This document shows positions 1-64,000 of a DNA stretch of 64,000 nt, in pieces. The notes below the pieces were generated by a model, which ran no database searches, was not told the origin of the DNA, and worked only from the letters and a program-made list of their open reading frames with translations. Location: NCBI RefSeq assembly GCF_048403405.1, contig NZ_CP183129.1; one strand, given 5' to 3'. Source of the stretch: Escherichia coli. Lineage in GTDB: Bacteria > Pseudomonadota > Gammaproteobacteria > Enterobacterales > Enterobacteriaceae. A program made the position numbers and the translations under genes. How positions within the stretch are numbered: the stretch's first letter is position 1; each line of letters begins with the position of its first letter.

Positions 1-1
1 G

Positions 2-244
2 GGGATTTCGGCGCTTCCTGGTCTGGCAATGCCCCATGCACCCTATTCTTCGATTATTGGTATCCCGCTGGTGGAACCGGTTATACGTCGGACATTGGGG
101 ATTATTCGCCGCAAAGATGCCGTGCTTTCTCCGGCAGCTGAACGCTTTTTTGCCTTGCTGATTAATTTGTGGACTGACGATAAAGACAATTTGTGGACCA
201 ATATCGTCGAACGCCAGAGACATGCGTTACAGGAGATAGGTTAA
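2..244 (+). CDS. ybhD: 3' end of a LysR-family transcriptional regulator (ybhD-like), truncated by the window start
   Basis: In-frame ORF running off the 5' edge and ending at 244; convergent with pgl as in the K-12 ybhD-pgl arrangement; identity inferred from synteny plus a LysR-like C-terminus, not from a strong motif. Confidence 0.5.
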   Translation, partial: GISALPGLAMPHAPYSSIIGIPLVEPVIRRTLGIIRRKDAVLSPAAERFFALLINLWTDDKDNLWTNIVERQRHALQEIG

Positions 245-248
245 TACA

Positions 249-272
249 CCGGCGCAGAAGAGACTGCGCCGG
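249..272. terminator. Bidirectional stem-loop between convergent ybhD and pgl
   Basis: Perfect 9-bp inverted repeat ccggcgcag / ctgcgccgg with a 6-nt loop, sitting between two convergent stop codons. Confidence 0.5.
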
Positions 273-284
273 GTAAATCAGCGG

Positions 285-1316
<1,032 letters not shown>

Positions 1317-1434
1317 CTAAAATTAGTCGCTTTTGGCGGTGAATGCTGAATTAAAACGCAGAATTTTGTCCGATAGTGGTATCGGTGTACCATTCGCGCA
1401 GAAGAAAATTCTTAACCTTAATCTGGAATACGCC

Positions 1435-2253
1435 ATGACCACACGCGTGATTGCTCTCGACTTAGACGGCACCTTATTGACCCCGAAAAAGACCTTGCTT
1501 CCATCATCGATAGAAGCCCTGGCCCGCGCTCGCGAAGCAGGCTATCAATTAATCATCGTCACAGGTCGCCATCACGTCGCTATTCATCCTTTTTATCAGG
1601 CGCTGGCGCTGGATACACCTGCTATTTGCTGTAATGGCACCTATTTGTATGATTATCATGCAAAAACCGTGCTGGAAGCGGACCCAATGCCCGTTAATAA
1701 AGCCCTGCAACTCATTGAGATGCTGAATGAACACCACATTCACGGTCTGATGTATGTCGATGATGCAATGGTCTATGAGCACCCGACCGGGCATGTCATT
1801 CGCACGTCTAACTGGGCGCAAACCCTGCCGCCGGAACAGCGTCCGACTTTCACACAAGTCGCTTCTCTGGCTGAAACGGCGCAACAAGTTAACGCCGTAT
1901 GGAAGTTCGCCCTGACGCACGATGACCTGCCTCAATTGCAGCATTTTGGTAAGCATGTCGAACATGAACTGGGACTGGAGTGCGAATGGTCCTGGCACGA
2001 TCAGGTTGATATTGCACGCGGCGGCAACAGCAAAGGTAAACGTTTGACGAAATGGGTTGAGGCACAAGGTTGGTCGATGGAAAACGTCGTGGCATTCGGC
2101 GATAACTTTAATGATATCAGTATGCTGGAAGCCGTTGGTACAGGCGTGGCGATGGGCAACGCCGATGACGCGGTAAAAGCGCGCGCCAACATTGTGATTG
2201 GTGATAACACCACCGACAGCATTGCCCAGTTCATTTATAGCCACCTGATTTAA
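1435..2253 (+). CDS. ybhA: HAD-family sugar phosphatase (Cof-type), YbhA
   Basis: ORF opens at 1333 but the start is set at the ATG at 1435 (MTTRVIALDLDGTLL, HAD motif I DxDGT) to give the 272 aa expected for YbhA. Confidence 0.88.
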   Translation: MTTRVIALDLDGTLLTPKKTLLPSSIEALARAREAGYQLIIVTGRHHVAIHPFYQALALDTPAICCNGTYLYDYHAKTVLEADPMPVNKALQLIEMLNEHHIHGLMYVDDAMVYEHPTGHVIRTSNWAQTLPPEQRPTFTQVASLAETAQQVNAVWKFALTHDDLPQLQHFGKHVEHELGLECEWSWHDQVDIARGGNSKGKRLTKWVEAQGWSMENVVAFGDNFNDISMLEAVGTGVAMGNADDAVKARANIVIGDNTTDSIAQFIYSHLI

Positions 2254-3312
2254 TCAGGCGGTTATCGACACACTTTTAATTTGCGCGTACAGCCACAAGC
2301 CTGGTTTGATCGCCAGTTCATCCCTGGCCCACGGGCTGATACGCGCCCACAGCGTTTTACCGCCGACTTCCAGCTCCACTTCCACCTGGCCGTTGTCGTC
2401 ATAACTATTAACAACTTTTGCCCGCAATACGTTACGAATGCTGGTTTGCTGCGGCGGTTGTAAAACCAGCGAGACATCGGTAGCCTGAATGCGGATGCGT
2501 AGCGCAGCTTGCAGCGGTTCGTCCAGCTTATTGACCCACAAATGCTGATCGCCCAGCGCCAGCGCGGTCATCGCGTAATGCGGATGATGCTCAAGCACCG
2601 TCACTTTCAGAATGCTACTTTGTTGCTCTTTCGGCAGCCACGGATTCATCACGCTACTGCCCCACACTTCCTCCAGCACGCCAAAGGCTTTCACCTGACC
2701 GTTTTCCAGTACCATCACTCTGTCTGCCAGATGGAGGATCTCATCCAGCGAATGGCTGACATACAACATCGGAATGTTGATTTCCCGTGTCAGCCGTTGC
2801 AGATAAGGCAACAGTTCGCGTTTACGCGGAATATCCAGTGACGCCAGCGGTTCATCCAGCAACAGCAATTCCGGTGCTGTCAGCAAAGCCCGACCAATCG
2901 CCACGCGCTGTTTTTCGCCTCCGGACAGGCTGCCTGGTAAACGGTCAAGCAACGGTTCAATGCCTAAAAGCGCCACCAGCTTATCGAACTGATCGACCAT
3001 ACTTTTCGACATGCCGTAGCGCAGATTGCCACGCACTTTGTAATGCGGGAACAGCCGCGCATCCTGAAAAACATAGCCAACGCGACGCTTTTCTGGCGTC
3101 AGGCAGATACCTTTTTCGGCATCATTTAGTACCCGCCCATTGAGGACAATCCGCCCTTTTTGCGGGCGCGTCAGTCCACTGATGGCGTTAATCAGCGAAG
3201 TTTTTCCGGCACCGGAGACGCCAAAGATAGCAGTGATGCCATTGGCGGGCAGCGTTTCATTAATGGTCAGGCAATGGTTGCCCAACGTCTGGGAAAAATT
3301 CAGTTCCAGCAT
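2254..3312 (-). CDS. modC: Molybdate ABC transporter ATP-binding protein
   Basis: 352 aa; Walker [12 protein letters not shown] signature LSGGEKQR, C-terminal TOBE domain; synteny with modB and modA. Confidence 0.95.
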
Positions 3313-3314
3313 GA

Positions 3315-4004
3315 TTAGCGCCCCGCCCGTTCACGGCTGATTCTGGCCAGCCATTCTGAAATCAACAGGGAGATCATCGCCAGTGCAATAGAAATAATGC
3401 ACAGTCTCGCCGCGCCACTTTCCCCGCCGGGGGTCTGGATCAGGGTATACATGGCAGAAGGAATGGTTCGCGTTTCACCAGGAATGTTCGACACAAAGGT
3501 GATGGTTGCACCAAACTCACCGAGAGAACGAGCAAAAGCCAGTACCGTACCAACAATAATGCCCGGTAAGGTCAGCGGTAACGTGATAGTAAAGAAAACG
3601 CGCCAGCGCCCGGCACCCAGTGTTCTTGCGGCCTGTTCCAGTTTGATATCAACACCTTCCAGCGCCAGACGAATTGCCCGCACCATCAGCGGAAACGACA
3701 TGACGGCGGCAGCGAGAACCGCGCCGCGCCAGCTAAAGGCGAAGGTAATGCCAAACCAGTCATACAGACGTTCACCGATAAATCCGCGCCGTCCCATCGA
3801 AACTAATAATAAGTAACCGACGACCACGGGCGGTAACACCAGCGGTAGATGCAGTACGCTGTCGAGCAGAGCTTTGCCCGGAAACGTGCAACGCACCAGT
3901 AACCAGGCAAAAAAGATCCCAAACGGCAGGCTAAACAGCACAGCCAGGGAAGAAACTTTCAGGCTTAGTAAAACCGCCTGCCATTCTGGATCGGTCAGTA
4001 TCAT
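3315..4004 (-). CDS. modB: Molybdate ABC transporter permease
   Basis: 229-aa polytopic membrane ORF between modA and modC; recognised as ModB. Confidence 0.95.
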
Positions 4005-4777
4005 TACTTGGTTGTAAATCCGTAACGTTTAAAGATTTCCGCAGCCTGCGGCCCCTTCAGATAATCATAAAATGCTTTCACTGTCGCATTGTTATGCCCT
4101 TCCACAACAGCAACCGGATATTCCACTTTTTTATGTGAATCTTCCGGGAAGGTGGCAACCACTTTTACCCCTTTGCTGGCAACTGCGTCAGAACCGTAAA
4201 CAATGCCCAACGGCGCTTCATTGCGTTCGACCAACGCCAGCGCGCCACGAACATCTTCCGCCGGAGCCAGTTTCGGGGAGAGCGTATCCCATGCGCCCAG
4301 TTTTTGCAGTGCTTCTTTTGCATAAATGCCAGCGGGAACATGTTCCGGATCGCCAACCGCCAGGCGACCGCCATTCAGCAGTGAAGTCCAATTGGTTTTG
4401 CTGTCGATGGTGAAATCTTTCTGCTCGCTGGCTTTCGGTGCTACAACGACCAGGCTATTGCCGAGCAGTGTCTGACGTGTAGCTGTATCGATCGCTTTTT
4501 TATCAACCGCATAATCCATCCATTTCTGATCGGCAGAAATAAACAGATCCGCAGGCGCACCCGCTTCAATCTGACGGGCCAAAGTAGATGACGAAGCGAA
4601 AGAAGAAACCACATCCACGCCTTTCTCTTTTTTATACTGCGTAGCAATGTCCTGCATTGCGTTAGTCAGTGATGCGGCGGCGAACACCGTGATTTTCCCT
4701 TCATCTGCCAGTGCATTGCCAGCAACAGCGAAAGAGAGTGCCGCCCCGGCAAACAAGTTCAACCATTTACGAGCCAT
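4004..4777 (-). CDS. modA: Molybdate-binding periplasmic protein
   Basis: 257 aa with N-terminal signal peptide (MARKWLNLFAGAALSFAVAGNALA); recognised as ModA. Confidence 0.95.
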   Translation of the reverse strand: MARKWLNLFAGAALSFAVAGNALADEGKITVFAAASLTNAMQDIATQYKKEKGVDVVSSFASSSTLARQIEAGAPADLFISADQKWMDYAVDKKAIDTATRQTLLGNSLVVVAPKASEQKDFTIDSKTNWTSLLNGGRLAVGDPEHVPAGIYAKEALQKLGAWDTLSPKLAPAEDVRGALALVERNEAPLGIVYGSDAVASKGVKVVATFPEDSHKKVEYPVAVVEGHNNATVKAFYDYLKGPQAAEIFKRYGFTTK

Positions 4778-4796
4778 TGGTAACCCCTTAATGTAA

Positions 4797-4820
4797 CGTT
4801 ATGTAGGCGTCAATATAACG
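4797..4820 (-). promoter_or_regulatory. Candidate ModE operator in the modA promoter
   Basis: Imperfect palindrome cgttatgtaggcgtcaatataacg about 20-40 bp upstream of the modA start; resembles the TA-rich ModE operator dyad as I recall it. Confidence 0.5.
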
Positions 4821-4942
4821 GCTAACTCAGAATTTTCCCAGCAGTTATTGCTAACCTTTGTGAGGTAGATGAGAAAAAATATCGGCAGGAAAAGCAGGAA
4901 GTTGAGCAAAAGAAATGCCCGGCTAAGCGGGCATTCAGGGAA

Positions 4943-5110
<168 letters not shown>

Positions 5111-5220
5111 TCATGAGACTATTCTAACCGCTAAGCACAGAAAAGCACTCCCCTTTTGTGCGGTCAGCTTTGCGTGGCGTTCGTTTTCCGTCACAATAAG
5201 ACTTTTGCCAGGACATTGTT

Positions 5221-6009
5221 ATGCAGGCCGAAATCCTTCTCACCCTTAAGCTCCAACAAAAATTATTCGCCGACCCGCGCCGCATTTCGCTACTAAAACA
5301 CATTGCGCTTTCCGGTTCCATTAGCCAGGGAGCGAAAGATGCCGGTATCAGCTATAAAAGCGCCTGGGATGCCATTAACGAGATGAATCAGTTAAGTGAG
5401 CATATTCTGGTCGAGCGCGCAACAGGCGGTAAAGGTGGCGGCGGCGCAGTACTGACCCGCTATGGTCAGCGACTGATTCAGCTCTATGACTTACTGGCGC
5501 AAATCCAGCAAAAAGCCTTTGATGTGTTAAGTGACGATGACGCCCTGCCGCTGAACAGCCTGCTGGCCGCGATCTCACGTTTTTCACTGCAAACCAGCGC
5601 CCGTAACCAGTGGTTCGGTACCATCACCGCCCGCGATCATGATGACGTTCAACAGCATGTTGATGTCTTACTGGCTGACGGAAAAACACGCCTGAAAGTC
5701 GCAATTACCGCACAAAGCGGCGCGCGTCTGGGGCTGGATGAAGGCAAAGAAGTGTTGATATTACTAAAAGCGCCGTGGGTAGGCATTACTCAGGACGAAG
5801 CGGTCGCACAAAACGCCGACAACCAATTACCGGGTATTATTAGTCATATTGAGCGCGGCGCAGAGCAGTGCGAAGTATTAATGGCGCTACCCGACGGGCA
5901 AACACTGTGCGCCACAGTGCCGGTAAATGAAGCGACTTCTCTTCAGCAAGGACAGAATGTCACGGCCTACTTTAATGCCGACAGCGTGATTATCGCCACG
6001 CTATGCTAA
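5221..6009 (+). CDS. modE: Molybdate-responsive transcriptional regulator ModE
   Basis: 262 aa; N-terminal HTH and tandem C-terminal Mop domains; recognised as ModE; divergent from modABC. Confidence 0.95.
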   Translation: MQAEILLTLKLQQKLFADPRRISLLKHIALSGSISQGAKDAGISYKSAWDAINEMNQLSEHILVERATGGKGGGGAVLTRYGQRLIQLYDLLAQIQQKAFDVLSDDDALPLNSLLAAISRFSLQTSARNQWFGTITARDHDDVQQHVDVLLADGKTRLKVAITAQSGARLGLDEGKEVLILLKAPWVGITQDEAVAQNADNQLPGIISHIERGAEQCEVLMALPDGQTLCATVPVNEATSLQQGQNVTAYFNADSVIIATLC

Positions 6010-6076
6010 GCGTGTTGACAATTTGTTATGAAACACGTATCCCTGTCAGTAATCGCTGCACAAAATGGGATATAAA

Positions 6077-7549
6077 ATGTCATCGTTGCAAATTTTGCAA
6101 GGCACGTTTCGTCTTAGCGACACAAAAACGCTGCAATTGCCTCAGCTAACGTTAAACGCGGGTGATAGTTGGGCGTTTGTCGGTTCGAATGGAAGCGGGA
6201 AATCGGCCCTGGCCCGCGCGCTGGCGGGGGAACTTCCGCTTTTGAAAGGTGAACGGCAAAGCCAGTTTTCCCACATCACTCGTCTCTCCTTCGAGCAATT
6301 GCAAAAGCTCGTCAGCGACGAATGGCAGCGGAATAACACCGATATGCTCGGCCCTGGCGAAGATGACACCGGGCGTACCACGGCTGAAATCATTCAGGAT
6401 GAAGTAAAGGATGCACCGCGTTGTATGCAACTGGCGCAGCAGTTCGGTATTACCGCCCTCCTCGACCGACGCTTTAAATACCTTTCCACTGGCGAGACGC
6501 GAAAAACCCTGCTGTGTCAGGCGCTGATGTCGGAGCCTGACTTGTTGATTCTTGATGAGCCGTTCGATGGCCTGGATGTTGCCTCACGTCAGCAGCTGGC
6601 TGAGCTACTCGCCTCGTTACATCAGTCCGGTATTACTCTGGTACTGGTGCTCAATCGCTTCGATGAGATCCCGGAATTTGTCCAGTTTGCTGGCGTGCTG
6701 GCGGATTGTACGTTAGCGGAAACGGGCGCTAAAGAGGAACTGCTCCAGCAAGCACTCGTCGCGCAACTGGCGCATAGCGAACAGCTTGAAGGTGTACAAC
6801 TGCCGGAGCCGGATGAACCTTCAGCACGTCACGCCTTACCCGCCAACGAACCGCGCATTGTGCTGAACAATGGCGTGGTTTCTTATAACGATCGTCCCAT
6901 TCTTAATAACCTTAGCTGGCAGGTGAATCCAGGCGAGCACTGGCAAATTGTCGGGCCAAATGGCGCGGGAAAATCAACATTATTAAGCCTGATTACTGGC
7001 GATCATCCGCAAGGTTACAGCAACGATTTAACGCTTTTCGGACGACGTCGCGGCAGCGGCGAAACCATCTGGGATATCAAAAAGCATATCGGTTACGTCA
7101 GCAGTAGTTTGCATCTGGATTACCGGGTCAGCACTACCGTGCGTAATGTGATCCTTTCTGGCTATTTTGATTCGATTGGCATTTATCAGGCCGTTTCGGA
7201 TCGCCAGCAAAAACTGGTGCAGCAGTGGCTGGATATTCTCGGCATTGATAAACGCACGGCTGACGCTCCTTTCCATAGTCTTTCCTGGGGACAGCAGCGT
7301 CTGGCGCTGATTGTCCGCGCACTGGTGAAACATCCGACGTTGCTTATTCTCGATGAACCACTACAGGGGCTTGATCCACTCAATCGCCAGCTTATCCGCC
7401 GTTTTGTTGATGTGCTGATTAGCGAAGGTGAAACGCAATTGTTGTTTGTTTCGCACCACGCTGAAGATGCGCCTGCCTGTATTACCCATCGTCTTGAGTT
7501 CGTGCCGGACGGTGACTTTTATCGCTATGCGCTGACAAAAATAAACTGA
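6077..7549 (+). CDS. modF: ABC-type ATPase ModF (two ATP-binding cassettes)
   Basis: Start set at the ATG at 6077 (MSSLQILQG..., 490 aa); two Walker A motifs (GSNGSGKS, GPNGAGKS). Confidence 0.9.
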   Translation: MSSLQILQGTFRLSDTKTLQLPQLTLNAGDSWAFVGSNGSGKSALARALAGELPLLKGERQSQFSHITRLSFEQLQKLVSDEWQRNNTDMLGPGEDDTGRTTAEIIQDEVKDAPRCMQLAQQFGITALLDRRFKYLSTGETRKTLLCQALMSEPDLLILDEPFDGLDVASRQQLAELLASLHQSGITLVLVLNRFDEIPEFVQFAGVLADCTLAETGAKEELLQQALVAQLAHSEQLEGVQLPEPDEPSARHALPANEPRIVLNNGVVSYNDRPILNNLSWQVNPGEHWQIVGPNGAGKSTLLSLITGDHPQGYSNDLTLFGRRRGSGETIWDIKKHIGYVSSSLHLDYRVSTTVRNVILSGYFDSIGIYQAVSDRQQKLVQQWLDILGIDKRTADAPFHSLSWGQQRLALIVRALVKHPTLLILDEPLQGLDPLNRQLIRRFVDVLISEGETQLLFVSHHAEDAPACITHRLEFVPDGDFYRYALTKIN

Positions 7550-7716
7550 GTCGGTAATGCTGACTGTACCGGAGGCGGCCTAAGCGCCCTCTCCGGCCTA
7601 CTGTTCGACGCATCCAGGCATGAAACCGCGTCTTTTTTTCAGATAAAAAGCGCAATCATTCATAAAGCCGCTGTTTTATAATCACTTAATCGCGCATAAA
7701 AAACGGCTAAATTCCT

Positions 7717-7732
7717 GTGTAAACGATTCCAC
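7717..7732 (+). promoter_or_regulatory. gal external operator OE (GalR/GalS site)
   Basis: Exact match to the OE sequence as I recall it, GTGTAAACGATTCCAC, upstream of the gal promoters. Confidence 0.8.
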
Positions 7733-7790
7733 TAATTTATTCCATGTCACACTTTTCGCATCTTTGTTATGCTATGGTTATTTCATACCA
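7731..7790 (+). promoter_or_regulatory. gal promoter region: CRP site and overlapping P2/P1 -10 elements
   Basis: actaatttattccatgtcaca (CRP site, read on the opposite strand) followed by tttgttatgctatggttatttcatacca, the classical gal extended -10 region. Confidence 0.7.
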
Positions 7791-7810
7791 TAAGCCTAAT
7801 GGAGCGAATT

Positions 7811-8827
7811 ATGAGAGTTCTGGTTACCGGTGGTAGCGGTTACATTGGAAGTCATACCTGTGTGCAATTACTGCAAAACGGTCATGATGTCATCATTCTT
7901 GATAACCTCTGTAACAGTAAGCGCAGCGTACTGCCCGTTATCGAGCGTTTAGGCGGCAAACATCCAACGTTTGTTGAAGGCGATATCCGTAACGAAGCGT
8001 TGATGACCGAGATCCTGCACGATCACGCTATCGACACTGTGATCCACTTCGCCGGGCTGAAAGCCGTTGGCGAATCGGTACAAAAACCGCTGGAATATTA
8101 CGACAACAATGTTAACGGCACTCTGCGCCTGATTAGCGCCATGCGCGCCGCGAACGTCAAAAACTTTATTTTTAGCTCCTCCGCCACCGTTTATGGCGAT
8201 CAGCCCAAAATTCCATACGTTGAAAGCTTCCCGACCGGCACACCGCAAAGCCCTTACGGCAAAAGCAAGCTGATGGTGGAACAGATCCTCACCGATCTGC
8301 AAAAAGCCCAGCCGGACTGGAGCATTGCCCTGCTGCGCTACTTCAACCCGGTTGGCGCGCATCCGTCGGGCGATATGGGCGAAGATCCGCAAGGCATTCC
8401 GAATAACCTGATGCCATACATCGCCCAGGTTGCTGTAGGCCGTCGCGACTCGCTGGCGATTTTTGGTAACGATTATCCGACCGAAGACGGTACTGGCGTA
8501 CGCGATTACATCCACGTAATGGATCTGGCCGACGGTCACGTCGTGGCGATGGAAAAACTGGCGAACAAGCCAGGCGTACACATCTACAACCTCGGCGCTG
8601 GCGTAGGCAGCAGCGTGCTGGACGTGGTTAATGCCTTCAGCAAAGCTTGCGGCAAACCGGTTAATTATCATTTTGCACCGCGTCGCGAGGGCGACCTTCC
8701 GGCCTACTGGGCGGACGCCAGCAAAGCCGACCGTGAACTGAACTGGCGCGTGACGCGCACACTCGATGAAATGGCGCAGGACACCTGGCACTGGCAGTCA
8801 CGCCATCCACAGGGATATCCCGATTAA
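7811..8827 (+). CDS. galE: UDP-glucose 4-epimerase
   Basis: Start at ATG 7811 (MRVLVTGGSGYIGSH, Rossmann GxxGxxG), 338 aa; recognised as GalE. Confidence 0.97.
   Translation: MRVLVTGGSGYIGSHTCVQLLQNGHDVIILDNLCNSKRSVLPVIERLGGKHPTFVEGDIRNEALMTEILHDHAIDTVIHFAGLKAVGESVQKPLEYYDNNVNGTLRLISAMRAANVKNFIFSSSATVYGDQPKIPYVESFPTGTPQSPYGKSKLMVEQILTDLQKAQPDWSIALLRYFNPVGAHPSGDMGEDPQGIPNNLMPYIAQVAVGRRDSLAIFGNDYPTEDGTGVRDYIHVMDLADGHVVAMEKLANKPGVHIYNLGAGVGSSVLDVVNAFSKACGKPVNYHFAPRREGDLPAYWADASKADRELNWRVTRTLDEMAQDTWHWQSRHPQGYPD
7830..7845 (+). promoter_or_regulatory. gal internal operator OI
   Basis: Exact match to the OI sequence as I recall it, GTGGTAGCGGTTACAT, inside the 5' end of galE. Confidence 0.8.
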
Positions 8828-8836
8828 GGAACGACC

Positions 8837-9883
8837 ATGACGCAATTTAATCCCGTTGATCATCCACATCGCCGCTACAACCCGCTCACCGGGCAATGGA
8901 TTCTGGTTTCACCGCACCGCGCTAAGCGCCCCTGGCAGGGGGCGCAGGAAACGCCAGCCAAACAGGTGTTACCTGCGCACGATCCAGATTGCTTCCTCTG
9001 CGCAGGTAATGTGCGGGTGACAGGCGATAAAAACCCCGATTACACCGGGACTTACGTTTTCACTAATGACTTTGCGGCCTTGATGTCTGACACGCCAGAT
9101 GCGCCAGAAAGCAACGATCCGCTGATGCGTTGCCAGAGCGCGCGCGGTACCAGCCGGGTGATCTGCTTTTCACCGGATCACAGTAAAACGTTGCCAGAAC
9201 TCAGCGTTGCGGCATTGACGGAAATCGTCAAAACCTGGCAGGAGCAAACCGCAGAACTGGGGAAAACATACCCATGGGTGCAGGTCTTTGAAAACAAAGG
9301 TGCGGCGATGGGCTGCTCTAACCCGCATCCGCACGGACAGATTTGGGCAAATAGCTTCCTGCCTAACGAAGCTGAGCGTGAAGACCGCCTGCAAAAAGAA
9401 TATTTTGCCGAACAGAAATCACCAATGCTGGTGGATTATGTTCAGCGCGAGCTGGCAGACGGTAGCCGTACCGTTGTCGAAACCGAACACTGGTTAGCCG
9501 TTGTGCCTTACTGGGCTGCCTGGCCGTTCGAAACGCTACTGCTGCCCAAAGCCCACGTTTTGCGGATCACCGATTTGACCGACGCCCAGCGCAGCGATTT
9601 GGCGCTGGCGTTGAAAAAGCTGACCAGTCGTTATGACAACCTCTTCCAGTGCTCCTTCCCCTACTCTATGGGCTGGCACGGCGCGCCATTTAATGGCGAA
9701 GAGAATCAACACTGGCAGCTGCACGCGCACTTTTATCCGCCTCTGTTGCGCTCCGCCACCGTACGTAAATTTATGGTTGGTTATGAGATGCTGGCAGAGA
9801 CCCAGCGAGACCTGACCGCAGAACAGGCAGCAGAGCGTTTGCGCGCAGTCAGCGATATCCATTTTCGCGAATCCGGAGTGTAA
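8837..9883 (+). CDS. galT: Galactose-1-phosphate uridylyltransferase
   Basis: 348 aa; active-site HPHGQ motif present; recognised as GalT. Confidence 0.97.
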
Positions 9884-9886
9884 GAA

Positions 9887-11035
9887 ATGAGTCTGAAAGA
9901 AAAAACACAATCTCTGTTTGCCAACGCATTTGGCTACCCTGCCACTCACACCATTCAGGCGCCTGGCCGCGTGAATTTGATTGGTGAACACACCGACTAC
10001 AACGACGGTTTCGTTCTGCCCTGCGCGATTGATTATCAAACCGTGATCAGTTGTGCACCACGCGATGACCGTAAAGTTCGCGTGATGGCAGCCGATTATG
10101 AAAATCAGCTCGACGAGTTTTCCCTCGATGCGCCCATTGTCGCGCATGAAAGCTATCAATGGGCTAACTACGTTCGTGGCGTGGTGAAACATCTGCAACT
10201 GCGTAACAACAGCTTCGGCGGCGTGGACATGGTGATCAGCGGCAATGTGCCGCAGGGTGCCGGGTTAAGTTCTTCCGCTTCACTGGAAGTCGCGGTCGGA
10301 ACCGTATTGCAGCAGCTTTATCATTTGCCGCTGGACGGCGCACAAATCGCGCTTAACGGTCAGGAAGCAGAAAACCAGTTTGTTGGCTGTAACTGCGGGA
10401 TCATGGATCAGCTAATTTCCGCACTCGGCAAGAAAGATCATGCCTTGCTGATTGACTGCCGCTCACTGGGGACTAAAGCAGTTTCCATGCCGAAAGGTGT
10501 GGCTGTCGTCATCATTAACAGTAACTTCAAACGTACCCTGGTTGGCAGCGAATACAACACCCGTCGTGAACAGTGCGAAACTGGTGCGCGTTTCTTCCAG
10601 CAGCCAGCGCTGCGCGATGTCACCATTGAAGAGTTCAACGCTGTTGCGCATGAACTGGACCCAATCGTGGCGAAACGCGTGCGTCATATCCTGACTGAAA
10701 ACGCCCGCACCGTTGAAGCTGCCAGCGCGCTGGAGCAAGGCGACCTGAAACGTATGGGCGAGTTGATGGCGGAGTCTCATGCCTCTATGCGCGATGATTT
10801 CGAAATCACCGTGCCGCAAATTGACACTCTGGTAGAAATCGTCAAAGCTGTGATTGGTGACAAAGGTGGCGTACGCATGACCGGCGGCGGATTTGGCGGC
10901 TGTATCGTCGCGCTGATCCCGGAAGAGCTGGTGCCTGCCGTACAGCAAGCTGTCGCTGAACAATATGAAGCAAAAACAGGTATTAAAGAGACTTTTTACG
11001 TTTGTAAACCATCACAAGGAGCAGGACAGTGCTGA
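9887..11035 (+). CDS. galK: Galactokinase
   Basis: 382 aa; GHMP kinase motifs ([11 protein letters not shown], GGGFGGC); recognised as GalK. Confidence 0.97.
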
Positions 11036-12069
11036 ACGAAACTCCCGCACTGGCACCCGATGGTCAGCCGTACCGACTGTTAACTTTGCGTAACAACGCA
11101 GGGATGGTAGTCACGCTGATGGACTGGGGTGCGACTTTACTTTCAGCCCGTATTCCGCTTTCCGATGGCAGCGTCCGCGAGGCGCTGCTCGGCTGTGCCA
11201 GCCCGGAATGCTATCAGGATCAGGCCGCGTTTCTGGGGGCCTCTATTGGTCGTTATGCCAACCGTATCGCCAATAGCCGTTATACCTTTGACGGTGAAAC
11301 CGTGACGCTTTCGCCAAGTCAGGGCGTTAACCAGCTGCACGGCGGCCCGGAAGGGTTCGACAAACGTCGCTGGCAGATTGTGAACCAGAACGATCGTCAG
11401 GTACTGTTTGCCCTGAGTTCAGATGATGGCGATCAGGGCTTCCCGGGTAATCTCGGTGCGACGGTGCAATATCGTCTGACCGACGATAACCGTATCTCCA
11501 TTACTTATCGCGCCACAGTTGATAAACCTTGCCCGGTGAATATGACTAATCACGTCTATTTCAATCTTGACGGCGAGCAGTCTGACGTGCGCAATCACAA
11601 GTTGCAGATTCTGGCGGACGAATATCTGCCGGTTGATGAAGGCGGCATTCCGCTCGACGGCCTGAAATCTGTCGCCGGAACGTCTTTTGATTTCCGCAGC
11701 GCCAAAATCATCGCCAGTGAGTTTCTTGCCGACGACGATCAGCGCAAAGTGAAAGGTTACGATCACGCATTCTTGTTACAGGCCAAAGGCGATGGCAAGA
11801 AAGTGGCGGCGCATGTCTGGTCAGCAGATGAAAAATTGCAGCTGAAGGTCTACACCACCGCTCCGGCTCTGCAATTCTACTCCGGCAACTTCCTCGGCGG
11901 CACACCGTCGCGGGGAACCGAACCTTACGCCGACTGGCATGGACTGGCTCTGGAAAGCGAATTTCTGCCGGACAGCCCGAACCACCCTGAATGGCCGCAA
12001 CCAGACTGCTTCCTGCGTCCTGGCGAAGAGTATTCCAGCCTGACGGAATATCAGTTTATTGCTCAGTAA
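11029..12069 (+). CDS. galM: Aldose 1-epimerase (galactose mutarotase)
   Basis: 346 aa; overlaps the galK 3' end by 7 nt; recognised as GalM. Confidence 0.95.
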
Positions 12070-12271
12070 TGTTAAGCCCTCGTCATGAGGGCTTTATCCT
12101 CATATTGTTCAAATCACCAGCAAACACCGACATATTTGCAACTCAATATTCACAACAACCTTACACTGCGACACTATTTTCGCTATGGTTATGCGTAAGC
12201 ATTGCTGTTGCTTCGTCACGGCAATATAATGAGAATTATTATCATTAAAAGATGATTTGAGGAGTAAGTAT

Positions 12272-13024
12272 ATGGCTGTAACTAAGCTGGTTCTGGTTCG
12301 TCATGGCGAAAGTCAGTGGAACAAAGAAAACCGTTTCACCGGTTGGTACGACGTGGATCTGTCTGAGAAAGGCGTAAGCGAAGCAAAAGCAGCAGGTAAG
12401 CTGCTGAAAGAGGAAGGTTACAGCTTTGACTTTGCTTACACCTCTGTGCTGAAACGCGCTATTCATACCCTGTGGAATGTGCTGGACGAACTGGATCAGG
12501 CATGGCTGCCCGTTGAGAAATCCTGGAAACTGAACGAACGTCACTACGGTGCGTTGCAGGGTCTGAACAAAGCGGAAACTGCTGAAAAGTATGGCGACGA
12601 GCAGGTGAAACAGTGGCGTCGTGGTTTTGCAGTGACTCCGCCGGAACTGACTAAAGATGATGAGCGTTATCCGGGTCACGATCCACGTTACGCGAAGCTG
12701 AGCGAGAAAGAACTGCCACTGACGGAAAGCCTGGCGCTGACCATTGACCGCGTGATCCCTTACTGGAATGAAACTATTCTACCGCGTATGAAGAGCGGTG
12801 AGCGCGTAATCATCGCTGCACACGGTAACTCGTTACGTGCGCTGGTGAAATATCTTGATAACATGAGCGAAGAAGAGATTCTTGAGCTGAATATCCCGAC
12901 CGGCGTGCCGCTGGTTTATGAGTTTGACGAGAACTTCAAACCGCTGAAACGCTATTATCTGGGTAATGCTGACGAGATCGCGGCGAAAGCAGCAGCCGTT
13001 GCGAACCAGGGTAAAGCGAAGTAA
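12272..13024 (+). CDS. gpmA: 2,3-bisphosphoglycerate-dependent phosphoglycerate mutase
   Basis: Start at ATG 12272 ([17 protein letters not shown], catalytic RHGE motif), 250 aa. Confidence 0.95.
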
Positions 13025-13049
13025 ACGTCATTCGTTTAAAAATGAGAAA

Positions 13050-13076
13050 GTCGACTGCAAGTGAGTCGGCTTTTTT
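13050..13076 (+). terminator. Rho-independent terminator of gpmA
   Basis: Stem gtcgact / agtcggc (one G-U pair), 7-nt loop, followed by TTTTTTGTTT. Confidence 0.65.
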
Positions 13077-13105
13077 GTTTGTCGTTGCTAACAATGGAGC
13101 ACATT

Positions 13106-13180
13106 GCCTGATGCGACGCTGCGCGTCTTGTCAGGGCTACGGTGATTCATCGGATACGCCACTCTGACGGCGCATCCGAC
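13106..13180. repeat. REP-type palindromic elements between gpmA and aroG
   Basis: gcctgatgcgacgctgcgcgtcttgtcagggctac matches the REP consensus seen again at 48.5 kb; a second imperfect palindrome cggatacgcc...ggcgcatccg follows. Confidence 0.6.
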
Positions 13181-13189
13181 AATTAAATC

Positions 13190-14242
13190 TTACCCGCGAC
13201 GCGCTTTTACTGCATTCGCCAGTTGACGTAATAGAGCATCGGTATCTTCCCAGCCGATGCAGGCATCAGTGATGCTCTTACCGTAGGCCAGCGGCTCCCC
13301 GCTCTCGAGGCTCTGATTGCCTTCCACCAAATGGCTTTCCACCATCACGCCAATAATGGCCTTTTCGCCACCGGCAATCTGCTGGCAAACGTCAGCACAA
13401 ACATCCATCTGCTTTTTGAATTGTTTTGACGAGTTAGCATGGCTGAAATCGATCATCACCTGTGCTGGCAGGCCTGATTTGTTCAGCCCTTCTTTCACTT
13501 CAGCAACGTGCTTCGCGCTGTAGTTAGGCTCTTTACCACCGCGCAGAATGATATGGCAATCGCCGTTACCGCTGGTATTCACAATCGCCGAATGCCCCCA
13601 TTTCGTTACGGACAGGAAGCAGTGCGGCGCACCGGCGGCATTAATGGCATCGATAGCCACTTTAATCGTACCGTCGGTGCCATTTTTGAAGCCGACCGGA
13701 CAAGAAAGACCAGACGCCAGTTCGCGGTGCACCTGCGATTCCGTAGTACGTGCGCCAATTGCGCCCCAGCTCATCAGGTCAGCGAGATATTGTGGGGTGA
13801 TCATATCGAGGAATTCACCCGCCGCTGGCAGACCGCTGTCGTTAATATCAAGCAGCAATTTACGGGCGATTCGCAAACCGTCGTTGATCTGGAAGCTGTT
13901 ATCCATATGTGGATCGTTAATCAGCCCTTTCCAGCCCACCGTGGTACGCGGCTTTTCAAAATAGACGCGCATCACGATTTCCAGCTCATCTTGCAGCTCT
14001 TCACGCAGCGCCAGCAAGCGAGTGGCATACTCTTTAGCCGCGACAGGATCATGAATTGAGCACGGGCCAATCACCACCAACAGGCGATCATCATTGCCTT
14101 TCAGGATCTTATGGATCGCTTTTCGGGCATGGGCAACCGTATTCGCGGCATTTTCAGTAGCGGGGAATTTTTCCAGCAATGCGACAGGAGGAAGTAACTC
14201 TTTGATTTCTTTGATGCGTAAATCGTCGTTCTGATAATTCAT
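13190..14242 (-). CDS. aroG: Phe-sensitive DAHP synthase
   Basis: 350 aa, MNYQNDDLRIKEIKELLPP...; recognised as AroG. Confidence 0.95.
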   Translation of the reverse strand: MNYQNDDLRIKEIKELLPPVALLEKFPATENAANTVAHARKAIHKILKGNDDRLLVVIGPCSIHDPVAAKEYATRLLALREELQDELEIVMRVYFEKPRTTVGWKGLINDPHMDNSFQINDGLRIARKLLLDINDSGLPAAGEFLDMITPQYLADLMSWGAIGARTTESQVHRELASGLSCPVGFKNGTDGTIKVAIDAINAAGAPHCFLSVTKWGHSAIVNTSGNGDCHIILRGGKEPNYSAKHVAEVKEGLNKSGLPAQVMIDFSHANSSKQFKKQMDVCADVCQQIAGGEKAIIGVMVESHLVEGNQSLESGEPLAYGKSITDACIGWEDTDALLRQLANAVKARRG

Positions 14243-14312
14243 GTCTGTTCCAGTGTTGCCATACTTATCTTAGTGAATGCAATACTTCCAATCTATATCT
14301 TCCGTCAGAATG

Positions 14313-14330
14313 TGTAAACGGGGTTTTACA
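14313..14330 (-). promoter_or_regulatory. TyrR box upstream of aroG
   Basis: Perfect TGTAAA-N6-TTTACA (tgtaaacggggttttaca) about 70 bp upstream of the aroG start. Confidence 0.6.
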
Positions 14331-14557
14331 CTATGAACGGATTAATCCTGGAATTAGCAAGAAAAACGCCAGATTGTCGCGAAAAACGAGATCTCTCCTA
14401 CAATTTCTAACTGTAACTCCTTTGTTTGTTAATTATTTCAAGATTCTCTGCTGCGTTTCATAACCTGGCTGAAATCTTAAACCAATGCCTTATATTCACC
14501 TGCAAATGCACTGTTGGAAGAGGTTATCCGACATAACGACCATAACAGGAGCATCCT

Positions 14558-14938
14558 ATGAAAATGACAAAACTGGCCACACTATTTCTGACTGCCACTC
14601 TAAGCCTTGCCAGCGGTTCCGCACTGGCTGCCGATAGCGGAGCGCAAACTAATAACGGCCAGGCAAACGCCGCAGCTGATGCGGGCCAGGTAGCCCCTGA
14701 CGCCCGTGAAAATGTCGCGCCAAATAACGTCGACAATAACGGGGTAAATACCGGTTCTGGCGGCACAATGCTGCATTCGGATGGTTCTTCAATGAACAAT
14801 GACGGCATGACCAAAGATGAAGAGCACAAGAACACCATGTGCAAAGATGGTCGCTGCCCGGATATCAATAAAAAAGTCCAAACCGGTGATGGCATCAACA
14901 ATGATGTCGATACCAAAACCGACGGTACCACGCAGTAA
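14558..14938 (+). CDS. ybgS: Secreted low-complexity protein YbgS
   Basis: 126 aa with signal peptide and an N/G/D-rich sequence; recognised as YbgS by sequence and synteny. Confidence 0.85.
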
Positions 14939-15051
14939 CCCTGCGAAATAGCCAATAATGGGAGAGCGGAGTCTCTCCCTTTTAATTTTTCCCTTCTAAA
15001 AGCAGTATGATGTCATAAAGTTAAGTGAGAATAATTAAGGGATGACTCGTC

Positions 15052-15993
15052 ATGGCGCACTCACACTCACACACTTCCTCACACCTGCCAGAAGATAATA
15101 ATGCTCGTCGCTTGTTGTATGCTTTCGGCGTGACTGCCGGGTTTATGCTCGTAGAAGTCATTGGTGGTTTTCTTTCCGGTTCTCTGGCATTGCTGGCCGA
15201 TGCGGGTCATATGTTGACCGATACTGCCGCCCTGCTTTTCGCCCTACTCGCAGTGCAATTTTCCCGTCGTCCTCCCACCATTCGCCACACTTTCGGTTGG
15301 CTAAGATTGACCACGCTCGCGGCGTTTGTGAATGCCATCGCCCTGGTGGTGATTACTATTTTGATTGTCTGGGAGGCGATAGAACGCTTCCGCACTCCGC
15401 GTCCGGTCGAGGGCGGCATGATGATGGCAATTGCCGTGGCTGGGCTGCTGGCAAATATACTTTCTTTCTGGTTACTTCATCACGGCAGCGAAGAGAAAAA
15501 CCTCAACGTGCGAGCAGCGGCACTGCATGTGCTCGGGGACCTGCTGGGTTCGGTTGGGGCTATTATTGCCGCGTTGATTATTATCTGGACCGGCTGGACA
15601 CCTGCTGACCCCATTCTCTCAATACTGGTGTCGCTTCTGGTTCTGCGTAGCGCGTGGCGACTGTTGAAAGATAGCGTGAATGAATTACTTGAAGGTGCAC
15701 CGGTATCGCTGGATATCGCCGAACTGAAGCGTCGTATGTGCCGGGAAATCCCGGAAGTCCGCAATGTGCACCATGTACATGTATGGATGGTAGGCGAGAA
15801 GCCGGTGATGACGCTGCATGTGCAGGTGATCCCGCCACACGATCACGATGCCTTGTTAGATCAGATCCAACACTACCTGATGGATCACTATCAGATTGAA
15901 CACGCCACTATTCAGATGGAATATCAACCTTGTCATGGGCCAGACTGCCACCTGAATGAAGGGGTGTCTGGCCATTCACATCATCACCATTAA
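15052..15993 (+). CDS. zitB: Zn(II) efflux transporter, cation diffusion facilitator family
   Basis: 313 aa; His-rich N and C termini ([11 protein letters not shown]..., ...GHSHHHH) and CDF transmembrane core. Confidence 0.93.
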
Positions 15994-16709
15994 TGGGACA
16001 GCGCGCGTGAACCTCTTTCGCGTGCGCTGTTGATCCACATCCGGCTGCCGTTGAGGGCAATAAAGGTCAGGATGATGTACTCCAGAGACATGGCGTAAAC
16101 GCCCTGAAGTGCAAAAATAACGACGCTAATCACGTTAATAATCACCCACAACAGCCAGTTTTCCACATACTTACGCGTCATCAGAATCATTGCCACGATA
16201 GATAACACCATCATGCAGGAATCCCAGAACGGGAAAGCGTCCGGCTGTAGTTCAGGCATCGCAACCTGTAATCCTAATGCTTGCATGATCATGACTGCCA
16301 CGCGGGTCAAAAATGCAAACACCGGATTGATAAATACCGTCATCAGACCAATCGAAACAACGCAAACCGCCAACCAGCTTAGCGCCTTCGGCAATGGCAA
16401 CCAGCGAATTTTCAACTCCGCCTCGTTCTGACTGGTTTGTCGCGACCACGCATACCAGCCGTAAATATTCGCGGCAAAGAAAAACACCTGTAATAGCAGG
16501 CTGGCATACAGCTGAATCTGAAAGAAAATAATGCCAAACAATGTGACGTTGATCAGGCCAAAGAAGTAGTTGCTGATCTTCTCCAGACTGGCAAGGCCAA
16601 TACACAGCAACCCGGCGATCGTGCCTACCGCTTCGATCCATGAGAGATCATAACCGCCTGCTCCTATTGGTATATGTACCAGGATATTCTGCACACTAAA
16701 AAAATCCAT
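15990..16709 (-). CDS. pnuC: Nicotinamide riboside transporter
   Basis: 239-aa membrane protein; recognised as PnuC; convergent with and overlapping the zitB 3' end. Confidence 0.93.
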
Positions 16710-16746
16710 CTTTCCCCCAAAGCGTAACGTTACGCCTTATTATTCG

Positions 16747-17790
16747 TTATCCACGTAGTGTAGCCGCAAAATCCAGCATACGATTGAGCGGCACCAGCGC
16801 CCTCTCTCGCAGCCTTTCCTCAACATGAACCTCGTGATTGCTTCCTTCCTGTTCTAATGCCTCTGCGATGGCCTGAAGGCCATTCATGGCCATCCACGGA
16901 CAATGCGCGCAGCTGCGGCAGGTTGCACCCTCACCAGCGGTTGGTGCTTCCAGTAACTCTTTATCTGGCACCGCCTGCTGCATTTTGTAGAAAATACCCC
17001 GATCGGTTGCCACAATAAGCCTCTGATGTGGCAATGTTTTCGCAGCAGCGATCAGTTGACTGGTGGAACCGACCGCATCCGCCATCTCTACAATAGCTTG
17101 TGGTGATTCTGGATGCACCAGTATGGCAGCATCCGGGTATTCTTCTTGCAAGCGGGTTAACGCCTGAGTCTTAAATTCATCATGCACAATGCAGGCACCC
17201 TGCCAGCATAAAATGTCTGCGCCCGTCTGTTTTTGCACGTAACGCCCCAGATGTTTGTCGGGTGCCCAGATGATTTTTTCACCCAAACTATCCAGATGAT
17301 CAATAAGTTCGACGGCAATGCTTGAAGTTACCACCCAATCTGCCCGCGCTTTTACCGCAGCAGAAGTGTTGGCGTAGACGACGACAGTATGATCGGGATG
17401 GGCATCGCAAAATGCGTTAAATTCTTCAACAGGGCAGCCGAGATCCAGTGAACATTCAGCCTGAAGTGTCGGCATCAGAATTGTTTTTTCCGGACTGAGA
17501 ATTTTGGCGGTTTCTCCCATAAATCTCACCCCAGCGACTAACAACGTAGAAGCGGGATGCTTTGCACCGAAGCGCGCCATTTCCAGAGAATCAGAAATAC
17601 AGCCACCGGTTTCTTCTGCCAGTTGTTGAATTTCGGGATCGGTATAGTAATGGGCAACCATCACCGCATTACGTTCTTTTAGCAGACGTTTTATCTTCTC
17701 GCGGTAATACGCTTTTTCATCAATGCTTAACGGCGTCGGCTTCGGGGGGAAAGGATAAATCGCCGTGTCTGGATCAAACATCACGCTCAT
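16747..17790 (-). CDS. nadA: Quinolinate synthase A
   Basis: Start set at [18 protein letters not shown] (347 aa) rather than the first ATG of the ORF; recognised as NadA. Confidence 0.93.
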
Positions 17791-17861
17791 CTTACCATCT
17801 CGTTTCACAGGCTTAACGTTAAAACCGACTTAAGCGTGATATTCGCTATTATCGGCGTAAT

Positions 17862-17881
17862 TTGTTTTATATGCTAAACAA
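17862..17881 (-). promoter_or_regulatory. Candidate NadR operator upstream of nadA
   Basis: Inverted repeat ttgttt-N8-aaacaa (ttgttttatatgctaaacaa) about 80 bp upstream of nadA, resembling the NadR TGTTTA...TAAACA dyad. Confidence 0.45.
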
Positions 17882-18035
17882 GATAGTCGAATGGTGGGGA
17901 AAAGTCACTCGAATTACGTATGAGATGACGAATGCCACACTTTGCGTCTTATTCCTCCGACGTAGAGTTGTTTACGCAGCAAGCGCGGAGTATGTCATCA
18001 GGGTTAAGCATTGAAATTGAGAGATGCCTGAATAG

Positions 18036-18064
18036 CAAAAAAGCGCCTTTAGGGCGCTTTTTTA
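18036..18064 (-). terminator. Terminator of the Lys/Val tRNA operon
   Basis: aaaaaagcgcc-ttta-gggcgctttttt hairpin flanked by T/A runs on both strands. Confidence 0.65.
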
Positions 18065-18066
18065 CA

Positions 18067-18083
18067 TTGGTGGGTCGTGCAGG
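18067..18083 (-). pseudogene. 17-nt remnant of a tRNA-Lys 3' end
   Basis: tggtgggtcgtgcagga is identical to the 3' terminal 17 nt (read as reverse complement) of the intact tRNA-Lys copies, then diverges; it abuts the operon terminator. Confidence 0.5.
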
Positions 18084-18165
18084 ATGACTCGCTTCGCTCG
18101 CCCTACGGGCCGTTGCTGGCGCAACGTTATCCTTCACGCTTAACATCTGAGTTTGATGTTAAAAT

Positions 18166-18241
18166 TGGTGGGTCGTGCAGGATTCGAACCTGCGACCAAT
18201 TGATTAAAAGTCAACTGCTCTACCAACTGAGCTAACGACCC
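18166..18241 (-). tRNA. tRNA-Lys (anticodon UUU)
   Basis: 76-nt match to E. coli tRNA-Lys read on the minus strand (GGGTCGTTAGCTCAGTTGGTAGAGC...CACCA); encoded CCA. Confidence 0.95.
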
Positions 18242-18244
18242 GAG

Positions 18245-18320
18245 TGGTGGGTGATGACGGGATCGAACCGCCGACCCCCTCCTTGTAAGGGAGGTGCTCT
18301 CCCAGCTGAGCTAATCACCC
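18245..18320 (-). tRNA. tRNA-Val (anticodon UAC)
   Basis: 76-nt match to E. coli tRNA-Val (GGGTGATTAGCTCAGCTGGGAGAGC...); 3-nt spacer from the neighbouring tRNA-Lys. Confidence 0.95.
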
Positions 18321-18371
18321 GATACTGCGCTGGATACTACAAACTACTTCCACCGAACCCACCGTAATTAG

Positions 18372-18447
18372 TGGTGGGTCGTGCAGGATTCGAACCTGCG
18401 ACCAATTGATTAAAAGTCAACTGCTCTACCAACTGAGCTAACGACCC
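18372..18447 (-). tRNA. tRNA-Lys (anticodon UUU)
   Basis: Identical copy of the tRNA-Lys sequence. Confidence 0.95.
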
Positions 18448-18449
18448 GG

Positions 18450-18525
18450 TGGTGGGTGATGACGGGATCGAACCGCCGACCCCCTCCTTGTAAGGGAGGT
18501 GCTCTCCCAGCTGAGCTAATCACCC
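18450..18525 (-). tRNA. tRNA-Val (anticodon UAC)
   Basis: Identical copy of the tRNA-Val sequence; 2-nt spacer. Confidence 0.95.
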
Positions 18526-18560
18526 GATACTACGCTGGATACTACAACTAACTAGGTTAG

Positions 18561-18636
18561 TGGTGGGTCGTGCAGGATTCGAACCTGCGACCAATTGATT
18601 AAAAGTCAACTGCTCTACCAACTGAGCTAACGACCC
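18561..18636 (-). tRNA. lysT: tRNA-Lys (anticodon UUU)
   Basis: Promoter-proximal copy of tRNA-Lys in the array. Confidence 0.95.
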
Positions 18637-18800
18637 ACTTTTTCGTTGCTTTCGGTTTGTTTGATATCCCGTGGCAACGGCGGCATATATTACTGATTTC
18701 AGACTTGAGTGCAACAAAAATTTCGATGTAGATCACTCAACTGCTTATGATTCGCACGACACGACCAGAAATAATGCGACTTCTGGTCGTGTGTTATGCA

Positions 18801-19592
18801 TTACATCGCGTTCAGACGTTTTTGTGCCTGTTTAGCGCCATCAGTACCAGGGTATTTACTGATAACCTGCTGGTATACGGCTTTCGCTTTTGCGGTGTCA
18901 CCTTTGTCCTGCATGATGACACCGACTTTAAACATCGCATCTGCAGCCTTTGGCGACTTCGGATAGTTTTTTACTACCGAAGCAAAATAGTACGCCGCAT
19001 CATCTTTTTTACCCTTGTTGTAGTTTAACTGACCCAGCCAATAATTGGCGTTTGGCAGGTAAGTTGAATCAGGGTAATTTTTGATGAAATTCTGAAATGC
19101 CACCATTGCGTCATCCTGGCGGGATTTATCCTGCACCAGCGCAATTGCTGCATTGTAATCCGTGTTTGCATCGCCGCTTTTCACCGGCGCGCCAGCATTC
19201 GCAGTACCAGCATCAGCTGTCGGCGTCGTTGATGCCGCCGCACCGCTTTGATCACCGCTGGTTGATTGCGCCGCTGCACCACCGCTGCTGAGGCTATCGA
19301 TCTGCAACAGGATCTGCTTTTGCCGCTCCACGACCTGATTCAGTTGATACTGATTTTCCTGAATCTGACCACGCAGGGAATCAATATCGGATTGATTATC
19401 AGAGAGTTGTTGCTGGAGTTGGGTTAAAAGCTGGCTGTGAGCATTTGAAATACGCTCAAGTTGAGTGACGCGGTCTTCGACCGAGCCTGAGCCGACACTA
19501 CTGATTGGTGCCTGAGCAAAAGCGGCCCAGGGGGCCGCTATACCAACCAGTAACGACAGACTCAATAGTTGATGTCTGAAGTTACTGCTCAT
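18801..19592 (-). CDS. cpoB: Cell division coordinator CpoB (YbgF)
   Basis: 263 aa; signal peptide, coiled-coil and C-terminal TPR repeats; last gene of the tol-pal cluster. Confidence 0.93.
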   Translation of the reverse strand: MSSNFRHQLLSLSLLVGIAAPWAAFAQAPISSVGSGSVEDRVTQLERISNAHSQLLTQLQQQLSDNQSDIDSLRGQIQENQYQLNQVVERQKQILLQIDSLSSGGAAAQSTSGDQSGAAASTTPTADAGTANAGAPVKSGDANTDYNAAIALVQDKSRQDDAMVAFQNFIKNYPDSTYLPNANYWLGQLNYNKGKKDDAAYYFASVVKNYPKSPKAADAMFKVGVIMQDKGDTAKAKAVYQQVISKYPGTDGAKQAQKRLNAM

Positions 19593-19601
19593 GCAATTCT
19601 C

Positions 19602-20147
<546 letters not shown>

Positions 20148-20157
20148 TTAATTATTA

Positions 20158-21450
20158 TCACAGATACGGCGACCAGGCAGGGAATTTGACCTGTCCATCA
20201 GTTGCCGGAAGACGCGCTTTGAAACGCCCATCTGTAGAAACCAAATTCAGCACGGATCCCATCCCCTGAGAAGAGCTGTAGATTACCATAGTGCCGTTAG
20301 GTGCCAGACTTGGCGTTTCATCCAGGAACGTGGACGACAGAACTTGTACGCCTCCCGTTGCCAGATCTTGTTTGGCAATGTGCTGCTGCCCACCATTGGA
20401 GCTGACCATTACCATAAATTTACCGTCGCTGCTGACATCCGCATCCTGGTTCTGCGAACCTTCCCAGGTAATACGTTGTGGCGCACCGCCGTTGATATTC
20501 ACTTTATAAACCTGTGGACGACCGGCCTGGTCAGAAGTAAATGCCAGGTTCTGGCTGTCCGGGAACCAGGTCGGTTCGGTATTGTTACTGCGACCATCCG
20601 TCACCTGGCGGATCTGACCAGAAGCCAAATCCATTACGTACAGGTTCAGACTACCGGTTTTCGACAAGGCGAATGCCAGTTTGCTGCCGTCTGGCGAGAA
20701 TGCAGGTGCACCGTTGTGACGCGGGAATGAAGCCACCTGACGTACAGCGCCATTTGCCAGCGTTTGGATGACCAGCGCGGAACGACCGCTTTCGAAGGTC
20801 ACATAAGCCAGTTTAGAACCGTCTGGTGACCACGCCGGAGACATCAGCGGCTGCGGTGAACGGTGAACGACAAACTGGTTGTAACCGTCATAGTCAGATA
20901 CGCGCAGTTCATACGGGAACTGACCGCCGTTGGTCTGAACAACGTAGGCAATACGGGTACGGAACGCACCTTTAATGCCGGTCAGTTTTTCAAACACTTC
21001 ATCACTGGCGGTATGACCAGCATAACGCAGCCACTGCTTGTTCACTTTGTACGAGTTCTGAGCAAGTACAGTACCCGGTGCGCCGCCAGTGTCAACAAGT
21101 TGATAAGCAACATTGTAAGAACCATCCGGATTCGGAGTGACCTGACCGACAACTACAGCGTCAATGCCCAGTGCGGACCATGCAGCTGGTTGTACTTCCT
21201 GCGCACTACCCGGCTGCTGTGGCAGACGAGCGCGATCTAACGGATTAAATTTACCGCTGTTACGCAAGTCAGCAGCAACGATGCCGCCAATATCTTCAGG
21301 TGCCGCACCAGGACCCGCCCACTGGAAAGGAACAACACCAATAGGACGACCGGAATCTACACCGCTGTCGATCACAATGCGGACTTCAGCATGCAGAACT
21401 GATGCCCACAGTATGAGAAAACCAAATGCTACTCGTAATGCCTGCTTCAT
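20158..21450 (-). CDS. tolB: Tol-Pal system periplasmic protein TolB
   Basis: About 430 aa beta-propeller protein; recognised as TolB. Confidence 0.95.
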
Positions 21451-21582
21451 CATATCTCCCTTATCTGGACCGATGGCCCACGATAATTTAGCAGAATGTT
21501 AACAAACTAAAATACACAAAACTACCAGAACCCCGTGGCAACCGGTGCCTGATGTTGACCGTCGGAACAGTCAACATCGCGA

Positions 21583-22848
21583 TTACGGTTTGAAGTCCAA
21601 TGGCGCGTTTTTGAACACTTCATATACTGCCTGGCTTGGTGGTTTCGGGATCTTCGCAAGTTTAGCTGCTGCCAACGCAGCCTGACAAAGTGCGGGATCG
21701 CCACCTTCAGGTTTGATATCCAGTAACATACCATCGGGTGCCAGTTTTATGCGCAGCGTACAGGTTTTGCCTGCATAGGACGATGCGTCATAGAACTTAC
21801 TTTCGATAGCAGATTTAATCTGCCCGGCATAGTTATTGATATCGGCCCCTGATGCGCCATTGTTTTTAGTATTACCACTCCCGGCTGGCGAAGCATTGTT
21901 CCCTTTCGCCCCTCCCCCCGTTTTCGGTGCATTCTTACCAGAGCTTAGCTCACCGAAAATATCATCTGCCTCTGCGGCAGCTTTTGCTGCAGCGGCTTTT
22001 TCAGCTGCTGCTTTTGCAGCTGCCGCTTTTTTGTCTGCGGCGGCTTTTTCTGCCGCTGCTTTCTTATCAGCTGCTGCCTTTTCAGCAGCCGCTTTTTCTG
22101 CTGCTTTTTTGTCGGCTGCAGCTTTCTCTGCTGCCGCTTTCTTATCAGCTGCAGCCTTTTCAGCAGCCGCTTTCTTCTCAGCTTCTGCTTTGGCTTTTTC
22201 AGCAGCTTCAGTTGCCGCTTTCTTTCTTGCTTCAGCTGCAGCTGCTTCTGCCGCTTCCGCTTTCTTCTTCAGTGCCGCCGCGGCTGCCTCGACTTTTTTC
22301 TGCGCTTCGGCTGCGGCTTTGGCGGCTTCTGCTTCTGCTTTTTTCTTCGCGTCTGCAGCCGCTTTCTTCGCAGCTTCTTCCGCAGCTTTAGCATCCGCTT
22401 CGGCCTTCGCTTTAGCATCTGCCGCCGCTTTCGCTGCCGCTTCTTCCGCTTGCTTCTGCTTTAACTCGGCCTGTTTTGCGGCTTCTTCAGCCTGCTTTTT
22501 CTGTTCCTGAGCAGCTAACCGCTCTTTCTCAAGTTGCTTCAGGCGTTCCTGTTCAGCCGCTTGTTTCTCACGCAGTTCTTCAGCAGCCTGCTGTTCCTTC
22601 ATCTTGCGCTGCTCATCAGAACGCTTCGCGCTTGATTCCTGGCTTTGCATGCGTTTGTACTGCTCAACTACCGCACCTGAATCAACCATGACAGCGTCGA
22701 TGGATGAACCACCGCCGCCTCCGGCTGAAGCTTCTATATTCTCATCGAACGAACTCCAGATCAGCGCCGCAAATAAGATGACATGCAGCACTGCTGAAAT
22801 AATTATCGCCCGCTTGAGCTTGTCGTTTTGTTCGGTTGCCTTTGACAC
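21583..22848 (-). CDS. tolA: Tol-Pal system protein TolA
   Basis: 421 aa; N-terminal TM anchor, long Ala/Lys/Glu-rich helical domain II, C-terminal domain III. Confidence 0.93.
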   Translation of the reverse strand: MSKATEQNDKLKRAIIISAVLHVILFAALIWSSFDENIEASAGGGGGSSIDAVMVDSGAVVEQYKRMQSQESSAKRSDEQRKMKEQQAAEELREKQAAEQERLKQLEKERLAAQEQKKQAEEAAKQAELKQKQAEEAAAKAAADAKAKAEADAKAAEEAAKKAAADAKKKAEAEAAKAAAEAQKKVEAAAAALKKKAEAAEAAAAEARKKAATEAAEKAKAEAEKKAAAEKAAADKKAAAEKAAADKKAAEKAAAEKAAADKKAAAEKAAADKKAAAAKAAAEKAAAAKAAAEADDIFGELSSGKNAPKTGGGAKGNNASPAGSGNTKNNGASGADINNYAGQIKSAIESKFYDASSYAGKTCTLRIKLAPDGMLLDIKPEGGDPALCQAALAAAKLAKIPKPPSQAVYEVFKNAPLDFKP

Positions 22849-22912
22849 TCTCGGTTTCCAAAAACTGTTCGCCTGTTACCCGCTCTCTTTCAAGCAAGGG
22901 AAACGCAGATGT

Positions 22913-23341
22913 TTAGATAGGCTGCGTCATTAAACCAACCGATTTCACACCCGCACTATGTAACAAGTTCAGTGCTTTAATTATTTCATCGTAAGGCACA
23001 TCTTTTGCGCCACCGATCAGAAAGACCGTTTTCGGGTTGGCCTTGAAACGGCTGGACACTTCCGCCACCACCTGCTCTGGTGGCAAACGCTCCAGGCGAT
23101 CTTTCTCAACCACCACGGTGTACTGACCAATACCAGACACTTCAACAATCACTGGCGGATTATCGTTACTGCTAACCGCCTGTGATTCAGTAGCGTCTGG
23201 CAGATCGACCTCCACGCTCTGGGTGATGATGGGCGCTGTCGCCATAAAGATCAGCAACAGCACCAGCAGTACGTCCAGCAACGGTACAATGTTGATTTCG
23301 GACTTGAGATCGCGACGACCTCGTCCACGCGCTCTGGCCAT
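22913..23341 (-). CDS. tolR: Tol-Pal system protein TolR
   Basis: 142 aa, ExbD/TolR family. Confidence 0.95.
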   Translation of the reverse strand: MARARGRGRRDLKSEINIVPLLDVLLVLLLIFMATAPIITQSVEVDLPDATESQAVSSNDNPPVIVEVSGIGQYTVVVEKDRLERLPPEQVVAEVSSRFKANPKTVFLIGGAKDVPYDEIIKALNLLHSAGVKSVGLMTQPI

Positions 23342-23344
23342 GGC

Positions 23345-24438
<1,094 letters not shown>

Positions 24439-24587
24439 TTTACATCCCGGTAATGCAACAAAAGTTAGAGCTTTTAAACGCTGCTACTATACGCGCGCGA
24501 TTGAGGTTTGGGAATGAGGGCAAGTTAAGGGAGCGTAAAAATTTATGGGCCTGGAGCGGCCCATAATTTTTTAAAGAGAATTCTGAT

Positions 24588-24881
24588 TTAAAAGAAGAAG
24601 AAAATCAGCCCGACAATGAGAACAATATCAGCAAGCAATGGGCAAAAAATCCCTTGCCAAAGAACCGTCTGCGGACGAAAGCCCACGCCGTGAATCACAC
24701 CAGCACAGACGGCCCACATCAGCAATAAACCATGCCAGATTTCCAGTTCACTGGTCTTCGCGGCGAAACGTGATGGGTCCCAAAACATACATCCGGCTAA
24801 CAGAAGCGCCATCACGAAGGAAAGCGCCCGCAGGGGGCGCTTGTCCATTACCGCATACAAGGTTGCGATAATCTTACTCAT
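24588..24881 (-). CDS. ybgE: Small membrane protein YbgE (cyd operon)
   Basis: 97 aa hydrophobic ORF downstream of cydX. Confidence 0.85.
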   Translation of the reverse strand: MSKIIATLYAVMDKRPLRALSFVMALLLAGCMFWDPSRFAAKTSELEIWHGLLLMWAVCAGVIHGVGFRPQTVLWQGIFCPLLADIVLIVGLIFFFF

Positions 24882-24994
24882 CAGATGTCTTCTTGACCGG
24901 CTTTGCCTGATTCGACGTGCTCAAGCGCCAGCGCGGTGATTACCCCAAACGAACAGGCAAGAAGCGTTCCCAGAATCCATGCGAAATACCACAT
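24881..24994 (-). CDS. cydX: Cytochrome bd-I accessory subunit CydX (37 aa)
   Basis: Hand-translated MWYFAWILGTLLACSFGVITALALEHVESGKAGQEDI; its stop overlaps the ybgE start; below the ORF-track cut-off. Confidence 0.85.
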   Translation of the reverse strand: MWYFAWILGTLLACSFGVITALALEHVESGKAGQEDI

Positions 24995-25008
24995 TTTTAG
25001 CTCCTTAC

Positions 25009-26148
25009 TTAGTACAGAGAGTGGGTGTTACGTTCAATATCTTCTTTGGTGATACGACCGAACATTTTCCAGTAACACCAGGCGGTGTAGAGCAGAATGA
25101 TCGGTACCAGAACCACCGCAACCCAGGTCATGACGTTAAGCGTCAGCTGGCTGGAAGTTGCATCCCACATTGTCAGACTTGCGTTCATCATGGTGCTGGA
25201 CGGCATCACAAACGGGAACATTGCGATACCGGCTGTCAGGATGATGCAGGCCAGCGTCAGGGAGGAGAACACAAACGCCCACGCGGCTTTATCCATACGT
25301 GCAGTCAGGATGGTCAGCAGCGGCAGAACCACACCCAGTGCCGGAATAGCCCACAGAATTGGCGTGTTGTTGAAGTTAACCAGCCATGCGCCAGCTTCAC
25401 GAACCACTTCTTTATTCAGTGGGTTAGAGGCTGCGTAATGGTCCATTGTCGATTTCACGACATAACCATCGATACCGTACATCACCCATACGCCAGCCAG
25501 TGCGAAACAGACCAGTGTCACCAGTGCCGCCACCTGAGCCGTTGCACGGGTACGCAGGTGCAGTTCGCCCACGGTACGCATTTGCAGATAGGTTGCGCCC
25601 TGAGTAATGATCATCCCTACGCTCACCACGCCTGCCAGCAGGCCGAACGGGTTAAGCAGCTGGAAGAAGTTACCGGTGTAGTACAGACGCAGATATTCAT
25701 CAACGTTGAACGGTACGCCCTGCAACAGGTTACCGAACGCTACACCAATCACCAGCGGCGGAACGAAGCTACCAATGAAGATGCCCCAGTCCCACATGTT
25801 ACGCCAGCGGGTTTCTTCAATCTTGGAGCGGTAGTCAAAACCGACCGGACGGAAGAACAAAGACGCCAGCACGAGGATCATCGCCACATAGAATCCGGAG
25901 AACGCAGCGGCATAGACCATCGGCCAGGCAGCAAACAGAGCGCCGCCCGCGGTGATAAGCCAAACCTGGTTACCGTCCCAGTGTGGTGCGATGGAGTTAA
26001 TCATAATTCGACGCTCGGTGTCGTTACGACCGAGGAAACGGGTGAGCATGCCCACCCCCATGTCGAAACCGTCAGTGACTGCAAAACCAATCAGCAGAAC
26101 GCCAACCAGCAGCCACCAGATAAAACGCAATACTTCATAATCGATCAT
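25009..26148 (-). CDS. cydB: Cytochrome bd-I ubiquinol oxidase subunit II
   Basis: 379 aa; recognised as CydB. Confidence 0.96.
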   Translation of the reverse strand: MIDYEVLRFIWWLLVGVLLIGFAVTDGFDMGVGMLTRFLGRNDTERRIMINSIAPHWDGNQVWLITAGGALFAAWPMVYAAAFSGFYVAMILVLASLFFRPVGFDYRSKIEETRWRNMWDWGIFIGSFVPPLVIGVAFGNLLQGVPFNVDEYLRLYYTGNFFQLLNPFGLLAGVVSVGMIITQGATYLQMRTVGELHLRTRATAQVAALVTLVCFALAGVWVMYGIDGYVVKSTMDHYAASNPLNKEVVREAGAWLVNFNNTPILWAIPALGVVLPLLTILTARMDKAAWAFVFSSLTLACIILTAGIAMFPFVMPSSTMMNASLTMWDATSSQLTLNVMTWVAVVLVPIILLYTAWCYWKMFGRITKEDIERNTHSLY

Positions 26149-26163
26149 TTGACGACTCCTGTC

Positions 26164-27732
26164 TTAGCGTGCCGGCTGAGTAGTCGTGGAAGACTGCTCA
26201 AAGTGATAGCGACCGGTTTTCAGGCTGCTTGGGCCGAGGCGTGCAAACTTGAACATTAAGAACAATTCTGCCACCAGGAACAGGGTATACAGGCCGCAAA
26301 TCAGCACCATTGAGAAGATGAGATCGCCTGCGGTCAGTGACGAGTTCGCCACAGCTGTCGGCAGCACTTCACCGATAGCCCACGGTTGGCGGCCATATTC
26401 AGCCACGAACCAGCCCGCTTCTACAGCAATCCACGGCAGCGGAATACCATACAGCGCGGCGCGCAGCAGCCATTTTTTCTCGCCAATGCGGTTGCGGATG
26501 ACACTCCAGAAAGAGAGCGCGATGATTGCCAGCAGCAGGAAGCCACACGCCACCATGATACGGAACGCGAAGTACAGCGGCGCTACACGCGGAATGGAGT
26601 CTTTGGTTGCCTGTTGAATCTGCGCTTCAGTCGCATCAGCCACGTTTGGCGTATAGCGTTTCAGCAGCAGACCGTAACCGAGGTCTTTCTTCATGCTATT
26701 GAACTGGTCACGAACCGCCTGGTCGGTAGAACCAGAACGCAGTTGTTCGAGCAGAGAGTACGCCTTCATCCCGTTACGAATGCGTTCTTCATGCTGCACC
26801 ATCAGTTCTTTCAGGCCGATAACTGGAGTATCCACGGAACGCGTTGCAATGATGCCCAGCGCGTAAGGGATCTGGATCGCAAATTTGTTCGTCTCCTCTT
26901 CCTGATCAGGAATGCCGAACAGAGTAAAGGCAGCAGGCGCAGGTTGCGTTTCCCACTCGGCTTCAATAGCAGCCAGTTTGGTTTTCTGCACGTCGCCCAT
27001 TTCGTAACCAGATTCATCACCCAGAACAATAACAGACAGAACGGCAGCCATACCGAAGCTGGCAGCGATAGCAAAGGAGCGTTTAGCGAAGGCGAAGTCA
27101 CGACCTTTCAGCATATACCATGCGCTGATACCGAGGATGAACATCGCGCCAGTCACATAACCAGACGCTACAGTGTGAACGAATTTCACCTGAGCAACCG
27201 GGTTAAGCACCAGCTCGGAGAAGCTCACCATCTCCATACGCATAGTTTCAAAGTTGAAATCGGACGCGATTGGGTTTTGCATCCAGCCGTTCGCAACCAG
27301 AATCCACAGTGCGGACAGGTTTGAACCGAGCGCCACCAGCCAGGTGACACACATATGCTGAACTTTACCCAGACGATCCCAACCGAAGAAGAACAGACCT
27401 ACAAAGGTGGATTCGAGGAAGAAGGCCATCAGACCTTCGATTGCCAGCGGCGCACCGAAGATATCCCCTACATAGTGGGAATAGTAAGACCAGTTAGTCC
27501 CGAACTGGAACTCCATAGTCAGACCGGTAGCCACACCCAGAGCGAAGTTGATACCAAACAACTTGCCCCAGAACTTGGTCATATCTTTATAAATCTGTTT
27601 GCCGGAAAGGACGTAGACCGTTTCCATAATGGCCAGCAGGAACGCCATACCGAGCGTCAGTGGCACAAAAAGGAAGTGGTACATCGCGGTCAAGGCAAAC
27701 TGTAAGCGCGACAGTTCGACTATATCTAACAT
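26164..27732 (-). CDS. cydA: Cytochrome bd-I ubiquinol oxidase subunit I
   Basis: Start at the second Met ([20 protein letters not shown]..., 522 aa); recognised as CydA. Confidence 0.96.
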
Positions 27733-28069
27733 CATGACTCCTTGCTCATCGCATGAAGACTCCGAGAGTGAACCCCGTTAGAAAGGGTCACACGCATGCC
27801 CCAATACAAAATTATTTGCTCGCCTCTATCGTTGCCATTTCATCAAAAGAGGAAAAGACAATGATAAAAAAGTTACAAATATGTTAATGAATAAACCAAA
27901 TTGATCCCGTAATTATATTACGCCGCAAAATCCTTACAATAAACAGGTTTTTATTGAGCAAATTTGCATTTTTCGACAGTGATCAATTTATAGCGAAATT
28001 GTCACGATCTCACCAATTTGATCTACGACAATTTATCGTGTTTTGCAGATTTTTTTCAAGAATTAAAAA

Positions 28070-28083
28070 TTGATTTATATCAA
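28070..28083 (-). promoter_or_regulatory. Candidate FNR site in the cydA upstream region
   Basis: Perfect TTGAT-N4-ATCAA (ttgatttatatcaa) about 340 bp upstream of cydA; a weaker half-site match ttgatctacgacaa lies at 28018-28031. Confidence 0.55.
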
Positions 28084-28537
28084 AACCAACCAAATATGTT
28101 AATTATGTATAAACCATAGATCATTGGTGATTTTATTGTTAATTTATTGTGAAATATTTATGCAACACAATTATTACAATGAAAAGGTATAGATAAAAAA
28201 CCAGTGTTTTATTTAACAGAACCGCCTTATCCACTTTTTATAATACCAATTGATTAGATTAGCCAATTTGTTGCTATTTTACATAACATATTTTTATCAA
28301 AGTTAATTGATTGTTGCGTTTATGAGCACCGGCCGTAAGCCCGTTATGTTATTGTTTCATTAGTAATAATCACTTAAATGTATCGATGAAACAGGTATGA
28401 CTTAGCGGGAGTGATTGTTTCTGAGTGAACAGAGACCACTTTCGCCTGATAAATGAAAAATGAGCGATTTTTGCAAGTTAGTTTTTCTATAGCCGAGTAC
28501 GCTCAGCGCCTCGCTTGATTACAATGAGGTTGCTGCT

Positions 28538-29482
28538 ATGAGTCCTGATAATATCAGTTCTGCTGTCAATCGCTTCTCAGGTTGGCCATCTAATGATCCT
28601 CTAAAAACAGATAAAGAATCAATGACATCACCCATGACTGTGCAGGTAATAAAGATGATTGCCGCCATCCTTGACCCACATCGGATAGTCGTTGGAATCG
28701 ATACACTTTATACAACGCAGCGCGAAACATTTACCTCAGAGAGTCAACAGCTCATTGAATCAGCATTGCAAACACTTCATGTGATGAATTTAAATAACCT
28801 GGAAACAAATCTCGATGAGGAAGGTCACTATCTGGCTTTTGGATATAACGTTGACACTCCTGACAGAATAACCGTTTCTGCTTATAATGAAAAAAAGCCT
28901 GGCTGCTATGGCCAATGTCTTTTAATACAGGATGACGAAACAGACTTATTTAACCTGATAAAAGTTAAAATTTTTGAAGCCAGGCATAATTATGTCGCTC
29001 AATTGATGAGCGATCCGGAATTTATGTTCAAATTTAGTTATAGCGCTCAACAAAATAGATTAGAACCTCATCTTCTGGTTCCCACTTATTTCCCTCTAAA
29101 AACAAACGAACCGGTTACGCAAGAGGATGTACTGTTACTTTATCGTTTCTTTAAAATGGATGGTGATTTTAATATATTAACATCAGATGAATACATGAGT
29201 ATCATGACACCTCTGATGAAGTGTGAGCGCAGCATCCACGACCACAACAGGTATGTGACGGGCAAAGATACCCTTCTTCTGGACTATCCTCCTTCTGGTA
29301 ACCAGATATATTTCCATATTTTTCCTGACGAATCAGCAACACTAGTCCTTTATTTTTCAAACAATGACATTGAATGTTTCGTCTTTGAAAGAGATATTCC
29401 GAGCCAGTATCGCTTTTTCAAAATGTTTACCAATCTGGCACTGGTTATTGATCAGTTAACCGATGCCAATCAAATACTTTAA
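28538..29482 (+). CDS. Hypothetical protein, 314 aa, no recognisable domain; in an AT-rich block
   Basis: Long ORF in a visibly AT-rich region; polar Ser/Pro/Asn-rich N-terminus (MSPDNISSAVNRFSGWPSNDP), no signal peptide or TM segment seen; plausible purine-rich RBS-like stretch upstream (aatgaggttgctgctATG). Confidence 0.6.
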   Translation: MSPDNISSAVNRFSGWPSNDPLKTDKESMTSPMTVQVIKMIAAILDPHRIVVGIDTLYTTQRETFTSESQQLIESALQTLHVMNLNNLETNLDEEGHYLAFGYNVDTPDRITVSAYNEKKPGCYGQCLLIQDDETDLFNLIKVKIFEARHNYVAQLMSDPEFMFKFSYSAQQNRLEPHLLVPTYFPLKTNEPVTQEDVLLLYRFFKMDGDFNILTSDEYMSIMTPLMKCERSIHDHNRYVTGKDTLLLDYPPSGNQIYFHIFPDESATLVLYFSNNDIECFVFERDIPSQYRFFKMFTNLALVIDQLTDANQIL

Positions 29483-29562
29483 TTTTTATATATTCCCTGT
29501 GGCAAATATTGCTAAACAATGCCCGGGGATTAATTTTTATTACTCACGGAAAGATTTAAATA

Positions 29563-29985
29563 ATGATCCCATCTCAAATCTCTTTCAACACCCTTCCTGT
29601 CAATGCAACATACGCTTCAGAGACAACAGTTGACACACAAAAATTCTCTGACATCCTCTACTCAGCGGGGTGTTCCCTAAAGGATCTGGCTTATTTGAGC
29701 AGATGTCTGGCATCAATACATCCGACTATCGCCAAAAACATTTATGAAACAGAAAATCTCAGCGATCAAAAATTACTACATATTGATTGCCGTAGTACAA
29801 ATGAAATCAAGATAAATATCTTTTTTGGTCAACAACGAGAAGGATTAATTGAAATTAGTTCTGACACAGTCATTTTTTCGATACTGTCTTCATTGATTGA
29901 CTCCACCATTTCTAAATTTCAACACCAAAACCCCGTTAACGGTTCTGTAAATCCTGACCTATTGTATGAGGATTATACTGATTAA
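29563..29985 (+). CDS. Hypothetical protein, 140 aa, acidic, no recognisable domain
   Basis: ORF 80 bp downstream of the 314-aa ORF on the same strand; by my count about 17 Asp+Glu against about 9 Lys+Arg; same AT-rich context. Confidence 0.5.
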   Translation: MIPSQISFNTLPVNATYASETTVDTQKFSDILYSAGCSLKDLAYLSRCLASIHPTIAKNIYETENLSDQKLLHIDCRSTNEIKINIFFGQQREGLIEISSDTVIFSILSSLIDSTISKFQHQNPVNGSVNPDLLYEDYTD

Positions 29986-30532
29986 ATCCCTCCTGTCGCG
30001 AAAAATGGCCTGCGTTATTGCCAGACGTAATAAAACTTTTGATTAACGTTTCTCGTACTGGTAGCACCTTCATGTACTTTTCTTTTTTACGAAAAATCAA
30101 AAGAGCTAACAAAGGTCATAATTCGCATGAATCATTAATTATTTGTTATTTTCAACATTATTTTTACATTAAGCAGAGATGAATTGCAGTGAAATTCGAC
30201 TTAACTTTTATGAAATGCATTTACTCATGGCTAAAGCCACGTCACAAAAATGCAAATTAGAAGTAGATCACAAATATCTCAATACATCAAATCAAGTTAA
30301 TTTTAAAAATTTAATATTCATGACATTAGTTGACATAACACACTGAATTATAATGAGAATTTGAAAACACACTTTAAACAATCATTTCCCGAAAGACATT
30401 TTGAAAATAGATCAATTGCAACATTACGGTCAGATAAAGACACTCCTGTGATATTAAACCTGTGCCGTTATGAACGGCCATAAATACGACGTGTGTAACT
30501 TATTTTACTCTCTGTCTTACAAAGGATTACCC

Positions 30533-30982
30533 ATGAAGAAAGCAACACTTGTGATTGGCGTTATTGGCGCGGACTGCCATGCAGTAGGCAATAAAGTTCT
30601 GGACCGCGTTTTTAGCAACCATGGCTTCAGAGTCATTAATCTGGGCGTAATGGTCAGCCAGGACGAATATATTGATGCTGCCATTGAAACTGGTGCTGAC
30701 GCGATTGTCGTCTCCTCTATCTATGGGCATGGCGATATCGATTGTCTGGGCATGCGCGAACGCTGCATTGAGCGTGGGCTGGGTAACATCCTGCTCTATG
30801 TGGGCGGTAACCTGGTGGTCGGAAAACATGACTTCGCTGACGTGGAAACCAAGTTCAAAGAGATGGGATTTGATCGCGTCTTTGCCCCAAGTCATGACTT
30901 AGAAGATGTTTGTCAGCTGATGGCCCACGATATCAACCAACGTCATGACGTTGATACTCGCATTCTTGAAGAGGCAATCTGA
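30533..30982 (+). CDS. mamA: Glutamate mutase sigma (S) subunit, B12-binding component
   Basis: Start set at [21 protein letters not shown] (good RBS aaaggattacccATG); carries the cobalamin His-ligand motif DxHxxG (DCHAVG); close resemblance to clostridial GlmS/MutS as I recall them. Confidence 0.9.
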
Positions 30983-32370
30983 TGCAAATCGTCTCTGTCG
31001 ATATTGGATCGACGTGGACCAAAGCAGCCCTCTTCGCCCGGGAGGGGGACGCGTTAACGTTGGTTAACCACGTACTGACCCCAACCACCACCCATCATCT
31101 GGCGAAGGGTTTTTTCTCCAGCCTGAACCTGGTGTTAAACGTAGATAATGCCCTCCCCCTGTTTAACAACGGTGAGGTTGCATTGAAGTATTCCTCCTCT
31201 GCCAAAGGTGGGCTGGCGGTTGCCGCAATGGGGTTGGTGCCATCTATCACCCTGGAAACCGCGAAAGTAACCGCTCACTCTGCGGGGGCTAAAATTGCGC
31301 AATATTACGCCTACAAGCTGAACCGCCGTGATATCCAGGCACTGGAAGAAACGCAGCCCGATATTCTCTTGTTCACCGGCGGCACCGACGGCGGAGAAGA
31401 AAGCTACGGCCTGAATAACGCCCGTGTGCTGGCAGAATCCAAACTCGACTGCGCCATTATTTATGCCGGAAACCGGGATATTCAGGACGAGGTGCAGGAG
31501 ATCCTAGGGCATAAAGACCTGACCATCGTCGACAACGTTCTGCCCGATCTTGACCATCCGAACCCTTTAGCTGCACGCCAGGCTATCTGCGACATATTCC
31601 TTAAACGCATCGTTAAAGGGAAAGGGCTGGATGTCATTGTTGATAAAACAGGCGAAGAACCAATGCCGACACCATGGACGGTCTTTGAACTGGTTAAGGC
31701 AATCAGTAACGTCGATCACAGCTGGAAAGAGTTCATGCTTATCGACATGGGCGGCGCAACCACCGATGTCTATTCAGCCTGTGCCAACACGCTCTCGCCC
31801 GACACCGTTTTACACGGCGTACCGGAACCCTTCGTGAAACGGACGGTGGAAGGCGATCTGGGAATGCGCGTCTCGGCAATGGTGGTTGGTGAAAGTGCGA
31901 AAGAGTTAGTCAATGTGAATTTTGCTCAGCAACCCGCACAGCTGGACGCTTTTTATCATTACCTCCGTCATCTAGTCGCTCATCCCGACTACTTACCCGC
32001 GAATGTAGAAGAAAAATATTTCGATACCGTCCTGGCCGGACTGTGTGTGGGTTATGCCACCGAAAGACATGCGGGCACCAAAAAAGAGGTCTGCACCTGC
32101 GTCGGCAATGTCGATTTACAGATGGGACGTGACCTGACAACCGTGCGTAAAGTCGTCGGATCCGGCGGATGGCTCTCGCGTGCCAGTCAGTTCGATATGC
32201 ATCACTGGTTGAAATACCGCGAGTTAAACGACGACGGTAAACGCATTCTCTTACCGACCGAATTTGAATATTACCGCGATTCCCGGGGGCTATTACCACT
32301 GCTGGCAAACGTCGCCAGAGTCGATCCGCTGGCCGCCGCGCGCACCAGTATTCAATGCTTAACCCTATAA
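30982..32370 (+). CDS. glmL: Glutamate mutase-associated L component (MutL/GlmL-like, putative reactivating chaperone)
   Basis: 462-aa ORF whose ATG overlaps the S-subunit stop (ATGA); sits between S and E as in clostridial mutS-mutL-mutE; N-terminus [18 protein letters not shown] is an ASKHA-type phosphate-1 motif. Confidence 0.75.
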   Translation: MQIVSVDIGSTWTKAALFAREGDALTLVNHVLTPTTTHHLAKGFFSSLNLVLNVDNALPLFNNGEVALKYSSSAKGGLAVAAMGLVPSITLETAKVTAHSAGAKIAQYYAYKLNRRDIQALEETQPDILLFTGGTDGGEESYGLNNARVLAESKLDCAIIYAGNRDIQDEVQEILGHKDLTIVDNVLPDLDHPNPLAARQAICDIFLKRIVKGKGLDVIVDKTGEEPMPTPWTVFELVKAISNVDHSWKEFMLIDMGGATTDVYSACANTLSPDTVLHGVPEPFVKRTVEGDLGMRVSAMVVGESAKELVNVNFAQQPAQLDAFYHYLRHLVAHPDYLPANVEEKYFDTVLAGLCVGYATERHAGTKKEVCTCVGNVDLQMGRDLTTVRKVVGSGGWLSRASQFDMHHWLKYRELNDDGKRILLPTEFEYYRDSRGLLPLLANVARVDPLAAARTSIQCLTL

Positions 32371-32388
32371 CAATTAAGGCTGCAATCA

Positions 32389-33834
32389 ATGGAACTTCGA
32401 AATAAGAAATTAACCCATGACGAATTCATGACCGAGCGGCAACAGGTACTGAAAACCTGGGAAACCGGCAAGGATGTTGAAAACTTTGAAGATGGCGTTA
32501 AATACCAACAAACCATTCCTGAGCATAAACGCTTCTCTCTTGTGCTGTTGAAAGCAGACAAGGAAGGTAAAACCCTTAGCCAACCGCGCGCAGGTGTGGC
32601 GCTGATGGACGAACACATCGAACTACTGAAAACACTACAAGAAGAGTGCGATCTGCTGCCGAGCACTATCGATGCATATACCCGTCTGAATCGGTACGAA
32701 GAAGCGGCTGTAGGGATTAAAAAATCCATCGAAGCCGGAACCTCTAAACTGAACGGTTTACCGGTCGTTAACCACGGCGTCGCAGCTTGCCGTCGCCTCA
32801 CCGAAACTTTGCAAAAACCGCTACAGATCCGCCACGGCACGCCAGATGCGCGTCTGCTGGCTGAAATCTCGATGTCCAGCGGCTTTACCAGTTATGAAGG
32901 CGGCGGCATTTCCTACAATATTCCGTATGCCAAGCGCGTAACGCTGGAAAAATCGATCCGCGACTGGCAGTACTGCGACCGTTTAATGGGGATGTATGAA
33001 GAACACGGGATCCGCATCAACCGCGAACCGTTTGGCCCACTAACGGGTACGCTGATCCCGCCGTTTATCTCGCACTCTATCGCGATAATCGAAGGCTTGC
33101 TGGCGCTGGAACAGGGTGTGAAATCTATCACCGTTGGTTATGGACAGGTCGGCAGCCTGACGCAGGATGTTGCGGCGATCCAGTCTCTGCGTGAACTTGC
33201 ACACGAATATTTTCAGAGCTATGGCTATACCGACTATGAATTAAGTACCGTGTTTCACCAGTGGATGGGCGGCTTTCCGGAAGACGAATCGAAAGCGTTC
33301 GCTATTATCTCCTGGGGCGCAGCCGTCGCGGGGATGTCTGGTGCCACCAAAGTCATCACCAAAAGTCCGCACGAAGCCTGGGGTATCCCGACTGCCGCTG
33401 CCAACATTCAGGGGCTGAAAGCCTCCCGCCAGATGCTCAACATGGTCAACGAGCAGAAATTCCCGCCGTGCCCTGCGGTTGAACTGGAAATTGAACTGAT
33501 TAAGAGCGAGGTTCGCGCGGTACTGAATAAAGTGTTCGAACTGGGTAATGGTGATATTGCGCGCGGTACGGTGCTGGCATTTGAAGCGGGCGTACTGGAT
33601 GTGCCGTTTGCGCCAGCCGCCTGCAACGCGGGCAAAATTCTTCCGGTCCGTGACAACACCGGCGCGATACGCGTACTGGAAGCCGGAGCCGTTCCATTGC
33701 CAAAAGATATTCTCGACCTCCACCACGATTACGTTGCGGAACGCGCACGCTTTGAAGGACGCCAACCGACATTCCAGATGGTTGTAGATGACATCAATGC
33801 TGTATCCCACAGTAAATTAATAGGAAGACCATAA
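32389..33834 (+). CDS. glmE: Glutamate mutase epsilon (E) catalytic subunit
   Basis: 481 aa; MELRNKKLTHDEF..., QPRAGVALMDEHIELL, LPSTIDAYTR, NGLPVVNHGV and GGGISYNIPYAK closely parallel clostridial GlmE/MutE as I recall it. Confidence 0.9.
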   Translation: MELRNKKLTHDEFMTERQQVLKTWETGKDVENFEDGVKYQQTIPEHKRFSLVLLKADKEGKTLSQPRAGVALMDEHIELLKTLQEECDLLPSTIDAYTRLNRYEEAAVGIKKSIEAGTSKLNGLPVVNHGVAACRRLTETLQKPLQIRHGTPDARLLAEISMSSGFTSYEGGGISYNIPYAKRVTLEKSIRDWQYCDRLMGMYEEHGIRINREPFGPLTGTLIPPFISHSIAIIEGLLALEQGVKSITVGYGQVGSLTQDVAAIQSLRELAHEYFQSYGYTDYELSTVFHQWMGGFPEDESKAFAIISWGAAVAGMSGATKVITKSPHEAWGIPTAAANIQGLKASRQMLNMVNEQKFPPCPAVELEIELIKSEVRAVLNKVFELGNGDIARGTVLAFEAGVLDVPFAPAACNAGKILPVRDNTGAIRVLEAGAVPLPKDILDLHHDYVAERARFEGRQPTFQMVVDDINAVSHSKLIGRP

Positions 33835-35075
33835 TGAAAATAAAACAGGCTCTGTTCACCGCTGGCTACTCCTCATTCTATTTCGATGACCAGCAGGCGA
33901 TAAAAAACGGAGCGGGTCACGACGGTTTTTTTTATACCGGGGAGCCGGTAACACAGGGGTTTAACGCCGTTCGTCAGGCCGGGGAGTGCGTATCGGTACA
34001 GTTGATTCTGGAAAACGGCGCGGTCGCCGTAGGTGACTGTGCTGCCGTACAGTATTCCGGGGCAGGTGGTCGCGATCCACTGTTCCTCGCAGAGCACTTT
34101 ATTCCGTTCCTCAACGACCATATCAAGCCATTACTGGTAGGCCGCGATGTGGATGCTTTCCTGCCGAATGCCCGTTTCTTCGACAAATTGCGTATTGACG
34201 GCAACTTGCTGCATACCGCCGTGCGCTACGGATTATCACAGGCGCTGCTTGATGCTACCGCGCTGGCAACCGGCCGTCTGAAAACTGAAGTGGTCTGTGA
34301 TGAATGGCAGTTGCCACGCGTGGCGGAATCCATTCCATTATTTGGTCAGAGCGGCGACGATCGATATATCGCCGTCGATAAGATGATCCTTAAGGGCATC
34401 GACGTGCTGCCCCATGCGCTGATTAATAACGTCGAAGAGAAGCTGGGCTTTAAAGGTGAAAAACTGCGCGAATATGTCCGCTGGCTGTCGGATCGTATTC
34501 TGAGCAAGCGCACCAGCGCACGCTACCACCCTACCCTGCACATCGATGTATACGGCACTATCGGTCTGATCTTCGATATGGATCCGCTTCGCTGTGCGCA
34601 ATACATCGCCAGCCTGGAAAAAGAAGCGCAAGGCCTGCCGCTCTACATTGAAGGGCCGGTCGATGCTGGTAACAAGCCCGATCAAATTCGCCTGCTGACC
34701 GCGATTACCAAAGAGCTGACACGCCTCGGTTCCGGCGTGAAAATTGTGGCCGATGAATGGTGTAACACCTACCAGGATATTGTTGATTTCACAGATGCCG
34801 CCAGTTGCCACATGGTGCAAATCAAAACCCCGGATCTGGGCAGTATTCACAACATCGTCGATGCGGTTCTTTACTGCAACAGCCACAGCATGGAAGCGTA
34901 CCAGGGCGGCACCTGCAATGAAACTGATGTCAGTGCCCGCACCTGTGTCCACGTCGCCCTTGCCGCTCGCCCTATGCGTATGCTGGTAAAGCCAGGGATG
35001 GGCTTTGACGAAGGCCTCGATATCGTCTTCAACGAAATGAATCGTACTATCGCGCTGTTGCAGGCTAAGGATTAA
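33834..35075 (+). CDS. mal: 3-Methylaspartate ammonia-lyase (enolase superfamily)
   Basis: 413 aa; ATG overlaps the glmE stop; DCAAVQYSGAGGRDPLF, QSGDDRY, LPHALINNVEEKLG, HMVQIKTPDLG and GGTCNET match MAL as I recall it. Confidence 0.93.
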   Translation: MKIKQALFTAGYSSFYFDDQQAIKNGAGHDGFFYTGEPVTQGFNAVRQAGECVSVQLILENGAVAVGDCAAVQYSGAGGRDPLFLAEHFIPFLNDHIKPLLVGRDVDAFLPNARFFDKLRIDGNLLHTAVRYGLSQALLDATALATGRLKTEVVCDEWQLPRVAESIPLFGQSGDDRYIAVDKMILKGIDVLPHALINNVEEKLGFKGEKLREYVRWLSDRILSKRTSARYHPTLHIDVYGTIGLIFDMDPLRCAQYIASLEKEAQGLPLYIEGPVDAGNKPDQIRLLTAITKELTRLGSGVKIVADEWCNTYQDIVDFTDAASCHMVQIKTPDLGSIHNIVDAVLYCNSHSMEAYQGGTCNETDVSARTCVHVALAARPMRMLVKPGMGFDEGLDIVFNEMNRTIALLQAKD

Positions 35076-35078
35076 CAA

Positions 35079-36449
35079 ATGGCTCGTTCTTTTAAAGTCT
35101 TATCGCCAACGGCAATCCTCGGGTATGGATTCCCGGAAGAGAGCTTCCGTAAAGCGATGGCAGAATCGCCCGATCTGATCGCCGTTGATGCAGGCTCTTC
35201 CGATCCTGGCCCCCACTACCTCGGGGCGGGCAAACCGTTTACCGATCGCGCAGGGGTCAAGCGCGATCTGCGCTATATGATCACCGCAGGCGTGCAAAAT
35301 AATATACCGGTGGTGATCGGAACGGCTGGCGGTTCTGGTGCCGCACCACACCTGGAGTGGTGCCGAGAAATAATTCATGAGATTGCCCAGGAAGAGCACC
35401 TCTCGTTCTCAATGGCGCTGATCCCGGCAGACGTTGACAAAGCCATCGTCCACCAGGCGCTGGATAACGGCAAAATCACGGCGCTGGAGTTTGTCCCGCC
35501 GTTAACCCACGACGCGATTGACGAAAGTACGTATATCGTTGCGCAAATGGGCATCGAACCCTTCCAGCGGGCGCTGAAAGAAGGCGCGCAAGTGGTGCTG
35601 GGCGGGCGCGCTTACGACCCGGCCTGCTTTGCTGCGCTTCCGATCATGCAAGGCTTTGATGAAGGTCTGGCGCTGCATTGTGGGAAAATCCTTGAATGCG
35701 CGGCAATCGCCGCAACGCCCGGCTCAGGCTCTGACTGTGCGATGGGCATCATTGATGACAACGGCTTTACGCTGAAGACATTTAATCCGAAGCGTAAATT
35801 TACCGAAACGTCAGCGGCTGCACACACACTGTATGAGAAATCCGATCCCTACTTCCTGCCTGGACCTGGCGGCGTGTTGAACCTGAAAGGCTGCACATTT
35901 AAAGCGGTCAATGACAGCGAAGTGTACGTCAGCGGTTCTAAGCATGAAGAAACGCCGTATGCCCTGAAACTGGAAGGTGCGCGACGAGTGGGCTTCCGCT
36001 GTCTGACCATCGCAGGAACGCGCGACCCGATCATGATCGCCGGGATCGATAAAATCATCGATGAAGTCAAAACCAGCGTTTCGCGTAACCTGTCGCTCGA
36101 CGATGACAGCATTCGCATCAATTTCCACCTGTACGGCAAAAACGGGGTGATGGGAGACCATGAACCGATGCAAACTGCCGGGCATGAGCTGGGGATTGTC
36201 CTTGATGTAGTTGCACCGACCCAGGAAATTGCCAACAGCGTTTGCTCGCTGGTGCGCTCTACCATGCTGCACTACGGCTATGAAAACCGCATCGCTACCG
36301 CAGGTAATCTGGCGTTCCCGTTCTCCCCTTCTGATATCCAGGGCGGGCCGGTATACGAATTTTCCATATATCACCTGATTGAAGCCAACGACGCTCTGCG
36401 TTTTGATTTCCATATTGAACAGGTGACGCCAGAAGGAGTTCAGGCATGA
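35079..36449 (+). CDS. Uncharacterised protein, probably DUF1446 / AtuA-like family
   Basis: 456-aa ORF starting 4 nt after the MAL stop; family assignment is from memory of AtuA-like N-terminal features and is not verified. Confidence 0.5.
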   Translation: MARSFKVLSPTAILGYGFPEESFRKAMAESPDLIAVDAGSSDPGPHYLGAGKPFTDRAGVKRDLRYMITAGVQNNIPVVIGTAGGSGAAPHLEWCREIIHEIAQEEHLSFSMALIPADVDKAIVHQALDNGKITALEFVPPLTHDAIDESTYIVAQMGIEPFQRALKEGAQVVLGGRAYDPACFAALPIMQGFDEGLALHCGKILECAAIAATPGSGSDCAMGIIDDNGFTLKTFNPKRKFTETSAAAHTLYEKSDPYFLPGPGGVLNLKGCTFKAVNDSEVYVSGSKHEETPYALKLEGARRVGFRCLTIAGTRDPIMIAGIDKIIDEVKTSVSRNLSLDDDSIRINFHLYGKNGVMGDHEPMQTAGHELGIVLDVVAPTQEIANSVCSLVRSTMLHYGYENRIATAGNLAFPFSPSDIQGGPVYEFSIYHLIEANDALRFDFHIEQVTPEGVQA

Positions 36450-36763
36450 AACAGTCAATTGTCTCACTGGCGCAAGTCATTCGTTCGAAAAATGCCGGAC
36501 CTTACGAACTGGTTTTAGATATTTTATTTAAAACCAAAGAAAACTATGAGCGTGTCAAATCATCAGGGCAATTAACCCCAGAACTGATCGCGCGCTTATA
36601 TCATGTTGAACCTGACTTTATTCATCGTATTGTCTGGTTTGATCCTTCTAACGCAGTAAAAATCGTCATGCCACGAGATATTATCTCCGGGAATGTAGGT
36701 GACAATGATGTCTATGGTGCACAGCAACATGCACCTTTATTAAATATGAGTTTCGATTTGTAA
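36446..36763 (+). CDS. Small uncharacterised protein, possibly DUF4387, coupled to the upstream ORF
   Basis: 105-aa ORF whose ATG overlaps the upstream stop (ATGA); family name is a tentative recollection. Confidence 0.45.
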   Translation: MKQSIVSLAQVIRSKNAGPYELVLDILFKTKENYERVKSSGQLTPELIARLYHVEPDFIHRIVWFDPSNAVKIVMPRDIISGNVGDNDVYGAQQHAPLLNMSFDL

Positions 36764-36846
36764 AAATCCGAATACTTTTAGCCAACTGACATCCCGTCAC
36801 TTATTGCAGTTCAACACTTCAGCTATTTGTAAGGTTGTAATAGCAG

Positions 36847-36878
36847 GTAGATGCCTGAATCTCTATTCGGGCATCTAC
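36847..36878 (+). terminator. Intra-operon stem-loop (possible partial terminator or attenuator)
   Basis: 9-bp perfect stem gtagatgcc / ggcatctac with a 14-nt loop, followed by a U-rich but interrupted tract (ttctcctgattctgattt); lies between the small coupled ORF and the transporter. Confidence 0.4.
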
Positions 36879-36923
36879 TTCTCCTGATTCTGATTTATCG
36901 CCGTGCACCTGATGGAGGAAAAA

Positions 36924-38204
36924 ATGAAGAAAATAAGTTTAACCACGATGATTCTTTTGGCGCTGGTACTTGGAATGATTATCGGCGTAGTGCTCAATAA
37001 CACTGCTTCACCGGAAACCGAAAAACTCTATGCGCAAGAAATATCGATATTCACGACGATTTTCTTACGACTGATAAAAATGATTATCGCTCCGTTAGTG
37101 GTCTCTACCCTGGTGGTAGGTATAGCTAAAATGGGCGATGCCAAAGCCCTTGGTCGTATTTTTTCTAAAACACTCTTTTTATTTATTTGCGCCTCATTGC
37201 TGTCAATTGCCTTAGGCTTGATAACAGTAAATTTCTTCATGCCAGGCACAGGAATTAATTTTGTTGCACACGGAGCCGAAACCACCGGAGTGGTCGCGTC
37301 AGAACCCTTTACGCTAAAAGTATTTATTTCGCATGCTTTCCCCACCAGCATTGTCGATGCCATGGCGCACAATGAAATTTTGCAAATCGTGGTGTTCTCA
37401 ATTTTCCTCGGCTGTAGCCTGACGGCGATTGGCGAGAAAGGCAGCGCCATCGTTCACGCCTTAGATTCGCTGGCACATGCCATGTTAAAGCTCACTGGCT
37501 ACGTCATGCTCTTCGCTCCCCTGACCGTATTCGCTGCTATTTCAGCATTGATTGCTGAACGAGGACTGGCAGTTATGGTGAGCGCCGGGATCTTTATGGG
37601 TGAATTTTATTTCACCATGTTATTACTTTGGGTGCTGCTTATCGGTCTGGCCATCGTTTATGTTGGCCCCTGCATCAGACGCCTGACCCGCGCCCTTTCG
37701 GAACCCGCCCTGCTGGCATTTACCACATCCAGTTCTGAAGCGGCTTTTCCGGGAACGCTTGAAAAACTGGAGCAATTTGGCGTTTCCCCCAAAATTGCCA
37801 GCTTTGTCTTACCCATTGGCTACTCATTTAATCTTGTTGGATCAATGGCCTACTGCTCCTTCGCCACAGTTTTCATCGCCCAGGCCTGCAATATCCATTT
37901 ATCCATCGGTGAGCAAATCACCATGCTGTTGATCCTGATGTTGACCTCGAAAGGAATGGCTGGCGTACCACGCGCCTCAATGGTGGTTATCGCCGCCACG
38001 CTCAACCAGTTCAATATTCCGGAAGCGGGGCTGATCTTGCTGATGGGCGTTGATCCGTTCCTTGATATGGGGCGTTCCGCGACAAACGTCATGAGCAACG
38101 CAATGGGCGCTGCGATGGTGAGTCGGTGGGAAGGCGAACATTTCGGCGAGGGTTGTCGGGGTAAAGCATTAAAACCCAATGAATCGAACGTTGCTCTGCC
38201 CTGA
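36924..38204 (+). CDS. Dicarboxylate/amino acid:cation symporter (DAACS family; GltP/DctA-like)
   Basis: Start at MKKISLTTMILL with RBS ggagg 5 nt upstream; about 426-aa polytopic protein; LRLIKMIIAPLV and surrounding TM pattern typical of DctA/GltP family carriers. Confidence 0.8.
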   Translation: MKKISLTTMILLALVLGMIIGVVLNNTASPETEKLYAQEISIFTTIFLRLIKMIIAPLVVSTLVVGIAKMGDAKALGRIFSKTLFLFICASLLSIALGLITVNFFMPGTGINFVAHGAETTGVVASEPFTLKVFISHAFPTSIVDAMAHNEILQIVVFSIFLGCSLTAIGEKGSAIVHALDSLAHAMLKLTGYVMLFAPLTVFAAISALIAERGLAVMVSAGIFMGEFYFTMLLLWVLLIGLAIVYVGPCIRRLTRALSEPALLAFTTSSSEAAFPGTLEKLEQFGVSPKIASFVLPIGYSFNLVGSMAYCSFATVFIAQACNIHLSIGEQITMLLILMLTSKGMAGVPRASMVVIAATLNQFNIPEAGLILLMGVDPFLDMGRSATNVMSNAMGAAMVSRWEGEHFGEGCRGKALKPNESNVALP

Positions 38205-38311
38205 GGGGGATCTTAAGCAATCAGAAGCCAATGACTACGCATTTTTATAAGCCGGATCATGAAGTTAGACGGCAATTAAGTAAAACTAACGTTTAAGGTG
38301 AAAAGTGAAAT

Positions 38312-39964
38312 ATGTCCAAACCATTTATCTGGCAAGAACCGTTTCTACAAAATAAAGACGGTACAGAATATACATTAATTAGCGATCAACATATTACAGT
38401 AACGGAATTAGACGGCGAAGAAGTAATAAAAATCGCTCCTGAAGCATTAACGCTGCTTGCCCGGCAGGCATTTTATGAAGCCTCTTTTTTCTTACGTTCC
38501 GCTCATTTGCAACAGGTCGCCAGCATTCTTAACGATCCGCAGGCCAGTAGTAATGATAAATACGTTGCGTTGCAGTTATTACGTAATGCTGAAGTCTCAG
38601 CAAAAGGGGTATTACCCAACTGTCAGGATACCGGCACCGCAACTATTGTTGCCAGTAAAGGGCAACAGATATGGACGGGAGGTAACGACGCTGAAGCCTT
38701 AAGCAAAGGCATTTACAGTACTTTCCAGGAAAATAACCTGCGCTTTTCACAAAATGCGCCGCTGGATATGTACACCGAAGTCAATACGCAAACCAATCTC
38801 CCGGCGCAGATTGATATCAGCGCTGTCGCTGGTGATGAGTACCATTTTCTCTGTATTAATAAAGGGGGCGGCTCTGCCAATAAAGCCGCGCTTTATCAGG
38901 AAACCAAATCCTTATTGCAACCAGAAAAACTGACCGCATTTTTAATCGAAAAAATGAAATCGCTGGGCACCGCTGCCTGCCCGCCTTACCACATCGCCTT
39001 TGTCGTCGGAGGGCTTTCAGCCGATCAAACCTTAAAAGTTGCCAAGCTGGCCTCAACGAAATATTACGACAATTTGCCCACCAGCGGAAACGAGCAAGGA
39101 CAAGCATTCCGTGATATTGAGCTGGAAAAAGTATTGCTCGAGGCCAGTCAGCAATTTGGTATTGGTGCGCAATTTGGAGGTAAATATTTCGCTCATGATA
39201 TTCGCGTCATTCGTCTGCCGCGTCACGGTGGCTCCTGCCCGATAGCTATGGCGCTCTCCTGTTCTGCCGATCGCAATATCAAAGCAAAAATTAACAAGCA
39301 CGGTATCTGGCTGGAAAAACTCGAACACAATCCGGGGCAATATATTCCAGCCTCACTGCGGGAAGAAAATCACGCGCAACATGTACAACTGGATCTAAAC
39401 CGTCCGTTGCGTGACGTGATGCAGGATCTCGCCAGATTACCGGTAGGCACCCGCGTGTCGTTAAGTGGTCCCATCGTAGTGGCACGCGATATCGCCCACG
39501 CCAAAATAAAAGCGCGGCTGGATAACGCCGAACCGATGCCGGATTACCTGAAGCATCATATTGTCTATTACGCTGGCCCGGCGAAAACACCGGAGAACAT
39601 GGCCTGCGGTTCACTGGGTCCAACCACGGGCGGTCGAATGGACGGTTATGTCGATACCTTCCAGGCGGCTGGCGGCAGTCTGGTGATGTTATCGAAAGGT
39701 AACCGCAGCCAGCAGGTCACCGATGCCTGTCACAAACATGGTGGCTTCAATCTGGGTAGTATTGGCGGTGCAGCTGCGTTACTGGCGCAAGAATATGTCA
39801 AAAGTCTGCGTTGCCTGGAATACCCGGAGCTGGGTATGGAAGCGGTGTGGATGATGGAAGTGGAAAATCTGCCCGCATTCATCCTGGTAGATGATAAAGG
39901 CAATAATTTCTTTAGTCAGTTTGAGCAGCAACACCGCTGCGCCAGTTGCCCTGCGGGACATTAA
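38312..39964 (+). CDS. fumD: Class I fumarate hydratase-type hydratase, probable mesaconase (FumD-like)
   Basis: 550 aa, same size class as FumA/FumB; N-terminal [22 protein letters not shown]... and [10 protein letters not shown] ([4Fe-4S] hydro-lyase signature region) recognised. Confidence 0.85.
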
Positions 39965-39973
39965 GGAAAATGA

Positions 39974-40576
39974 ATGGAAGCGCGAATTTCAACTGAACGG
40001 CATGTGCAGCGCCAGCAGAAATTGAAGGAACAGGTCGATACGCGCGTCGCGGCGGCGATAGAGAAAAAAGGGATTTTGATTGTTTTCACCGGCAATGGCA
40101 AAGGGAAATCCACTGCCGCGTTTGGTACTGTGACGCGCGCGGTGGGTCATGGCAAAACGGTGGGGGTTGCGCAGTACATCAAGGGGCAATGGGACAACGG
40201 CGAATACAACCTTCTCCAGCCGCTGGGGGTTGAGTTTCATATTATGGGAACCGGTTTTACCTGGGAGACACAGAACCGGCAAGCGGATATCGACGCGGCG
40301 AAAGAGGTCTGGTCGGAAAGCAAACGGATGCTGGCTGACAAGCGTTACGACTTAGTGGTGCTTGATGAGCTGACCTATATGCTGGCTTACCATTATCTGG
40401 ACACCGAAGAAGTGATCGCTTCTCTGCAAAACCGCCCGGCACAACAAAGTGTCATTGTCACCGGACGCGGTTGCCACAGTCAGATATTAAAAATGGCGGA
40501 TACGGTCAGCGAAATCCGCCCCGTCAAACATGCTTTTGATAACGGCATTCAGGCGCAGCCGGGTATCGACTGGTAA
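39974..40576 (+). CDS. Cob(I)yrinic acid a,c-diamide / cob(I)alamin adenosyltransferase (CobA/BtuR family)
   Basis: 200 aa; P-loop GNGKGKST; near-colinear with E. coli BtuR as I recall it (IIVFTGNGKGKTTAAFG...GFTWETQNR...VVLDELTYM...VKHAFD). Confidence 0.88.
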   Translation: MEARISTERHVQRQQKLKEQVDTRVAAAIEKKGILIVFTGNGKGKSTAAFGTVTRAVGHGKTVGVAQYIKGQWDNGEYNLLQPLGVEFHIMGTGFTWETQNRQADIDAAKEVWSESKRMLADKRYDLVVLDELTYMLAYHYLDTEEVIASLQNRPAQQSVIVTGRGCHSQILKMADTVSEIRPVKHAFDNGIQAQPGIDW

Positions 40577-40579
40577 TAA

Positions 40580-40606
40580 CTGCGCCTGGCATCCCGCCAG
40601 GCGCAG
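40580..40606. terminator. Bidirectional terminator between the adenosyltransferase gene and the convergent LysR gene
   Basis: Perfect 11-bp inverted repeat ctgcgcctggc / gccaggcgcag with a 5-nt loop, flanked by A/T; abuts both stop codons. Confidence 0.7.
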
Positions 40607-40609
40607 GTT

Positions 40610-41515
40610 TTACATCTCCTGCGGTACGACCGATTTCGCCAGCAACCATTCACGAAATTGCTGCAAGTGCGGCGAGTCAGACTTCTCTTCCTGCCACGTC
40701 ATAATAAAACGATTACCGGTACGAATAGGCACATCACAGGGAATCACCATATCGCCACTATCCAAATCATGTTGAATAGCGAACCGTGGTAACAGCGCCA
40801 CGCCGAGATTAGAGCGCACGGCGGCAATCAGCATTGAAAGCAAATCGAAACGTGGTCCGTTATTGACCAGCGGACTGCTAACGCCAGATAAAGCAAACCA
40901 CTCTTCCCAGCCAGTAATACGGGTGCTTTGATGCAGAAGTGGTAACTCAGTAAGCAGTTCTGCCACTGACAGTTTTTGATCGGACATTGCAAGCAAACTG
41001 CCGCTGCATACCGGCAAAATCTCCTCATCAAAGAGATATTCTACTTCCGCCCAGGGCGCGCAAAAATTTTCGCGCATAATGACAGCATCGTACTCCCGAT
41101 TAAGAAAATCGCCGTTATTAGCTAAAGAATGAATATTAACAATAATATCGGGATGTAACTTTGTGAATTCATGTAAATTTGGGATTAACCAGTGGGTACT
41201 AAAAGTAGGATTAACGGCAAGTTCAATAACCTGAACCGTAGGCTGCCAGGTCATAATGGTATTGGTATCGCGTTCCAGCTTATTTAATGTTTCTTTTACT
41301 ATCCCCAGGTAATACTTCCCTGCATCATTAAGAAAAATACGTTTTTTAGAGTGTGAAAATAACGGAGTATGTAAAAATTCCTCCAGCGCACTCACTTGTC
41401 TGAATACAGCACTTTGGGTTAACGCTAACTCCTCTGCCGCTCTGGTATAACTTTCATGACGTGCGACGACCTCAAAAGTCACCAGCAGCTCCGTTTTAGG
41501 TATTTTTCCTCGCAT
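40610..41515 (-). CDS. LysR-type transcriptional regulator
   Basis: 301 aa; N-terminal HTH (ESYTRAAEELALTQSAVFRQVSALEE) and LysR substrate-binding domain. Confidence 0.88.
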   Translation of the reverse strand: MRGKIPKTELLVTFEVVARHESYTRAAEELALTQSAVFRQVSALEEFLHTPLFSHSKKRIFLNDAGKYYLGIVKETLNKLERDTNTIMTWQPTVQVIELAVNPTFSTHWLIPNLHEFTKLHPDIIVNIHSLANNGDFLNREYDAVIMRENFCAPWAEVEYLFDEEILPVCSGSLLAMSDQKLSVAELLTELPLLHQSTRITGWEEWFALSGVSSPLVNNGPRFDLLSMLIAAVRSNLGVALLPRFAIQHDLDSGDMVIPCDVPIRTGNRFIMTWQEEKSDSPHLQQFREWLLAKSVVPQEM

Positions 41516-41554
41516 AATGCCGTCCCTTAAAAATAGTTTAAACCATCAAAAATA

Positions 41555-41576
41555 CATTACTTATTACGAAGTAATG
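41555..41576 (-). promoter_or_regulatory. Dyad-symmetric site upstream of the LysR gene (candidate autoregulatory operator)
   Basis: Perfect inverted repeat cattactt-attacg-aagtaatg centred about 50 bp upstream of the LysR start codon, in AT-rich DNA. Confidence 0.4.
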
Positions 41577-42080
41577 GTAACCAAAGCAGCAATAAATAAT
41601 TTATAAGAATCATGATTGACATTTATAACCCAGTAAGCCTGGCGTGACAAATATCTTAATCAGATAATAATAATCCGAAAAGCACAGCGCCTTTCGAATT
41701 ATCCGGAATCACATTAAGTGAAAATTATTAAATTGATATCATTTATCATATCTGTGGATATTATGATAAACAATCAACAAAGATTTTATTTTTGATTTAT
41801 AGCATATCCCTCTAAGAATTTTTGCGATGCTGCAATATCCGGGTAAAGACCCGATCCTGGCTGACAAATGGCACGACTTGACGATAAGCGGTGAACATCG
41901 CTTTTGTTGATTTACTTAACGCTACGGTCAAACGCTGGGAAGCCAGTGCATCAGGTAACGATTCGAAATTCGCCGTCGTTCTTATTCGTGGCTTGCGGTC
42001 GGTTGCGGCAATCCACAGTGGCTGTGGTCATGCAGTCAAGCCAGCGGTCAGATTTCGACCGTGGTTAACATTTAAGGCAT

Positions 42081-42179
42081 AAAAAAGGCCATCATACGAT
42101 GGCCAACCATGTCGAAACCGACAGCCCTTCGCCATTCCTGTAGAGGGAAGCGGCGAGGGCTATTTCTTATTACAGATAT
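42081..42179 (-). ncRNA. sdhX: Probable SdhX (RybD)-type sRNA from the sucD 3' UTR, with intrinsic terminator
   Basis: Directly downstream of the sucD stop; ends in hairpin ggccatcgtatgatggcc followed by a T run (read on the minus strand); K-12 has an sRNA at this position; the 5' boundary is undefined because it is a processing product. Confidence 0.55.
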
Positions 42180-43049
42180 TTATTTCAGAACAGTTTTCAG
42201 TGCTTCACCGATATCCGCCAGGCTGCGAACGGTTTTCACGCCTGCGGCTTCCAGAGCAGCGAATTTCTCATCCGCAGTCCCTTTTCCACCGGCAATGATC
42301 GCACCCGCGTGGCCCATACGTTTGCCTTTCGGCGCAGTCACACCAGCGATGTAACCCACAACAGGCTTGGTAACGTGCTCTTTGATGTACGCAGCCGCTT
42401 CTTCTTCAGCGCTACCGCCGATCTCACCGATCATCACGATCGCTTCGGTCTGCGGATCTTTTTCGAACATTTCGAGGATGTCGATAAAGTTAGAGCCAGG
42501 GATCGGGTCGCCGCCGATACCAACACAGGTCGACTGACCGAAACCGTAATCCGTGGTCTGTTTCACCGCTTCATAGGTCAGTGTACCGGAACGGGAAACG
42601 ATACCCACTTTACCCGGTTTGTGAATGTGACCAGGCTGGATACCGATTTTGCATTCACCCGGAGTGATAACGCCTGGGCAGTTCGGGCCGATCATGCGAA
42701 CGCCCGCTTCATCCAGTTTCACCTTCACGGTCAGCATATCCAGCGTCGGGATGCCTTCAGTGATGGTGATAATCAGTTTGATGCCTGCATCAATAGCTTC
42801 CAGAATGGAGTCTTTGCAGAACGGTGCTGGTACGTAGATAACAGAAGCGGTAGCGCCAGTAGCAGCAACAGCTTCACGCACGGTGTTGAACACCGGCAGG
42901 CCGAGGTGGGTGGTGCCGCCTTTACCTGGGGTTACGCCGCCAACCATTTTAGTGCCGTATGCAATGGCCTGTTCTGAGTGGAAAGTCCCCTGGCTACCGG
43001 TAAAGCCCTGGCAGATAACCTTGGTGTTTTTATCAATTAAAATGGACAT
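42180..43049 (-). CDS. sucD: Succinyl-CoA synthetase alpha subunit
   Basis: 289 aa, [24 protein letters not shown]...; recognised as SucD. Confidence 0.97.
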
Positions 43050-44215
43050 TATTTCCCCTCCACTGCGGCAACAACCTGCTGAGCTGCATCCGTCAGACCT
43101 TTTGCTGCAATAATATTCAGGCCGCTGTCAGCCAGTTTCTTCGCGCCGAGTTCGGCGTTGTTACCTTCCAGACGTACCACGACCGGTACGTTAACACCCA
43201 CTTCCGCTACCGCGCCGATGATACCGTCAGCGATCAGGTCGCAACGAACGATACCGCCGAAGATGTTAACCAGAACGGCTTTCACTTTGTCGTCAGAGAG
43301 GATGATTTTGAACGCTTCGGTTACACGTTCTTTGGTTGCGCCGCCGCCAACGTCAAGGAAGTTAGCTGGTTCGCCGCCGTGCAGTTTAACGATGTCCATC
43401 GTACCCATCGCCAGACCTGCGCCGTTAACCATACAACCGATGTTACCGTCCAGCGCAACGTAGTTCAGTTCCCACTGTGCAGCCTGTGCTTCACGTGGAT
43501 CTTCCTGCGACTGGTCACGCATTTCGCGCAGATCAGGCTGGCGGAACAGTGCGTTGCCATCAGCGCCCAGTTTGCCGTCGAGGCAAATCAGATCGCCCTG
43601 TTTGGTGATGACCAGCGGGTTGATTTCGATCAGCGCCAGGTCGCGCTCCAGGAAAATGGTCGCCAGGCCCATGAAGATTTTGGTGAACTGCTGAACCAGT
43701 TTACCTTCCAGACCCAGTTTGAACGCCAGCTCGCGTCCCTGATACGGCATCGGGCCAGTCAGCGGATCAAGCGCAACTTTGTGGATCAGGTGCGGAGTTT
43801 CTTCCGCCACTTTTTCGATTTCCACGCCGCCTTCGGTGGAGGCCATAAAGACCACACGACGGGAACTACGGTCAACAACGGCACCGAGATACAGCTCTTT
43901 AGCGATATCGGTCGCTGCTTCAACCAGAATCTGGTTAACCGGTTGGCCATTGGCATCTGTTTGATACGTTACCAGACGCTTGCCCAGCCAGTTTTCTGCA
44001 AAAGCACGGATGTCTTCTTTGCTGTTTACAACTTTCACACCGCCCGCTTTACCGCGGCCACCAGCGTGAACCTGACATTTCACTACCCACGGACCGGCAC
44101 CGATTTTTGAAGCGGCTTCTTCTGCTTCGCGCGGAGTAGTACAGGCATAACCCACCGGTGCTGGTAAGCCATAGCGGGCAAAAAGTTGTTTTGCCTGATA
44201 TTCATGTAAGTTCAT
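43049..44215 (-). CDS. sucC: Succinyl-CoA synthetase beta subunit
   Basis: 388 aa, [18 protein letters not shown]...; 1-nt overlap with sucD. Confidence 0.97.
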
Positions 44216-44255
44216 GTGTTCTGTCCATCCTTCAGTAATCGTTATCTTTTAAACC

Positions 44256-44286
44256 GTAGACCGACACCCTATCCACGTCGGTCTAC
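44256..44286 (-). other. Intercistronic stem-loop in the sucB-sucC spacer
   Basis: Perfect 10-bp inverted repeat gtagaccgac / gtcggtctac with an 11-nt loop, inside the 93-bp sucB-sucC spacer. Confidence 0.5.
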
Positions 44287-44308
44287 AGTGCAGGTGAAGC
44301 TTAAACTA

Positions 44309-45526
44309 CTACACGTCCAGCAGCAGACGCGTCGGATCTTCCAGCAACTCTTTGATCGTTACCAGGAAGCCCACGGATTCGCGACCATCGATCAGACGGT
44401 GATCGTAGGACAGCGCCAGGTACATCATCGGCAGGATCTCAACCTGACCATTCACCGCCATCGGACGATCTTTGATAGCGTGCATACCCAGAATTGCGCT
44501 CTGCGGCGGGTTGATGATCGGCGTAGACATCAGGGAACCGAACACACCACCGTTGGTGATGGTGAAGTTACCACCGGTCAGATCTTCAACCGTCAGCTTG
44601 CCGTCACGGCCTTTAACTGCCAGCTCTTTGATTTTCTTCTCGATGTCTGCCATGCCTAGGGTATCGACATCACGCAGTACCGGCGTCACCAGGCCGCGCG
44701 GCGTAGAAACCGCCATGCTGACGTCGAAATAGTTGTGGTAAACCACATCATCGCCGTCGATAGACGCGTTCACTTCCGGGTAACGTTTCAGGGCTTCAAC
44801 CACCGCTTTCACGTAGAAGGACATAAAGCCCAGACGAATACCGTGACGTTTTTCAAACGCTTCACCGTACTGCTTACGCAGATCCATAATCGGCTTCATG
44901 TTGACTTCGTTGAACGTGGTCAGCATAGCGGTGGAGTTTTTCGCTTCCAGCAGACGCTCTGCCACACGCTTACGCAGGCGAGTCATCGGGACACGTTTTT
45001 CGCTACGTGCAGCCAGAGCCGGTTGCGCCGCCGGAGCAGCCGCTGCCGGAGCAGACTCTTTCGCCGGGGCTTTCGCCAGATGTTTTTCCACATCTTCACG
45101 AGTCAGACGACCACCCACACCGGTGCCTTTAATGGCGCTGGCGTCGAGGTTGTGTTCAGCCAGCAGGCGACGGATCGCCGGGCTTAACGCATCGTTGTTT
45201 TGCTCTTCCAGAGACGCCTGCTGGCGTTGCGCCGGAGTGGACGCTTTCTCTTCAGATTTGGCGCTGGTTTCTTTACCGGCGCTGTTGCCTTCACGCAGGC
45301 GACCAAGGATCTGACGAGACGTTACCGTTGTACCTTCATCTTCCAGAACCGCATCCAGAATGCCGTCTGCTGATGCCGGTACTTCCAGTACCACTTTGTC
45401 AGTTTCGATTTCTACCAGCACTTCATCACGTACGACTGCGTCGCCGGGTTTTTTATGCCAGGTTGCGACGGTGGCATCGGCTACGGATTCAGGCAGGTCA
45501 GGGACCAGAATATCTACGCTACTCAT
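44309..45526 (-). CDS. sucB: Dihydrolipoyllysine-residue succinyltransferase (E2o)
   Basis: 405 aa; lipoyl domain, Ala/Pro-rich linker, catalytic domain; recognised as SucB. Confidence 0.97.
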
Positions 45527-45540
45527 TGTGTATCCTTTAT

Positions 45541-48342
45541 TTATTCGACGTTCAGCGCGTCATTAACCAGATCTTGTTGCTGTTTCTGGTGAACGGACAT
45601 ATACCCTACCGCCGGAGAGGCGGAGGCCGGGCGGCCTGCATAACGCAGAGAAGCCCCAAACGGAATCACTTCACGGAAATGATGCTGGCTGCAGTACCAT
45701 GCGCCCTGGTTGAGCGGCTCTTCCTGGCACCAGACAAAATCCTTGACGTGAGCAAACTGCTGCAACACTTCCTGCATCGCTTTATGCGGGAACGGGTAGA
45801 GTTGCTCGATACGCACAATGGCGACATCGTGTTGATTGTTCTTACGGCGTTGTTCCAACAGGTCGTAATAAACCTTACCAGAACACATCACTACGCGCTT
45901 CACACCCTTCGGATCAAGCTCGTCGATTTCACCAATGGCAGGCAGGAAGGTGCCGTTCGCCAGTTCTTCGAGGCTGGAAACCGCCAGCGGATGACGCAGC
46001 AGGGATTTCGGCGACATCACGACCAGCGGACGACGCATCCCGCGCAGCGCCTGACGACGCAGCATGTGGTAAACCTGTGCCGGGGTAGACGGTACGCACA
46101 CCTGCATGTTTTGCTCAGCACAAAGTTGCAGATAACGTTCCAGACGCGCGGAGGAGTGCTCCGGCCCCTGCCCTTCGTAACCGTGCGGCAGCAACATCAC
46201 CAGACCACACATCCGGCCCCATTTCTGTTCGCCAGAGGAGATGAACTGGTCGATAACCACCTGAGCACCGTTAGCGAAGTCACCGAACTGTGCTTCCCAG
46301 ATAGTCAGAGTGCGTGGTTCTGCGGTGGCATAACCGTATTCAAACGCCAGCACGGCTTCTTCTGACAGTACGGAGTCCCAGACACGAAACGCGCCCTGAC
46401 CGTTATGGATGTGTTGCAGCGGCGTGTAAGTGGAACCGTTAGACTGGTTGTGGATCACCGCGTGGCGGTGGAAGAAGGTACCGCGACCGGAGTCTTCACC
46501 CGACAGGCGAACCGGAATGCCTTCGTCAACCAGCGTGGCGTAAGCGAGGTTTTCCGCGCCGCCCCAGTCGAACAGTTTCTCACCAGCTGCCATCGCCTGG
46601 CGATCGCCATAAATCTTGGCAACGCGAGACTGCATTTCAACTGCTTCCGGCACCGTGCTGATGCGTTTAGCCAGTTCCTGCAGGCGCTTCATCTCAACTT
46701 TGTTCGGGTACTCTTCGTCCCATTCGTGGTTGAGGTACGGCGACCAGGTGAAAGAGTGCATGTTCATCGGACGCCACTCTGCCACTACGCAATCGCCAGC
46801 ATCCAGCGCATCGCGGTACAGGTTAACCATCTCGGTGGCATCTTCGAGCGTCGCCACTTTTTCTTGCTCCAGCTTGTCAGCGTAGATTTTGCGCGGCGTC
46901 GGATGTTTTTTGATTTTCTGATACATCAGCGGCTGGGTTGCGCTCGGCTCGTCGGCTTCGTTGTGGCCATGACGGCGGTAGCACACCAGGTCGATGAAGA
47001 CATCACGTTTAAAGGTGTTACGGAAATCGAGCGCCAGACGGGTCACAAAGGCAACGGCTTCCGGATCATCCGCGTTAACGTGGAAAATCGGTGCCTGAAC
47101 CATCTTACCGATATCAGTACAGTACGGCGTCGAACGGGCATCCAGCGGGTTAGAGGTGGTGAAGCCAACCTGGTTGTTGATAACGATACGTACCGTACCG
47201 CCAACTTCATAGCCACGCGCTTTCGACATGTTCAGGGTTTCCTGAACCACGCCCTGCCCGGTCACTGCGGCGTCACCGTGGATGGTAATTGGCAGCACTT
47301 TGTTGCTGCTCGGCTCATCAAGTCTGTCCAGACGGGCACGAACAGAACCGATAACGACCGGGCTTACAATCTCAAGGTGAGACGGGTTAAACGCCAGCGC
47401 CAGGTGTACCAGGCCGCCATCGGTCTGGAAGTCAGACGAGAAGCCCATGTGGTATTTCACGTCACCCGTGCCGAGGTGTTCTTTATGTTTACCGGCAAAC
47501 TCGTCGAACAAGTCTTGCGGTTTTTTACCCAGCACGTTCACCAGCACGTTCAGACGACCACGGTGCGCCATCCCAAGAACCACTTCGCGGGTGCCGCTGT
47601 TGCCAGCGTGGCGGATCATCTCTTTAAGCATCGGGATTAACGCGTCACCGCCTTCCAGCGAGAAGCGTTTTGCACCAGGGAATTTTGCACCGAGGTAACG
47701 TTCAAGGCCTTCAGCGGCGGTCAGTTCGCTTAAGAAGCGTTTTTTCTCTTCGCTATTGAAAGTCGCGCGACCAGACTCGATACGCTGTTGGATCCAGCGT
47801 TTTTCTTCGGTGCTGGTAATATGCATATACTCGGCGCCAATCGGGCCGCAGTAGGTTTGCTTGAGTGCTTCCAGCAGTTCGCCGAGTTTCATGGTTTCTT
47901 TGCCGCTGGCAAATGAACCGACGTTGAAGGTCTCCTGGAAGTCTGCTTCGGTCAGATCGTGGAAAGACGGATCCAGATCGGCCACTTTATCTTGCTGCCA
48001 CAGTCCCAGCGGATCGAGATTCGCATGCTGGTGACCACGGAAGCGGTATGCGTTAATGAGCTGCAGGACTTTAACCTGCTTCACATTGGTGTCAGGGTCG
48101 GAGATCGTTGAAGAGTAACGTGAAGCGTCTTTCGCCAGGCGGCGGAAATATTCACGCGTTTGAGAGTGGAATTGATCCGGTTTGACTCCCGTACCAGGTA
48201 ACTGCTGGAACGTCGAACGCCAGTTAGCGTCAACCGAGTCAGGATCGGTTAAGAAGTCTTCATAGAGCTGTTCTATCCAGCTCTGGTTTGCGCCAGAGAG
48301 GTAAGAAGAGTCCAACCAGGCTTTCAAAGCGCTGTTCTGCAT
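45541..48342 (-). CDS. sucA: 2-Oxoglutarate dehydrogenase E1 component
   Basis: 933 aa, [30 protein letters not shown]...; recognised as SucA. Confidence 0.97.
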
Positions 48343-48503
48343 CGTGATCCCTTAAGCATCTTTTTTATGCTTACTTCGCCGTGGATACTACCACGCACAG
48401 TGATGTGCGTGCCGGGGTTCACTTGCGAGCTCTTGTCTACGTAGTGGCTCGCGAAGGAACCTTTAAAAACTGTCTTAGTGTCAGGGGCAGTTTTTAAAGA
48501 TTT

Positions 48504-48690
48504 CCTGCATTTCTTTTGTAGGCCGGATAAGGCATTCACGCCGCATCCGGCGCTGTTTGCCTGATGCGACGCTTGCGCGTCTTATCAGGCCTACGATTTC
48601 TGCATTTCTTTTGTAGGCCGGATAAGGCGTTCACGCCGCATCCGGCACTGGTTGCCTGATGCGACGCTTGTGCGTCTTATCAGGCCTGGG
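48504..48690. repeat. Two tandem BIME-type units (paired REP palindromes) in the sdhB-sucA spacer
   Basis: About 93-bp unit ...tttgtaggccggataaggcRttcacgccgcatccggcRctgKttgcctgatgcgacgcttgYgcgtcttatcaggcc... occurs twice in direct tandem with 4 substitutions; each unit holds two inverted REP sequences. Confidence 0.8.
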
Positions 48691-48691
48691 T

Positions 48692-49408
48692 TTACGCATT
48701 ACGCTGCAACAACATCGACTTGATATGGCCGATGGCGCGCGTCGGGTTCAGCCCCTTCGGACATACACTGACGCAGTTCATGATGCTGTGACAGCGGAAT
48801 ACACTGAATGCATCGCTCAAACCGTCGAGGCGGCTGTCAGTCTCGGTATCACGGCTATCGATCAGGAAACGATATGCCGCTAACAAGCCTGCCGGGCCGA
48901 TAAACTTATCGGGATTCCACCAGAAAGACGGACAAGAGGTTGAACAACATGCGCAGAGAATACATTCATACAACCCGTCGAGTTTTTCGCGCTGCTCTGG
49001 CATCTGTAAATGCTCGCGAGCTGGCGGATTTTGTCCATTATTCAACAGGTAAGGCTTAATTTTCTCATATTGCGCATAGAATTGTCCCATGTCTACCACC
49101 AAATCGCGGATCACCGGTAAACCTGGCAGCGGGCGAATCACAATCTTCTTGCCTGGCTGGTTGAGTGCCGAAATCGGGGTAATACAGGCCAGACCATTCT
49201 TGCCGTTCATGTTCAGACCGTCGGAACCGCACACACCTTCACGGCAGGAGCGGCGGAACGACAGGCTGGGATCTTTCTCTTTCAGCTGGATAAGCGCATC
49301 CAGCAGCATCATGTCACGACCTTCTTCCGCTTCCAGGGTGTAATCCTGCATACGCGGAGCATCATCAACATCCGGGTTATAGCGATAAATTGAAAACTCG
49401 AGTCTCAT
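48692..49408 (-). CDS. sdhB: Succinate dehydrogenase iron-sulfur subunit
   Basis: 238 aa; Cys clusters for the three Fe-S centres; recognised as SdhB. Confidence 0.97.
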   Translation of the reverse strand: MRLEFSIYRYNPDVDDAPRMQDYTLEAEEGRDMMLLDALIQLKEKDPSLSFRRSCREGVCGSDGLNMNGKNGLACITPISALNQPGKKIVIRPLPGLPVIRDLVVDMGQFYAQYEKIKPYLLNNGQNPPAREHLQMPEQREKLDGLYECILCACCSTSCPSFWWNPDKFIGPAGLLAAYRFLIDSRDTETDSRLDGLSDAFSVFRCHSIMNCVSVCPKGLNPTRAIGHIKSMLLQRNA

Positions 49409-49423
49409 TTTCCTGTCTCCGCA

Positions 49424-51190
49424 TTAGTAAGTACGAATCTTCGGCGGGAATGCCGGGCGCAGTTTCGGTTCCATGTTGACGCTTCGGCGCGTCATGGATT
49501 CCGACTCAGGCAGATACAGGGAGTGGCACAGCCAGTTTTCATCATCACGATCCGGGAAGTCGAAGCGGCTATGCGCGCCACGGCTTTCGGTACGGAAGTT
49601 GGCAGAAACAGCCGTTGCATACGCCGTTTCCATCAGGTTATCCAGTTCCAGGCACTCAACACGCTGGGTGTTGAACTCGCTGGAAGTGTCATCCAGACGG
49701 GCATTTTTCAGACGCTCACGGATCACTTTCAACTGCTCAAGCCCTTTCGCCATCGCATCACCTTCACGGAAGACCGAGAAGTTATGCTGCATACATTCTT
49801 GCAGTGCTTTACGGATCGCCACCGGATCTTCACCGTTACGGTTGTTGTTCCAGCGGTTCAGGCGATCCAGAGACGCTTCTACATCAGACTCGCTGGCATC
49901 GCGCAGTGCGCCCTGCTCGGCTATAGACTCTTGCAGATGCAGACCCGCTGCGCGACCAAAGACCACCAGGTCCAGCAGCGAGTTGCCGCCCAGACGGTTA
50001 GCGCCGTGTACCGATACACAAGCGATTTCACCAACGGCAAACAGCCCCGGAACAACCACATCTTCGCCTTTCTCGTTCACCGTCAGCGCCTGACCGGTCA
50101 CTTTGGTCGGAATACCGCCCATCATGTAGTGACAGGTTGGGATAACCGGAATCGGCTCTTTCACCGGATCAACGTGAGCGAAGGTACGGGAAAGCTCCAG
50201 GATACCCGGCAGACGGGATTCAAGAACTTCTTTACCCAGGTGGTCGAGTTTCAGTTTCGCGTGTGGCCCCCACGGACCATCACAGCCGCGACCTTCACGG
50301 ATTTCGATCATGATGGAACGCGCCACCACATCACGGCCCGCCAGGTCTTTGGCGTTCGGCGCATAACGCTCCATAAAGCGTTCGCCATGTTTGTTCAGCA
50401 GATAACCGCCTTCACCACGGCAACCTTCGGTGACCAGTACGCCCGCACCGGCAATACCGGTCGGGTGGAACTGCCACATTTCCATATCCTGCACCGGTAC
50501 GCCTGCACGGATAGCCATGCCGACACCGTCGCCAGTGTTAATGTGGGCGTTGGTAGTGGACTGATAAATACGCCCTGCCCCGCCAGTCGCCAGCACGGTA
50601 GCGCGGGCTTTGAAATAAACCACTTCACCAGTTTCGATGCACAGTGCGGTACAACCGACCACCGCGCCATCCTGGTTTTTCACCAGATCCAGCGCATACC
50701 ACTCGGAGAAAATGGTGGTGTGGTTTTTCAGGTTCTGCTGATAAAGGGTGTGCAACAGTGCGTGACCGGTACGGTCAGCTGCCGCCGCAGTGCGTGCCGC
50801 CTGCTCGCCGCCGAAGTTTTTCGACTGGCCGCCAAACGGACGTTGATAGATACGACCATCATCAAGGCGCGAGAACGGCAGGCCCATGTGTTCGAGCTCC
50901 AGAATCGCTTCCGGCCCGGTTTTACACATATATTCAATCGCGTCCTGGTCACCGATATAGTCCGACCCTTTTACGGTATCGTACATATGCCATTCCCAGT
51001 TATCTTCATGGGTATTACCCAGCGCAACGGTAATGCCGCCTTGCGCAGAAACGGTATGGGAACGGGTCGGGAAGACTTTAGAGAGCAGCGCACAGGTCTG
51101 ACCGCTCTGGGAAATTTGCAGCGCCGCGCGCATACCTGCGCCGCCGGCACCAATCACAACTGCATCAAATTCTCTGACTGGCAATTTCAT
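49424..51190 (-). CDS. sdhA: Succinate dehydrogenase flavoprotein subunit
   Basis: Start set at [24 protein letters not shown] (588 aa, FAD-binding GxGxxG). Confidence 0.97.
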
Positions 51191-51537
51191 CACACACCCC
51201 ACACCACAACGAATCCATAAATCACGTAAACCACCAGTGCAACGACAATCACCAGTTGCAGCATCAGGCGCAAAGCCAGCGGTTTAACGTAGTCGGTCAA
51301 CACCTGCCACATGCCGATCCAGGCATGGATCAAGATAGAAAACAGCGCCAGCAGGGTGAACACTTTGGTGAACGCAGAGGCGAAGAAACCAATCCAGACT
51401 TCATATGTCAGCTCGCCACTGGTAGCGAAAAAACCGACCATATAAATGATGTAGAGCGTCAGGACGATAGCGGTAGCGCGAACGAGGATGAAATCATGTA
51501 CGCCATTGCGTCCTAATGCGGAGGCGTTGCTTACCAT
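51190..51537 (-). CDS. sdhD: Succinate dehydrogenase membrane anchor subunit
   Basis: 115 aa hydrophobic ORF; recognised as SdhD. Confidence 0.95.
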
Positions 51538-51920
51538 ACGAGGACTCCTGCGAGAAGTGAAAGCACGACAGTAATAACAAAGGAGATTTTGGCGGAGCGT
51601 TTACCCGCTTCGAATGTTTCTTCCAGATAGCCAAAATCCATCATCATGTGGCGAATACCTACGACGACGTGATACGCCAGAGCGGTAAGGATGCCCCACA
51701 TGATAAATTTGACGAAGAAGCTGCCCATAATCGCAGAAGCTTGCTCGAAACCTTCAGGGGAAGAGAGGCTGGTACCCAGAAGCCACAGCAGGATGCCCAC
51801 TGCAACAAAGGTGATCACACCGGAAACGCGATGGAGAATGGACGCTATCGCCGTGACGGGGAACCGGATGGTCTGTAGGTCCAGATTAACAGGTCTTTGT
51901 TTTTTCACATTTCTTATCAT
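51531..51920 (-). CDS. sdhC: Succinate dehydrogenase cytochrome b556 subunit
   Basis: Start set at [15 protein letters not shown] (129 aa); overlaps the sdhD start region. Confidence 0.93.
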
Positions 51921-52628
51921 GAATAACGCCCACATGCTGTTCTTATTATTCCCTGGGGACTACGGGCACAGAGGTTAACTTTCTGTTACCTGGAGACGTC
52001 GGGATTTCCTTCCTCCGGTCTGCTTGCGGGTCAGACAGCGTCCTTTCTATAACTGCGCGTCATGCAAAACACTGCTTCCAGATGCGAAAACGACACGTTA
52101 CAACGCTGGGTGGCTCGGGATTGCAGGGTGTTCCGGAGACCTGGCGGCAGTATAGGCTGTTCACAAAATCATTACAATTAACCTACATATAGTTTGTCGG
52201 GTTTTATCCTGAACAGTGATCCAGGTCACGATAACAACATTTATTTAATTTTTAATCATCTAATTTGACAATCATTCAACAAAGTTGTTACAAACATTAC
52301 CAGGAAAAGCATATAATGCGTAAAAGTTATGAAGTCGGTATTTCACCTAAGATTAACTTATGTAACAGTGTGGAAGTATTGACCAATTCATTCGGGACAG
52401 TTATTAGTGGTAGACAAGTTTAATAATTCGGATTGCTAAGTACTTGATTCGCCATTTATTCGTCATCAATGGATCCTTTACCTGCAAGCGCCCAGAGCTC
52501 TGTACCCAGGTTTTCCCCTCTTTCACAGAGCGGCGAGCCAAATAACAAACGGGTAAAGCCAGGTTGATGTGCGAAGGCAAATTTAAGTTCCGGCAGTCTT
52601 ACGCAATAAGGCGCTAAGGAGACCTTAA
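51921..52628. promoter_or_regulatory. Divergent gltA / sdhCDAB-sucABCD control region
   Basis: 708-bp non-coding spacer between the divergent gltA and sdhC starts, AT-rich in its centre; individual sites not mapped here. Confidence 0.6.
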
Positions 52629-53912
52629 ATGGCTGATACAAAAGCAAAACTCACCCTCAACGGGGACACAGCTGTTGAACTGGATGTGCTGAAAGGCACG
52701 CTGGGTCAAGATGTTATTGATATCCGTACTCTCGGTTCAAAAGGTGTGTTCACCTTTGACCCTGGCTTCACTTCAACCGCATCCTGCGAATCTAAAATTA
52801 CTTTTATTGATGGTGATGAAGGTATTTTGCTGCACCGCGGTTTCCCGATCGATCAGCTGGCGACCGATTCTAACTACCTGGAAGTTTGTTACATCCTGCT
52901 GAATGGTGAAAAACCGACTCAGGAACAGTATGACGAATTTAAAACTACGGTGACCCGTCATACCATGATCCACGAGCAGATTACCCGTCTGTTCCATGCT
53001 TTCCGTCGCGACTCGCATCCAATGGCAGTCATGTGTGGTATTACCGGCGCGCTGGCGGCGTTCTATCACGACTCGCTGGATGTTAACAATCCTCGTCATC
53101 GTGAAATTGCCGCGTTCCGCCTGCTGTCGAAAATGCCGACTATGGCCGCGATGTGTTACAAGTATTCCATTGGTCAGCCATTTGTTTACCCGCGCAACGA
53201 TCTCTCCTATGCCGGTAACTTCCTGAATATGATGTTCTCCACGCCGTGCGAACCGTATGAAGTTAATCCGATTCTGGAACGTGCTATGGACCGTATTTTG
53301 ATCCTGCACGCTGACCATGAACAGAACGCCTCCACCTCCACCGTGCGTACCGCTGGCTCTTCGGGGGCGAACCCGTTTGCCTGTATCGCAGCAGGTATTG
53401 CTTCACTGTGGGGACCTGCGCACGGTGGTGCTAACGAAGCGGCGCTGAAAATGCTGGAAGAAATCAGCTCCGTTAAACACATTCCGGAATTTGTTCGTCG
53501 TGCGAAAGACAAAAATGACTCTTTCCGCCTGATGGGCTTCGGGCACCGCGTGTACAAAAATTACGACCCGCGCGCCACCGTAATGCGTGAAACCTGCCAT
53601 GAAGTGCTGAAAGAGCTGGGTACCAAAGATGACCTGCTGGAAGTGGCTATGGAGCTGGAAAACATCGCGCTGAACGACCCGTACTTTATCGAGAAGAAAC
53701 TCTATCCGAACGTCGATTTCTACTCTGGTATCATCCTGAAAGCGATGGGTATTCCGTCTTCTATGTTCACCGTGATCTTCGCTATGGCACGCACCGTTGG
53801 CTGGATCGCCCACTGGAGCGAAATGCACAGTGACGGTATGAAGATTGCCCGTCCGCGTCAACTGTATACAGGATATGAAAAACGCGACTTTAAAAGCGAC
53901 ATCAAGCGTTAA
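52629..53912 (+). CDS. gltA: Citrate synthase (type II)
   Basis: 427 aa, [36 protein letters not shown]...; recognised as GltA. Confidence 0.97.
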
Positions 53913-53941
53913 TGGTTGATTGCTAAGCCGTTTACTTTCCG

Positions 53942-53972
53942 GACCCGCCTTTAATAGAGCGGGTTCTTTTTT
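53942..53972 (+). terminator. Rho-independent terminator of gltA
   Basis: Stem gacccgc / gcgggtt with loop ctttaataga, followed by CTTTTTTAT. Confidence 0.7.
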
Positions 53973-54301
53973 ATATGGCTGAACATAATAAATTGTAAAA
54001 ATTAAACCAGATGCAAATACCCATTAATAAGGTGAAAAAATGTGACAAGTCACATACTGAGCAGAATGATAAGTTTATTTTTATACTTTCATGCCGGTAG
54101 CATTGTTAACCCAATGAAAATTATGCATATCCATCCCACCCCATCTTTCATCTCATTAAACAATAAATTTATGCACTCAATTATTCCATTCTTTATATAA
54201 CAAGCTTTTTAATATTGTTAAATAAAACCAAATACATTCAACTGTCAGTTAATATATTCTTGCCTCGCAACACTCTATCTCATTATTTAAAGGACTCAGC
54301 T

Positions 54302-54868
54302 ATGTTTAAAGGACAAAAAACATTGGCCGCACTGGCCGTATCTCTGCTGTTCACTGCACCTGTTTATGCGGCTGATGAAGGATCCGGTGAAATTCACTTT
54401 AAAGGTGAAGTTATTGAAGCACCGTGTGAAATACATCAGGATGATATTGATAAAGAAGTTGAACTCGGTCAGGTGACCACCAGCCACATTAATCAGTCGC
54501 ATCACAGCGATGCCGTTGCTGTCGACCTGCGCTTAGTCAACTGCGATCTGGAAAACTCCAACAACGGTTCCGGCGGCAAGATTTCTAAAGTTGCAGTCAC
54601 CTTTGACAGCTCAGCGAAAACCACCGGCGCAGATCCGATTCTCAACAACACCAGCACGGGTGAAGCGACCGGTGTCGGCGTGCGTTTAATGAATAAAGAT
54701 CAAAGCAATATCGTTTTAGGCACCGCTACTCCAGATATCGACCTGGCACCAACCTCCAGCGAACAAACGTTAAATTTCTTTGCGTGGATGGAACAAATTG
54801 ATCAGGCTACGCCCGTAACACCAGGCGCAGTTACGGCGAATGCGACCTACGTACTGGATTATAAATAA
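54302..54868 (+). CDS. ybgD: Fimbrial major subunit (type 1 / Sfm-like), YbgD
   Basis: Start set at MFKGQKTLAALAVSLLFTAPVYA (signal peptide; RBS aaaggactcagctATG), 188 aa; fimbrial subunit fold inferred from similarity to FimA-like proteins. Confidence 0.88.
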   Translation: MFKGQKTLAALAVSLLFTAPVYAADEGSGEIHFKGEVIEAPCEIHQDDIDKEVELGQVTTSHINQSHHSDAVAVDLRLVNCDLENSNNGSGGKISKVAVTFDSSAKTTGADPILNNTSTGEATGVGVRLMNKDQSNIVLGTATPDIDLAPTSSEQTLNFFAWMEQIDQATPVTPGAVTANATYVLDYK

Positions 54869-54918
54869 GTATCACTTTGGCGGCGTCATCGCCGCCTTTC
54901 TTCAAATATTTATCAGGT

Positions 54919-57378
54919 ATGGACACCGTGAATATTTATCGACTCTCTTTTATATCCTGTCTGGTCATGGCGATGCCTTGCGCATTGGCGGTCGAATTCA
55001 ATCTGAATGTTCTCGATAAATCAATGCGCGACCGCATTGATATTTCATTATTAAAGGAAAAAGGAGTCATTGCTCCCGGTGAATATTTTGTTAGCGTTGC
55101 GGTGAATAACAACCAAATCAGTAATGGGCAAAAAATCAACTGGCAAAAAAAGGGGGACAAAACCATTCCATGCATCAATGATTCACTGGTCGATAAATTT
55201 GGTTTAAAACCAGATATCCGTCAGTCCTTGCCACAGATAGATCGGTGTATTGATTTCAGTTCCCGACCTGAAATGCTCTTCAATTTCGATCAAGCCAATC
55301 AGCAACTGAATATCACTATTCCACAAGCCTGGCTGGCGTGGCACTCAGATAACTGGACTCCCCCCTCAACATGGAAAGAAGGTGTCGCCGGCGTCCTGAT
55401 GGACTACAACCTGTTTGCTAGCAGCTACCGCCCACAGGATGGTAGCAACAGCACTAACCTGAACGCCTATGGAACAGCCGGAATTAACGCGGGAGCATGG
55501 CGTTTACGCAGTGATTACCAATTGAATCAGACCGATAGCGATGATAACCATGAACAGTCAGGCGAAATATCACGCACCTATCTTTTTCGTCCATTACCGC
55601 AATTAGGTTCAAAATTAACCCTTGGTGAAACGGATTTCAGTTCCAATATTTTCGACGGCTTTTCTTATACCGGCGCGGCACTGGCAAGTGACGATCGGAT
55701 GTTACCGTGGGAGCTACGCGGCTACGCCCCACAAATCAGCGGCATTGCACAAACCAACGCCACCGTCACCGTGAGTCACTCAGGGCGAGTTATTTACCAG
55801 AAAAAAGTCCCACCAGGTCCGTTTATCATTGATGACCTTAATCAGTCCGTCCAGGGTACGTTGGATGTCAAAGTGACGGAAGAAGATGGTCGGGTGAACA
55901 ATTTCCAGGTTTCGGCAGCATCGACTCCCTTCCTGACTCGCCAGGGACAGGTTCGCTATAAATTGGCCGCGGGTCAGCCACGGCCCTCCATGTCACATCA
56001 AACTGAAAATGAAACCTTTTTTAGCAATGAAGTTTCCTGGGGGATGCTGTCAAATACCTCGCTGTACGGCGGCCTGCTGATTTCGGGTGACGACTACCAT
56101 TCTGCCGCAATGGGTATCGGGCAAAATATGCTCTGGCTTGGTGCATTGTCGTTTGATGTCACCTGGGCCAGTAGTCAGTTTGATACTCAGCAGGACGAGC
56201 GGGGCTTAAGTTACCGCTTTAATTACAGCAAACAAGTGGATGCCACTAACAGCACGATTTCGCTCGCCGCTTATCGCTTCTCAGATCGTCATTTTCACAG
56301 CTACGCCAACTATCTGGATCACAAATACAACGACAACGATGCGCAGGACGAAAAACAGACGATCAGCTTATCCGTGGGGCAACCGATTACCCCACTGAAC
56401 TTCAATCTGTACGCCAACCTGCTGCATCAAACCTGGTGGAATGCAGACGCCTCCACGACCGCCAACATCACGGCGGGTTTTAATGTTGATATTGGTAACT
56501 GGAGAGATATCTCGATCTCGACGTCATTCAATACAACCCATTACGAAGATAAAGATCGCGACAATCAGATTTACCTGTCGATTTCGCTCCCCTTCGGTAA
56601 CGGGGGGCGGGTCGGTTATGACATGCAAAACAGTAATCACAGCACCACGCACCGCATGTCGTGGAATGATACGTTAGATGAACGTAATAGCTGGGGCATG
56701 TCTACCGGACTGCAATCCGACCGTCCGGATAATGGAGCCCAGGTGAGCGGTAACTATCAGCACCTGAGTTCAGCGGGTGAGTGGGATATTTCTGGTACCT
56801 ATGCCGCCAATGATTACAGTTCCGTCAGCAGCAGCTGGAGCGGTTCTTTCACGGCAACTCAATATGGTGCAGCGTTCCATCGTCGCAGCTCCACCAATGA
56901 ACCACGTCTGATGGTCAGTACCGATGGCGTGGCAGATATTCCGGTTCAGGGCAATCTCGACTACACCAACCATTTTGGCATTGCGGTGGTGCCGTTGATT
57001 TCCAGTTATCAGCCTTCCACCGTGTCGGTGAACATGAATGATTTACCCGACGGCGTAACAGTGGCAGATAACGTTATCAAAGAAACGTGGATTGAAGGCG
57101 CGATAGGTTACAAATCGCTGGCTTCCCGTTCCGGTAAAGACGTTAACGTCATCATTCGCAACGCCAGCGGTCAGTTCCCTCCCCTCGGTGCGGATATCCG
57201 CCAGGATGATAGCGGCATTAGCGTGGGGATGGTTGGCGAGGAAGGACATGCCTGGTTAAGTGGAGTCGCTGAAAATCAACAATTTACCGTGGTCTGGGGT
57301 GATAGCCAGCGTTGCTCGATCCATCTTCCTGAACATATGGAAGACACCGCAAATCGCCTGATTTTACCTTGTCATTAA
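54919..57378 (+). CDS. ybgQ: Fimbrial outer-membrane usher, YbgQ
   Basis: About 819-aa ORF with typical usher N-terminus; start ambiguous (ATG 54919 or GTG 54928; the ORF opens at 54877). Confidence 0.85.
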   Translation: MDTVNIYRLSFISCLVMAMPCALAVEFNLNVLDKSMRDRIDISLLKEKGVIAPGEYFVSVAVNNNQISNGQKINWQKKGDKTIPCINDSLVDKFGLKPDIRQSLPQIDRCIDFSSRPEMLFNFDQANQQLNITIPQAWLAWHSDNWTPPSTWKEGVAGVLMDYNLFASSYRPQDGSNSTNLNAYGTAGINAGAWRLRSDYQLNQTDSDDNHEQSGEISRTYLFRPLPQLGSKLTLGETDFSSNIFDGFSYTGAALASDDRMLPWELRGYAPQISGIAQTNATVTVSHSGRVIYQKKVPPGPFIIDDLNQSVQGTLDVKVTEEDGRVNNFQVSAASTPFLTRQGQVRYKLAAGQPRPSMSHQTENETFFSNEVSWGMLSNTSLYGGLLISGDDYHSAAMGIGQNMLWLGALSFDVTWASSQFDTQQDERGLSYRFNYSKQVDATNSTISLAAYRFSDRHFHSYANYLDHKYNDNDAQDEKQTISLSVGQPITPLNFNLYANLLHQTWWNADASTTANITAGFNVDIGNWRDISISTSFNTTHYEDKDRDNQIYLSISLPFGNGGRVGYDMQNSNHSTTHRMSWNDTLDERNSWGMSTGLQSDRPDNGAQVSGNYQHLSSAGEWDISGTYAANDYSSVSSSWSGSFTATQYGAAFHRRSSTNEPRLMVSTDGVADIPVQGNLDYTNHFGIAVVPLISSYQPSTVSVNMNDLPDGVTVADNVIKETWIEGAIGYKSLASRSGKDVNVIIRNASGQFPPLGADIRQDDSGISVGMVGEEGHAWLSGVAENQQFTVVWGDSQRCSIHLPEHMEDTANRLILPCH

Positions 57379-57393
57379 TTAAGGAAATGAAAA

Positions 57394-58125
57394 ATGACAT
57401 TTATGAAAGGACTTCCCCTTTTGTTGTTGATTGCCAGTCTGTGCAGCTACGCTGCGCTACAACCCGATCGCACTCGCATTGTGTTTAACGCTAATGATAA
57501 AGCCACCAGCCTACGAGTGGATAATCGTAGCGATAAACTCCCCTACCTCGCTTATTCCTGGCTCGAAAATGAAAAAGGGGAGAAAAGCGACGATCTTCTG
57601 GTCGCCCTGCCACCGATACAACGTCTGGAACCGAAAGCAACAACGCAGGTGCGGATAGTCAAGCAAGCCTCGACCGCGAAATTACCGGGCGATCGCGAAA
57701 CGCTATTTTTCTACAATATGCGTGAAATTCCTCCCTCCCCAGAAAAAAACAGCGGCCATGCCGTTCTGCAGGTCGCCATCCAGAGTCGTATCAAGGTGTT
57801 CTGGAGACCGTCCGCGTTACGCAAGAAAGCAGGAGAAAAAGTCGAGCTACAGTTACAAGTCAGCCAGCAGGGCAATCAACTTAACTTAAAAAACCCGACC
57901 GGCTATTACCTGACAATCGCCTACTTGGGACGAAATGAGCAAGCTGTTCTCCCGGGCTTCAAAACCGTGATGGTTGCGCCTTTTAGTACAGTAATTACAA
58001 ACACCGGAAGTTATAGCGGCAGTCAGTTTTATCTCGGTTATATGGATGATTACGGCGCGTTACGCATGACGACGCTCAATTGCAACGGACATTGCCGTTT
58101 ACAAGCAGTGGAGGCGAAGAAATGA
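57394..58125 (+). CDS. ybgP: Fimbrial periplasmic chaperone (PapD-like), YbgP
   Basis: 243 aa with signal peptide; recognised as a PapD/FimC-family chaperone. Confidence 0.9.
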
Positions 58126-59183
58126 GTACTGGCAAAGGATTGTTGCTCGTCATCTGTCTGTTATTTCTGCCATTGAAGTCTGCGCTAGCGCTGAACTGCT
58201 ATTTTGGTACTTCCGGCGGAACGGTAGAAAAATCGGAAGCGATTCAACCCTTTGCTGTGCCAGGTAATGCCAAACCCGGCGATAAGATCTGGGAATCTGA
58301 CGATATTAAAATTCCCGTCTATTGTGACAACAATACCAACGGCAACTTTGAAAGCGAACATGTCTACGCATGGGTAAACCCCTACCCGGGGGTACAGGAT
58401 CGTTATTATCAACTCGGCGTGACATACAATGGTGTCGATTACGATGCCAGTCTGGGGAAAAGCCGCATCGACACCAACCAGTGTATCGACAGTAAGAACA
58501 TTAACATTTATACCCCTGAGCAGATTATCGCGATGGGCTGGCAGAACAAAATATGCTCGGGTGACCCCGCTAATATTCACATGTCGCGAACCTTTCTTGC
58601 TCGTATGCGGTTATACGTTAAGATTCGCGAAATACCGCCGCATGATTATCAAAGTACGCTTAGCGACTACATCGTCGTGCAATTTGATGGTGCCGGTAGC
58701 GTTAACGAAGACCCTACCGCCCAAAACCTGAAATACCATATTACTGGTCTGGAAAACATTCGTGTACTGGATTGCAGCGTCAATTTTTCTATTTCACCAG
58801 AAACACAGGTGATTGATTTTGGTAAATTTAACCTGCTGGATATTCGCCGCCACACAATGTCGAAAACATTCAGTATTAAGACGACAAAATCACAAAATGA
58901 CCAGTGCACCGACGGATTTAAGGTCAGCTCTTCGTTTTATACCGAAGAAACATTGATTGAAGAGGATAAAGCACTGCTGATTGGTAATGGACTGAAGCTA
59001 CGTTTGCTGGATGAAAATTCTTCACCCTATACTTTCAACAAATACAGCGAATATGCTGATTTCACCAGCGATATGCTGATCTACGAAAAAACCTATACGG
59101 CTGAACTTTCGTCCATTCCCGGCACCCCCATCGAAGCGGGTCCCTTCGATACAGTGGTGCTTTTTAAGATTAACTATAACTAA
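58122..59183 (+). CDS. ybgO: Fimbrial minor subunit / putative tip adhesin, YbgO
   Basis: Start set at [23 protein letters not shown] (353 aa); ATG overlaps the chaperone stop. Confidence 0.85.
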
Positions 59184-59335
59184 TTTATCATGATGCCCTT
59201 TGCAGTCAGTAAAGGGCATCTCTTTCAGAAAATTGCTGATTTTCCCCTTTTCCTTGATTGCTGTTATTTTTTCCTGGCCCGGCTTTCTTTATGCTGTATC
59301 GATACACCAAAGAGAAAATAATGAGGGAGCGAAGG

Positions 59336-60382
59336 ATGCCAGTTTTGCAGTGGGGAATGTTATGTGTGCTCTCACTTCTCCTTTCTATTGGTTTCCTCGC
59401 GGTTCATCTCCCGGCGGCGCTATTACTTGGGCCGATGATCGCCGGGATCATCTTTAGTATGCGCGGAATTACTCTGCAACTTCCCCGCTCCGCTTTTCTC
59501 GCCGCCCAGGCCATTCTTGGCTGCATGATTGCGCAAAACCTCACTGGTTCGATTCTCACCACGCTGGCCGTCAACTGGCCGATCGTGCTTACAATTTTAC
59601 TGGTGACGCTGCTTTCCAGCGCCATTGTTGGGTGGCTACTGGTGCGCTATAGCTCATTACCAGGAAATACTGGTGCCTGGGGTTCTTCTCCTGGCGGCGC
59701 GGCGGCAATGGTCGCTATGGCGCAAGATTACGGCGCAGATATTCGCCTGGTGGCGTTTATGCAATATCTGCGAGTGCTGTTCGTCGCAGGGGCCGCTGTT
59801 CTGGTCACCCGCATGATGCTGGGCGATAACGCTGAAGCGGTTAACCAGCAGATCGTCTGGTTTCCGCCAGTGAGCATTAATCTCCTGCTTACGATTTTGC
59901 TCGCGGTCGTTGCCGGTACAGTGGGATGCCTGCTGCGTCTTCCTTCCGGCACGATGCTCATCCCGATGCTGGCGGGCGCAGTGCTCCAGTCTGGTCAGCT
60001 CATCACCATCGAACTACCGGAATGGCTGCTGGCGATGGCGTATATGGCAATTGGTTGGCGGATTGGTCTTGGTTTCGATAAACAAATATTACTGCGGGCA
60101 TTGCGCCCACTGCCACAAATCCTGCTGTCGATTTTTGCTCTGCTGGCTATTTGTGCGGGTATGGCGTGGGGACTGACCCGATTTATGCACATTGATTTTA
60201 TGACTGCCTACCTCGCCACCAGCCCCGGCGGGCTTGATACCGTGGCGGTCATCGCCGCAGGGAGCAATGCCGATATGGCGCTCATTATGGCGATGCAAAC
60301 CCTGCGCCTGTTCAGTATTTTGCTGACGGGACCTGCCATTGCGCGGTTTATTTCAACCTATGCGCCGAAACGTACGGCCTAG
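59336..60382 (+). CDS. abrB: AbrB-family membrane protein (putative regulator/transporter)
   Basis: Start set at [16 protein letters not shown] (348 aa) rather than the ORF's first ATG; polytopic membrane protein with internal duplication. Confidence 0.85.
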
Positions 60383-61170
60383 TGCTGACAGCCAGGGCAC
60401 CAGTAAAACGGGCGAGATGACAGCGTGGTTTTCTCAATGATGCTGCCACAGCGTTCACACGGTTCGCCATCACGATGAAAAACCTTAAAGCGAAACAACG
60501 CCCCATGATGTTTATTCTCATCCACCTGCCCCCGCGTAGCGTAAGAAAGTCGAGGAATATCCAGTAACGCGTCTGCGAGTGCATCCAGTTGCGCCGCACT
60601 GAGATCTTTCGCTTTACGATTGCCGGTTAACCCCACCTGCCAGAGGATCTCCACCCGCAAATAATTGCCAAGTCCTGCCAGAAACGCCTGATCGAGCAGT
60701 AATCCAGCAAACTGACGGTTACGAAAGCGCGGCGACAATAATCGTTCCTTTACCACCTCTGGCGTCAGATTCGGATCCAGCACATCTGGACCAACGCGTT
60801 GTAAAAACGGATGCGTGGTCAGTTGTTCCGGGGTCAACATCTCAATATCCGAGGCGCTATAAAGCAGAATGGTTTTGTCAGCCGTTTGCAGTTTTACCCG
60901 CAATACTCGCGTGGTCTGCGGCTCTTCGCCGGTTTCAACCACGCGCCAGACGCCGTAAAGCTGATTATGGCTGTAGAGCGTTAAGTCGTTGGAAAAATGA
61001 GTTAACAACGCCTTACCACGCGTTTCCACATGGGTAACGTGTTGACCGATAAGTCGTGATTGATAAGATTTTAACTGCGGGAAGGCAAACCAGACATCAG
61101 TTAGTGGTTTGCCTTTGATCGCCGCCTCCAGGTTATCCGCTGCACGGCGGATCTCCGGGCCTTCAGGCAT
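60379..61170 (-). CDS. nei: Endonuclease VIII (DNA glycosylase / AP lyase)
   Basis: 263 aa; N-terminal MPEGPEIRR (catalytic Pro2/Glu3) and C-terminal zinc finger CxxC...CxxC. Confidence 0.96.
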
Positions 61171-61205
61171 GGTGATATCCTTTTTTCATTCTTTATTAAG
61201 CGGGG

Positions 61206-61940
61206 TTATGCTGCGACAACAATCCCCTTTTCGGCAAATGTAGAGCGTAGTCGGCGGGCGAACGCCAGTGCGTGCTCGCCATCGCCATGCAGGCAGACCG
61301 TTTGCGCCGTGACCGTTGCCCATTCGCCGGTGATGCTTTTGACTCTGCCGTGTTGCACCATCTCCAACGTTTGCTCCAGCGCCTGTTCTTCGTTTTCAAT
61401 CAACGCGCCTGGCTGGCTTCGCGGCACCAGCGAACCGTCTGCCTGATAACCGCGATCGGCAAACACTTCCTCGCGCGTTGTCAGGCCATATTGCTTGCCT
61501 GCACGAATCAGCTCGCTTCCTGCCAGCCCGACGAGAATCAATGCCGGATCGCAAGCGTATACCGCTCTGGCGATGGCGTCTGCCAGTTGTGCCTCTTTCG
61601 CCGCCTGGTTGTATAACATGCCGTGCGGTTTGACATGACACATTACGCCGCCTTGCGCACGGGTAATCGCTGCCAGCGCGCCAATTTGATACAGCGTCTG
61701 GGCGTAAACGGTTTCTGGCGGCAGCTGCATGGCGCTGCGACCAAAATTTTCCCTGTCGGGAAAACTCGGATGAGCGCCAATCGCAACACCATTTTTTATT
61801 GCTTCACGCACGCAAGCCTGCATGGTTTGCGCATCGCCTGCATGAAATCCACAGGCAATATTGGCAGAGGAAACCAGCGTTAATAGCTCTGCATCGCTGG
61901 CATAGCCTTCGCCCAGATCGGCGTTCAGGTCAATTTTCAT
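61206..61940 (-). CDS. pxpA: 5-Oxoprolinase subunit A (LamB/YcsF family), YbgL
   Basis: 244 aa, [12 protein letters not shown]...; recognised as YbgL/PxpA. Confidence 0.93.
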
Positions 61941-62862
61941 TGTGCAGCCGCCACGCTAATTGTTCGAAATAACGTTGCTGATCTTGCCGTGCTTTCAGTG
62001 CTTCTTCCAGTGAACACTGGACAAAATGAATCGGCTGACCGAGCGGAATTTGCGCCAGATGGTACATATCAGCCTCGATGATACAGGCAATACGCGGATA
62101 ACCACCGGTGGTCTGTGCGTCGTTCAGCAACACAATCGGCTGCCCGTTATGCGGCACCTGCACCACGCCCGGTAACAAACCGTGAGATAACAGTTCGCGA
62201 TCGGTGGTACGTTTTAAAATTTGCCCCTGTAAGCGATAGCCCATTCGGTTACTTTGCGAGCTAAGCTGCCAGGGCGAACGCCAGAATGCATCCTGCGAGG
62301 CGCGATCGAACTCATGATATTCCGGCCCCGGCAAGGCGCGAATGCGGTTGCCCCACAGCAGCTGTTTAACGCCCTGCGCTTCCATAAAATCACGCTTCGC
62401 TTTGCCCATCGGGAGTCGGTCACCATCCTTCAGTAAACGGCCTTCCAGCCCGCCAATCCCTACTTTGAGATCGGTGCTGCATGACCCCATTACCGGCGGA
62501 ACATCAATACCACCCGCGACCGCCAGATAACTGCGCATCCCGTGCTGCGGGCGTTTAAGCGTTAAACGCTGGCCTGCTTTCATCGGCAATCGCCAGCCAG
62601 TCCAGACGGCATTATCATCCAGCCGCGCTTCGCAACCTGCCCCCGTCAGGGCAAACCAACCATCAGTTTCGAACTCTACCGTTAACTGACCGAGCGTGAT
62701 CTCCAGCGCGGGGGCATTGGCGTCATTACCCACCAGCAGGTTAGCAATGCGTAACGCAGGCATATCCAGTGCGCCGCAGTGGCTGATACCCGACTGGCGA
62801 AAACCGTGACGACCGCCATCCTGCACAGTGGTATACATGCCCGCACGAATAATCTTCAGCAT
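61930..62862 (-). CDS. pxpC: 5-Oxoprolinase subunit C, YbgK
   Basis: 310 aa; overlaps both neighbours (operon pxpB-pxpC-pxpA). Confidence 0.92.
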
Positions 62863-63512
62863 ACTCCCTCCTTCTGCGGTACAAAGCGCACGCTGTCTCC
62901 CGGACGTAATAAGATGGGTTCGTCACGCGCCGGATCAAACAGGCTGAGTGAGGTATGACCAATCAACTGCCAGCCACCCGGCGTTGCCAGCGGATAAACA
63001 CCAGTCTGCGGCCCGCCGATCCCGACAGAACCTGCCGGAACGAGCAAGCGCGGTTCAGCGCGCCGTGGCGTATGTAGTTGTTCCGGCAAACTCCCGAGAT
63101 ACGGGAAGCCCGGTTGAAAACCTAAAAACCAGACCACGTATTCCACGGAGGAGTGCAATTCAACAACCTGTTTCTCACTCAACCCACAATGCGCCGCGAC
63201 CACCGCCAAATCCGGTCCGCCTGCGCCACCGTAAACCACCGGAATTTCAATAAAACGAGACTCCGGCTCCAGCGCCTCACTCTCCTCCCACCAGCGTTGC
63301 AAACGCTCAATGGCATCCAGCGCCAGCGACTCAGGATTACGTAAAATCACCGTGATATTGTTCATGCCGGGAATGGCTTCAACCACATTCGGCATATCCA
63401 CCAGACGCTGTGCCAGTCGCCAGATCCGTTTCTGGCTAGCCAGCGTCACCGGCGGTTCCAGCTCCAGCACTACCGCCGTTTCACCTATCAGATAACAACG
63501 CGCTCGTTGCAC
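62856..63512 (-). CDS. pxpB: 5-Oxoprolinase subunit B, YbgJ
   Basis: 218 aa; recognised as YbgJ/PxpB. Confidence 0.92.
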
Positions 63513-63534
63513 TTTCGATCCCTCTGATTATTCG

Positions 63535-64000
63535 TTATGCAGGATTAGGAATATCAATAAAGGTCACATCAAGATCGGTATTTTCATTCAGCCACTCGCT
63601 CAATGCGCGAATACCACCGCGTTCAGTGGCATGGTGACCCGCAGCATAAAAATGCAATCCCTGCTCGCGGGCTGAATGAATGGTCTGTTCAGAAACTTCG
63701 CCAGTAATAAAAGCATCCACGCCAAAACGCGCGGCGCTATCGATAAAACTCTGCCCGCCGCCCGTGCACCAGGCGACGCGCTGAACCACCTCAGGTCCGG
63801 TATCGCCACACCATAACGGCTTACGTCCCAGACGCGCTTCAATCCAGGAAGCCAGCTCCAGTCCCGGCACAGGCATGGTCAGCTCGCCCCACGGCACCAA
63901 CGGCTCAATTTCGCCCATGACCGTGATCCCCAGTAACGCCGCCAGCTGTGCGTTATTGCCCAACTCAGGATGTGCGTCAAGCGGCAAATGCCAGCCATAC
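63535..64000 (-). CDS. ybgI: Nif3-family metal-binding protein YbgI, C-terminal part (N-terminus beyond window end)
   Basis: Minus-strand ORF running off the 3' edge of the window; C-terminal sequence recognised as YbgI. Confidence 0.85.
   Translation of the reverse strand, partial: YGWHLPLDAHPELGNNAQLAALLGITVMGEIEPLVPWGELTMPVPGLELASWIEARLGRKPLWCGDTGPEVVQRVAWCTGGGQSFIDSAARFGVDAFITGEVSEQTIHSAREQGLHFYAAGHHATERGGIRALSEWLNENTDLDVTFIDIPNPA

Follow-up and report, generated by a model that had tools for sequence, protein, structure and literature searches.

The lysT tRNA operon of Escherichia coli accounts for five of the six tRNA-Lys genes of K-12 and is essential in that strain (PMC11480407). In the 64,000-nt stretch of E. 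coli DNA analyzed here, hereafter the window, the operon has five intact tRNA genes and then, close to its terminator, an isolated copy of the 3' end of tRNA-Lys. The question raised by this locus is whether the fragment is the debris of a lost gene and, if it is not, how the operon came to its present size. The original prediction held that recombination between tRNA-Lys copies had removed one or more genes and left the fragment behind. The explanation favored here, with somewhat better than even confidence, is that the window carries a rare truncated lysT allele, ending in an RtT element, which arose from a seven-gene ancestor through exchange between two RtT copies.

The operon lies on the minus strand between cpoB (ybgF) and nadA and, as is typical of the lysT operon, is transcribed away from cpoB. 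ARAGORN called five intact 76-nt tRNA genes, all on the minus strand and in the transcript order Lys-Val-Lys-Val-Lys, and the K-12 gene sequences match the three Lys and two Val copies exactly. The predicted alternation of identical Lys(UUU) and Val(UAC) genes is thereby confirmed. The first gene, a tRNA-Lys(UUU) at the lysT position (18561-18636), scores 79.2 bits with the Rfam tRNA model and is identical to K-12 tRNA-Lys. A 35-nt spacer separates it from the tRNA-Val(UAC) at the valT position (18450-18525), which is followed after 2 nt (CC) by the tRNA-Lys(UUU) at the lysW position (18372-18447). After a further spacer of 51 nt come the tRNA-Val(UAC) at the valZ position (18245-18320) and, 3 nt (CUC) later, the tRNA-Lys(UUU) at the lysY position (18166-18241), which is the last intact gene. 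These four assignments are based on ARAGORN, Rfam and the comparison with K-12. The CC and CUC spacers between Val and Lys have been described for K-12 (PMC4176162). Spacers of 2-3 nt had been predicted with the correct lengths but in the wrong direction, since they lead from Val to Lys, and the Lys-to-Val spacers are those of 35 and 51 nt. Both of the long spacers lack the RtT element that K-12 has in the same place. Compared with the full set of five tRNA-Lys(UUU) and two tRNA-Val(UAC) genes, the window holds three and two.

The operon closes with a Rho-independent terminator hairpin, AAAAAAGCGCC-CUAAA-GGCGCUUUUUU (18037-18063, minus strand; RNAfold, -19.1 kcal/mol). Its sequence is the same as that of the K-12 lysQ and lysV terminators (see also PMC4176162). 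Although this is a textbook bidirectional terminator, it was a false negative in the consensus terminator scan because its A-tract pairs with its T-tract. The sole terminator called by this simple scan, at 18111-18126 on the plus strand, is the antisense of the RtT core hairpin. A simple promoter scan found no promoter.

The fragment itself is an exact copy, ATCCTGCACGACCCACCA, of the last 18 nt of tRNA-Lys (18068-18085, minus strand; 18 of 18 nt identical), with 80 nt between it and the last Lys gene upstream and 4 nt between it and the terminator hairpin downstream. An exact copy about 80 nt downstream and directly before the terminator had been predicted; its extent had been given as 17 nt at 18067-18083, which is not correct. 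If the following AT, common to the context of the last gene, is counted, the copy comprises 20 nt. It covers the end of the T loop, the 3' strand of the T stem, the 3' strand of the acceptor stem, the discriminator base and the CCA. The 18-mer is found four times in the window, in the three genes and the fragment, compared to 0.00 expected in 100 shuffles, and a chance match is thus ruled out. A pseudo-tRNA is also ruled out, given that the tRNA-like part is only 18 nt long and is called neither by ARAGORN nor by the Rfam tRNA model.

Instead, the fragment forms the 3' terminus of an RtT element of the short Lys-linked type, in which an 80-nt body is joined to the 18-nt tRNA-Lys 3' end (98 nt in total; 18068-18165, minus strand). 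The Rfam model RF00391 scores 54.4 bits here (E = 2.4e-9 on 2 kb), compared to a gathering threshold of 45, and the match is also reported when the whole window is searched at that threshold. The element begins directly after the tRNA-Lys gene at 18166-18241, on the same strand and within the tRNA transcription unit. The covariance-model match extends over 18068-18234 and overlaps that gene because the T arm stands in for a 5' hairpin missing from short Lys-linked copies; the element proper is 18068-18165. Automated annotation of such matches would therefore yield RtT coordinates that overlap a tRNA gene. The two core hairpins, CGUUGC-loop-GCAACG and then GCCC-loop-GGGC, are present with high posterior probability in the covariance-model alignment. 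In the minimum free energy fold, the 5' arm CGUGAAGGAU pairs with AUCCUGCACG to form a closing helix with 9 of 10 pairs and one A-G mismatch.

The same arrangement is found in K-12. In the lysT operon of MG1655, an element of about 100 nt with this tRNA-Lys fragment at its end follows each tRNA-Lys gene. The operon contains five such fragments, and one more follows lysV. RF00391 matches the operon five times, with scores of 46.7-60 bits. A further RtT copy is located after the first terminator and precedes a second, identical terminator. In the relatives of the window, PGAP annotates an "RtT sRNA" at the lysT locus. The fragment is therefore the normal 3' end of an RtT element and not a deletion scar, and the prediction that a deletion had left it behind does not hold, as it is already present in K-12 and in seven-gene relatives as the RtT 3' terminus. 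The seven-gene K-12 array given in the original prediction was borne out for MG1655. It had also been considered that K-12 might possess the same five-gene-plus-fragment structure. K-12 does possess the fragments, five of them in the operon, but it has seven genes rather than five. The seven genes of MG1655 argue that the gene count of the window is derived, and the fragments of MG1655 argue that the fragment is ancestral.

Both lysQ and lysV, the latter being the sixth Lys gene of K-12, are followed by the same module, consisting of ATGT, the terminator, a 126-nt RtT element (RtT'), ATGT and the identical terminator (829-1015 of the extracted K-12 lysV locus and 2653-2842 of the extracted MG1655 lysT locus). 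Since RtT' is beyond the first terminator, it would be transcribed only by read-through.

RtT is best known as the RtT RNA, or rttR, of the tyrT operon (RF00391), and the copy in the window shares its common core, AACGYUGC...GCAACGRCCCGNAGGGYGAR. In both cases, the element is downstream of a tRNA gene, its 3' end copies the 3' end of the host tRNA including the CCA, and a closing helix forms between the 5' arm and this tRNA 3'-end copy. Scores of 133-137 bits are obtained for the tyrT copies, which are about 130 nt long, lie in repeat units of 178 nt and terminate in the tRNA-Tyr 3' end. In contrast, the 98-nt copy in the window, which scores 54 bits, terminates in the tRNA-Lys 3' end and has no counterpart of the first internal hairpins. 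A processed, stable RtT RNA is reported for the tyrT copy only (Bosl and Kersten 1991, as cited in PMC3318445).

A pattern scan for the RtT core in species-representative genomes yielded at least 120 loci, with 141 copies among the matches listed, from Citrobacter, Enterobacter, Klebsiella, Pantoea, Erwinia, Hafnia, Budvicia, Gilliamella and other genera. Among these matches, at least 64 cores follow tRNA-Lys(UUU), at least 47 follow tRNA-Tyr(GUA), at least 20 follow tRNA-Arg(ACG), at least eight follow tRNA-Pro(UGG or CGG) and at least two follow tRNA-Glu(UUC). In 135 of the 141 copies among the matches listed, the element closes with at least 15 nt (median 18-19) that match the 3' end of the nearest upstream tRNA exactly; in the other six the agreement covers only 6-12 nt, and these look like point-mutated copies. 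A "tRNA 3' fragment" in this position is thus a characteristic part of an RtT element rather than evidence of a broken gene. The folds follow the host as well. Specifically, GGGGAAGGAT pairs with ATCCTTCCCC in Tyr-linked copies, CGTGAAGGAT with ATCCTGCACG in Lys-linked copies and CAGGGAGGAT with ATCCTCCCGG in Arg-linked copies. Among the matches listed, the 5' arm forms 8.8-9.4 of 10 pairs with the fragment of its own host, compared to 6.8-8.7 with those of other hosts. The 5' arm thus covaries with the 3' end of the host tRNA, and the closing helix is compensated by host. No description of this multi-host pattern (Lys, Tyr, Arg, Pro and Glu) was found in the literature searched.

The 5' arm CGTGAAGGAT in the window (18120-18139) keeps GAAGG, which is the 5' strand of the T stem of tRNA-Tyr, and this produces the A-G mismatch with the Lys fragment. 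In some RtT copies, GTGTAGGAT restores a U-G pair, and GGTTCGAATCCT, at the junction of core and fragment, is common to tRNA-Tyr and tRNA-Lys. Taken together, the GAAGG arm, the GTGTAGGAT copies and the common GGTTCGAATCCT hint that the Lys type of RtT may have been derived from the Tyr type.

Integrases commonly target the 3' ends of tRNA genes and duplicate 15-20 nt in the process. Thus, the direct repeat of the tRNA 3' end could in principle be the attL and attR of a decayed integrative element that was once inserted in tRNA-Lys, and it would fit such an origin that each RtT element is flanked by a repeat of this kind and is present or absent slot by slot. However, the repeats are separated by only 80 nt, and the intervening sequence belongs to a conserved structured RNA family that is found after five tRNA species. 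Moreover, no integrase gene is annotated in the lysT, lysV and tyrT loci examined, and no full-length integrase element with an RtT core was seen among the at least 120 loci listed. An integration scar is for these reasons extremely unlikely.

With the fragment assigned to RtT, what is left to explain is the number of genes. Three parts of the window, 1-17900, 19000-43000 and 43000-64000 (about 62.9 kb), are each, as a single piece, 100.0% identical to the complete genomes of strains MS 69-1 and TUM1226, which also carry the top bit score in each of these searches. MS 69-1, TUM14771 and TUM1226 all have a seven-gene operon with the structure L-V-L-V-L-RtT-sp48-L-sp33-L-terminator1-RtT'-terminator2, in which L and V denote tRNA-Lys and tRNA-Val, and sp48 and sp33 the spacers of 48 and 33 nt before lysZ and lysQ, respectively. 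In a base-by-base comparison, the sole difference from MS 69-1 is that the window lacks 389 bp, which include lysZ, lysQ, terminator 1 and the 5' part of RtT'. In the relatives, a perfect direct repeat of 48 nt, ACGGCCCGTAGGGCGAGCGAAGCGAGTCATCCTGCACGACCCACCAAT, lies at both ends of the missing segment, once in the RtT element after lysY and once in the terminal RtT'. One copy remains in the window at 18066-18113 (minus strand), and this stretch is the interval within which the two sides were joined. Identical repeats that bound the missing segment in the parent, with one copy remaining, are what a deletion between direct repeats leaves. Judged from these sequences, the five-gene count is a derived, shortened form of the seven-gene operon. 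Because lysZ and lysQ are absent, the dosage of Lys genes in the operon is three rather than five, and the predicted difference in dosage from K-12 is correct.

In other respects, the window resembles the K-12 operon in its site between cpoB and nadA, its gene sequences, its CC and CUC spacers, its terminator and its RtT element after lysY (PMC4176162), the body of which differs by one base from the K-12 copy. Unlike K-12, the window possesses no lysZ, lysQ, terminator 1 or separate terminal RtT'. It also lacks the RtT elements that K-12 has after lysT and lysW, and the closest relatives lack these two as well.

The immediate ancestor would then have been a seven-gene operon with the structure seen in these relatives. 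Recombination or replication slippage between the identical 48-nt 3' parts of the lysY RtT and the terminal RtT' would have removed the 389 bp, that is, sp48, lysZ, sp33, lysQ, terminator 1 and the 5' part of RtT'. The operon would have been left with three Lys genes, two Val genes, a single hybrid RtT element and terminator 2. Short-repeat deletion in E. coli can act on repeats of 39-48 nt that are separated by a few hundred bp. The event presumably took place in the cell and not during assembly, by either RecA-dependent exchange or slippage, and the supply of tRNA-Lys has presumably been lowered. Multi-step routes to the same structure are formally possible. Changes in the copy number of tandem tRNA genes, such as those of the tyrT/tyrV doublet and the glyV-W-X-Y array (the latter noted in PMC4539685, which treats tRNA copy number in E. 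coli and does not discuss Lys), likewise involve identical genes that are gained or lost via short direct repeats. In contrast to those cases, the exchange partners in the window would be copies of the RtT spacer and not the tRNA genes, so that a terminator was lost as well.

The identity of the partners is the point at which exchange between RtT copies departs from the mechanism originally predicted. The removal of genes by deletion between direct repeats agrees with that prediction, while the repeat involved is the 48-nt RtT repeat and not a tRNA-Lys gene. An unequal crossover between two tRNA-Lys genes, with the fragment as the remnant of the one destroyed, would account for the identity of the fragment to the tRNA-Lys 3' end and for the reduced number of genes. 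However, the 80 nt before the fragment are an RtT body, only one base removed from that of K-12 lysY, and the seven-gene relatives already carry the fragment, of which the K-12 operon has five copies. Furthermore, the identity at the junction extends over 48 nt, 30 nt of which lie upstream of the tRNA-derived part. Had lysQ recombined through its 3' end, terminator 1 and RtT' would still be in place, and both are missing. The sequence downstream of the surviving terminator, GCTATTCAGG, is that of terminator 2 in the seven-gene form, which excludes a crossover with the lysQ 3' end and with it an exchange "between tRNA-Lys copies". Finally, an exchange between whole genes leaves no fragment, as is illustrated by the RtT-free six-gene allele of strain MEI3O-23. 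A crossover between tRNA-Lys genes is very unlikely on this evidence.

A different kind of concern is that the operon may in reality have seven genes and that the assembler jumped the 48-nt RtT repeat, or the tRNA-Lys or terminator repeats, and dropped a 389-bp loop. Repeats of 76, 54 and 48 nt crowd the locus, and one repeat-bounded gap is all that distinguishes the 62.9 kb searched from MS 69-1 and TUM1226, with 100% identity elsewhere. In addition, the exact sequence of the window is in none of 5,426 complete RefSeq genomes; its source is therefore probably a draft assembly, and one of the same clone would fit. Against this, the window reads through the remaining repeats of the array without a break, whole lineages such as O157:H7 are fixed for four Lys genes, and the same junction is found in two different FDA-ARGOS complete genomes of one lineage. 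The last observation indicates that the deletion exists as a heritable allele. An artifact is accordingly a serious possibility but a doubtful one, and a deletion through exchange between RtT copies is preferred.

The distribution of this allele was examined in the complete genomes of E. coli. Counts from full-locus BLAST were replaced by flank-only, spacer-presence and junction (9-nt overhang) queries, as pieces that overlapped the repeats had been joined inconsistently. The flank-only query recovered the locus in 5,407 of the 5,426 genomes. At least one of sp48 and sp33 is kept in 5,396 of the 5,426, and the three-Lys type is therefore limited to at most 30. The junction of the window was found as a single piece in only three genomes, FDAARGOS_1370, FDAARGOS_1371 and K-12 EMG2; for the remaining genomes without both spacers, at most 27, this query would be confounded by the valY-lysV-terminator locus. 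Like the window, these three genomes have five genes and a lysY RtT joined directly to ATGT-terminator-nadA. Their genetic backgrounds, however, differ from that of the window, and each keeps the upstream RtT copies of its own lineage. FDAARGOS_1370 and FDAARGOS_1371 belong to one lineage and differ in genome size. Compared to MG1655, K-12 EMG2 (NZ_CP099588.1) has a 488-bp deletion at a 39-nt RtT repeat and lacks lysZ and lysQ. MG1655, with its seven genes, descends from EMG2-type K-12, and for this reason the EMG2 allele could be an assembly error; otherwise it would be a mutation specific to the stock.

Among 59 genomes sampled evenly along the ranking, the operon has five Lys genes in 53, four in five, six in one and three in none, and two Val genes in all 59. 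Overall, the E. coli lysT operon ranges from three to six Lys genes, and the comparison of strains that had been proposed as a check thus reveals a copy-number polymorphism. These counts also bear on whether the five-gene form with one fragment could be ancestral and the forms with six to eight genes later expansions. A terminal "Lys-RtT" is indeed a common end of Lys operons in other genera. Yet the closest relatives, with 0 differences in about 62.9 kb, have seven genes, the majority of the sampled genomes have five operon Lys genes and none has three, and the junction is confined to three of 5,426 genomes with unrelated backgrounds. The chance that the five-gene form is ancestral is close to negligible, and derivation from a seven-gene operon is retained.

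The locus is about 610 to 1,290 bp long among E. coli strains, a spread that reflects the many combinations in which RtT slots are occupied. The five RtT slots of the operon are filled or empty independently in each strain, and every copy is bounded by the 18-nt direct repeat. All five slots are filled in K-12 and none is filled in APEC IMT5155 or strain 2D. About 22% of the complete genomes have no match at all to the Lys-type RtT, so these elements are dispensable. Rearrangements in the other direction were also observed: strain 2018-02-2CC has an eight-gene operon with a duplicated Lys-RtT-sp33 unit, and strain CB8671 has two tandem terminator-RtT' units.

Other features were noted elsewhere in the window. 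The CpoB/ybgF intercistronic RNA thermometer (RF02782, 142 bits) is located between pal and cpoB at 19563-19701 on the minus strand. Two adjacent matches to the REP-derived naRNA4/CssrE occur on the plus strand at 48521-48591 and 48616-48686, with 79.6 and 86.8 bits, respectively; this part of the window has dozens of matching places per genome. The region 19000-43000 is covered to at least 80% in only 1,121 of the 5,426 genomes, and part of it is therefore an accessory island. Genes annotated in it include those for methylaspartate mutase subunit E, GlmL, an AtuA-family protein and a class I fumarate hydratase near cydA.

Previous knowledge covers the operon, the RtT family, the annotation of RtT at the lysT locus and changes in the copy number of tandem tRNA genes, and the five-gene allele itself is already present in public genomes. 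Two practical points follow from this locus. In enterobacteria, whenever a short exact copy of a tRNA 3' end turns up downstream of a tRNA gene, RtT (RF00391) should be considered first, ahead of a gene remnant or an integration scar, and caution is needed with gene counts for the lysT array that come from draft assemblies. A genuine deletion would leave the strain with three tRNA-Lys(UUU) genes in the operon instead of five, and the decoding of AAA and AAG could then be slightly lower, although O157:H7 and other four-copy lineages do well. More broadly, RtT might be a module that mimics the tRNA 3' end, is or once was copied beside different tRNAs, adopts the 3' end of its host and adjusts its 5' arm so that a closing helix is preserved, and whose copies provide the main breakpoints for changes in gene dosage in the Enterobacterales, with the allele in the window as one outcome. 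As a whole, this proposal is speculative and rather unlikely to be correct. Nevertheless, the occurrence of RtT after five tRNA species, the copied host 3' end, the compensated helix and the association with gene-number breakpoints may be worth a small separate study.

Follow-up and report, generated by a model that had tools for sequence, protein, structure and literature searches.

What occupies the interval between cydA and sucD in this Escherichia coli genome, and did it arrive as an island in place of mngR-mngAB or was it there all along? In the window (the whole stretch of DNA analysed, 64,000 nucleotides), this interval is an enterobacterial methylaspartate-pathway operon for glutamate catabolism, already described in O157:H7. 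We put the probability of our whole proposal at about 0.8: an operon leading from glutamate to pyruvate and acetate, under the control of a LysR-type protein, that is an ancestral resident differentially lost.

The variable interval and its borders

Gene calls were based on the open reading frame (ORF) list, NCBIfam scans and the PGAP annotation of E. coli TUM14771, which is identical to the window over 27000-43000. The borders are made up as follows.

26164-27732, minus strand: cydA (ORF list, NCBIfam scans, PGAP annotation)
27733..28108, minus strand: cydA upstream (regulatory) region, common to K-12-type loci (blastn against locus L005; GC 0.335)
28109..28373, no strand: AT-rich segment without counterpart in K-12-type loci (blastn, 80-84% identity to loci L003, L004, L042 and L056; GC 0.275)
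42077..42179, minus strand: sucD 3' untranslated region and intrinsic terminator (terminator scan; blastn)
42180-43049, minus strand: sucD (ORF list, NCBIfam scans, PGAP annotation)

The K-12-like synteny claimed in an earlier note on this DNA is present on both flanks, which are formed by tol-pal/cydABX and by sucDCBA-sdh-gltA. In blastn, homology to the K-12-type locus L005 stops at 28108 and restarts at 42077; the variable interval, bounded by the cydA upstream region and the sucD terminator, is 28109-42076, and its left border is 28108/28109. Homology to the TPR-type loci reaches further on the cydA side, to 28373, and the segment 28109..28373 occurs in TPR-type loci of E. coli and in E. 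whittamii. The right border is common to every haplotype: K-12-type, TPR-type and full loci all begin matching at 42077-42079, next to a terminator whose stem lies at 42087-42104 and whose T-tract runs down to 42077. Neither the ORFs, the family scans nor the annotation gave any mngR, mngA or mngB in the interval. The tRNA scan of the window and the Rfam scan had no match there, no repeats were found at the borders, and no integrase or IS was found among the ORFs or in the annotation. On the K-12-like flanks, the absence of mngR-mngAB and the lack of integrase, IS, tRNA and direct repeats, as on the gene content at large (ORFs, NCBIfam, PGAP), the earlier note was right. At least 80% of 27000-43000 is present in 1116 of 5426 complete E. 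coli genomes.

Genes of the methylaspartate pathway

Nine genes on the plus strand, with the evidence for each, are listed here.

30533..30982, plus strand: glmS, glutamate (methylaspartate) mutase B12-binding subunit S (NF002612 252 bits, cut-off 110; TIGR01501 245 bits, cut-off 136)
30982..32370, plus strand: glmL, glutamate mutase accessory (reactivating chaperone) protein (NF040745 507 bits, cut-off 475; TIGR01319 885 bits)
32389..33834, plus strand: glmE, glutamate mutase catalytic subunit E (TIGR01503 863 bits, cut-off 390)
33834..35075, plus strand: mal, 3-methylaspartate ammonia-lyase (TIGR01502 544 bits, cut-off 286)
35079..36449, plus strand: cmlA, AtuA/DUF1446 family, putative large subunit of citramalate lyase (PDB 9ERQ/9EVF chain A)
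36446..36763, plus strand: cmlB, DUF4387, putative small subunit of citramalate lyase (PDB 9ERQ/9EVF chain B)
36924..38204, plus strand: DAACS-family dicarboxylate/amino acid:cation symporter (PGAP name; below-cut-off NCBIfam matches)
38312..39964, plus strand: fumD, class I (Fe-S) fumarase-type mesaconase (NF011921 1284 bits, cut-off 1060)
39974..40576, plus strand: cobO, ATP:cob(I)alamin adenosyltransferase, which makes adenosylcobalamin (NF004637 296 bits, cut-off 185; TIGR00708 247 bits, cut-off 168)

The curated NCBIfam cut-offs are exceeded by wide margins in GlmS, GlmE, Mal, the fumarase and CobO, and narrowly in GlmL for the accessory-protein equivalog (507 vs 475), so that the glutamate mutase and methylaspartase families named earlier are borne out. 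GlmS carries the B12-binding motif DxHxxG (DCHAVG) at residues 14-19, and its start codon is backed by a ribosome-binding site conserved across genera. GlmE and Mal match, over their full lengths, the glutamate mutase epsilon subunit (PDB 6H9E/1CCW, 635 bits) and 3-methylaspartate ammonia-lyase (PDB 1KKO/1KKR, 898 bits). FumD differs little from the O157:H7 copy (dN 0.005), which has been characterised as a mesaconase/fumarase preferring mesaconate (Kronen & Berg 2015, PMC4682846). The symporter stays below the cut-offs of both DctA (314 against 513 bits) and GltP (305 against 638 bits); it presumably takes up glutamate or C4/C5-dicarboxylates.

The two coupled ORFs after mal, which overlap by 4 nt, had been regarded as uncharacterised; they correspond to proteins deposited as citramalate lyase subunits. 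CmlA matches 9ERQ/9EVF chain A, 'Citramalate lyase, subunit A (cmlA)', with 971 bits and ~92% identity over all 456 residues, and CmlB matches chain B, 'Citramalate lyase, subunit B (cmlB)', with 193 bits over residues 1-104. The order mal, cmlA, cmlB is invariable in 60 loci from many phyla. Besides the deposit names, the assignment draws on one preprint in which the enzyme was used: after laboratory evolution, E. coli with Raoultella planticola cmlAB showed mesaconate-dependent growth, labelling traced mesaconate carbon into acetyl-CoA, and plasmid curing ended the growth (bioRxiv 10.64898/2026.01.16.699985). With racemic citramalate supplied, the cmlAB strains failed to grow (same preprint), and the in vivo support for the cleavage step is thus indirect.

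With these matches, the cluster would encode a full route from glutamate through methylaspartate, mesaconate and citramalate to pyruvate and acetate. Glutamate imported by the symporter would be converted to (2S,3S)-3-methylaspartate by the adenosylcobalamin-dependent GlmS/GlmE, with GlmL keeping the mutase active and CobO supplying the adenosylcobalamin. Mal would then release ammonia to give mesaconate, FumD, an oxygen-sensitive Fe-S hydratase, would form (S)-citramalate, and the two-subunit lyase CmlAB would split citramalate into pyruvate and acetate. The operon could thus degrade glutamate to pyruvate, acetate and ammonia in a B12-dependent manner. E. coli is not known to synthesise B12 de novo, and the activity would therefore depend on external corrinoids.

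The analysis shows which proteins are encoded, in what order they stand and how they are conserved; glutamate flux through this pathway in the present strain is predicted from the genes. Kronen & Berg found no condition giving expression of the cluster in O157:H7, detected no glutamate-dependent anaerobic growth, and detected neither citramalate lyase nor methylaspartase activity in extracts (PMC4682846), so that in vivo function in E. coli is unproven. These results would suit a cryptic or decaying E. coli operon, or one that serves another direction, for instance in detoxification or in consuming mesaconate, methylaspartate or citramalate from outside. Both FumD and Mal work reversibly, and the symporter matches DctA, a C4-dicarboxylate carrier, as well as it does GltP. 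Signs of decay are seen in E. whittamii, where the cluster is without intact symporter and cobO genes, and in strain A34, where it has an internal deletion; silencing of AT-rich promoter regions may also occur. However, all ten cluster genes are intact here with full-length family-profile matches (NCBIfam), dN/dS within E. coli is 0.0-0.19, and the operon, with its dedicated adenosyltransferase and chaperone, has long been retained across many genera. This retention speaks for selection acting on the step that needs B12, a step required only if glutamate is the starting compound, and we consider a cryptic or differently directed operon rather unlikely.

Regulation and the AT-rich orphan genes

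Five further features bear on control of the operon and on its upstream neighbours.

28538..29482, plus strand: orf314, Escherichia-restricted gene (ORF)
29563..29985, plus strand: orf140, second Escherichia-restricted gene (ORF)
30401..30419, plus strand: conserved 19-nt box TTGAAAATAGATCAATTGC, putative operator (cross-genus alignment of glmS upstream regions)
40580..40606, no strand: GC-rich hairpin between the convergent cobO and lysR (terminator scan; inverted repeat I15)
40610..41515, minus strand: LysR-type transcriptional regulator, GcvA-like (best NCBIfam match GcvA, 222 bits, below cut-off 288)

The box lies ~115 nt upstream of the glmS ATG and contains the dyad TTGA-N7-TCAA, a T-N11-A pattern. 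It occurs once in the window (0 expected by chance) and is the same in all eight genera aligned (Escherichia, Klebsiella, Salmonella, Citrobacter, Pseudescherichia, Lelliottia, Enterobacter and Buttiauxella), between which the surrounding sequence is unalignable. The lysR gene has a conserved position at the cluster end in Enterobacteriaceae; in Yersinia it is divergent and directly upstream of glmS. The LysR-type protein presumably regulates the operon, probably through this T-N11-A box. The hairpin between cobO and lysR (11-pair stem, 9 GC pairs) is likely a bidirectional terminator.

The AT-rich block with two orphan ORFs, reported earlier, has a GC content of ~0.36, compared with ~0.51 in the metabolic cluster. 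No match to orf314 was found in Pfam, NCBIfam, PADLOC or PHROG, and family scans gave none for orf140. Homologues of orf314 occur in Escherichia only (searches among 5.8 billion and 1.84 billion proteins), those of orf140 in Escherichia/Shigella only, some of them frameshifted. The dN/dS values are 0.34-0.43 for orf314, which is still 314 codons long at 65% amino-acid identity, and 0.38 for orf140; the AF2 models have pLDDT 44 and 41. Being directly upstream of glmS on the same strand, and accompanying the cluster in almost every E. coli genome that carries it (block in 1134 genomes, cluster query in 1116), the pair might be thought to belong to the pathway as regulators or accessory factors. 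This is very unlikely: the orphans are missing from every non-Escherichia genus carrying the cluster, an orf314 homologue adjoins cydA in locus L008, which has no glm cluster, composition and codon usage are quite different (GC3 0.36 and CAI 0.58 in orf314), and the conserved operator and promoter are located downstream of them. The pair looks like a foreign module separate from the metabolic cluster, and the sole foreign-looking part of the locus.

Origin of the locus

The remaining features lie at the sucD junction.

41534..41981, no strand: AT-rich spacer, located where other E. coli have the lysR-rtcB intergenic stretch and, from its 5' end, three-quarters of rtcB
41980..42082, plus strand: rtcB pseudogene remnant (tblastn with the intact RtcB of L011)

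The earlier note suggested that mngR-mngAB had been replaced by allelic exchange, and one may suppose that a horizontally acquired 14-kb island did so in one step by homologous recombination in cydA and sucD. The mng genes are indeed missing in the window and in ~88-90% of carriers (1116-1134 carriers vs 118-133 that also have rtcB-mngB), mobility genes, tRNA and repeats are lacking, and haplotypes once formed could plausibly spread among E. coli lineages by flanking homology. The spacer has no similarity to the rtcB-bearing loci L006, L002 and L011, and its identity to the spacer that separates lysR from sucD in E. whittamii and Escherichia sp. E1V33 is 87-88%; the near-identical E. whittamii junction is compatible with exchange or with ancient polymorphism.

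However, at least 118 complete E. coli genomes combine the cluster with rtcB and mngBAR in fixed order (118 have an uninterrupted LysR-rtcB-mngB), and FDAARGOS_448 has the full locus cydA-orphans-cluster-rtcB-mngBAR-sucD. The remnant, fused to the sucD terminator in the window, matches RtcB residues 375-398 and 451-464 and includes the stop codon; compared with L006 and L002, it is truncated at the 5' end and has lost 173 bp internally (blastn). These fragments point to a longer ancestral locus, from which the window arose by deletion. That locus would have had an intact rtcB and most likely also mngBAR, which a deletion of 5.6 kb at a TAAG microhomology would have removed, with rtcB decaying separately; the junction is consistent with such a deletion, the junction sequences share TAAG, and the mng event would probably be a deletion, not an insertion.

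At least five other genera have this operon at the same site, between cydA and sucD, among them Klebsiella, Citrobacter, Salmonella (S. arizonae; in S. diarizonae only the sucD flank is visible) and Pseudescherichia. Between genera dS is saturated (>1), the cluster tree shows genus-level monophyly and is congruent at that level, and codon adaptation is native-like, 0.62-0.74 in the cluster vs 0.66-0.77 in core genes. The term island is thus misleading for the metabolic part. TPR-type loci retain a glmS relic (33.1 bits; the best of 300 shuffles reached 26.2), and behind it a weak collinear rtcB relic (23.9 bits, reached by ~1% of shuffles); in K-12-type loci no relic at all was found. A one-step replacement is thereby largely refuted as the origin of the locus, and we regard it as unlikely.

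The best reading makes the operon an ancestral occupant of the cydA-sucD interval of Enterobacteriaceae that was differentially lost, and K-12-type and TPR-type loci would be those that lost it. The Escherichia interval is modular, with the orphan pair, a TPR-protein gene or nothing on the cydA side, the glm-mal-cml-fumD operon in the middle, and rtcB and then mngBAR on the sucD side.

Conservation of the glmSLE-mal-cmlAB core reaches from Enterobacterales as far as Firmicutes and Dictyoglomus. As the earlier note had indicated, the cluster is that of O157:H7, described in PMC4682846, to which the window has 98.3% DNA identity and identical gene order; to this known cluster, the present analysis adds modest refinements.

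Genes of the cydA-sucD interval and the route that they would encode

Three sources gave the genes between cydA and sucD: ORF calls, NCBIfam scans and the PGAP annotation of E. coli TUM14771, a genome with 100% identity to the window over 27000-43000.

Genes of the cydA-sucD interval: position in the window, strand, gene and basis of the assignment
26164-27732, minus, cydA, left neighbour of the interval
28538-29482, plus, orf314 (ORF list, NCBIfam scans, PGAP annotation of TUM14771)
29563-29985, plus, orf140 (same three sources)
30533-30982, plus, glmS (NCBIfam NF002612 and TIGR01501, above cut-off)
30982-32370, plus, glmL (NCBIfam accessory-protein equivalog, narrow pass)
32389-33834, plus, glmE (TIGR01503, above cut-off)
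33834-35075, plus, mal (TIGR01502, above cut-off)
35079-36449, plus, AtuA-family ORF, cmlA (match to PDB 9ERQ/9EVF chain A)
36446-36763, plus, DUF4387 ORF, cmlB, overlapping the AtuA-family ORF (match to PDB 9ERQ/9EVF chain B)
36924-38204, plus, DAACS symporter (ORF list, NCBIfam scans, PGAP annotation of TUM14771)
38312-39964, plus, class I fumarase, fumD (NF011921, above cut-off)
39974-40576, plus, cobO (NCBIfam equivalog, above cut-off)
40610-41515, minus, LysR-type regulator (ORF list, NCBIfam scans, PGAP annotation of TUM14771)
42180-43049, minus, sucD, right neighbour of the interval

This gene content is the one listed in the earlier note, and the flanks are K-12-like as described there, with tol-pal and cydABX on one side and sucDCBA-sdh-gltA on the other. 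A blastn comparison with the K-12-type locus placed the variable segment at 28109-42076, and the left homology to loci carrying a tetratricopeptide-repeat (TPR) protein gene continues to 28373. mngR, mngA and mngB, reported as missing, were not found in the interval. The borders also proved as plain as they had been said to be: no integrase or transposase was present among the ORFs or in the annotation of the interval, a tRNA scan of 27000-43000 returned none (the nearest tRNA genes lie at 18166-18636), and a repeat search of the interval revealed no border repeats or attachment-site-like features. An Rfam scan of 27000-43000 (E up to 0.1) gave zero matches, so that the region has no recognizable cobalamin riboswitch and the sucD 3' UTR belongs to no Rfam family. 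Two further observations concern the surroundings. The lysT-valT tRNA array at 18166-18636 has five genes (Lys, Val, Lys, Val, Lys), versus seven annotated in TUM14771, which is otherwise 99.98-100% identical to the window and is a very close relative differing in tRNA copy number. In the matching genome ybgQ, which encodes the usher of the fimbrial ybgOPQD operon (54919-57378, plus strand; coordinates mapped via L074, a gap-free alignment to window 42167-64000), carries an annotation as a pseudogene with an internal stop.

GlmS, GlmE, Mal, the fumarase and CobO score far above the curated NCBIfam equivalog cut-offs, whereas GlmL passes that of the accessory protein only narrowly (507 versus 475). 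Both glutamate mutase subunits, S (NF002612 and TIGR01501) and E (TIGR01503), are present; residues 14-19 of GlmS read DCHAVG, the cobalamin-binding DxHxxG motif, and GlmE matches the solved epsilon-subunit structures PDB 6H9E/1CCW with 635 bits. Mal reaches 544 bits against TIGR01502 (cut-off 286) and 898 bits, over its full length, against the solved 3-methylaspartate ammonia-lyase PDB 1KKO. FumD, clustered with glm and mal, scores 1284 bits against NF011921 (cut-off 1060) and has a dN of 0.005 relative to the O157:H7 copy, an extra fumarase that was characterized biochemically as a mesaconase (Kronen & Berg 2015, PMC4682846).

The two coupled ORFs downstream of mal, which the earlier note had left as uncharacterized, are instead CmlAB. 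Over its whole length, CmlA (456 aa) shares about 92% identity with chain A of PDB 9ERQ/9EVF, "Citramalate lyase, subunit A (cmlA)", and CmlB (105 aa) matches chain B, "subunit B (cmlB)", with 193 bits. Judged by sequence, the pair would therefore constitute the citramalate-cleaving enzyme. The Raoultella planticola CmlAB is reported to cleave citramalate directly to pyruvate and acetate; laboratory-evolved E. coli carrying that enzyme showed mesaconate-dependent growth, and labelling traced mesaconate carbon to acetyl-CoA in the same strain, but CmlAB-expressing strains failed to grow when racemic citramalate was supplied (2026 preprint, bioRxiv 10.64898/2026.01.16.699985). A literature search for a primary paper on CmlAB gave only this preprint, in which the enzyme is used.

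From these enzyme identities, including that of CmlAB, the cluster appears to encode all the steps by which glutamate could be broken down to pyruvate, acetate and ammonia; the enzymology of FumD and CmlAB is here taken from the work cited, and flux is presumed. Glutamate would enter presumably via the DAACS symporter, whose substrate is likewise presumed, and would be converted to 3-methylaspartate by GlmSE, with GlmL as the mutase chaperone and CobO as the maker of adenosylcobalamin. Mal would then release ammonia to yield mesaconate, FumD would hydrate this to (S)-citramalate, and CmlAB would cleave the latter to pyruvate and acetate. For this locus, the gap concerning the fate of citramalate is thus closed.

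A probable resident operon of the Enterobacteriaceae and its putative operator

The earlier note described the interval as a replacement island. A scan with CmlA, using one genome per species, returned 61 loci, to which a synteny script was applied. The full order glmS-glmL-glmE-mal-cmlA-cmlB-DAACS-fumD-cobO-lysR was found between cydA and sucD in Klebsiella grimontii, K. michiganensis, several Citrobacter species and Salmonella enterica subsp. arizonae. Pseudescherichia vulneris has the same operon between these genes without cobO, and the E. whittamii operon, which occupies this site too, lacks an intact symporter gene and an intact cobO. The loci of K. oxytoca, K. spallanzanii, C. amalonaticus and C. 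braakii include the cydA flank only, and that of S. enterica subsp. diarizonae the sucD flank only. The glmSLE-mal-cmlAB core extends to Yersinia, Morganella, Hafnia, Budvicia, Aromatoleum, Telmatospirillum, Firmicutes and Dictyoglomus. Contigs assigned to two metagenome-assembled genomes, one of Collinsella (L013, titled "MAG: Collinsella sp.") and one of Citrobacter (L012/L021, "Citrobacter sp."), are 99-100% identical to the E. coli cluster; most likely they represent binning contamination and not real transfer.

Comparisons of the cluster genes between genera gave saturated dS values (>1), which never fell below those of the flanks. In a neighbour-joining tree of GlmE, Mal and CmlA the genera form monophyletic clades, and the Enterobacteriaceae stand apart from the other families. 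Hence the cluster is neither absent from the equivalent site in related genera nor incongruent in its phylogeny. Its GC content is 0.506, and its codon adaptation index (CAI) is 0.62-0.74, versus 0.66-0.77 in the core genes of the window itself, which served as the reference. Atypical composition was found only in the AT-rich block of orf314 and orf140 (GC 0.36, CAI 0.55-0.58), and the mobility hallmarks of an island (integrase or transposase, tRNA or att site, direct repeats) are missing. The metabolic part has no defining feature of an acquired island. What stands of the island reading is the foreign composition of the orphan block; for the metabolic cluster, resident in other genera and native-like in codon usage, it fails. 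The cluster fits the picture of an ancestral enterobacterial operon, missing from K-12, better than that of an acquired island, and the simplest reading is that of an old resident that was lost many times. K-12 and most other strains appear to have lost it, the K-12 state being the derived one here, whereas roughly a fifth of E. coli, O157:H7 among them, keep the apparently ancestral operon.

A 19-nt box, TTGAAAATAGATCAATTGC, lies at 30401-30419, about 115 nt upstream of the glmS ATG. It contains the dyad TTGA-N7-TCAA (30401-30415), which conforms to the T-N11-A pattern, and it is invariant in eight enterobacterial genera although the surrounding sequence is unalignable. The LysR gene is conserved within the cluster and, in the synteny comparison, is divergent from glmS in Yersinia. 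On the basis of this invariance, the conservation of the LysR gene and the Yersinia layout, the box is a putative operator of the cluster's own LysR regulator. The FNR consensus is the 14-nt TTGAT-N4-ATCAA; the dyad of the box spans 15 nt overall, and a reading of it as an FNR site was rejected. Together with its presumed cognate LysR gene, the putative operator offers a concrete handle on the inducing condition that earlier work missed.

A modular interval: orphan pair, haplotypes and relics

The two ORFs of the AT-rich block gave zero matches in Pfam, NCBIfam, PADLOC and PHROG. Word-indexed homology searches of 5.8 billion clustered proteins found homologues of both solely in Escherichia/Shigella, and a profile search of 1.84 billion representatives with orf314 yielded nothing beyond relatives in Escherichia/Shigella or pieces of that family. 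Their dN/dS of 0.34-0.43, and the retention of the 314-codon frame of orf314 without indels at 65% amino-acid identity, show that they are real genes. They are compositionally foreign (GC3 0.35, CAI 0.55-0.58) and, in the synteny comparison, missing from all non-Escherichia genera with the cluster, and another Escherichia lineage (L008) has an orf314 homologue beside cydA and zero glm genes; the orphan pair is therefore a module separate from the cluster. The L008 locus (9880-12562; Logan SRR11658232; cydA dS 0.28 relative to the window) is a further state of the interval, with the order cydA, orf314 homologue (65% identity), orf140 relic, a 258-aa protein and sucD, and with neither the glm cluster nor mng. 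The 258-aa protein has a signal-peptide-like N-terminus and zero family matches on record.

The pair is thus confined to Escherichia and fast-evolving, and orf314 has stood at full length beside cydA from a time that predates the divergence of E. coli from other Escherichia lineages. AlphaFold2 models were poor (pLDDT 44 for orf314 and 41 for orf140), the folds not being predictable, and no mutual similarity was found among orf314, orf140, the TPR protein, the 258-aa protein of L008 and RtcB. It is rather improbable that the pair has a novel role, for example as a factor that is secreted or interacts with the host, as two genes of toxin/immunity-like type, or in modulating the neighbouring cyd or glm promoters; secretion would be a speculation from the Ser/Thr/Pro-rich N-termini.

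Seven arrangements of the interval were recognized in E. coli.

Haplotypes of the cydA-sucD interval, with example loci
mngBAR only, K-12 type (L005)
TPR-protein gene only (L003)
TPR-protein gene and mngBAR (L004)
Orphans, cluster and rtcB remnant, as in the window and O157 (L001, L007)
Orphans, cluster and intact rtcB (L006)
Orphans, cluster, rtcB and mngBAR (L011, FDAARGOS_448)
Orphans, cluster, rtcB and mngBAR, with an internal cmlA-to-lysR deletion (L002, strain A34)

Among 5426 complete E. coli genomes, mngA is present in 3864, the cluster in 1116, the orphan block in 1134 and the TPR module in 1110; rtcB is covered to at least 80% in 290 (690 with any match). The rtcB-mngB junction occurs in 133 of them and a contiguous LysR-rtcB-mngB arrangement in 118. 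The TPR gene (L003:3562-4677, L004:3776-4969), annotated as a tetratricopeptide-repeat protein of about 370-400 aa, lies beside the cydA upstream region and replaces the orphan pair and the cluster in its approximately 1110 carriers; it has two allele classes, and about half of the carriers also have mngBAR. The RtcB-family (RNA ligase-like) gene (L011:16302-17699, L006:15609-17006) stands alone in about 290 genomes, with lysR on one side and mngB or sucD on the other, and pieces of it remain in about 400 others, the window and O157:H7 among them; the loci inspected have no annotated rtcA or rtcR partner.

The proposal of a one-step allelic replacement of mng is not supported by these counts. 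Since cluster and mng coexist in at least 118 genomes, they are neighbours and not alleles; mng is present in about one tenth of the cluster carriers, and the two are not mutually exclusive, the full locus being annotated in FDAARGOS_448 and also, with an internal deletion, in A34. In Citrobacter amalonaticus S646 (L055), mngB-mngA-mngR directly precedes glmS, whereas in E. coli it lies at the other end of the cluster, so the mng module has moved within the interval in different genera.

The rtcB remnant and the junctions fit a history of deletion. Fragments of rtcB (residues 375-398 and 451-464) remain at 41980-42082 of the window, fused to the sucD terminator. The full locus reads ...GTTTAAGG|GGTAAC... 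at the rtcB end and ...CGATAAG|CATAAAAAAGG... past mngR, whereas the window and L006 share the junction GTTTAAGGCATAAAAAAGG; the 5.6-kb difference is bounded by TAAG microhomology. Because K-12-type, TPR-type and full loci all share one and the same mngR-terminator junction, a deletion of mngBAR is more parsimonious than three insertions at one point, and we infer the polarity accordingly: the absence of mng would reflect deletion in a modular locus rather than one-step replacement. The rtcB-remnant junction of the window also occurs in E. whittamii and Escherichia sp. E1V33, so that this haplotype is either old or exchanged within the genus. In TPR-type loci, a glmS relic with an in-frame stop (33.1 bits, versus a maximum of 26.2 in 300 shuffles) is followed by a weak collinear rtcB relic, which fits loss of the cluster from those loci; no cluster relics were found in the 470-bp segment of the K-12 type. 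In short, the cydA-sucD interval is a modular hotspot, for whose polymorphism a literature search gave no specific earlier description, and its defined junctions are usable for haplotype typing.

Comparison with known systems

The cluster itself is already known, having been published in 2015, and its citramalate step now has solved structures. The cluster of O157:H7, cited in the earlier note as the known example, agrees with that of the window in gene order and chromosomal site, its DNA being 98.3% identical over 16 kb, and likewise includes the FumD mesaconase, CobA/CobO, a GltP-like transporter, a LysR-type regulator (LTTR) and the DUF1446 gene, so that strain is the sole difference (Kronen & Berg 2015, PMC4682846). 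In that description the cluster was present in 26.5% of E. coli and 90.6% of O157:H7, no expression or activity was detected under the conditions tried, the function of the DUF1446 gene was unknown and the fate of citramalate was open (PMC4682846); owing to PDB entries 9ERQ/9EVF, the DUF1446/DUF4387 pair is now named citramalate lyase CmlAB. The value of the present re-examination is corrective, and not one of discovery, in regard to the complete route, the loss in K-12 and the modular interval. What it adds is modest: haplotypes and junctions of the locus, relics, a conserved putative operator box, and the recognition of the AT-rich gene pair as orphans that are independent of the cluster.

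The methylaspartate pathway of clostridia (glm-mal-mesAB-citDEF of C. tetanomorphum and C. tetani) shares the chemistry and has homologous GlmS, GlmE, GlmL (MutL) and Mal. However, its mesaconase is the two-subunit MesAB, as opposed to the single-chain class I fumarase FumD in the window, and its citramalate is cleaved by the citrate-lyase-like CitDEF complex and not by an AtuA/DUF4387-type CmlAB (PMC4682846). Unlike the clostridial genes, the enterobacterial operon has its own adenosyltransferase, DAACS symporter and LTTR. In the haloarchaeal methylaspartate cycle, a CoA-transferase makes mesaconyl-CoA, which is hydrated as the CoA ester (PMC5592240), whereas the window cluster contains no CoA-transferase, and free mesaconate would be hydrated and free citramalate cleaved. 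The mngR-mngAB genes of K-12, for the PTS and hydrolase of 2-O-alpha-mannosyl-D-glycerate, occupy the same cydA-sucD interval and end at the same junction as the cluster, directly past the sucD terminator, but they are unrelated in function and constitute a neighbouring module, not an allele.

Follow-up and report, generated by a model that had tools for sequence, protein, structure and literature searches.

Cytochrome bd-I supports growth at low oxygen, also in the host, and the cydAB promoter is a model for joint control by FNR, ArcA and H-NS. To our knowledge, this promoter has been studied only in K-12. In the Escherichia coli DNA analyzed here (a stretch of 64 kb, referred to as the window), an AT-rich island lies next to the spacer upstream of cydA. 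This arrangement raises the question of whether the cydAB control region reaches the island intact or whether its distal sites, those for ArcA and H-NS, were altered or replaced by island DNA, as the original prediction proposed. The analysis described below suggests that the segment 27733-28373 is probably a complete cydAB control region, of a haplotype other than that of K-12 and most likely K-12-like in function, in which the distal sites were not overwritten by the island.

Divergence from K-12 and the edge of the island

Gene annotation was taken from the record of strain TUM14771, which is 100% identical across 27000-31000. The cydA gene (cytochrome bd-I subunit I; 26164..27732, minus strand, start codon at 27732-27730) carries the accession WP_000884361.1 in that record, and K-12-type and ST95-type records annotate cydA with the same accession. 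According to the annotation, cydB, cydX, ybgE, ybgC and tolQRAB follow in the direction of transcription, and the DNA of cydA and of the genes beyond it, on the side away from the spacer, is 98.6-99.6% identical to K-12. The spacer itself comprises 805 bp (27733-28537) and ends at the first open reading frame (ORF) of the island. Its alignment with K-12 did not show full identity; the two sequences diverge from 27806/27807 outward. Identity drops abruptly at this junction to about 80% and stays there until 28108, where the identity detected by BLAST stops (80.1% over 376 bp). By segment, counted in bp from the ATG, identity is 100% at -74..-1, 58% with indels at -163..-75 (27807-27895), 89% at -236..-164, 75% at -376..-237, the portion with the promoter and the FNR sites, and 42-44% beyond. 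Divergence from K-12 is therefore not only distal, since it begins 75 bp upstream of the ATG and spans promoters and FNR sites. The invariant columns in an alignment of 14 sequences reach ~-418. Farther out, the stretch -640..-425 is at chance level when compared with K-12 (z=-0.3), and -425..-640 has no significant similarity to 15 of the 17 other sequences compared. Collinear homology with K-12 does not extend over the whole control region of ~640 bp.

A different picture emerged when the spacer was compared with those of strains that lack the island (ST95, ST131 and the type strain ATCC 11775). Positions 27733-28373 are 91% identical to the spacers of these strains. The identity to the ST95 type ends at 28373, and the first island-specific position is 28374, farther out than any predicted site. 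The left breakpoint of the island had been expected between 28.1 and 28.5 kb, a range that contains both the end of the BLAST identity to K-12 (28108) and the end of the identity to the ST95 type (28373). The distal segment, 28109-28373, shows 65-87% identity by segment and was found in over 1,100 island-free genomes; its outermost part, 28284..28373, is common to the ST95-type haplotype only and was present in no sampled genus.

These observations bear on the possibility that insertion of the island replaced a distal ArcA/H-NS module with foreign DNA and altered the microaerobic control of cytochrome bd. The strongest ArcA ChIP peak of K-12 lies in DNA that has no alignable counterpart in this spacer, and the AT-rich DNA extends ~2 kb past the spacer, as this explanation would predict. 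It is nonetheless improbable. The segment 28109-28373 exists in genomes free of the island, it is collinear with that of Citrobacter amalonaticus to ~-550, and predicted ArcA-like boxes are found at -559/-576. Judged by the origin of the DNA, the replacement of the distal sites by the island is largely refuted. Of the proposal that these sites were altered or replaced by island DNA, then, the part that stands is that the K-12 distal ArcA site has no counterpart here; the part that falls is the source, because the replacing DNA is shared with strains that do not carry the island. The concern about an island destroying regulatory sites can be dropped.

The DNA at 28374..28537 is specific to the island haplotype and belongs to an AT-rich islet of ~2 kb (28374 to ~30360), of which it forms the left edge, located at the border of a glutamate-fermentation island. 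Two ORFs encoding hypothetical proteins follow. The first one, of 314 aa (28538..29482, plus strand), is divergent from cydA, and the second one, of 140 aa (29563-29985), is on the strand opposite cydA. Neither of these orphan ORFs matched a Pfam, NCBIfam or PADLOC family above its cut-off. Searches with the 314-aa ORF returned no match in the phage collection and three in the plasmid collection, all of them E. coli records and two of them chromosome-sized (4.9 Mb). The gene order past the orphan ORFs is glmS, glmL, glmE, methylaspartate ammonia-lyase and other genes, including those for a class I fumarase and a LysR-type regulator, and sucD. Essentially every glm-bearing E. coli carries the islet, which is absent from glm-bearing Citrobacter and Pseudescherichia vulneris; 28374-28537 has no similarity to the latter two, where the match to the window does not start again until 30364-30420 and glmS. 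Since the ST95-type identity continues to 28373, and Citrobacter and P. vulneris lack the orphan ORFs, the AT-rich edge is best described as a nested islet, with an intact control region on one side and the glm operon on the other. The element at 30364-30420, located ~100 bp upstream of glmS, shares 79-97% identity with Citrobacter and P. vulneris and, given its position, may be the promoter or a regulator site of the glm operon.

Homology is lost abruptly, together with a shift in composition, at 28373/28374 (ST95 type) and at 27806/27807 (K-12). Flanking repeats around the island interval are short ones only, and the annotation of the sucD-cydA interval contains neither an integrase nor a transposase. 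A 24-nt inverted repeat (28397-28420 / 30376-30399) was considered as an insertion scar and rejected, as its score was at chance level (z=1.5).

The spacer exists in E. coli as three haplotypes. Among 5,426 complete genomes, the K-12 type was found in 3,172 (at least 99% identity), the window type in 1,138 and the ST95 type, which includes ATCC 11775 and ST131, in 1,107; intermediates are nearly absent. The window-type spacer together with the start of the island was found in 1,135 genomes, versus 1,138 with the full spacer. The content of the sucD-cydA interval also differs: the glm cluster is found here, mngR-mngA-mngB in K-12 and a single TPR gene in the ST95 type. Block junctions are fixed in E. 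coli at 27806/27807 and 42076/42077. Because identity to K-12 is lost at the first of these points and returns at 42077 (42077-42079), ~100 bp past the sucD stop codon, the interval 27807-42076 is, as judged by alignment, an alternative block that takes in the greater part of the cyd control region. The difference from K-12 would reflect the occurrence of several alternative blocks over this whole interval, every one of which comes with a control region of its own version. A fourth arrangement was observed in the E. coli loci L084 and L086 (positions 1-4000), which combine a mngB gene with ~80% DNA identity to that of K-12, the TPR gene and an ST95-like spacer; such a low identity of mngB indicates that the mng genes exist as deeply diverged alleles. 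Separately, strain LR-31 (NZ_AP027520.1, 1498100-1499722) carries an IS1A inside a K-12-type mngB-cydA spacer, a natural insertion in the control region.

FNR sites, promoters and the cydA leader

The original prediction described a perfect FNR consensus at 28070-28083 and a half-site match at 28018-28031 and considered them consistent with the known anaerobic control of cydAB. The sequence supported all three statements. Site 1, TTGATTTATATCAA (28070..28083), is the sole perfect match to TTGAT-N4-ATCAA in the window, and alignment identified TTGATAAATATCAA as its K-12 counterpart. Site 2, TTGATCTACGACAA (28018..28031), is perfect in one half-site and reads CAA in the other; it agrees with the consensus at 8 of 10 positions, compared to 9 of 10 in its K-12 counterpart, TTGATCGAGAACAA. 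The sites are spaced 52 bp centre to centre, as in K-12, and both align with the K-12 Fnr pair. By these alignments, the pair is the already known K-12 Fnr pair upstream of cydAB, and the spacer is a new version of a known control region. A ChIP peak for FNR has been described at K-12 cydAB, with the site listed at -53.5 (Myers 2013, PMC3688515).

Since AT-rich DNA favours the words TTGAT and ATCAA, the perfect consensus could be imagined to be a chance match with no regulatory role. Shuffled versions of the window had a mean of 0.11 perfect matches, and 10 of 100 contained at least one. Chance is nevertheless a scarcely credible explanation: the site aligns with the K-12 site under the FNR ChIP peak, and a perfect or near-perfect site 1 is found at the same distance from cydA (-340..-347 from the ATG) in 17 of 18 enterobacterial spacers despite diverged flanks. 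Site 2 is found at -287..-295 in all 18. The pair is kept in sequence, spacing and distance to the ATG in K-12, ST95 and 15 other enterobacterial spacers.

The K-12 cydA transcription start was mapped at 770509, 172 nt before the ATG, and its flanking sequence was given (Kim 2012, PMC3415461). In the window, the promoter of this start lies at 27908..27939 (minus strand), with the -10 element TAATAT at 27915-27920 and a predicted start at ~27908, the first G of the invariant GGGATCAATTTG. The -10 element and the start motif are identical to those at the K-12 mapped start. A consensus scan of the same region selected the overlapping pair TTGTAA-16-TATAAT. Promoter-like matches were not in excess in the spacer (4, versus 4.5 in shuffled sequences), so scan matches were considered only in combination with the mapped K-12 start. 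A second candidate, the P1-like promoter TTGAAA-N17-ATAAAT, lies at 28031..28059 (minus strand; the scan version is TTGAAA-18-TAAATT). If the perfect FNR site is the one listed at -53.5, the P1 start would be at ~-291 (window ~28023), and the TTGAAA-N17-ATAAAT pair is found exactly where such a start requires it. With a P1 start at ~28023, FNR site 2 would be centered at -1.5, overlapping that start. We infer that, in the window allele, FNR would bind the pair, which flanks and overlaps P1, and would repress P1 anaerobically, and that transcription from the second promoter would start at ~27908.

The segment closest to the gene is the cydA mRNA leader (-74..-1; 27733..27806, minus strand), which is ultra-conserved and folds into two hairpins. 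It is 100% identical among the three E. coli haplotypes and three Citrobacter species, compared to 58-75% in the adjacent DNA. Upon folding each sequence separately, one hairpin (27768-27791, minus strand) was found at a fixed position in all 28 distinct leaders, with a stem sequence that varies between genera. The other one (27736-27760, minus strand) is invariant: CUUC/UGC pairs with GCA/GGAG, and the structure covers the Shine-Dalgarno sequence AAGGAG (27738-27743). RNAalifold, which found 8 invariant pairs in the leaders, returned this invariant hairpin only when run on a MAFFT alignment because the variable stem was misaligned, and the sequences were therefore folded singly. A search of the leader against Rfam yielded no family match. 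Two GGAGUC motifs, 24 nt apart, were observed in the leader. A 3.5-fold activation of cydABX translation by CsrA was reported in Salmonella (PMC6347204), and by analogy the same activation may act on the E. coli leader. Immediately upstream of the leader, and of the K-12 haplotype boundary at 27806/27807, there is a hypervariable linker in the 5' UTR (27807..27862, minus strand) with low conservation in all genera.

Predicted ArcA boxes and the versions of the control region

In K-12, three regions upstream of cydA have been mapped by ChIP as bound by ArcA, and their predicted sites lie at ~-143, -370..-420 and -570..-600 (Park 2013, PMC3798270, Tables S2-S4). A position weight matrix was built from the 115 published boxes of that study and used to scan the spacer. 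Seven boxes of at least 13 bits were predicted, versus 0.31 expected, and none of 1000 shuffled sequences reached seven. Predicted boxes are present at all three distances from cydA that were mapped by ChIP in K-12. The proximal box, AAGTTACAAATATGTTAA (27870..27887, plus strand, 20.5 bits), is centered at ~-146 and matches the K-12 ChIP site 'cydA3'. The middle cluster (28096..28179) is the counterpart of the ChIP site 'cydA2' and consists of three plus-strand boxes, 28096-28113 (16.2 bits), 28125-28142 (14.5 bits) and 28136-28153 (20.5 bits), at -372/-401/-412 from the ATG, and one box on the minus strand (28162-28179, 13.9 bits). Two ArcA-like boxes make up the distal group. Box 1 (28283-28300, minus strand, 17.3 bits) is centered at -559 and is identical in the ST95 haplotype; box 2 (28300-28317, plus strand, 14.0 bits) is centered at -576, head to head with box 1. 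A score of at least 17.3 within a 71-bp stretch was reached in 0.3% of shuffled sequences (P ~0.003).

The distal group is where the window and K-12 differ most in arrangement. The K-12 site at ~-581, with three repeats (GTTAATT..AAGTTAAC..AAATGTTAA), corresponds to ChIP peak 'cydA1', the strongest of the K-12 ArcA peaks in this region (Park 2013, PMC3798270), and has no alignable counterpart in the window spacer. In its place there are the two head-to-head predicted boxes, ~22 bp nearer to cydA. The presence of ArcA boxes at matching distances prompted us to consider the distal spacer as a deeply diverged homologue of that of K-12, an idea that was rejected because direct alignment gave z=-0.3. 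The equivalence of the distal modules is thus proposed from the predicted boxes.

ArcA acts against H-NS at the K-12 control region. In the window, the GC content drops to 0.30 over 27750-28500 and remains low until ~30450, and the part of the control region at -200..-600 has 26-30% GC. Phosphorylated ArcA, acting at ~-146, -372 to -412 and -559/-576, would relieve the silencing of this DNA by H-NS, with an expression peak at low oxygen as the outcome. The low-GC tract upstream of cydA measures ~2.8 kb here versus ~0.8 kb in K-12; the longer tract could change the behaviour of H-NS.

The comparison was extended to other genera. In most Enterobacterales, sucD is followed directly by cydA, with a spacer of ~590-850 bp. 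In several genera, the sucD-cydA interval holds mngRAB, glm or TPR blocks, or nothing (loci L004-L083), and these interchangeable blocks are always outside the control region of ~640 bp. The alignment of 14 sequences showed that the leader, the proximal ArcA box, the mapped start motif, the P1 -10 element, both FNR sites and the middle ArcA cluster are kept in order. Across 18 spacers, ArcA boxes were predicted at ~-145 in 17, at ~-400/-412 in 14 and at -554..-626 in 16. The two E. coli alleles are as distant from each other as each one is from those of other genera, and the window allele is nearer to Citrobacter than the K-12 allele is (e.g., 85.7% versus 80.8% identity to L007). In its distal version, K-12 is similar to Enterobacter, Lelliottia, Kluyvera, Kosakonia and C. 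amalonaticus (z 4 to 10), while the window and ST95 distal versions match only C. amalonaticus (collinear at -547..-439, z=15) and, weakly, E. asburiae. The collinearity across genera reaches ~28282 (~-550). It includes a conserved patch, GTTAAATAAAACACTGG...TTTTCA (28180..28217, minus strand, -485..-448), found in C. amalonaticus at the same distance from cydA with 89% identity over 38 bp. Among the matches listed in the contig scan, there was no outgroup from Escherichia or Salmonella. Two side observations concern the outer part of the region. The C. amalonaticus sequence (L006, 5340-5620) is a mosaic, with a hairpin and a distal ArcA site of the K-12 kind at -662..-565 and a window-like patch at -544..-436. 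A terminator-like hairpin at ~-660..-641 (L002, 7374-7395; aligned in L006, L011 and L014) delimits the control region on its outer side in K-12, C. amalonaticus, Lelliottia and E. cloacae. This hairpin is missing from the window allele, where transcription of the upstream neighbour leads away from cydA.

Could this version, with the same kinds of sites, be functionally distinct, so that its oxygen response or level differs quantitatively from that of K-12? We regard this as possible but only tentatively. ArcA scores are higher than in K-12 (20.5 versus 15.3 bits for the proximal box and 20.5 versus 13.0 bits for the middle one), FNR site 2 is weaker and the H-NS-prone tract longer, the distal ArcA box is shifted and arranged differently, the promoter/FNR segment is just 75% identical, and the haplotypes remain discrete over all the genomes compared. 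Conversely, every known site position is retained, and the variation does not exceed that between genera with the same architecture. A control region that is complete and K-12-like in function therefore remains the explanation that we favour as the probable one. It is built on the observed anatomy, haplotypes and positions of the sites across genera, from which protein binding and the regulatory outcome in the window allele are extrapolated.

These findings have consequences beyond the window. About 40% of E. coli, including O157:H7, ST131, ST95 and the type strain, have a strongly diverged cyd allele, which raises the question of whether the oxygen response is strain-dependent. More speculatively, and with considerable doubt, it can be proposed that the K-12 promoter represents only ~58% of E. 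coli, and that the O157:H7/ExPEC-type lineages (~42%) carry block-linked alleles, as distant from K-12 as those of other genera and with a rebuilt distal ArcA/H-NS module, that may set another oxygen threshold or level for cytochrome bd-I. If this were true, the altered threshold or level would be relevant to gut colonisation and infection. The haplotypes also constitute a natural phylogenetic footprint of the indispensable promoter elements and a natural experiment on a model promoter.

Comparison with known control regions and gene clusters

The closest functional reference is the cydAB region of K-12, for which Cotter in 1997 and Govantes in 2000 are said to have described multiple promoters, two Fnr sites, three ArcA regions and H-NS. 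The leader, the proximal ArcA box, the start, the P1-like promoter, the FNR pair and the middle ArcA cluster have the same order, spacing and distances from the ATG in K-12 and in the window, and both regions are AT-rich. They differ in that identity amounts to only ~80% over -75..-376 and falls to chance beyond -425, and the three-repeat ArcA site and the hairpin at -660..-641 belong, of these two alleles, to K-12 only. The upstream neighbours are also different, a co-directional mngB in K-12 versus a divergent orphan gene in the window.

The ST95/ST131/ATCC 11775-type spacer is more similar, with 91% identity over 27733-28373, a segment that includes every predicted site. However, its divergence past 28373 is complete, and it is followed by the TPR gene, without the glm island or the islet.

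A glutamate-fermentation (methylaspartate) cluster was described for E. coli O157:H7 (Kronen and Berg 2015, PMC4682846). That cluster is the island that adjoins the spacer (glmS, glmL, glmE, methylaspartate ammonia-lyase, class I fumarase), and O157:H7 records match the window at 97.6%. The article on the O157:H7 cluster (PMC4682846) makes no mention of cyd.

Finally, C. amalonaticus, C. werkmanii, C. gillenii and P. vulneris have a glm cluster divergent from cydA in the same interval. The leaders of the three glm-bearing Citrobacter are 100% identical to that of the window. These Citrobacter and P. vulneris differ from the window in that they are without the 2-kb islet and its two orphan ORFs, and C. 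amalonaticus differs further in that it retains the K-12-like distal ArcA site and hairpin.

Follow-up and report, generated by a model that had tools for sequence, protein, structure and literature searches.

What controls the glutamate-fermentation operon that a subset of Escherichia coli strains carry is a question raised by the long AT-rich gap in front of its first gene, glmS. In the 64,000-nucleotide stretch of E. coli DNA analysed here (henceforth the window), this gap spans 547 bp (29986-30532), as delimited on the sequence and its list of open reading frames by the stop of a 140-aa ORF (29985) and the ATG of glmS (30533). Its GC content is 31.8% as against 50.7% for the window, falling to 25.3% in the segment 30127-30375, in agreement with an earlier note on this DNA that had singled it out as unusually AT-rich. 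The further reading of the whole gap as an untranslated leader was an assumption: the sole positionally conserved promoter lies a mere 82 nt upstream of the ATG. The gap is better described as a composite intergenic control region than as a 547-nt leader, and its interpretation as a B12 riboswitch is not supported. Based on comparative sequence analysis, we lean towards a reading in which it would comprise an activator-dependent, weak sigma-70 promoter with a LysR-bound box, a leader of about 82 nt, and CRP-like and H-NS input, with no RNA sensor.

The island and the anatomy of the gap

The island sits on the E. coli chromosome between cydA (26164-27735, minus strand) and sucD, and contains glmS-glmL-glmE-mal-atuA-DUF4387-gltP-fumD-cobO together with a convergent LysR-family gene. 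It is found in 1135 of the 5426 complete E. coli genomes (approximately one fifth), among them O157:H7 EDL933, and strains 4621 and MS 69-1 are 100% identical to the window. Contigs labelled as Collinsella and Citrobacter metagenome-assembled genomes also match the E. coli locus at 96-99% identity, and are probably the result of binning contamination. Beyond Escherichia, Citrobacter and Klebsiella, the glm operon has B12 genes around it, namely sumT, cobD, a pduX-like kinase, a cysG-like gene, btuBCDF and the whole cbi/cob operon, with the LysR-fumD-cobO genes located at the opposite end of the cob operon. Within the E. coli operon, a strong stem-loop (GTAGATGCC...GGCATCTAC, 36846-36880) is situated between the DUF4387 gene and gltP, and could be an internal attenuator, a processing site or a REP-like element.

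None of the island-carrying E. coli genomes has a feature annotated in the intergenic gap. In EDL933, the locus tag EDL933_RS03955 is missing between RS03960 (the 140-aa ORF) and RS03950 (glmS), and this absence suggests that a feature of the gap was formerly annotated and later withdrawn.

Comparison with close relatives separates the gap into parts of different origin (Table 1). In blastn searches, homology to E. whittamii and Escherichia sp. E1V33 ends at 28387 and restarts at 30127; the stretch absent from both relatives harbours two orphan ORFs (28538-29482 and 29563-29985) and extends 141 bp into the gap. On this homology evidence, these 141 bp are taken to be part of an insertion and to lie outside the ancestral control region of the operon. 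Further, the distance between cydA and glmS is only about 1.2 kb, with no intervening ORF, in Klebsiella, Citrobacter and Salmonella arizonae. The two orphan ORFs, which have a GC content of 37% and separate the cydA control region from the glm promoter, encode hypothetical proteins with no Pfam, NCBIfam or PADLOC match, and the 314-aa orphan protein is represented by five clusters among 5.8 billion proteins, all the named ones being from Escherichia. The 140-aa ORF is frameshifted in strain XJ5.2. E. coli MEI003 has a 327-bp tandem duplication, annotated by PGAP as a partial pseudogene, that corresponds to 29881-30207 of the window and takes in the 3' part of the 140-aa ORF along with the first 222 bp of the gap. 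A strict scan for promoters and terminators recovered no terminator and a single promoter-like site, on the minus strand at 29999-29972, which is fewer than in shuffled sequences. Two small ORFs in the gap (30018-30182 and 30179-30346) were rejected as genes: both suffer frameshifting indels in other E. coli haplotypes and neither has a Pfam match.

Table 1. Coordinates of the features in and around the glmS control region (positions of the window; the span ~-73 to -32 is relative to the predicted transcription start)
Feature	Positions	Strand	Basis and remarks
Distal gap segment, 3' tail of Escherichia-specific insertion (~28388-30126)	29986..30126		blastn; no terminator-like site
Very AT-rich (25% GC) upstream regulatory DNA	30127..30375		homologous to glmS upstream regions of other Enterobacteriaceae; variable except for short blocks
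CRP-like site AAATTAGAAGTAGATCACAAAT	30254..30275		core TTAGA-N6-TCACA, 8/10 to TGTGA-N6-TCACA
Conserved block TAACACACTGAATTA	30336..30350		ACAC..TGAT in other genera; TTGAT-type half-site; ~59 bp from box
Predicted activator box, directly upstream of/overlapping -35	30378..30419	+	order-wide conservation; ~-73 to -32
-35 hexamer TTGCAA	30416..30421	+	TTG invariant in 34 species
-10 hexamer GACACT	30439..30444	+	nAnAnT invariant in 34 species (A63, A65, T67)
Predicted 5'UTR, ~82 nt	30451..30532	+	inferred from -10; fold z -0.5
Small hairpin GCCGTT-ATG-AACGGC near 5' end	30464..30478	+	sequence; partly conserved position
Strong Shine-Dalgarno AAAGGAT before glmS start (30533)	30521..30527	+	AGAGGAT in other genera
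glmS, methylaspartate mutase S subunit, first gene of operon	30533..30982	+	Pfam B12-binding 1e-14; RefSeq annotation
GcvA-like LysR-family regulator, candidate box binder	40610..41515	-	island end; linkage to cluster

A conserved promoter module and its upstream sites

For comparison across species, 80 loci encoding GlmS relatives were collected and their upstream regions aligned. Inspection of these alignments reveals short blocks that are held at fixed distances within otherwise diverged AT-rich DNA. The most extensive is a promoter module (30378-30444) whose alignment is free of indels across 34 species of Enterobacterales, and in which the invariant positions are an ATCA, a TTG, an A.A.T situated 21 nt further on and a few positions further upstream. 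The spacer between the -35 and -10 hexamers is 17 bp in every one of the 34 orthologs, with no indel and a freely varying sequence. Scanning with a simple sigma-70 position weight matrix retrieved TTGCnn-17-nAnACT in 28 of 28 Enterobacteriaceae orthologs (mean 5.0 bits, minimum 4.1; next register -1.3), as the only sigma-70-like site with a conserved position among them. The same geometry recurs in Yersinia, Morganella, Budvicia and Hafnia (TTGTnn-17-CACATT) and in Yokenella (TTGCAG-17-CATATT). The E. coli version, TTGCAA-17-GACACT, thus combines recognizable hexamers, a spacer in the 16-18 bp range and a position kept among orthologs, and can be predicted to be a weak sigma-70-type promoter, with transcription starting at about 30451 (30450-30452) as judged from the position of the -10 hexamer. 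Variation within the species follows the same pattern: among eight haplotypes of the E. coli clade, variable sites number about 100 in 29990-30375 and ten in 30430-30532, whereas 30376-30429 has none; just upstream of that invariant stretch, the haplotypes differ at about 26% of sites.

Two other promoter candidates were discarded. The perfect TTGACA (30330-30335) and TATAAT (30349-30354) are separated by a 13-bp spacer, and the TATAAT is specific to a group of strains, with other E. coli reading TAAAAT or TAACAT in its place. A sigma-54 promoter (TGGCAC-N5-TTGCW) finds its TTGC in the module, but the -24 element reads AAATAG, devoid of the GG, and Yersinia has TTGT.

The upstream half of the module is occupied by the box. 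Its 21-mer TTTTGAAAATAGATCAATTGC (30399-30419) is identical in 33 loci from at least nine genera, including Escherichia, Citrobacter, Klebsiella, Salmonella, Enterobacter, Lelliottia, Pluralibacter and Pseudescherichia, while variants such as TGAcAATAaATCAATTGt and TGACAATAAATCAATTGT, among others, occupy the same register in Yersinia, Morganella, Hafnia, Budvicia and Yokenella. The core of the box is kept across five families of Enterobacterales. It displays dyads of the T-N11-A type, with TGA-N7-TCA centred on 30408 (about -43); the T-N11-A of TGAAAATAGATCA (30402-30414) is retained in all 34 species, TATTTTGAAAATA forms a perfect dyad in Citrobacter and Salmonella, and the conserved positions recur every 10-11 bp. 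No second copy with up to three mismatches is present in the 64-kb window, and a regulon search with a model of the box recovered the glmS promoter only, along with non-significant matches upstream of fumD in Yersinia and another species (E 1.1-1.6). Metagenome matches to TGANAATANATCAATTG were set aside as chance occurrences in low-GC genomes, the true locus accounting for one of 80 among the matches listed. The box is most likely an activator site.

Two further blocks are discernible in the AT-rich DNA upstream. The CRP-like site is kept across genera of Enterobacteriaceae as AAAAyArGA-N6-TCACAAA, with its TCACA 135-137 bp upstream of the box (139-140 bp in three divergent lineages), and its half-sites are invariant within E. 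coli. Its centre (30264.5) is at about -186.5 from the predicted start, outside the standard class I and class II positions (-41.5, -61.5, -71.5 or the like). The ACAC..TGAT block is fixed at the tabulated distance from the box in 28 orthologs and lacks any variable site in the E. coli clade. The near-constant spacing of the CRP-like site, the ACAC..TGAT block and the box, despite the divergence of the sequence between them, fits an architecture of DNA-protein contacts. Klebsiella, Citrobacter and Salmonella have a second TCACA element (AAATTCCGTTAC-N6-TCACA), some 80 bp further upstream than the CRP-like site; E. coli has not kept it and reads CGTCACAAAA at 30239-30248 instead.

In functional terms, the CRP-like site would probably add catabolite control, and the DNA of 25-32% GC around these sites would, judging from its composition, favour silencing by H-NS, which would explain the silence of the operon in the laboratory. 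The earlier expectation that the region holds a promoter along with silencing or activation sites stands as regards the promoter and, with the invariant box and the CRP-like site, probable activator sites; as to silencing, the base composition is of a kind that suits H-NS.

Candidate regulators and competing readings

The best candidate for the protein that binds the box is most likely the cluster's own GcvA-like LysR-family regulator, as suggested by phyletic pattern and gene neighbourhood. Orthologs of it are distributed among the taxa that have the cluster, and in five gene orders it is linked to genes of the fumD-cobO, cob, btu or glm sets. The E. coli gene is convergent, after cobO and 10 kb from glmS. 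The Yersinia gene lies upstream of fumD-cobO and diverges from sumT-pduX-glmS, that of Yokenella diverges from btuCDBF-glmS, and two further Enterobacterales carry it next to fumD-cobO, where the cob operon ends. Against the assignment, Morganella and Hafnia retain the box although no gene of the LysR family lies within 10 kb of their glmS. Under the favoured reading, the LysR regulator would bind the box and activate the weak promoter, presumably with a metabolite of the pathway as its effector. No copy of the box is found upstream of the LysR gene itself. On the minus strand at 41731-41739, some 220 bp before the start of the LysR gene, ATATCAATT exactly reproduces the core of the box variant of Budvicia, Morganella and Hafnia and might be an autoregulatory site; the probability of its chance occurrence is roughly estimated at a few percent.

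The persistence of the box in Morganella and Hafnia, despite the lack of a nearby LysR gene, could alternatively point to a global regulator of the CRP/FNR type, such as FNR itself, acting at a class II position in place of the cluster's LysR protein. Indeed, TGAAAATAGATCAA contains a perfect ATCAA half, agrees with TTGAT-N4-ATCAA at seven of ten positions and is centred on 30408.5, i.e., -41.5 to -42.5 from the predicted start. Moreover, methylaspartate ammonia-lyase activity is said to have been found by Kato and Asano in 1997 to appear under oxygen limitation. However, the left half (TGAAA, TGACA or TTACT) never matches TTGAT, and the symmetric reading of the site has a spacer of 5 rather than 4 bp. 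Since FNR has one and the same specificity in all these genera, both halves of a genuine site should be kept. The match is seven of ten in the Enterobacteriaceae and six of ten in Yersinia. We regard the involvement of FNR or a comparable global regulator as unlikely.

Equally to be considered is that the box functions as an operator located downstream of another promoter. In such a scheme, transcription would be driven from the ACAC..TGAT block, with AACAAT (30377-30382) as the -10 hexamer and a start at about 30389, and would be blocked by a repressor occupying about +10 to +30. The fixed distance between that block, which can be read as TTGAT-N4-ATGAA, and the box is in line with this proposal, as are a nine-of-ten match of the Citrobacter youngae block to the FNR consensus and the anaerobic nature of the pathway (PMC4682846). 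Against it, the FNR-like right half is unconserved, with a mean match of 5.1 of 10 (range 1-9) and, in E. coli, five of ten with an extra base; AACAAT does not belong to the registers at which a promoter is conserved; and the invariant TTG-N21-A.A.T would be left unexplained. Repression from such an operator hence appears improbable.

It counts against the favoured reading that 21 consecutive invariant bases exceed what a single transcription-factor site usually needs. The box could also be the operator of a previously unstudied effector-sensing regulator or, less likely, a new ligand- or sRNA-responsive RNA element transcribed from an upstream start; taken together, we view these options as rather doubtful. 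Were an unstudied regulator indeed involved, B12-dependent glutamate fermentation would be coupled to the availability of a metabolite or cobalamin at the protein level, and such control would replace the riboswitch logic of other B12 operons.

This leaves the supposition that most of the gap is transcribed as a long 5' leader holding an uncharacterised riboswitch or other structured RNA that senses B12 or glutamate. The operon is B12-dependent, the invariance of the 21-nt box equals that of a riboswitch core, and promoter-like sequences are present further upstream, for instance TTGTTA-16-TACATT at 30143-30170; additionally, transcriptional read-through from the upstream ORF is possible, since no terminator is present 3' of it. 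However, the covariance models offer no backing for such an RNA. A cmscan of 27500-31500 against Rfam (E ≤ 10) returned no cobalamin or other bacterial family and just weak noise from eukaryotic snoRNA, miRNA and lncRNA families, bearing out the previous failure to identify a B12 box, and 17 orthologous loci gave no match at the gathering score. RNAalifold likewise predicted no consensus pairs and no covariation for 25 genera, and the fold z-scores against shuffled sequences are close to zero (-0.52 for 30451-30560, -0.04 for 30361-30560 and -0.22 for the whole gap). The promoter-like sites further upstream vary in position among the orthologs. The invariant positions, on the other hand, coincide with the TTG of the -35 and the A.A.T of the -10 hexamer at a fixed 17-bp spacing, which marks the module as a DNA element. 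Sensing of B12 by an RNA in the glmS leader would thus have no part in the LysR-based reading, and a long leader with an uncharacterised RNA, which had been raised as a possibility on first inspection, is very improbable.

The short palindromes of the gap, to which attention had been drawn in the same context, occur at chance frequency: there is one perfect 6-bp hairpin as against 1.56 expected, and 71% of shuffles do equally well. That hairpin, formed by GCCGTT (30464-30469) and AACGGC (30473-30478), has a 6-bp stem and a 3-nt loop made up of the ATG at 30470-30472; the sequence upholds the description of this ATG as in frame with glmS (63 nt, no stop) and without a Shine-Dalgarno sequence. 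Only the E. coli clade has this ATG: E. whittamii reads GCCG-CAGAAAA-CGGC, and other genera have unrelated hairpins or none. A hairpin of unrelated sequence occupies the same position in 13 of 23 lineages (z < -1; mean z -1.3); Enterobacter and Pluralibacter lack it, and a deletion removes the segment in C. amalonaticus. The E. coli hairpin, one version of this optional feature, could stabilise the 5' end of the mRNA.

Finally, a leader peptide encoded by a small upstream ORF (TTG 30401 to TGA 30449; MKIDQL...) can be effectively refuted as the regulator of the operon and retains next to no probability: an ORF of constant length ending at a conserved TAT-TAA can be read in most Enterobacteriaceae, with a purine-rich stretch 4-5 nt upstream of its start, but codon-position statistics reveal no coding signature (11, 12 and 11 variable columns at the three positions, with entropy highest at the second), premature stops interrupt it in C. 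sedlakii and Citrobacter NCU1, its start is CTG in Klebsiella and Buttiauxella, and it is missing in Yersinia and Morganella despite the retention of the box.

Implications and relationship to known systems

The gene cluster has been described previously, with the LysR-family gene noted (Kronen and Berg 2015; PMC4682846), and O157:H7 failed to show methylaspartate ammonia-lyase activity in all of the conditions tested (PMC4682846). Our literature searches found no paper on ECs0761-0766 and no study of the regulation of the cluster, a transcriptome paper on Yersinia making no mention of it. The invariant box and its likely LysR partner are previously undescribed. Viewed as a whole, the control region appears to be of an undescribed yet conventional kind, namely an AT-rich, deeply conserved, activator-dependent promoter with a short leader. 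Within the 547 bp, the present analysis narrows it down to a module of about 75 bp, defined by exact coordinates, and names one candidate regulator. No condition has been found so far under which E. coli expresses the pathway of the island; the box and the LysR candidate provide a handle on what switches this silent pathway on in the gut. Many opportunistic Enterobacterales likewise carry the glutamate-fermentation island.

The closest parallels are the sigma-70 promoters controlled by LysR-type regulators, such as those of GcvA/gcvT, MetR/metE and CbbR/cbb. In common with these, the glm promoter has a weak -10 and a partial -35 hexamer, approximately 40 bp of conserved DNA from about -73 to -32, T-N11-A dyads and a linked LysR gene. 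It differs from them in that its strongest dyad is at about -43 to -49, whereas the classical high-affinity site is at about -65, and in that the E. coli LysR gene is convergent at the far end of the operon rather than divergent, with no autoregulatory copy of the box found. The region also resembles promoters that combine CRP with a second activator, through its CRP-like site with a perfect TCACA half, though this site is about 186 bp from the predicted start and thereby in neither a class I nor a class II position. It further recalls the H-NS-silenced islands of E. coli, through its 25-32% GC control DNA, its horizontal acquisition and its silence in the laboratory.

The resemblance to leaders with a cobalamin riboswitch (RF00174; those associated with btuB, cob and eut) lies in the gap being a long non-coding region that precedes a B12-related operon; in contrast to them, it has no covariance-model match, B12 box or conserved secondary structure, and its predicted 5'UTR is only about 82 nt long. 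Lastly, the clostridial clusters for the methylaspartate pathway share the same pathway genes (glmS, glmL/mutL, glmE and mal) under a dedicated regulator, which is of the GntR family (Kronen and Berg 2015, Fig. 4; PMC4682846), whereas the enterobacterial cluster has a LysR-family regulator, unrelated cis-elements and ties to the cob and btu genes.

Follow-up and report, generated by a model that had tools for sequence, protein, structure and literature searches.

An accessory genomic island of Escherichia coli predicted to encode the methylaspartate pathway of glutamate catabolism, including a citramalate lyase

The island and its genes

In the window (the whole 64-kb stretch of E. coli DNA that was analysed), a genomic island occupies the place that mngRAB holds in the K-12 annotation between cydA and sucD. 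On blastn comparison with K-12 (764000-773200), homology ends at window position 28108 and restarts at 42077. The features of the island are collected in Table 1. The cluster has a GC content of 51-55%, which is not a clostridial composition, and is widespread in Enterobacterales; the flanking AT-rich DNA has 34-39% GC. The two AT-rich ORFs upstream of the cluster gave no match in Pfam, NCBIfam, PADLOC, PHROG or PDB. Their homologues are found only at high identity, and the named sources are all E. coli.

Table 1. Coordinates of the genes and candidate control features of the island
Feature	Position in window	Strand	Evidence
Genomic island, cydA to sdhX/sucD, in place of K-12 mngR-mngA-mngB	28109..42076		blastn vs K-12
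Conserved box TTTTGAAAATAGATCAATTGC with dyad TTGA-N7-TCAA	30398..30418	+	cross-genus alignment
glmS (mutS), glutamate mutase sigma subunit, B12-binding	30533..30982	+	NF002612, 252.7 bits (cut-off 110)
glmL (mutL), glutamate mutase accessory/reactivating protein	30982..32370	+	NF040745, 507.3 bits (cut-off 475); TIGR01319, 884.8 bits
glmE (mutE), glutamate mutase epsilon (catalytic) subunit	32389..33834	+	TIGR01503, 863.5 bits (cut-off 390)
mal, 3-methylaspartate ammonia-lyase	33834..35075	+	TIGR01502, 543.9 bits (cut-off 286)
cmlA, large subunit of citramalate lyase (AtuA/DUF1446 family)	35079..36449	+	PDB 9ERQ/9EVF match
cmlB, small subunit of citramalate lyase (DUF4387)	36446..36763	+	PDB 9ERQ_B match; Pfam PF14330, 2.9e-39
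15-bp stem-loop directly 3' of cmlB	36846..36879	+	RNA fold z = -4.6 (intergenic region)
Dicarboxylate/amino acid:cation symporter, GltP/DctA family paralogue	36924..38204	+	NF008440 GltP, 305 bits; DctA, 314 bits
fumD, class I fumarase acting as mesaconase	38312..39964	+	NF011921, 1284 bits (cut-off 1060)
cobO/cobA-type cob(I)alamin adenosyltransferase	39974..40576	+	TIGR00708, 246.6 bits (cut-off 167.75)
11-bp GC-rich hairpin between convergent cobO and LysR gene	40580..40606		terminator scan; -29.5 kcal/mol, z = -3.8
LysR-type transcriptional regulator (GcvA-like)	40610..41515	-	NF008352, 221.8 bits (under cut-off)

Six ORFs lie on the same strand between 30533 and 36763, with junctions of -1, +18, -1, +3 and -4 nt and one purine-rich SD sequence 6-12 nt 5' of every start. 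RefSeq annotates the identical six CDS; for glmS, the start at 30533 is preferred over that of a longer ORF at 30470. The initial annotation had described these genes as one translational unit linked by overlaps or near-abutments, and most of its junctions are exactly as it gave them: the 18-nt spacer between glmL and glmE (32370/32389), the 3-nt gap between mal and cmlA (35075/35079) and the ATGA overlap of cmlA and cmlB at 36446, a genuine overlap of 4 nt. At 30982, glmS and glmL do overlap, by a single shared base in cTGATGc and not by the ATGA that had been proposed, and the overlap of glmE and mal at 33834 is likewise real, a single base (TAATG) and not of the ATGA type. A terminator scan found no strong plus-strand terminator inside 30533-36763. 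The packing suggests that the six genes are co-transcribed, and they probably form a tightly packed, translationally coupled operon ending in a stem-loop. The packing is more than a local accident: nine other loci, ranging from Enterobacterales to Riflebacteria, have the same six-gene order, and none of their junctions exceeds an overlap of 20 nt or a gap of 18 nt. Minus-strand ORFs antisense to the block, such as 34338-35078 and 35811-36467, have no RefSeq annotation and were taken as spurious opposite coding sequence.

The functional unit extends beyond this block to 40576, taking in the symporter, FumD and the adenosyltransferase, plus the LysR regulator. The symporter, whose start in Table 1 is that of RefSeq, scores under the equivalog cut-offs of both models listed; it is named GltP in the published cluster (PMC4682846, Fig 5) and is presumed to import glutamate. 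The fumarase exceeds the cut-off of the FumD model and scores under those of the FumA and FumB models; it is a single-chain class I Fe-S fumarase of the FumD type, clustered with glm/mal. The adenosyltransferase gene is a second copy beside the housekeeping btuR, and its product is 67% identical to K-12 BtuR.

Predicted enzymes from glutamate to pyruvate and acetate

The initial annotation had named glutamate mutase S-L-E and methylaspartase, and both identities hold, with curated NCBIfam cut-offs passed and catalytic residues kept. GlmS is 62% identical to PDB 1I9C_A over 124 aa, and that alignment confirms the proposed cobalamin His-ligand motif: residues 14-19 read DCHAVG (DxHxxG, the base-off/His-on B12 motif), the same as in the Clostridium cochlearium protein. 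GlmE, 58.5% identical to PDB 6H9E_B, keeps the equivalents of all five substrate-binding residues (R66, R100, R149, E171 and Y181 in C. cochlearium numbering; 1CCW structure). With a DxHxxG S subunit, these GlmE residues and glmL lying between S and E, the genes have the make-up of glutamate mutase (EC 5.4.99.1), and by family membership glmS, glmL and glmE are predicted to form an adenosylcobalamin (AdoCbl)-dependent system. Mal is 93.7% identical to PDB 1KKO and 56% to 1KCZ, and keeps Q172, H194, D238, E273, D307, Q329 and K331; among these, Lys331 and His194 are the catalytic bases and Asp238/Glu273/Asp307 the Mg ligands (1KCZ/1KKO). This full-length match with its residues identifies a 3-methylaspartate ammonia-lyase (EC 4.3.1.2, enolase superfamily). 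Against the Citrobacter amalonaticus methylaspartase (PDB 1KKO/1KKR), the alignment is ungapped over 413 aa in both proteins, all active-site residues are shared, and the host species is the only difference.

The last two genes of the block had been set down as unknowns, a description that no longer applies. An NCBIfam search of both gave no match, and their identity came only from the PDB sequence search: CmlA is 92.1% identical to subunit A of PDB 9ERQ/9EVF, and CmlB matches PDB 9ERQ_B (‘Citramalate lyase, subunit B (cmlB)’) at 84.6% identity over 104 aa. The two entries were released in October 2025 under the titles ‘Citramalate lyase - AMPPNP - citramalate complex’ and ‘Citramalate lyase - ADP - pyruvate complex’. 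Further features agree with the crystallised enzyme: an A subunit of about 456 aa (PF07287), a B subunit of about 105 aa (PF14330), and adjacent, overlapping genes. No primary paper on the CmlAB enzyme was found in the literature searched. In a 2026 preprint, Raoultella planticola cmlAB (Berg laboratory) splits citramalate into pyruvate and acetate in E. coli, and sustains the growth of an engineered strain by splitting mesaconate-derived citramalate (10.64898/2026.01.16.699985). Splitting of (S)-citramalate, stated for the Raoultella enzyme and implied by the PDB ligand complexes, is predicted for E. coli CmlAB. RefSeq calls CmlA an ‘AtuA family protein’, a name that misleads on function: CmlA does match the AtuA Pfam model (PF07287), but weakly and only over residues 63-393 (68.8 bits), and its genomic context is glutamate fermentation and not terpene catabolism, as for AtuA of the Pseudomonas acyclic terpene utilisation cluster.

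With CmlAB identified, the six-gene block covers the front end and also one back-end step. The initial annotation had proposed a clostridial-type front end; glutamate to mesaconate stands, and the restriction to a front end does not. It has also been conceivable that the enterobacterial pathway stops at mesaconate or (S)-citramalate, to be secreted (e.g. as a host-directed metabolite) and not used for carbon or energy. This is very improbable, given that the genes after mal are so close to a crystallised citramalate lyase, that cmlAB is translationally packed with mal at every locus examined, and that the 2015 assays were done on cells without cluster expression.

Since CmlAB is a citramalate lyase by this identification, the cluster would encode every step that leads from glutamate to pyruvate and acetate, and we consider it very likely that the accessory island encodes a complete methylaspartate (mesaconate) pathway of glutamate catabolism. 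In the proposed scheme, (i) glutamate would enter through the GltP-like symporter, (ii) the adenosylcobalamin-dependent mutase GlmS2-GlmE2, kept active by GlmL, would convert it to (2S,3S)-3-methylaspartate, with the island's own CobA-type adenosyltransferase supplying AdoCbl from scavenged corrinoid, (iii) methylaspartate ammonia-lyase would release mesaconate and NH3, (iv) the class I fumarase FumD would hydrate mesaconate to (S)-citramalate, and (v) the nucleotide-binding, two-subunit lyase CmlAB would yield pyruvate and acetate. Evidence from other laboratories covers FumD activity (O157:H7), methylaspartase activity and structure (Citrobacter, 94%) and CmlAB structures and use (Raoultella, 92%/85%). 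The present analysis establishes to which family each protein belongs, and how the genes are packed and how far that packing is conserved. Co-transcription, the regulator and its site, flux in E. coli in vivo and the dependence on B12 are what we infer.

Glutamate mutase and methylaspartase are also common to the haloarchaeal methylaspartate cycle (PMC4682846), and CmlAB, which binds ATP analogues, could in principle drive a condensation. An anaplerotic or assimilatory role of the haloarchaeal kind, or a reverse route from pyruvate and acetate to glutamate, is nevertheless extremely improbable. The island lacks mesaconate CoA-transferase, mesaconyl-CoA hydratase and beta-methylmalyl-CoA lyase, the place of these CoA-route enzymes being taken by FumD (hydratase) and CmlAB (lyase); it carries a GltP-type uptake carrier; FumD favours mesaconate hydration (PMC4682846); and the engineered strain grew by citramalate cleavage.

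The catabolic pathway is built differently from its clostridial counterpart. The Clostridium tetanomorphum/C. cochlearium operon has the same S-L-E-mal order (mutS-mutL-mutE(-mal), corresponding to glmS-glmL-glmE), and shares the DxHxxG His-on motif and the residues that bind the substrate, at 56-62% protein identity. In clostridia, however, the citramalate lyase is of the CitDEF type (ACP-dependent) and comes with CitCXG, the mesaconase MesAB has two subunits and the regulator is a GntR protein (PMC4682846), whereas E. coli has CmlAB, single-chain FumD and a LysR regulator, plus the transporter and adenosyltransferase. None of the ten island proteins matches the families of CitD (ACP), CitE, CitF, CitC, CitX or CitG, and none of these is annotated in the 64-kb window.

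Candidate control signals

The TTGA-N7-TCAA dyad begins 132 nt 5' of the glmS ATG. The box that contains it, TTTTGAAAATAGATCAATTGC, reads the same in E. coli, Pseudescherichia, Enterobacter and an ‘Aeromonas sp.’ assembly, and Yersinia and Hafnia also keep its core TGA..A.A.ATCAATTG unchanged, amid otherwise diverged AT-rich DNA. The product of the island's LysR gene is presumed to regulate the cluster, and a LysR gene travels with the cluster in the Pseudescherichia, Enterobacter, ‘Aeromonas’, Salmonella and Yersinia loci. The box is a candidate operator for the island's LysR-type regulator, on which transcription probably depends. Two observations count against the assignment: the box lies in AT-rich DNA, and the regulator gene is at the opposite end of the cluster, where it converges on cobO instead of diverging from the operon. 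On manual inspection the box was rejected as an FNR site, its spacing being one base off (TTGA-N6-TCAA for FNR), and as a CRP site, whose half-sites do not fit. There is no sigma-70 consensus promoter 5' of glmS on the plus strand of 29205-34716, and no cobalamin riboswitch (RF00174 and relatives) or other Rfam RNA at E <= 1 on either strand of 27500-42500.

The stem-loop after cmlB, which would close the six-gene block, is likely to be a partial terminator or attenuator, or a 3' structure that stabilises the mRNA. The O157:H7 allele replaces a U.G with a U-A pair in the stem, and five of the six Enterobacterales loci have a stem-loop directly after cmlB; those of Pseudescherichia, Enterobacter (a canonical GC stem with U5), Yersinia and Hafnia are unrelated in sequence. 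Next on this strand come the symporter gene, fumD and cobO, as far as the hairpin between cobO and the LysR gene, a strong terminator that is likely to be bidirectional.

Distribution, cobalamin and significance

The locus is already known, and the present analysis re-identifies its genes: the island is the published B12-dependent glutamate-fermentation cluster that about one-fifth of E. coli strains carry, O157:H7 among them. Kronen & Berg (PLoS One 2015, PMC4682846) described this exact cluster, in 26.5% of E. coli, at the same locus and with no structural difference (glmS-mutL-glmE-mal-DUF1446-(DUF4387)-gltP-fumD-cobA-LTTR in their Fig 5), and showed biochemically that O157:H7 FumD is a mesaconase converting mesaconate to (S)-citramalate. 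They left DUF1446 as being of ‘unknown function’ and the fate of citramalate as ‘unclear’, a gap that the 2025 PDB entries fill. What is added here beyond published work is the dN/dS, the cross-phylum six-gene order, the post-cmlB stem-loop, the TTGA-N7-TCAA box and the finding of no B12 riboswitch.

Around 1117-1134 of 5426 complete E. coli genomes carry the cluster (20.6% for 1117, counting genomes that hold 80% or more of the 10.4-kb query at 95-100% identity), a prevalence similar to the published one, and its DNA is 98.5% identical to O157:H7 genomes over 10.4 kb. The cluster is silent in all laboratory conditions tried (PMC4682846), its flanks are AT-rich, and a Salmonella assembly holds a degraded copy in which mal is split and glmS and glmL are missing, as would suit a cryptic remnant of horizontal transfer that is decaying and no longer functions in present-day E. 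coli. That reading is very improbable in view of the nine ORFs, all intact, the intact catalytic residues, the number of genomes at such identity, and a dN/dS of about 0.06-0.07, with no stops, against each of two diverged E. coli lineages (O157:H7 and one other).

E. coli cannot make the corrin ring, and cobalamin must therefore be scavenged; here the initial annotation agreed with established knowledge. Its further expectation, that the pathway is conditional on B12 supply, is plausible as far as it goes and is not the whole story: an O157:H7 strain kept anaerobically with or without hydroxo-, cyano- or adenosylcobalamin failed to grow on glutamate and showed no detectable methylaspartase activity, the cluster not being expressed (PMC4682846). 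The limiting factor in that test was expression, not B12.

A wider and more tentative picture, doubtful as a whole, joins these elements. The glmS-L-E-mal-cmlA-cmlB block may be a self-contained, phylum-spanning module that in E. coli is kept silent in AT-rich DNA and switched on only by a gut or host signal, through the LysR regulator at the TTGA-N7-TCAA box; the stem-loop may set how much transcription reads through into the genes for the transporter, the mesaconase and the adenosyltransferase; and the nucleotide bound by CmlAB may reflect ATP-coupled citramalate cleavage, a chemistry that might extend to the AtuA family. If this is true, about one-fifth of E. coli strains could live on luminal glutamate in a way that depends on B12 scavenging and has never been seen working in the laboratory.

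Recognition of the cluster's potential for glutamate fermentation dates from 1997-2015, and crystal structures have now been deposited for citramalate lyase, the last enzyme that was missing. The cluster would equip many E. coli, pathogens and commensals, to ferment gut-abundant glutamate with scavenged vitamin B12, which ties it to gut ecology and the competition for corrinoids.

The six-gene block and the pathway it belongs to

The block glmS-glmL-glmE-mal-cmlA-cmlB consists of six consecutive ORFs on the + strand, as initially claimed, coordinates included. The junctions measure -1 nt for glmS/glmL (cTGATGc), +18 nt for glmL/glmE, -1 nt for glmE/mal (TAATG), +3 nt for mal/cmlA and -4 nt for cmlA/cmlB (ATGA); the first had been described as an ATGA overlap and is actually TGATG. 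A purine-rich Shine-Dalgarno sequence lies 6-12 nt 5' of all start codons, within the gene before, and the genes would be co-transcribed and translationally coupled. A longer glmS ORF from 30470 was rejected: the NCBIfam alignment begins with the first residue encoded from 30533, the start that RefSeq also uses.

Table. Features of the window and of comparison loci. Block ORFs are from the ORF listing and direct junction reading; profile scores are in bits, with the NCBIfam cut-off in brackets.
Feature	Position	Strand	Length	Remarks
Orphan ORF	28538-29482	+	314 aa	
Orphan ORF	29563-29985	+	140 aa	
Leader box	30398-30418	+	21 bp	TTTTGAAAATAGATCAATTGC
glmS	30533-30982	+	149 aa	NF002612, 252.7 (110)
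glmL	30982-32370	+	462 aa	NF040745, 507.3 (475)
glmE	32389-33834	+	481 aa	TIGR01503, 863.5 (390)
mal	33834-35075	+	413 aa	TIGR01502, 543.9 (286)
cmlA	35079-36449	+	456 aa	
cmlB	36446-36763	+	105 aa	
Stem-loop	36846-36879	+	15 bp	
GltP/DctA-family symporter	36924-38204	+		same strand, 3' of block
fumD (FumD-type class I fumarase)	38312-39964	+		NF011921, 1284 (1060)
CobA/CobO adenosyltransferase	39974-40576	+		67% identity to K-12 BtuR
GC hairpin	40580-40606		11 bp	
LysR-type regulator	40610-41515	-		convergent
ybgQ fimbrial usher	about 54919-57378	+		pseudogene with internal stop per identical RefSeq record
Seventh gene, locus L005	11698-12654			
Seventh gene, locus L007	11677-12618			
Seventh gene, locus L008	11712-12665			
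Cobalamin-type neighbours, locus L014	1319-3004			
Cobalamin-type neighbours, locus L017	1-2857			
Degraded copy, locus L012	3400-8000			mal ORFs 6761-7522, 7563-7997

The curated NCBIfam cut-offs are passed by all four of glmS, glmL, glmE and mal. The arginine claw, Glu171 and Tyr181 are conserved in GlmE, as are Lys331, His194, Gln329 and the three Mg ligands in MAL, the residues singled out in the structure papers. GlmE shares 58.5% of its residues with the crystallised subunit of C. cochlearium, and MAL 93.7% with the enzyme of Citrobacter amalonaticus (1KKO); the DCHAVG motif reported for the S subunit is present at GlmS residues 14-19. Scores and residues support the identification as glutamate mutase S-L-E and methylaspartase. 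By sequence and structure homology, GlmSE with AdoCbl would convert glutamate to methylaspartate, and MAL methylaspartate to mesaconate and NH3.

The last two genes, initially left as unknowns, match no NCBIfam profile; in Pfam, CmlA is AtuA/DUF1446 (weak, 68.8 bits) and CmlB is DUF4387. A PDB sequence search settles their predicted identity as citramalate lyase subunits: CmlA is 92.1% identical to chain A and CmlB 84.6% to chain B of the crystallised enzyme (9ERQ/9EVF), named by the depositors "Citramalate lyase, subunit A (cmlA)" and "subunit B (cmlB)". The two depositions are titled "Citramalate lyase - AMPPNP - citramalate complex" (release date 2025-10-22) and "Citramalate lyase - ADP - pyruvate complex" (2025-10-08). 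No primary paper on the CmlAB enzyme turned up in the literature searched; a January 2026 preprint (10.64898/2026.01.16.699985) works with Raoultella planticola "cmlAB" provided by the Berg laboratory. In RefSeq CmlA is an 'acyclic terpene utilization AtuA family protein', while close homologues are labelled '3-methylaspartate ammonia-lyase' in some records; both names are misleading for CmlA, because the PDB assigns citramalate lyase subunit A.

Since FumD would convert mesaconate to (S)-citramalate, as biochemically shown for the O157 enzyme, and CmlAB, at 92%/85% identity to the crystallised enzyme, would cleave citramalate to pyruvate and acetate, the island is predicted to encode the whole methylaspartate pathway. 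The initial reading, a glutamate-fermentation front end, was thus right at its core and incomplete. Glutamate may enter through the symporter. Corrin-ring synthesis is absent from E. coli, and AdoCbl would be made from scavenged corrinoid by the island's own adenosyltransferase.

The cluster in other bacteria

The gene order, with no junction overlapping by more than 20 nt or spaced by more than 18 nt, recurs in three distant bacteria (CmlA 62-64% identity; one source-named Candidatus Rifleibacterium) and in Pseudescherichia, Yersinia, Hafnia, Enterobacter and an "Aeromonas sp." assembly. In the Enterobacterales loci compared, the conserved core is the six-gene block, because the genes beyond cmlB differ: the symporter is present in all, and fumD, cobO and glutaminase vary. 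On Enterobacter contig L016 the cluster adjoins mngR/mngA/mngB without replacing them, and it comes with a glutaminase and one more regulator, of PocR/AraC type. A Salmonella enterica assembly (GCA_009355475.1, locus L012) holds a degraded copy with glmS/glmL unrecognisable and mal split; hdeA and an ISL3 transposase lie close by.

In all three non-enterobacterial clusters examined (L005, L007, L008), a seventh gene of 313-318 aa, missing from E. coli, directly abuts cmlB. Its product has a Walker-A P-loop and no family match, and might serve the mutase or the lyase as a nucleotide-dependent accessory factor. Cobalamin-biosynthesis-type genes (TP_methylase, GHMP kinase, CbiA) adjoin the cluster in Yersinia enterocolitica and Hafnia (loci L014 and L017), whereas the adenosyltransferase is the only cobalamin gene travelling with the E. 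coli cluster; this fits B12 synthesis in the former hosts and corrinoid scavenging in E. coli.

Leader box and terminal stem-loop

Neither a riboswitch nor a sigma-70 consensus promoter was found in the leader region. Upstream of glmS lies the TTTTGAAAATAGATCAATTGC box, which contains a TTGA-N7-TCAA dyad and is exact in four genera, with a core invariant in 6/6 Enterobacterales loci amid a diverged AT-rich leader. The generic LysR box is T-N11-A, and the TGA-N7-TCA dyad fits it as a possible LysR operator; the cluster may be under LysR control.

After cmlB, the E. coli stem-loop (intergenic fold z = -4.6) has sequence-unrelated counterparts in the corresponding place in Pseudescherichia, Yersinia, Hafnia and Enterobacter, the last with a canonical GC stem followed by U5. 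In the O157:H7 allele a U.G pair of the stem has become U-A, which keeps the pairing. This recurrence across genera and the preserved pairing support the six-gene boundary of the initial annotation as a real punctuation mark; read-through past it is probably partial.

The island in E. coli and earlier work

K-12 homology ends at 28108 and restarts at 42077: the 14-kb island lies between cydA and sdhX/sucD in place of mngR-mngA-mngB (K-12 counterpart 765153-771084). GC content is 51-55% in the coding part and 34-39% in flanks and leader. The stretch 30300-40700 (10.4 kb) matches E. coli TUM14771 at 100% identity and O157:H7 genomes at 98.5%; among 5426 complete E. coli genomes, 1117 carry at least 80% of it. 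Two orphan ORFs at the cydA-side end (35-39% GC) had no match in Pfam, NCBIfam, PADLOC, PHROG or PDB searches. For the 314-aa ORF, all homologues found lie at 65-99% identity, and the sole source-named match is from E. coli. The orphan stretch co-occurs with the island (1134/5426 genomes) and is missing from the Pseudescherichia and Enterobacter versions.

The same cluster is drawn by Kronen & Berg (PLoS One 2015, PMC4682846, Fig 5) as GlmS, MutL, GlmE, Mal, DUF1446, GltP, FumD, CobA and LTTR, with a frequency of 26.5% among E. coli strains and 90.6% among O157:H7 strains. That paper demonstrated FumD to be a mesaconase/fumarase and called citramalate's fate unclear. Anaerobic glutamate media with or without hydroxo-, cyano- or adenosylcobalamin gave no growth and no stimulation, and no methylaspartase activity appeared under the glutamate/cobalamin growth tests. 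Methylaspartase had served as a marker of the pathway in Enterobacteriaceae already in Kato & Asano 1997 (its ref 27). Much of the testing initially proposed had been done in that study, and the whole system was already described.
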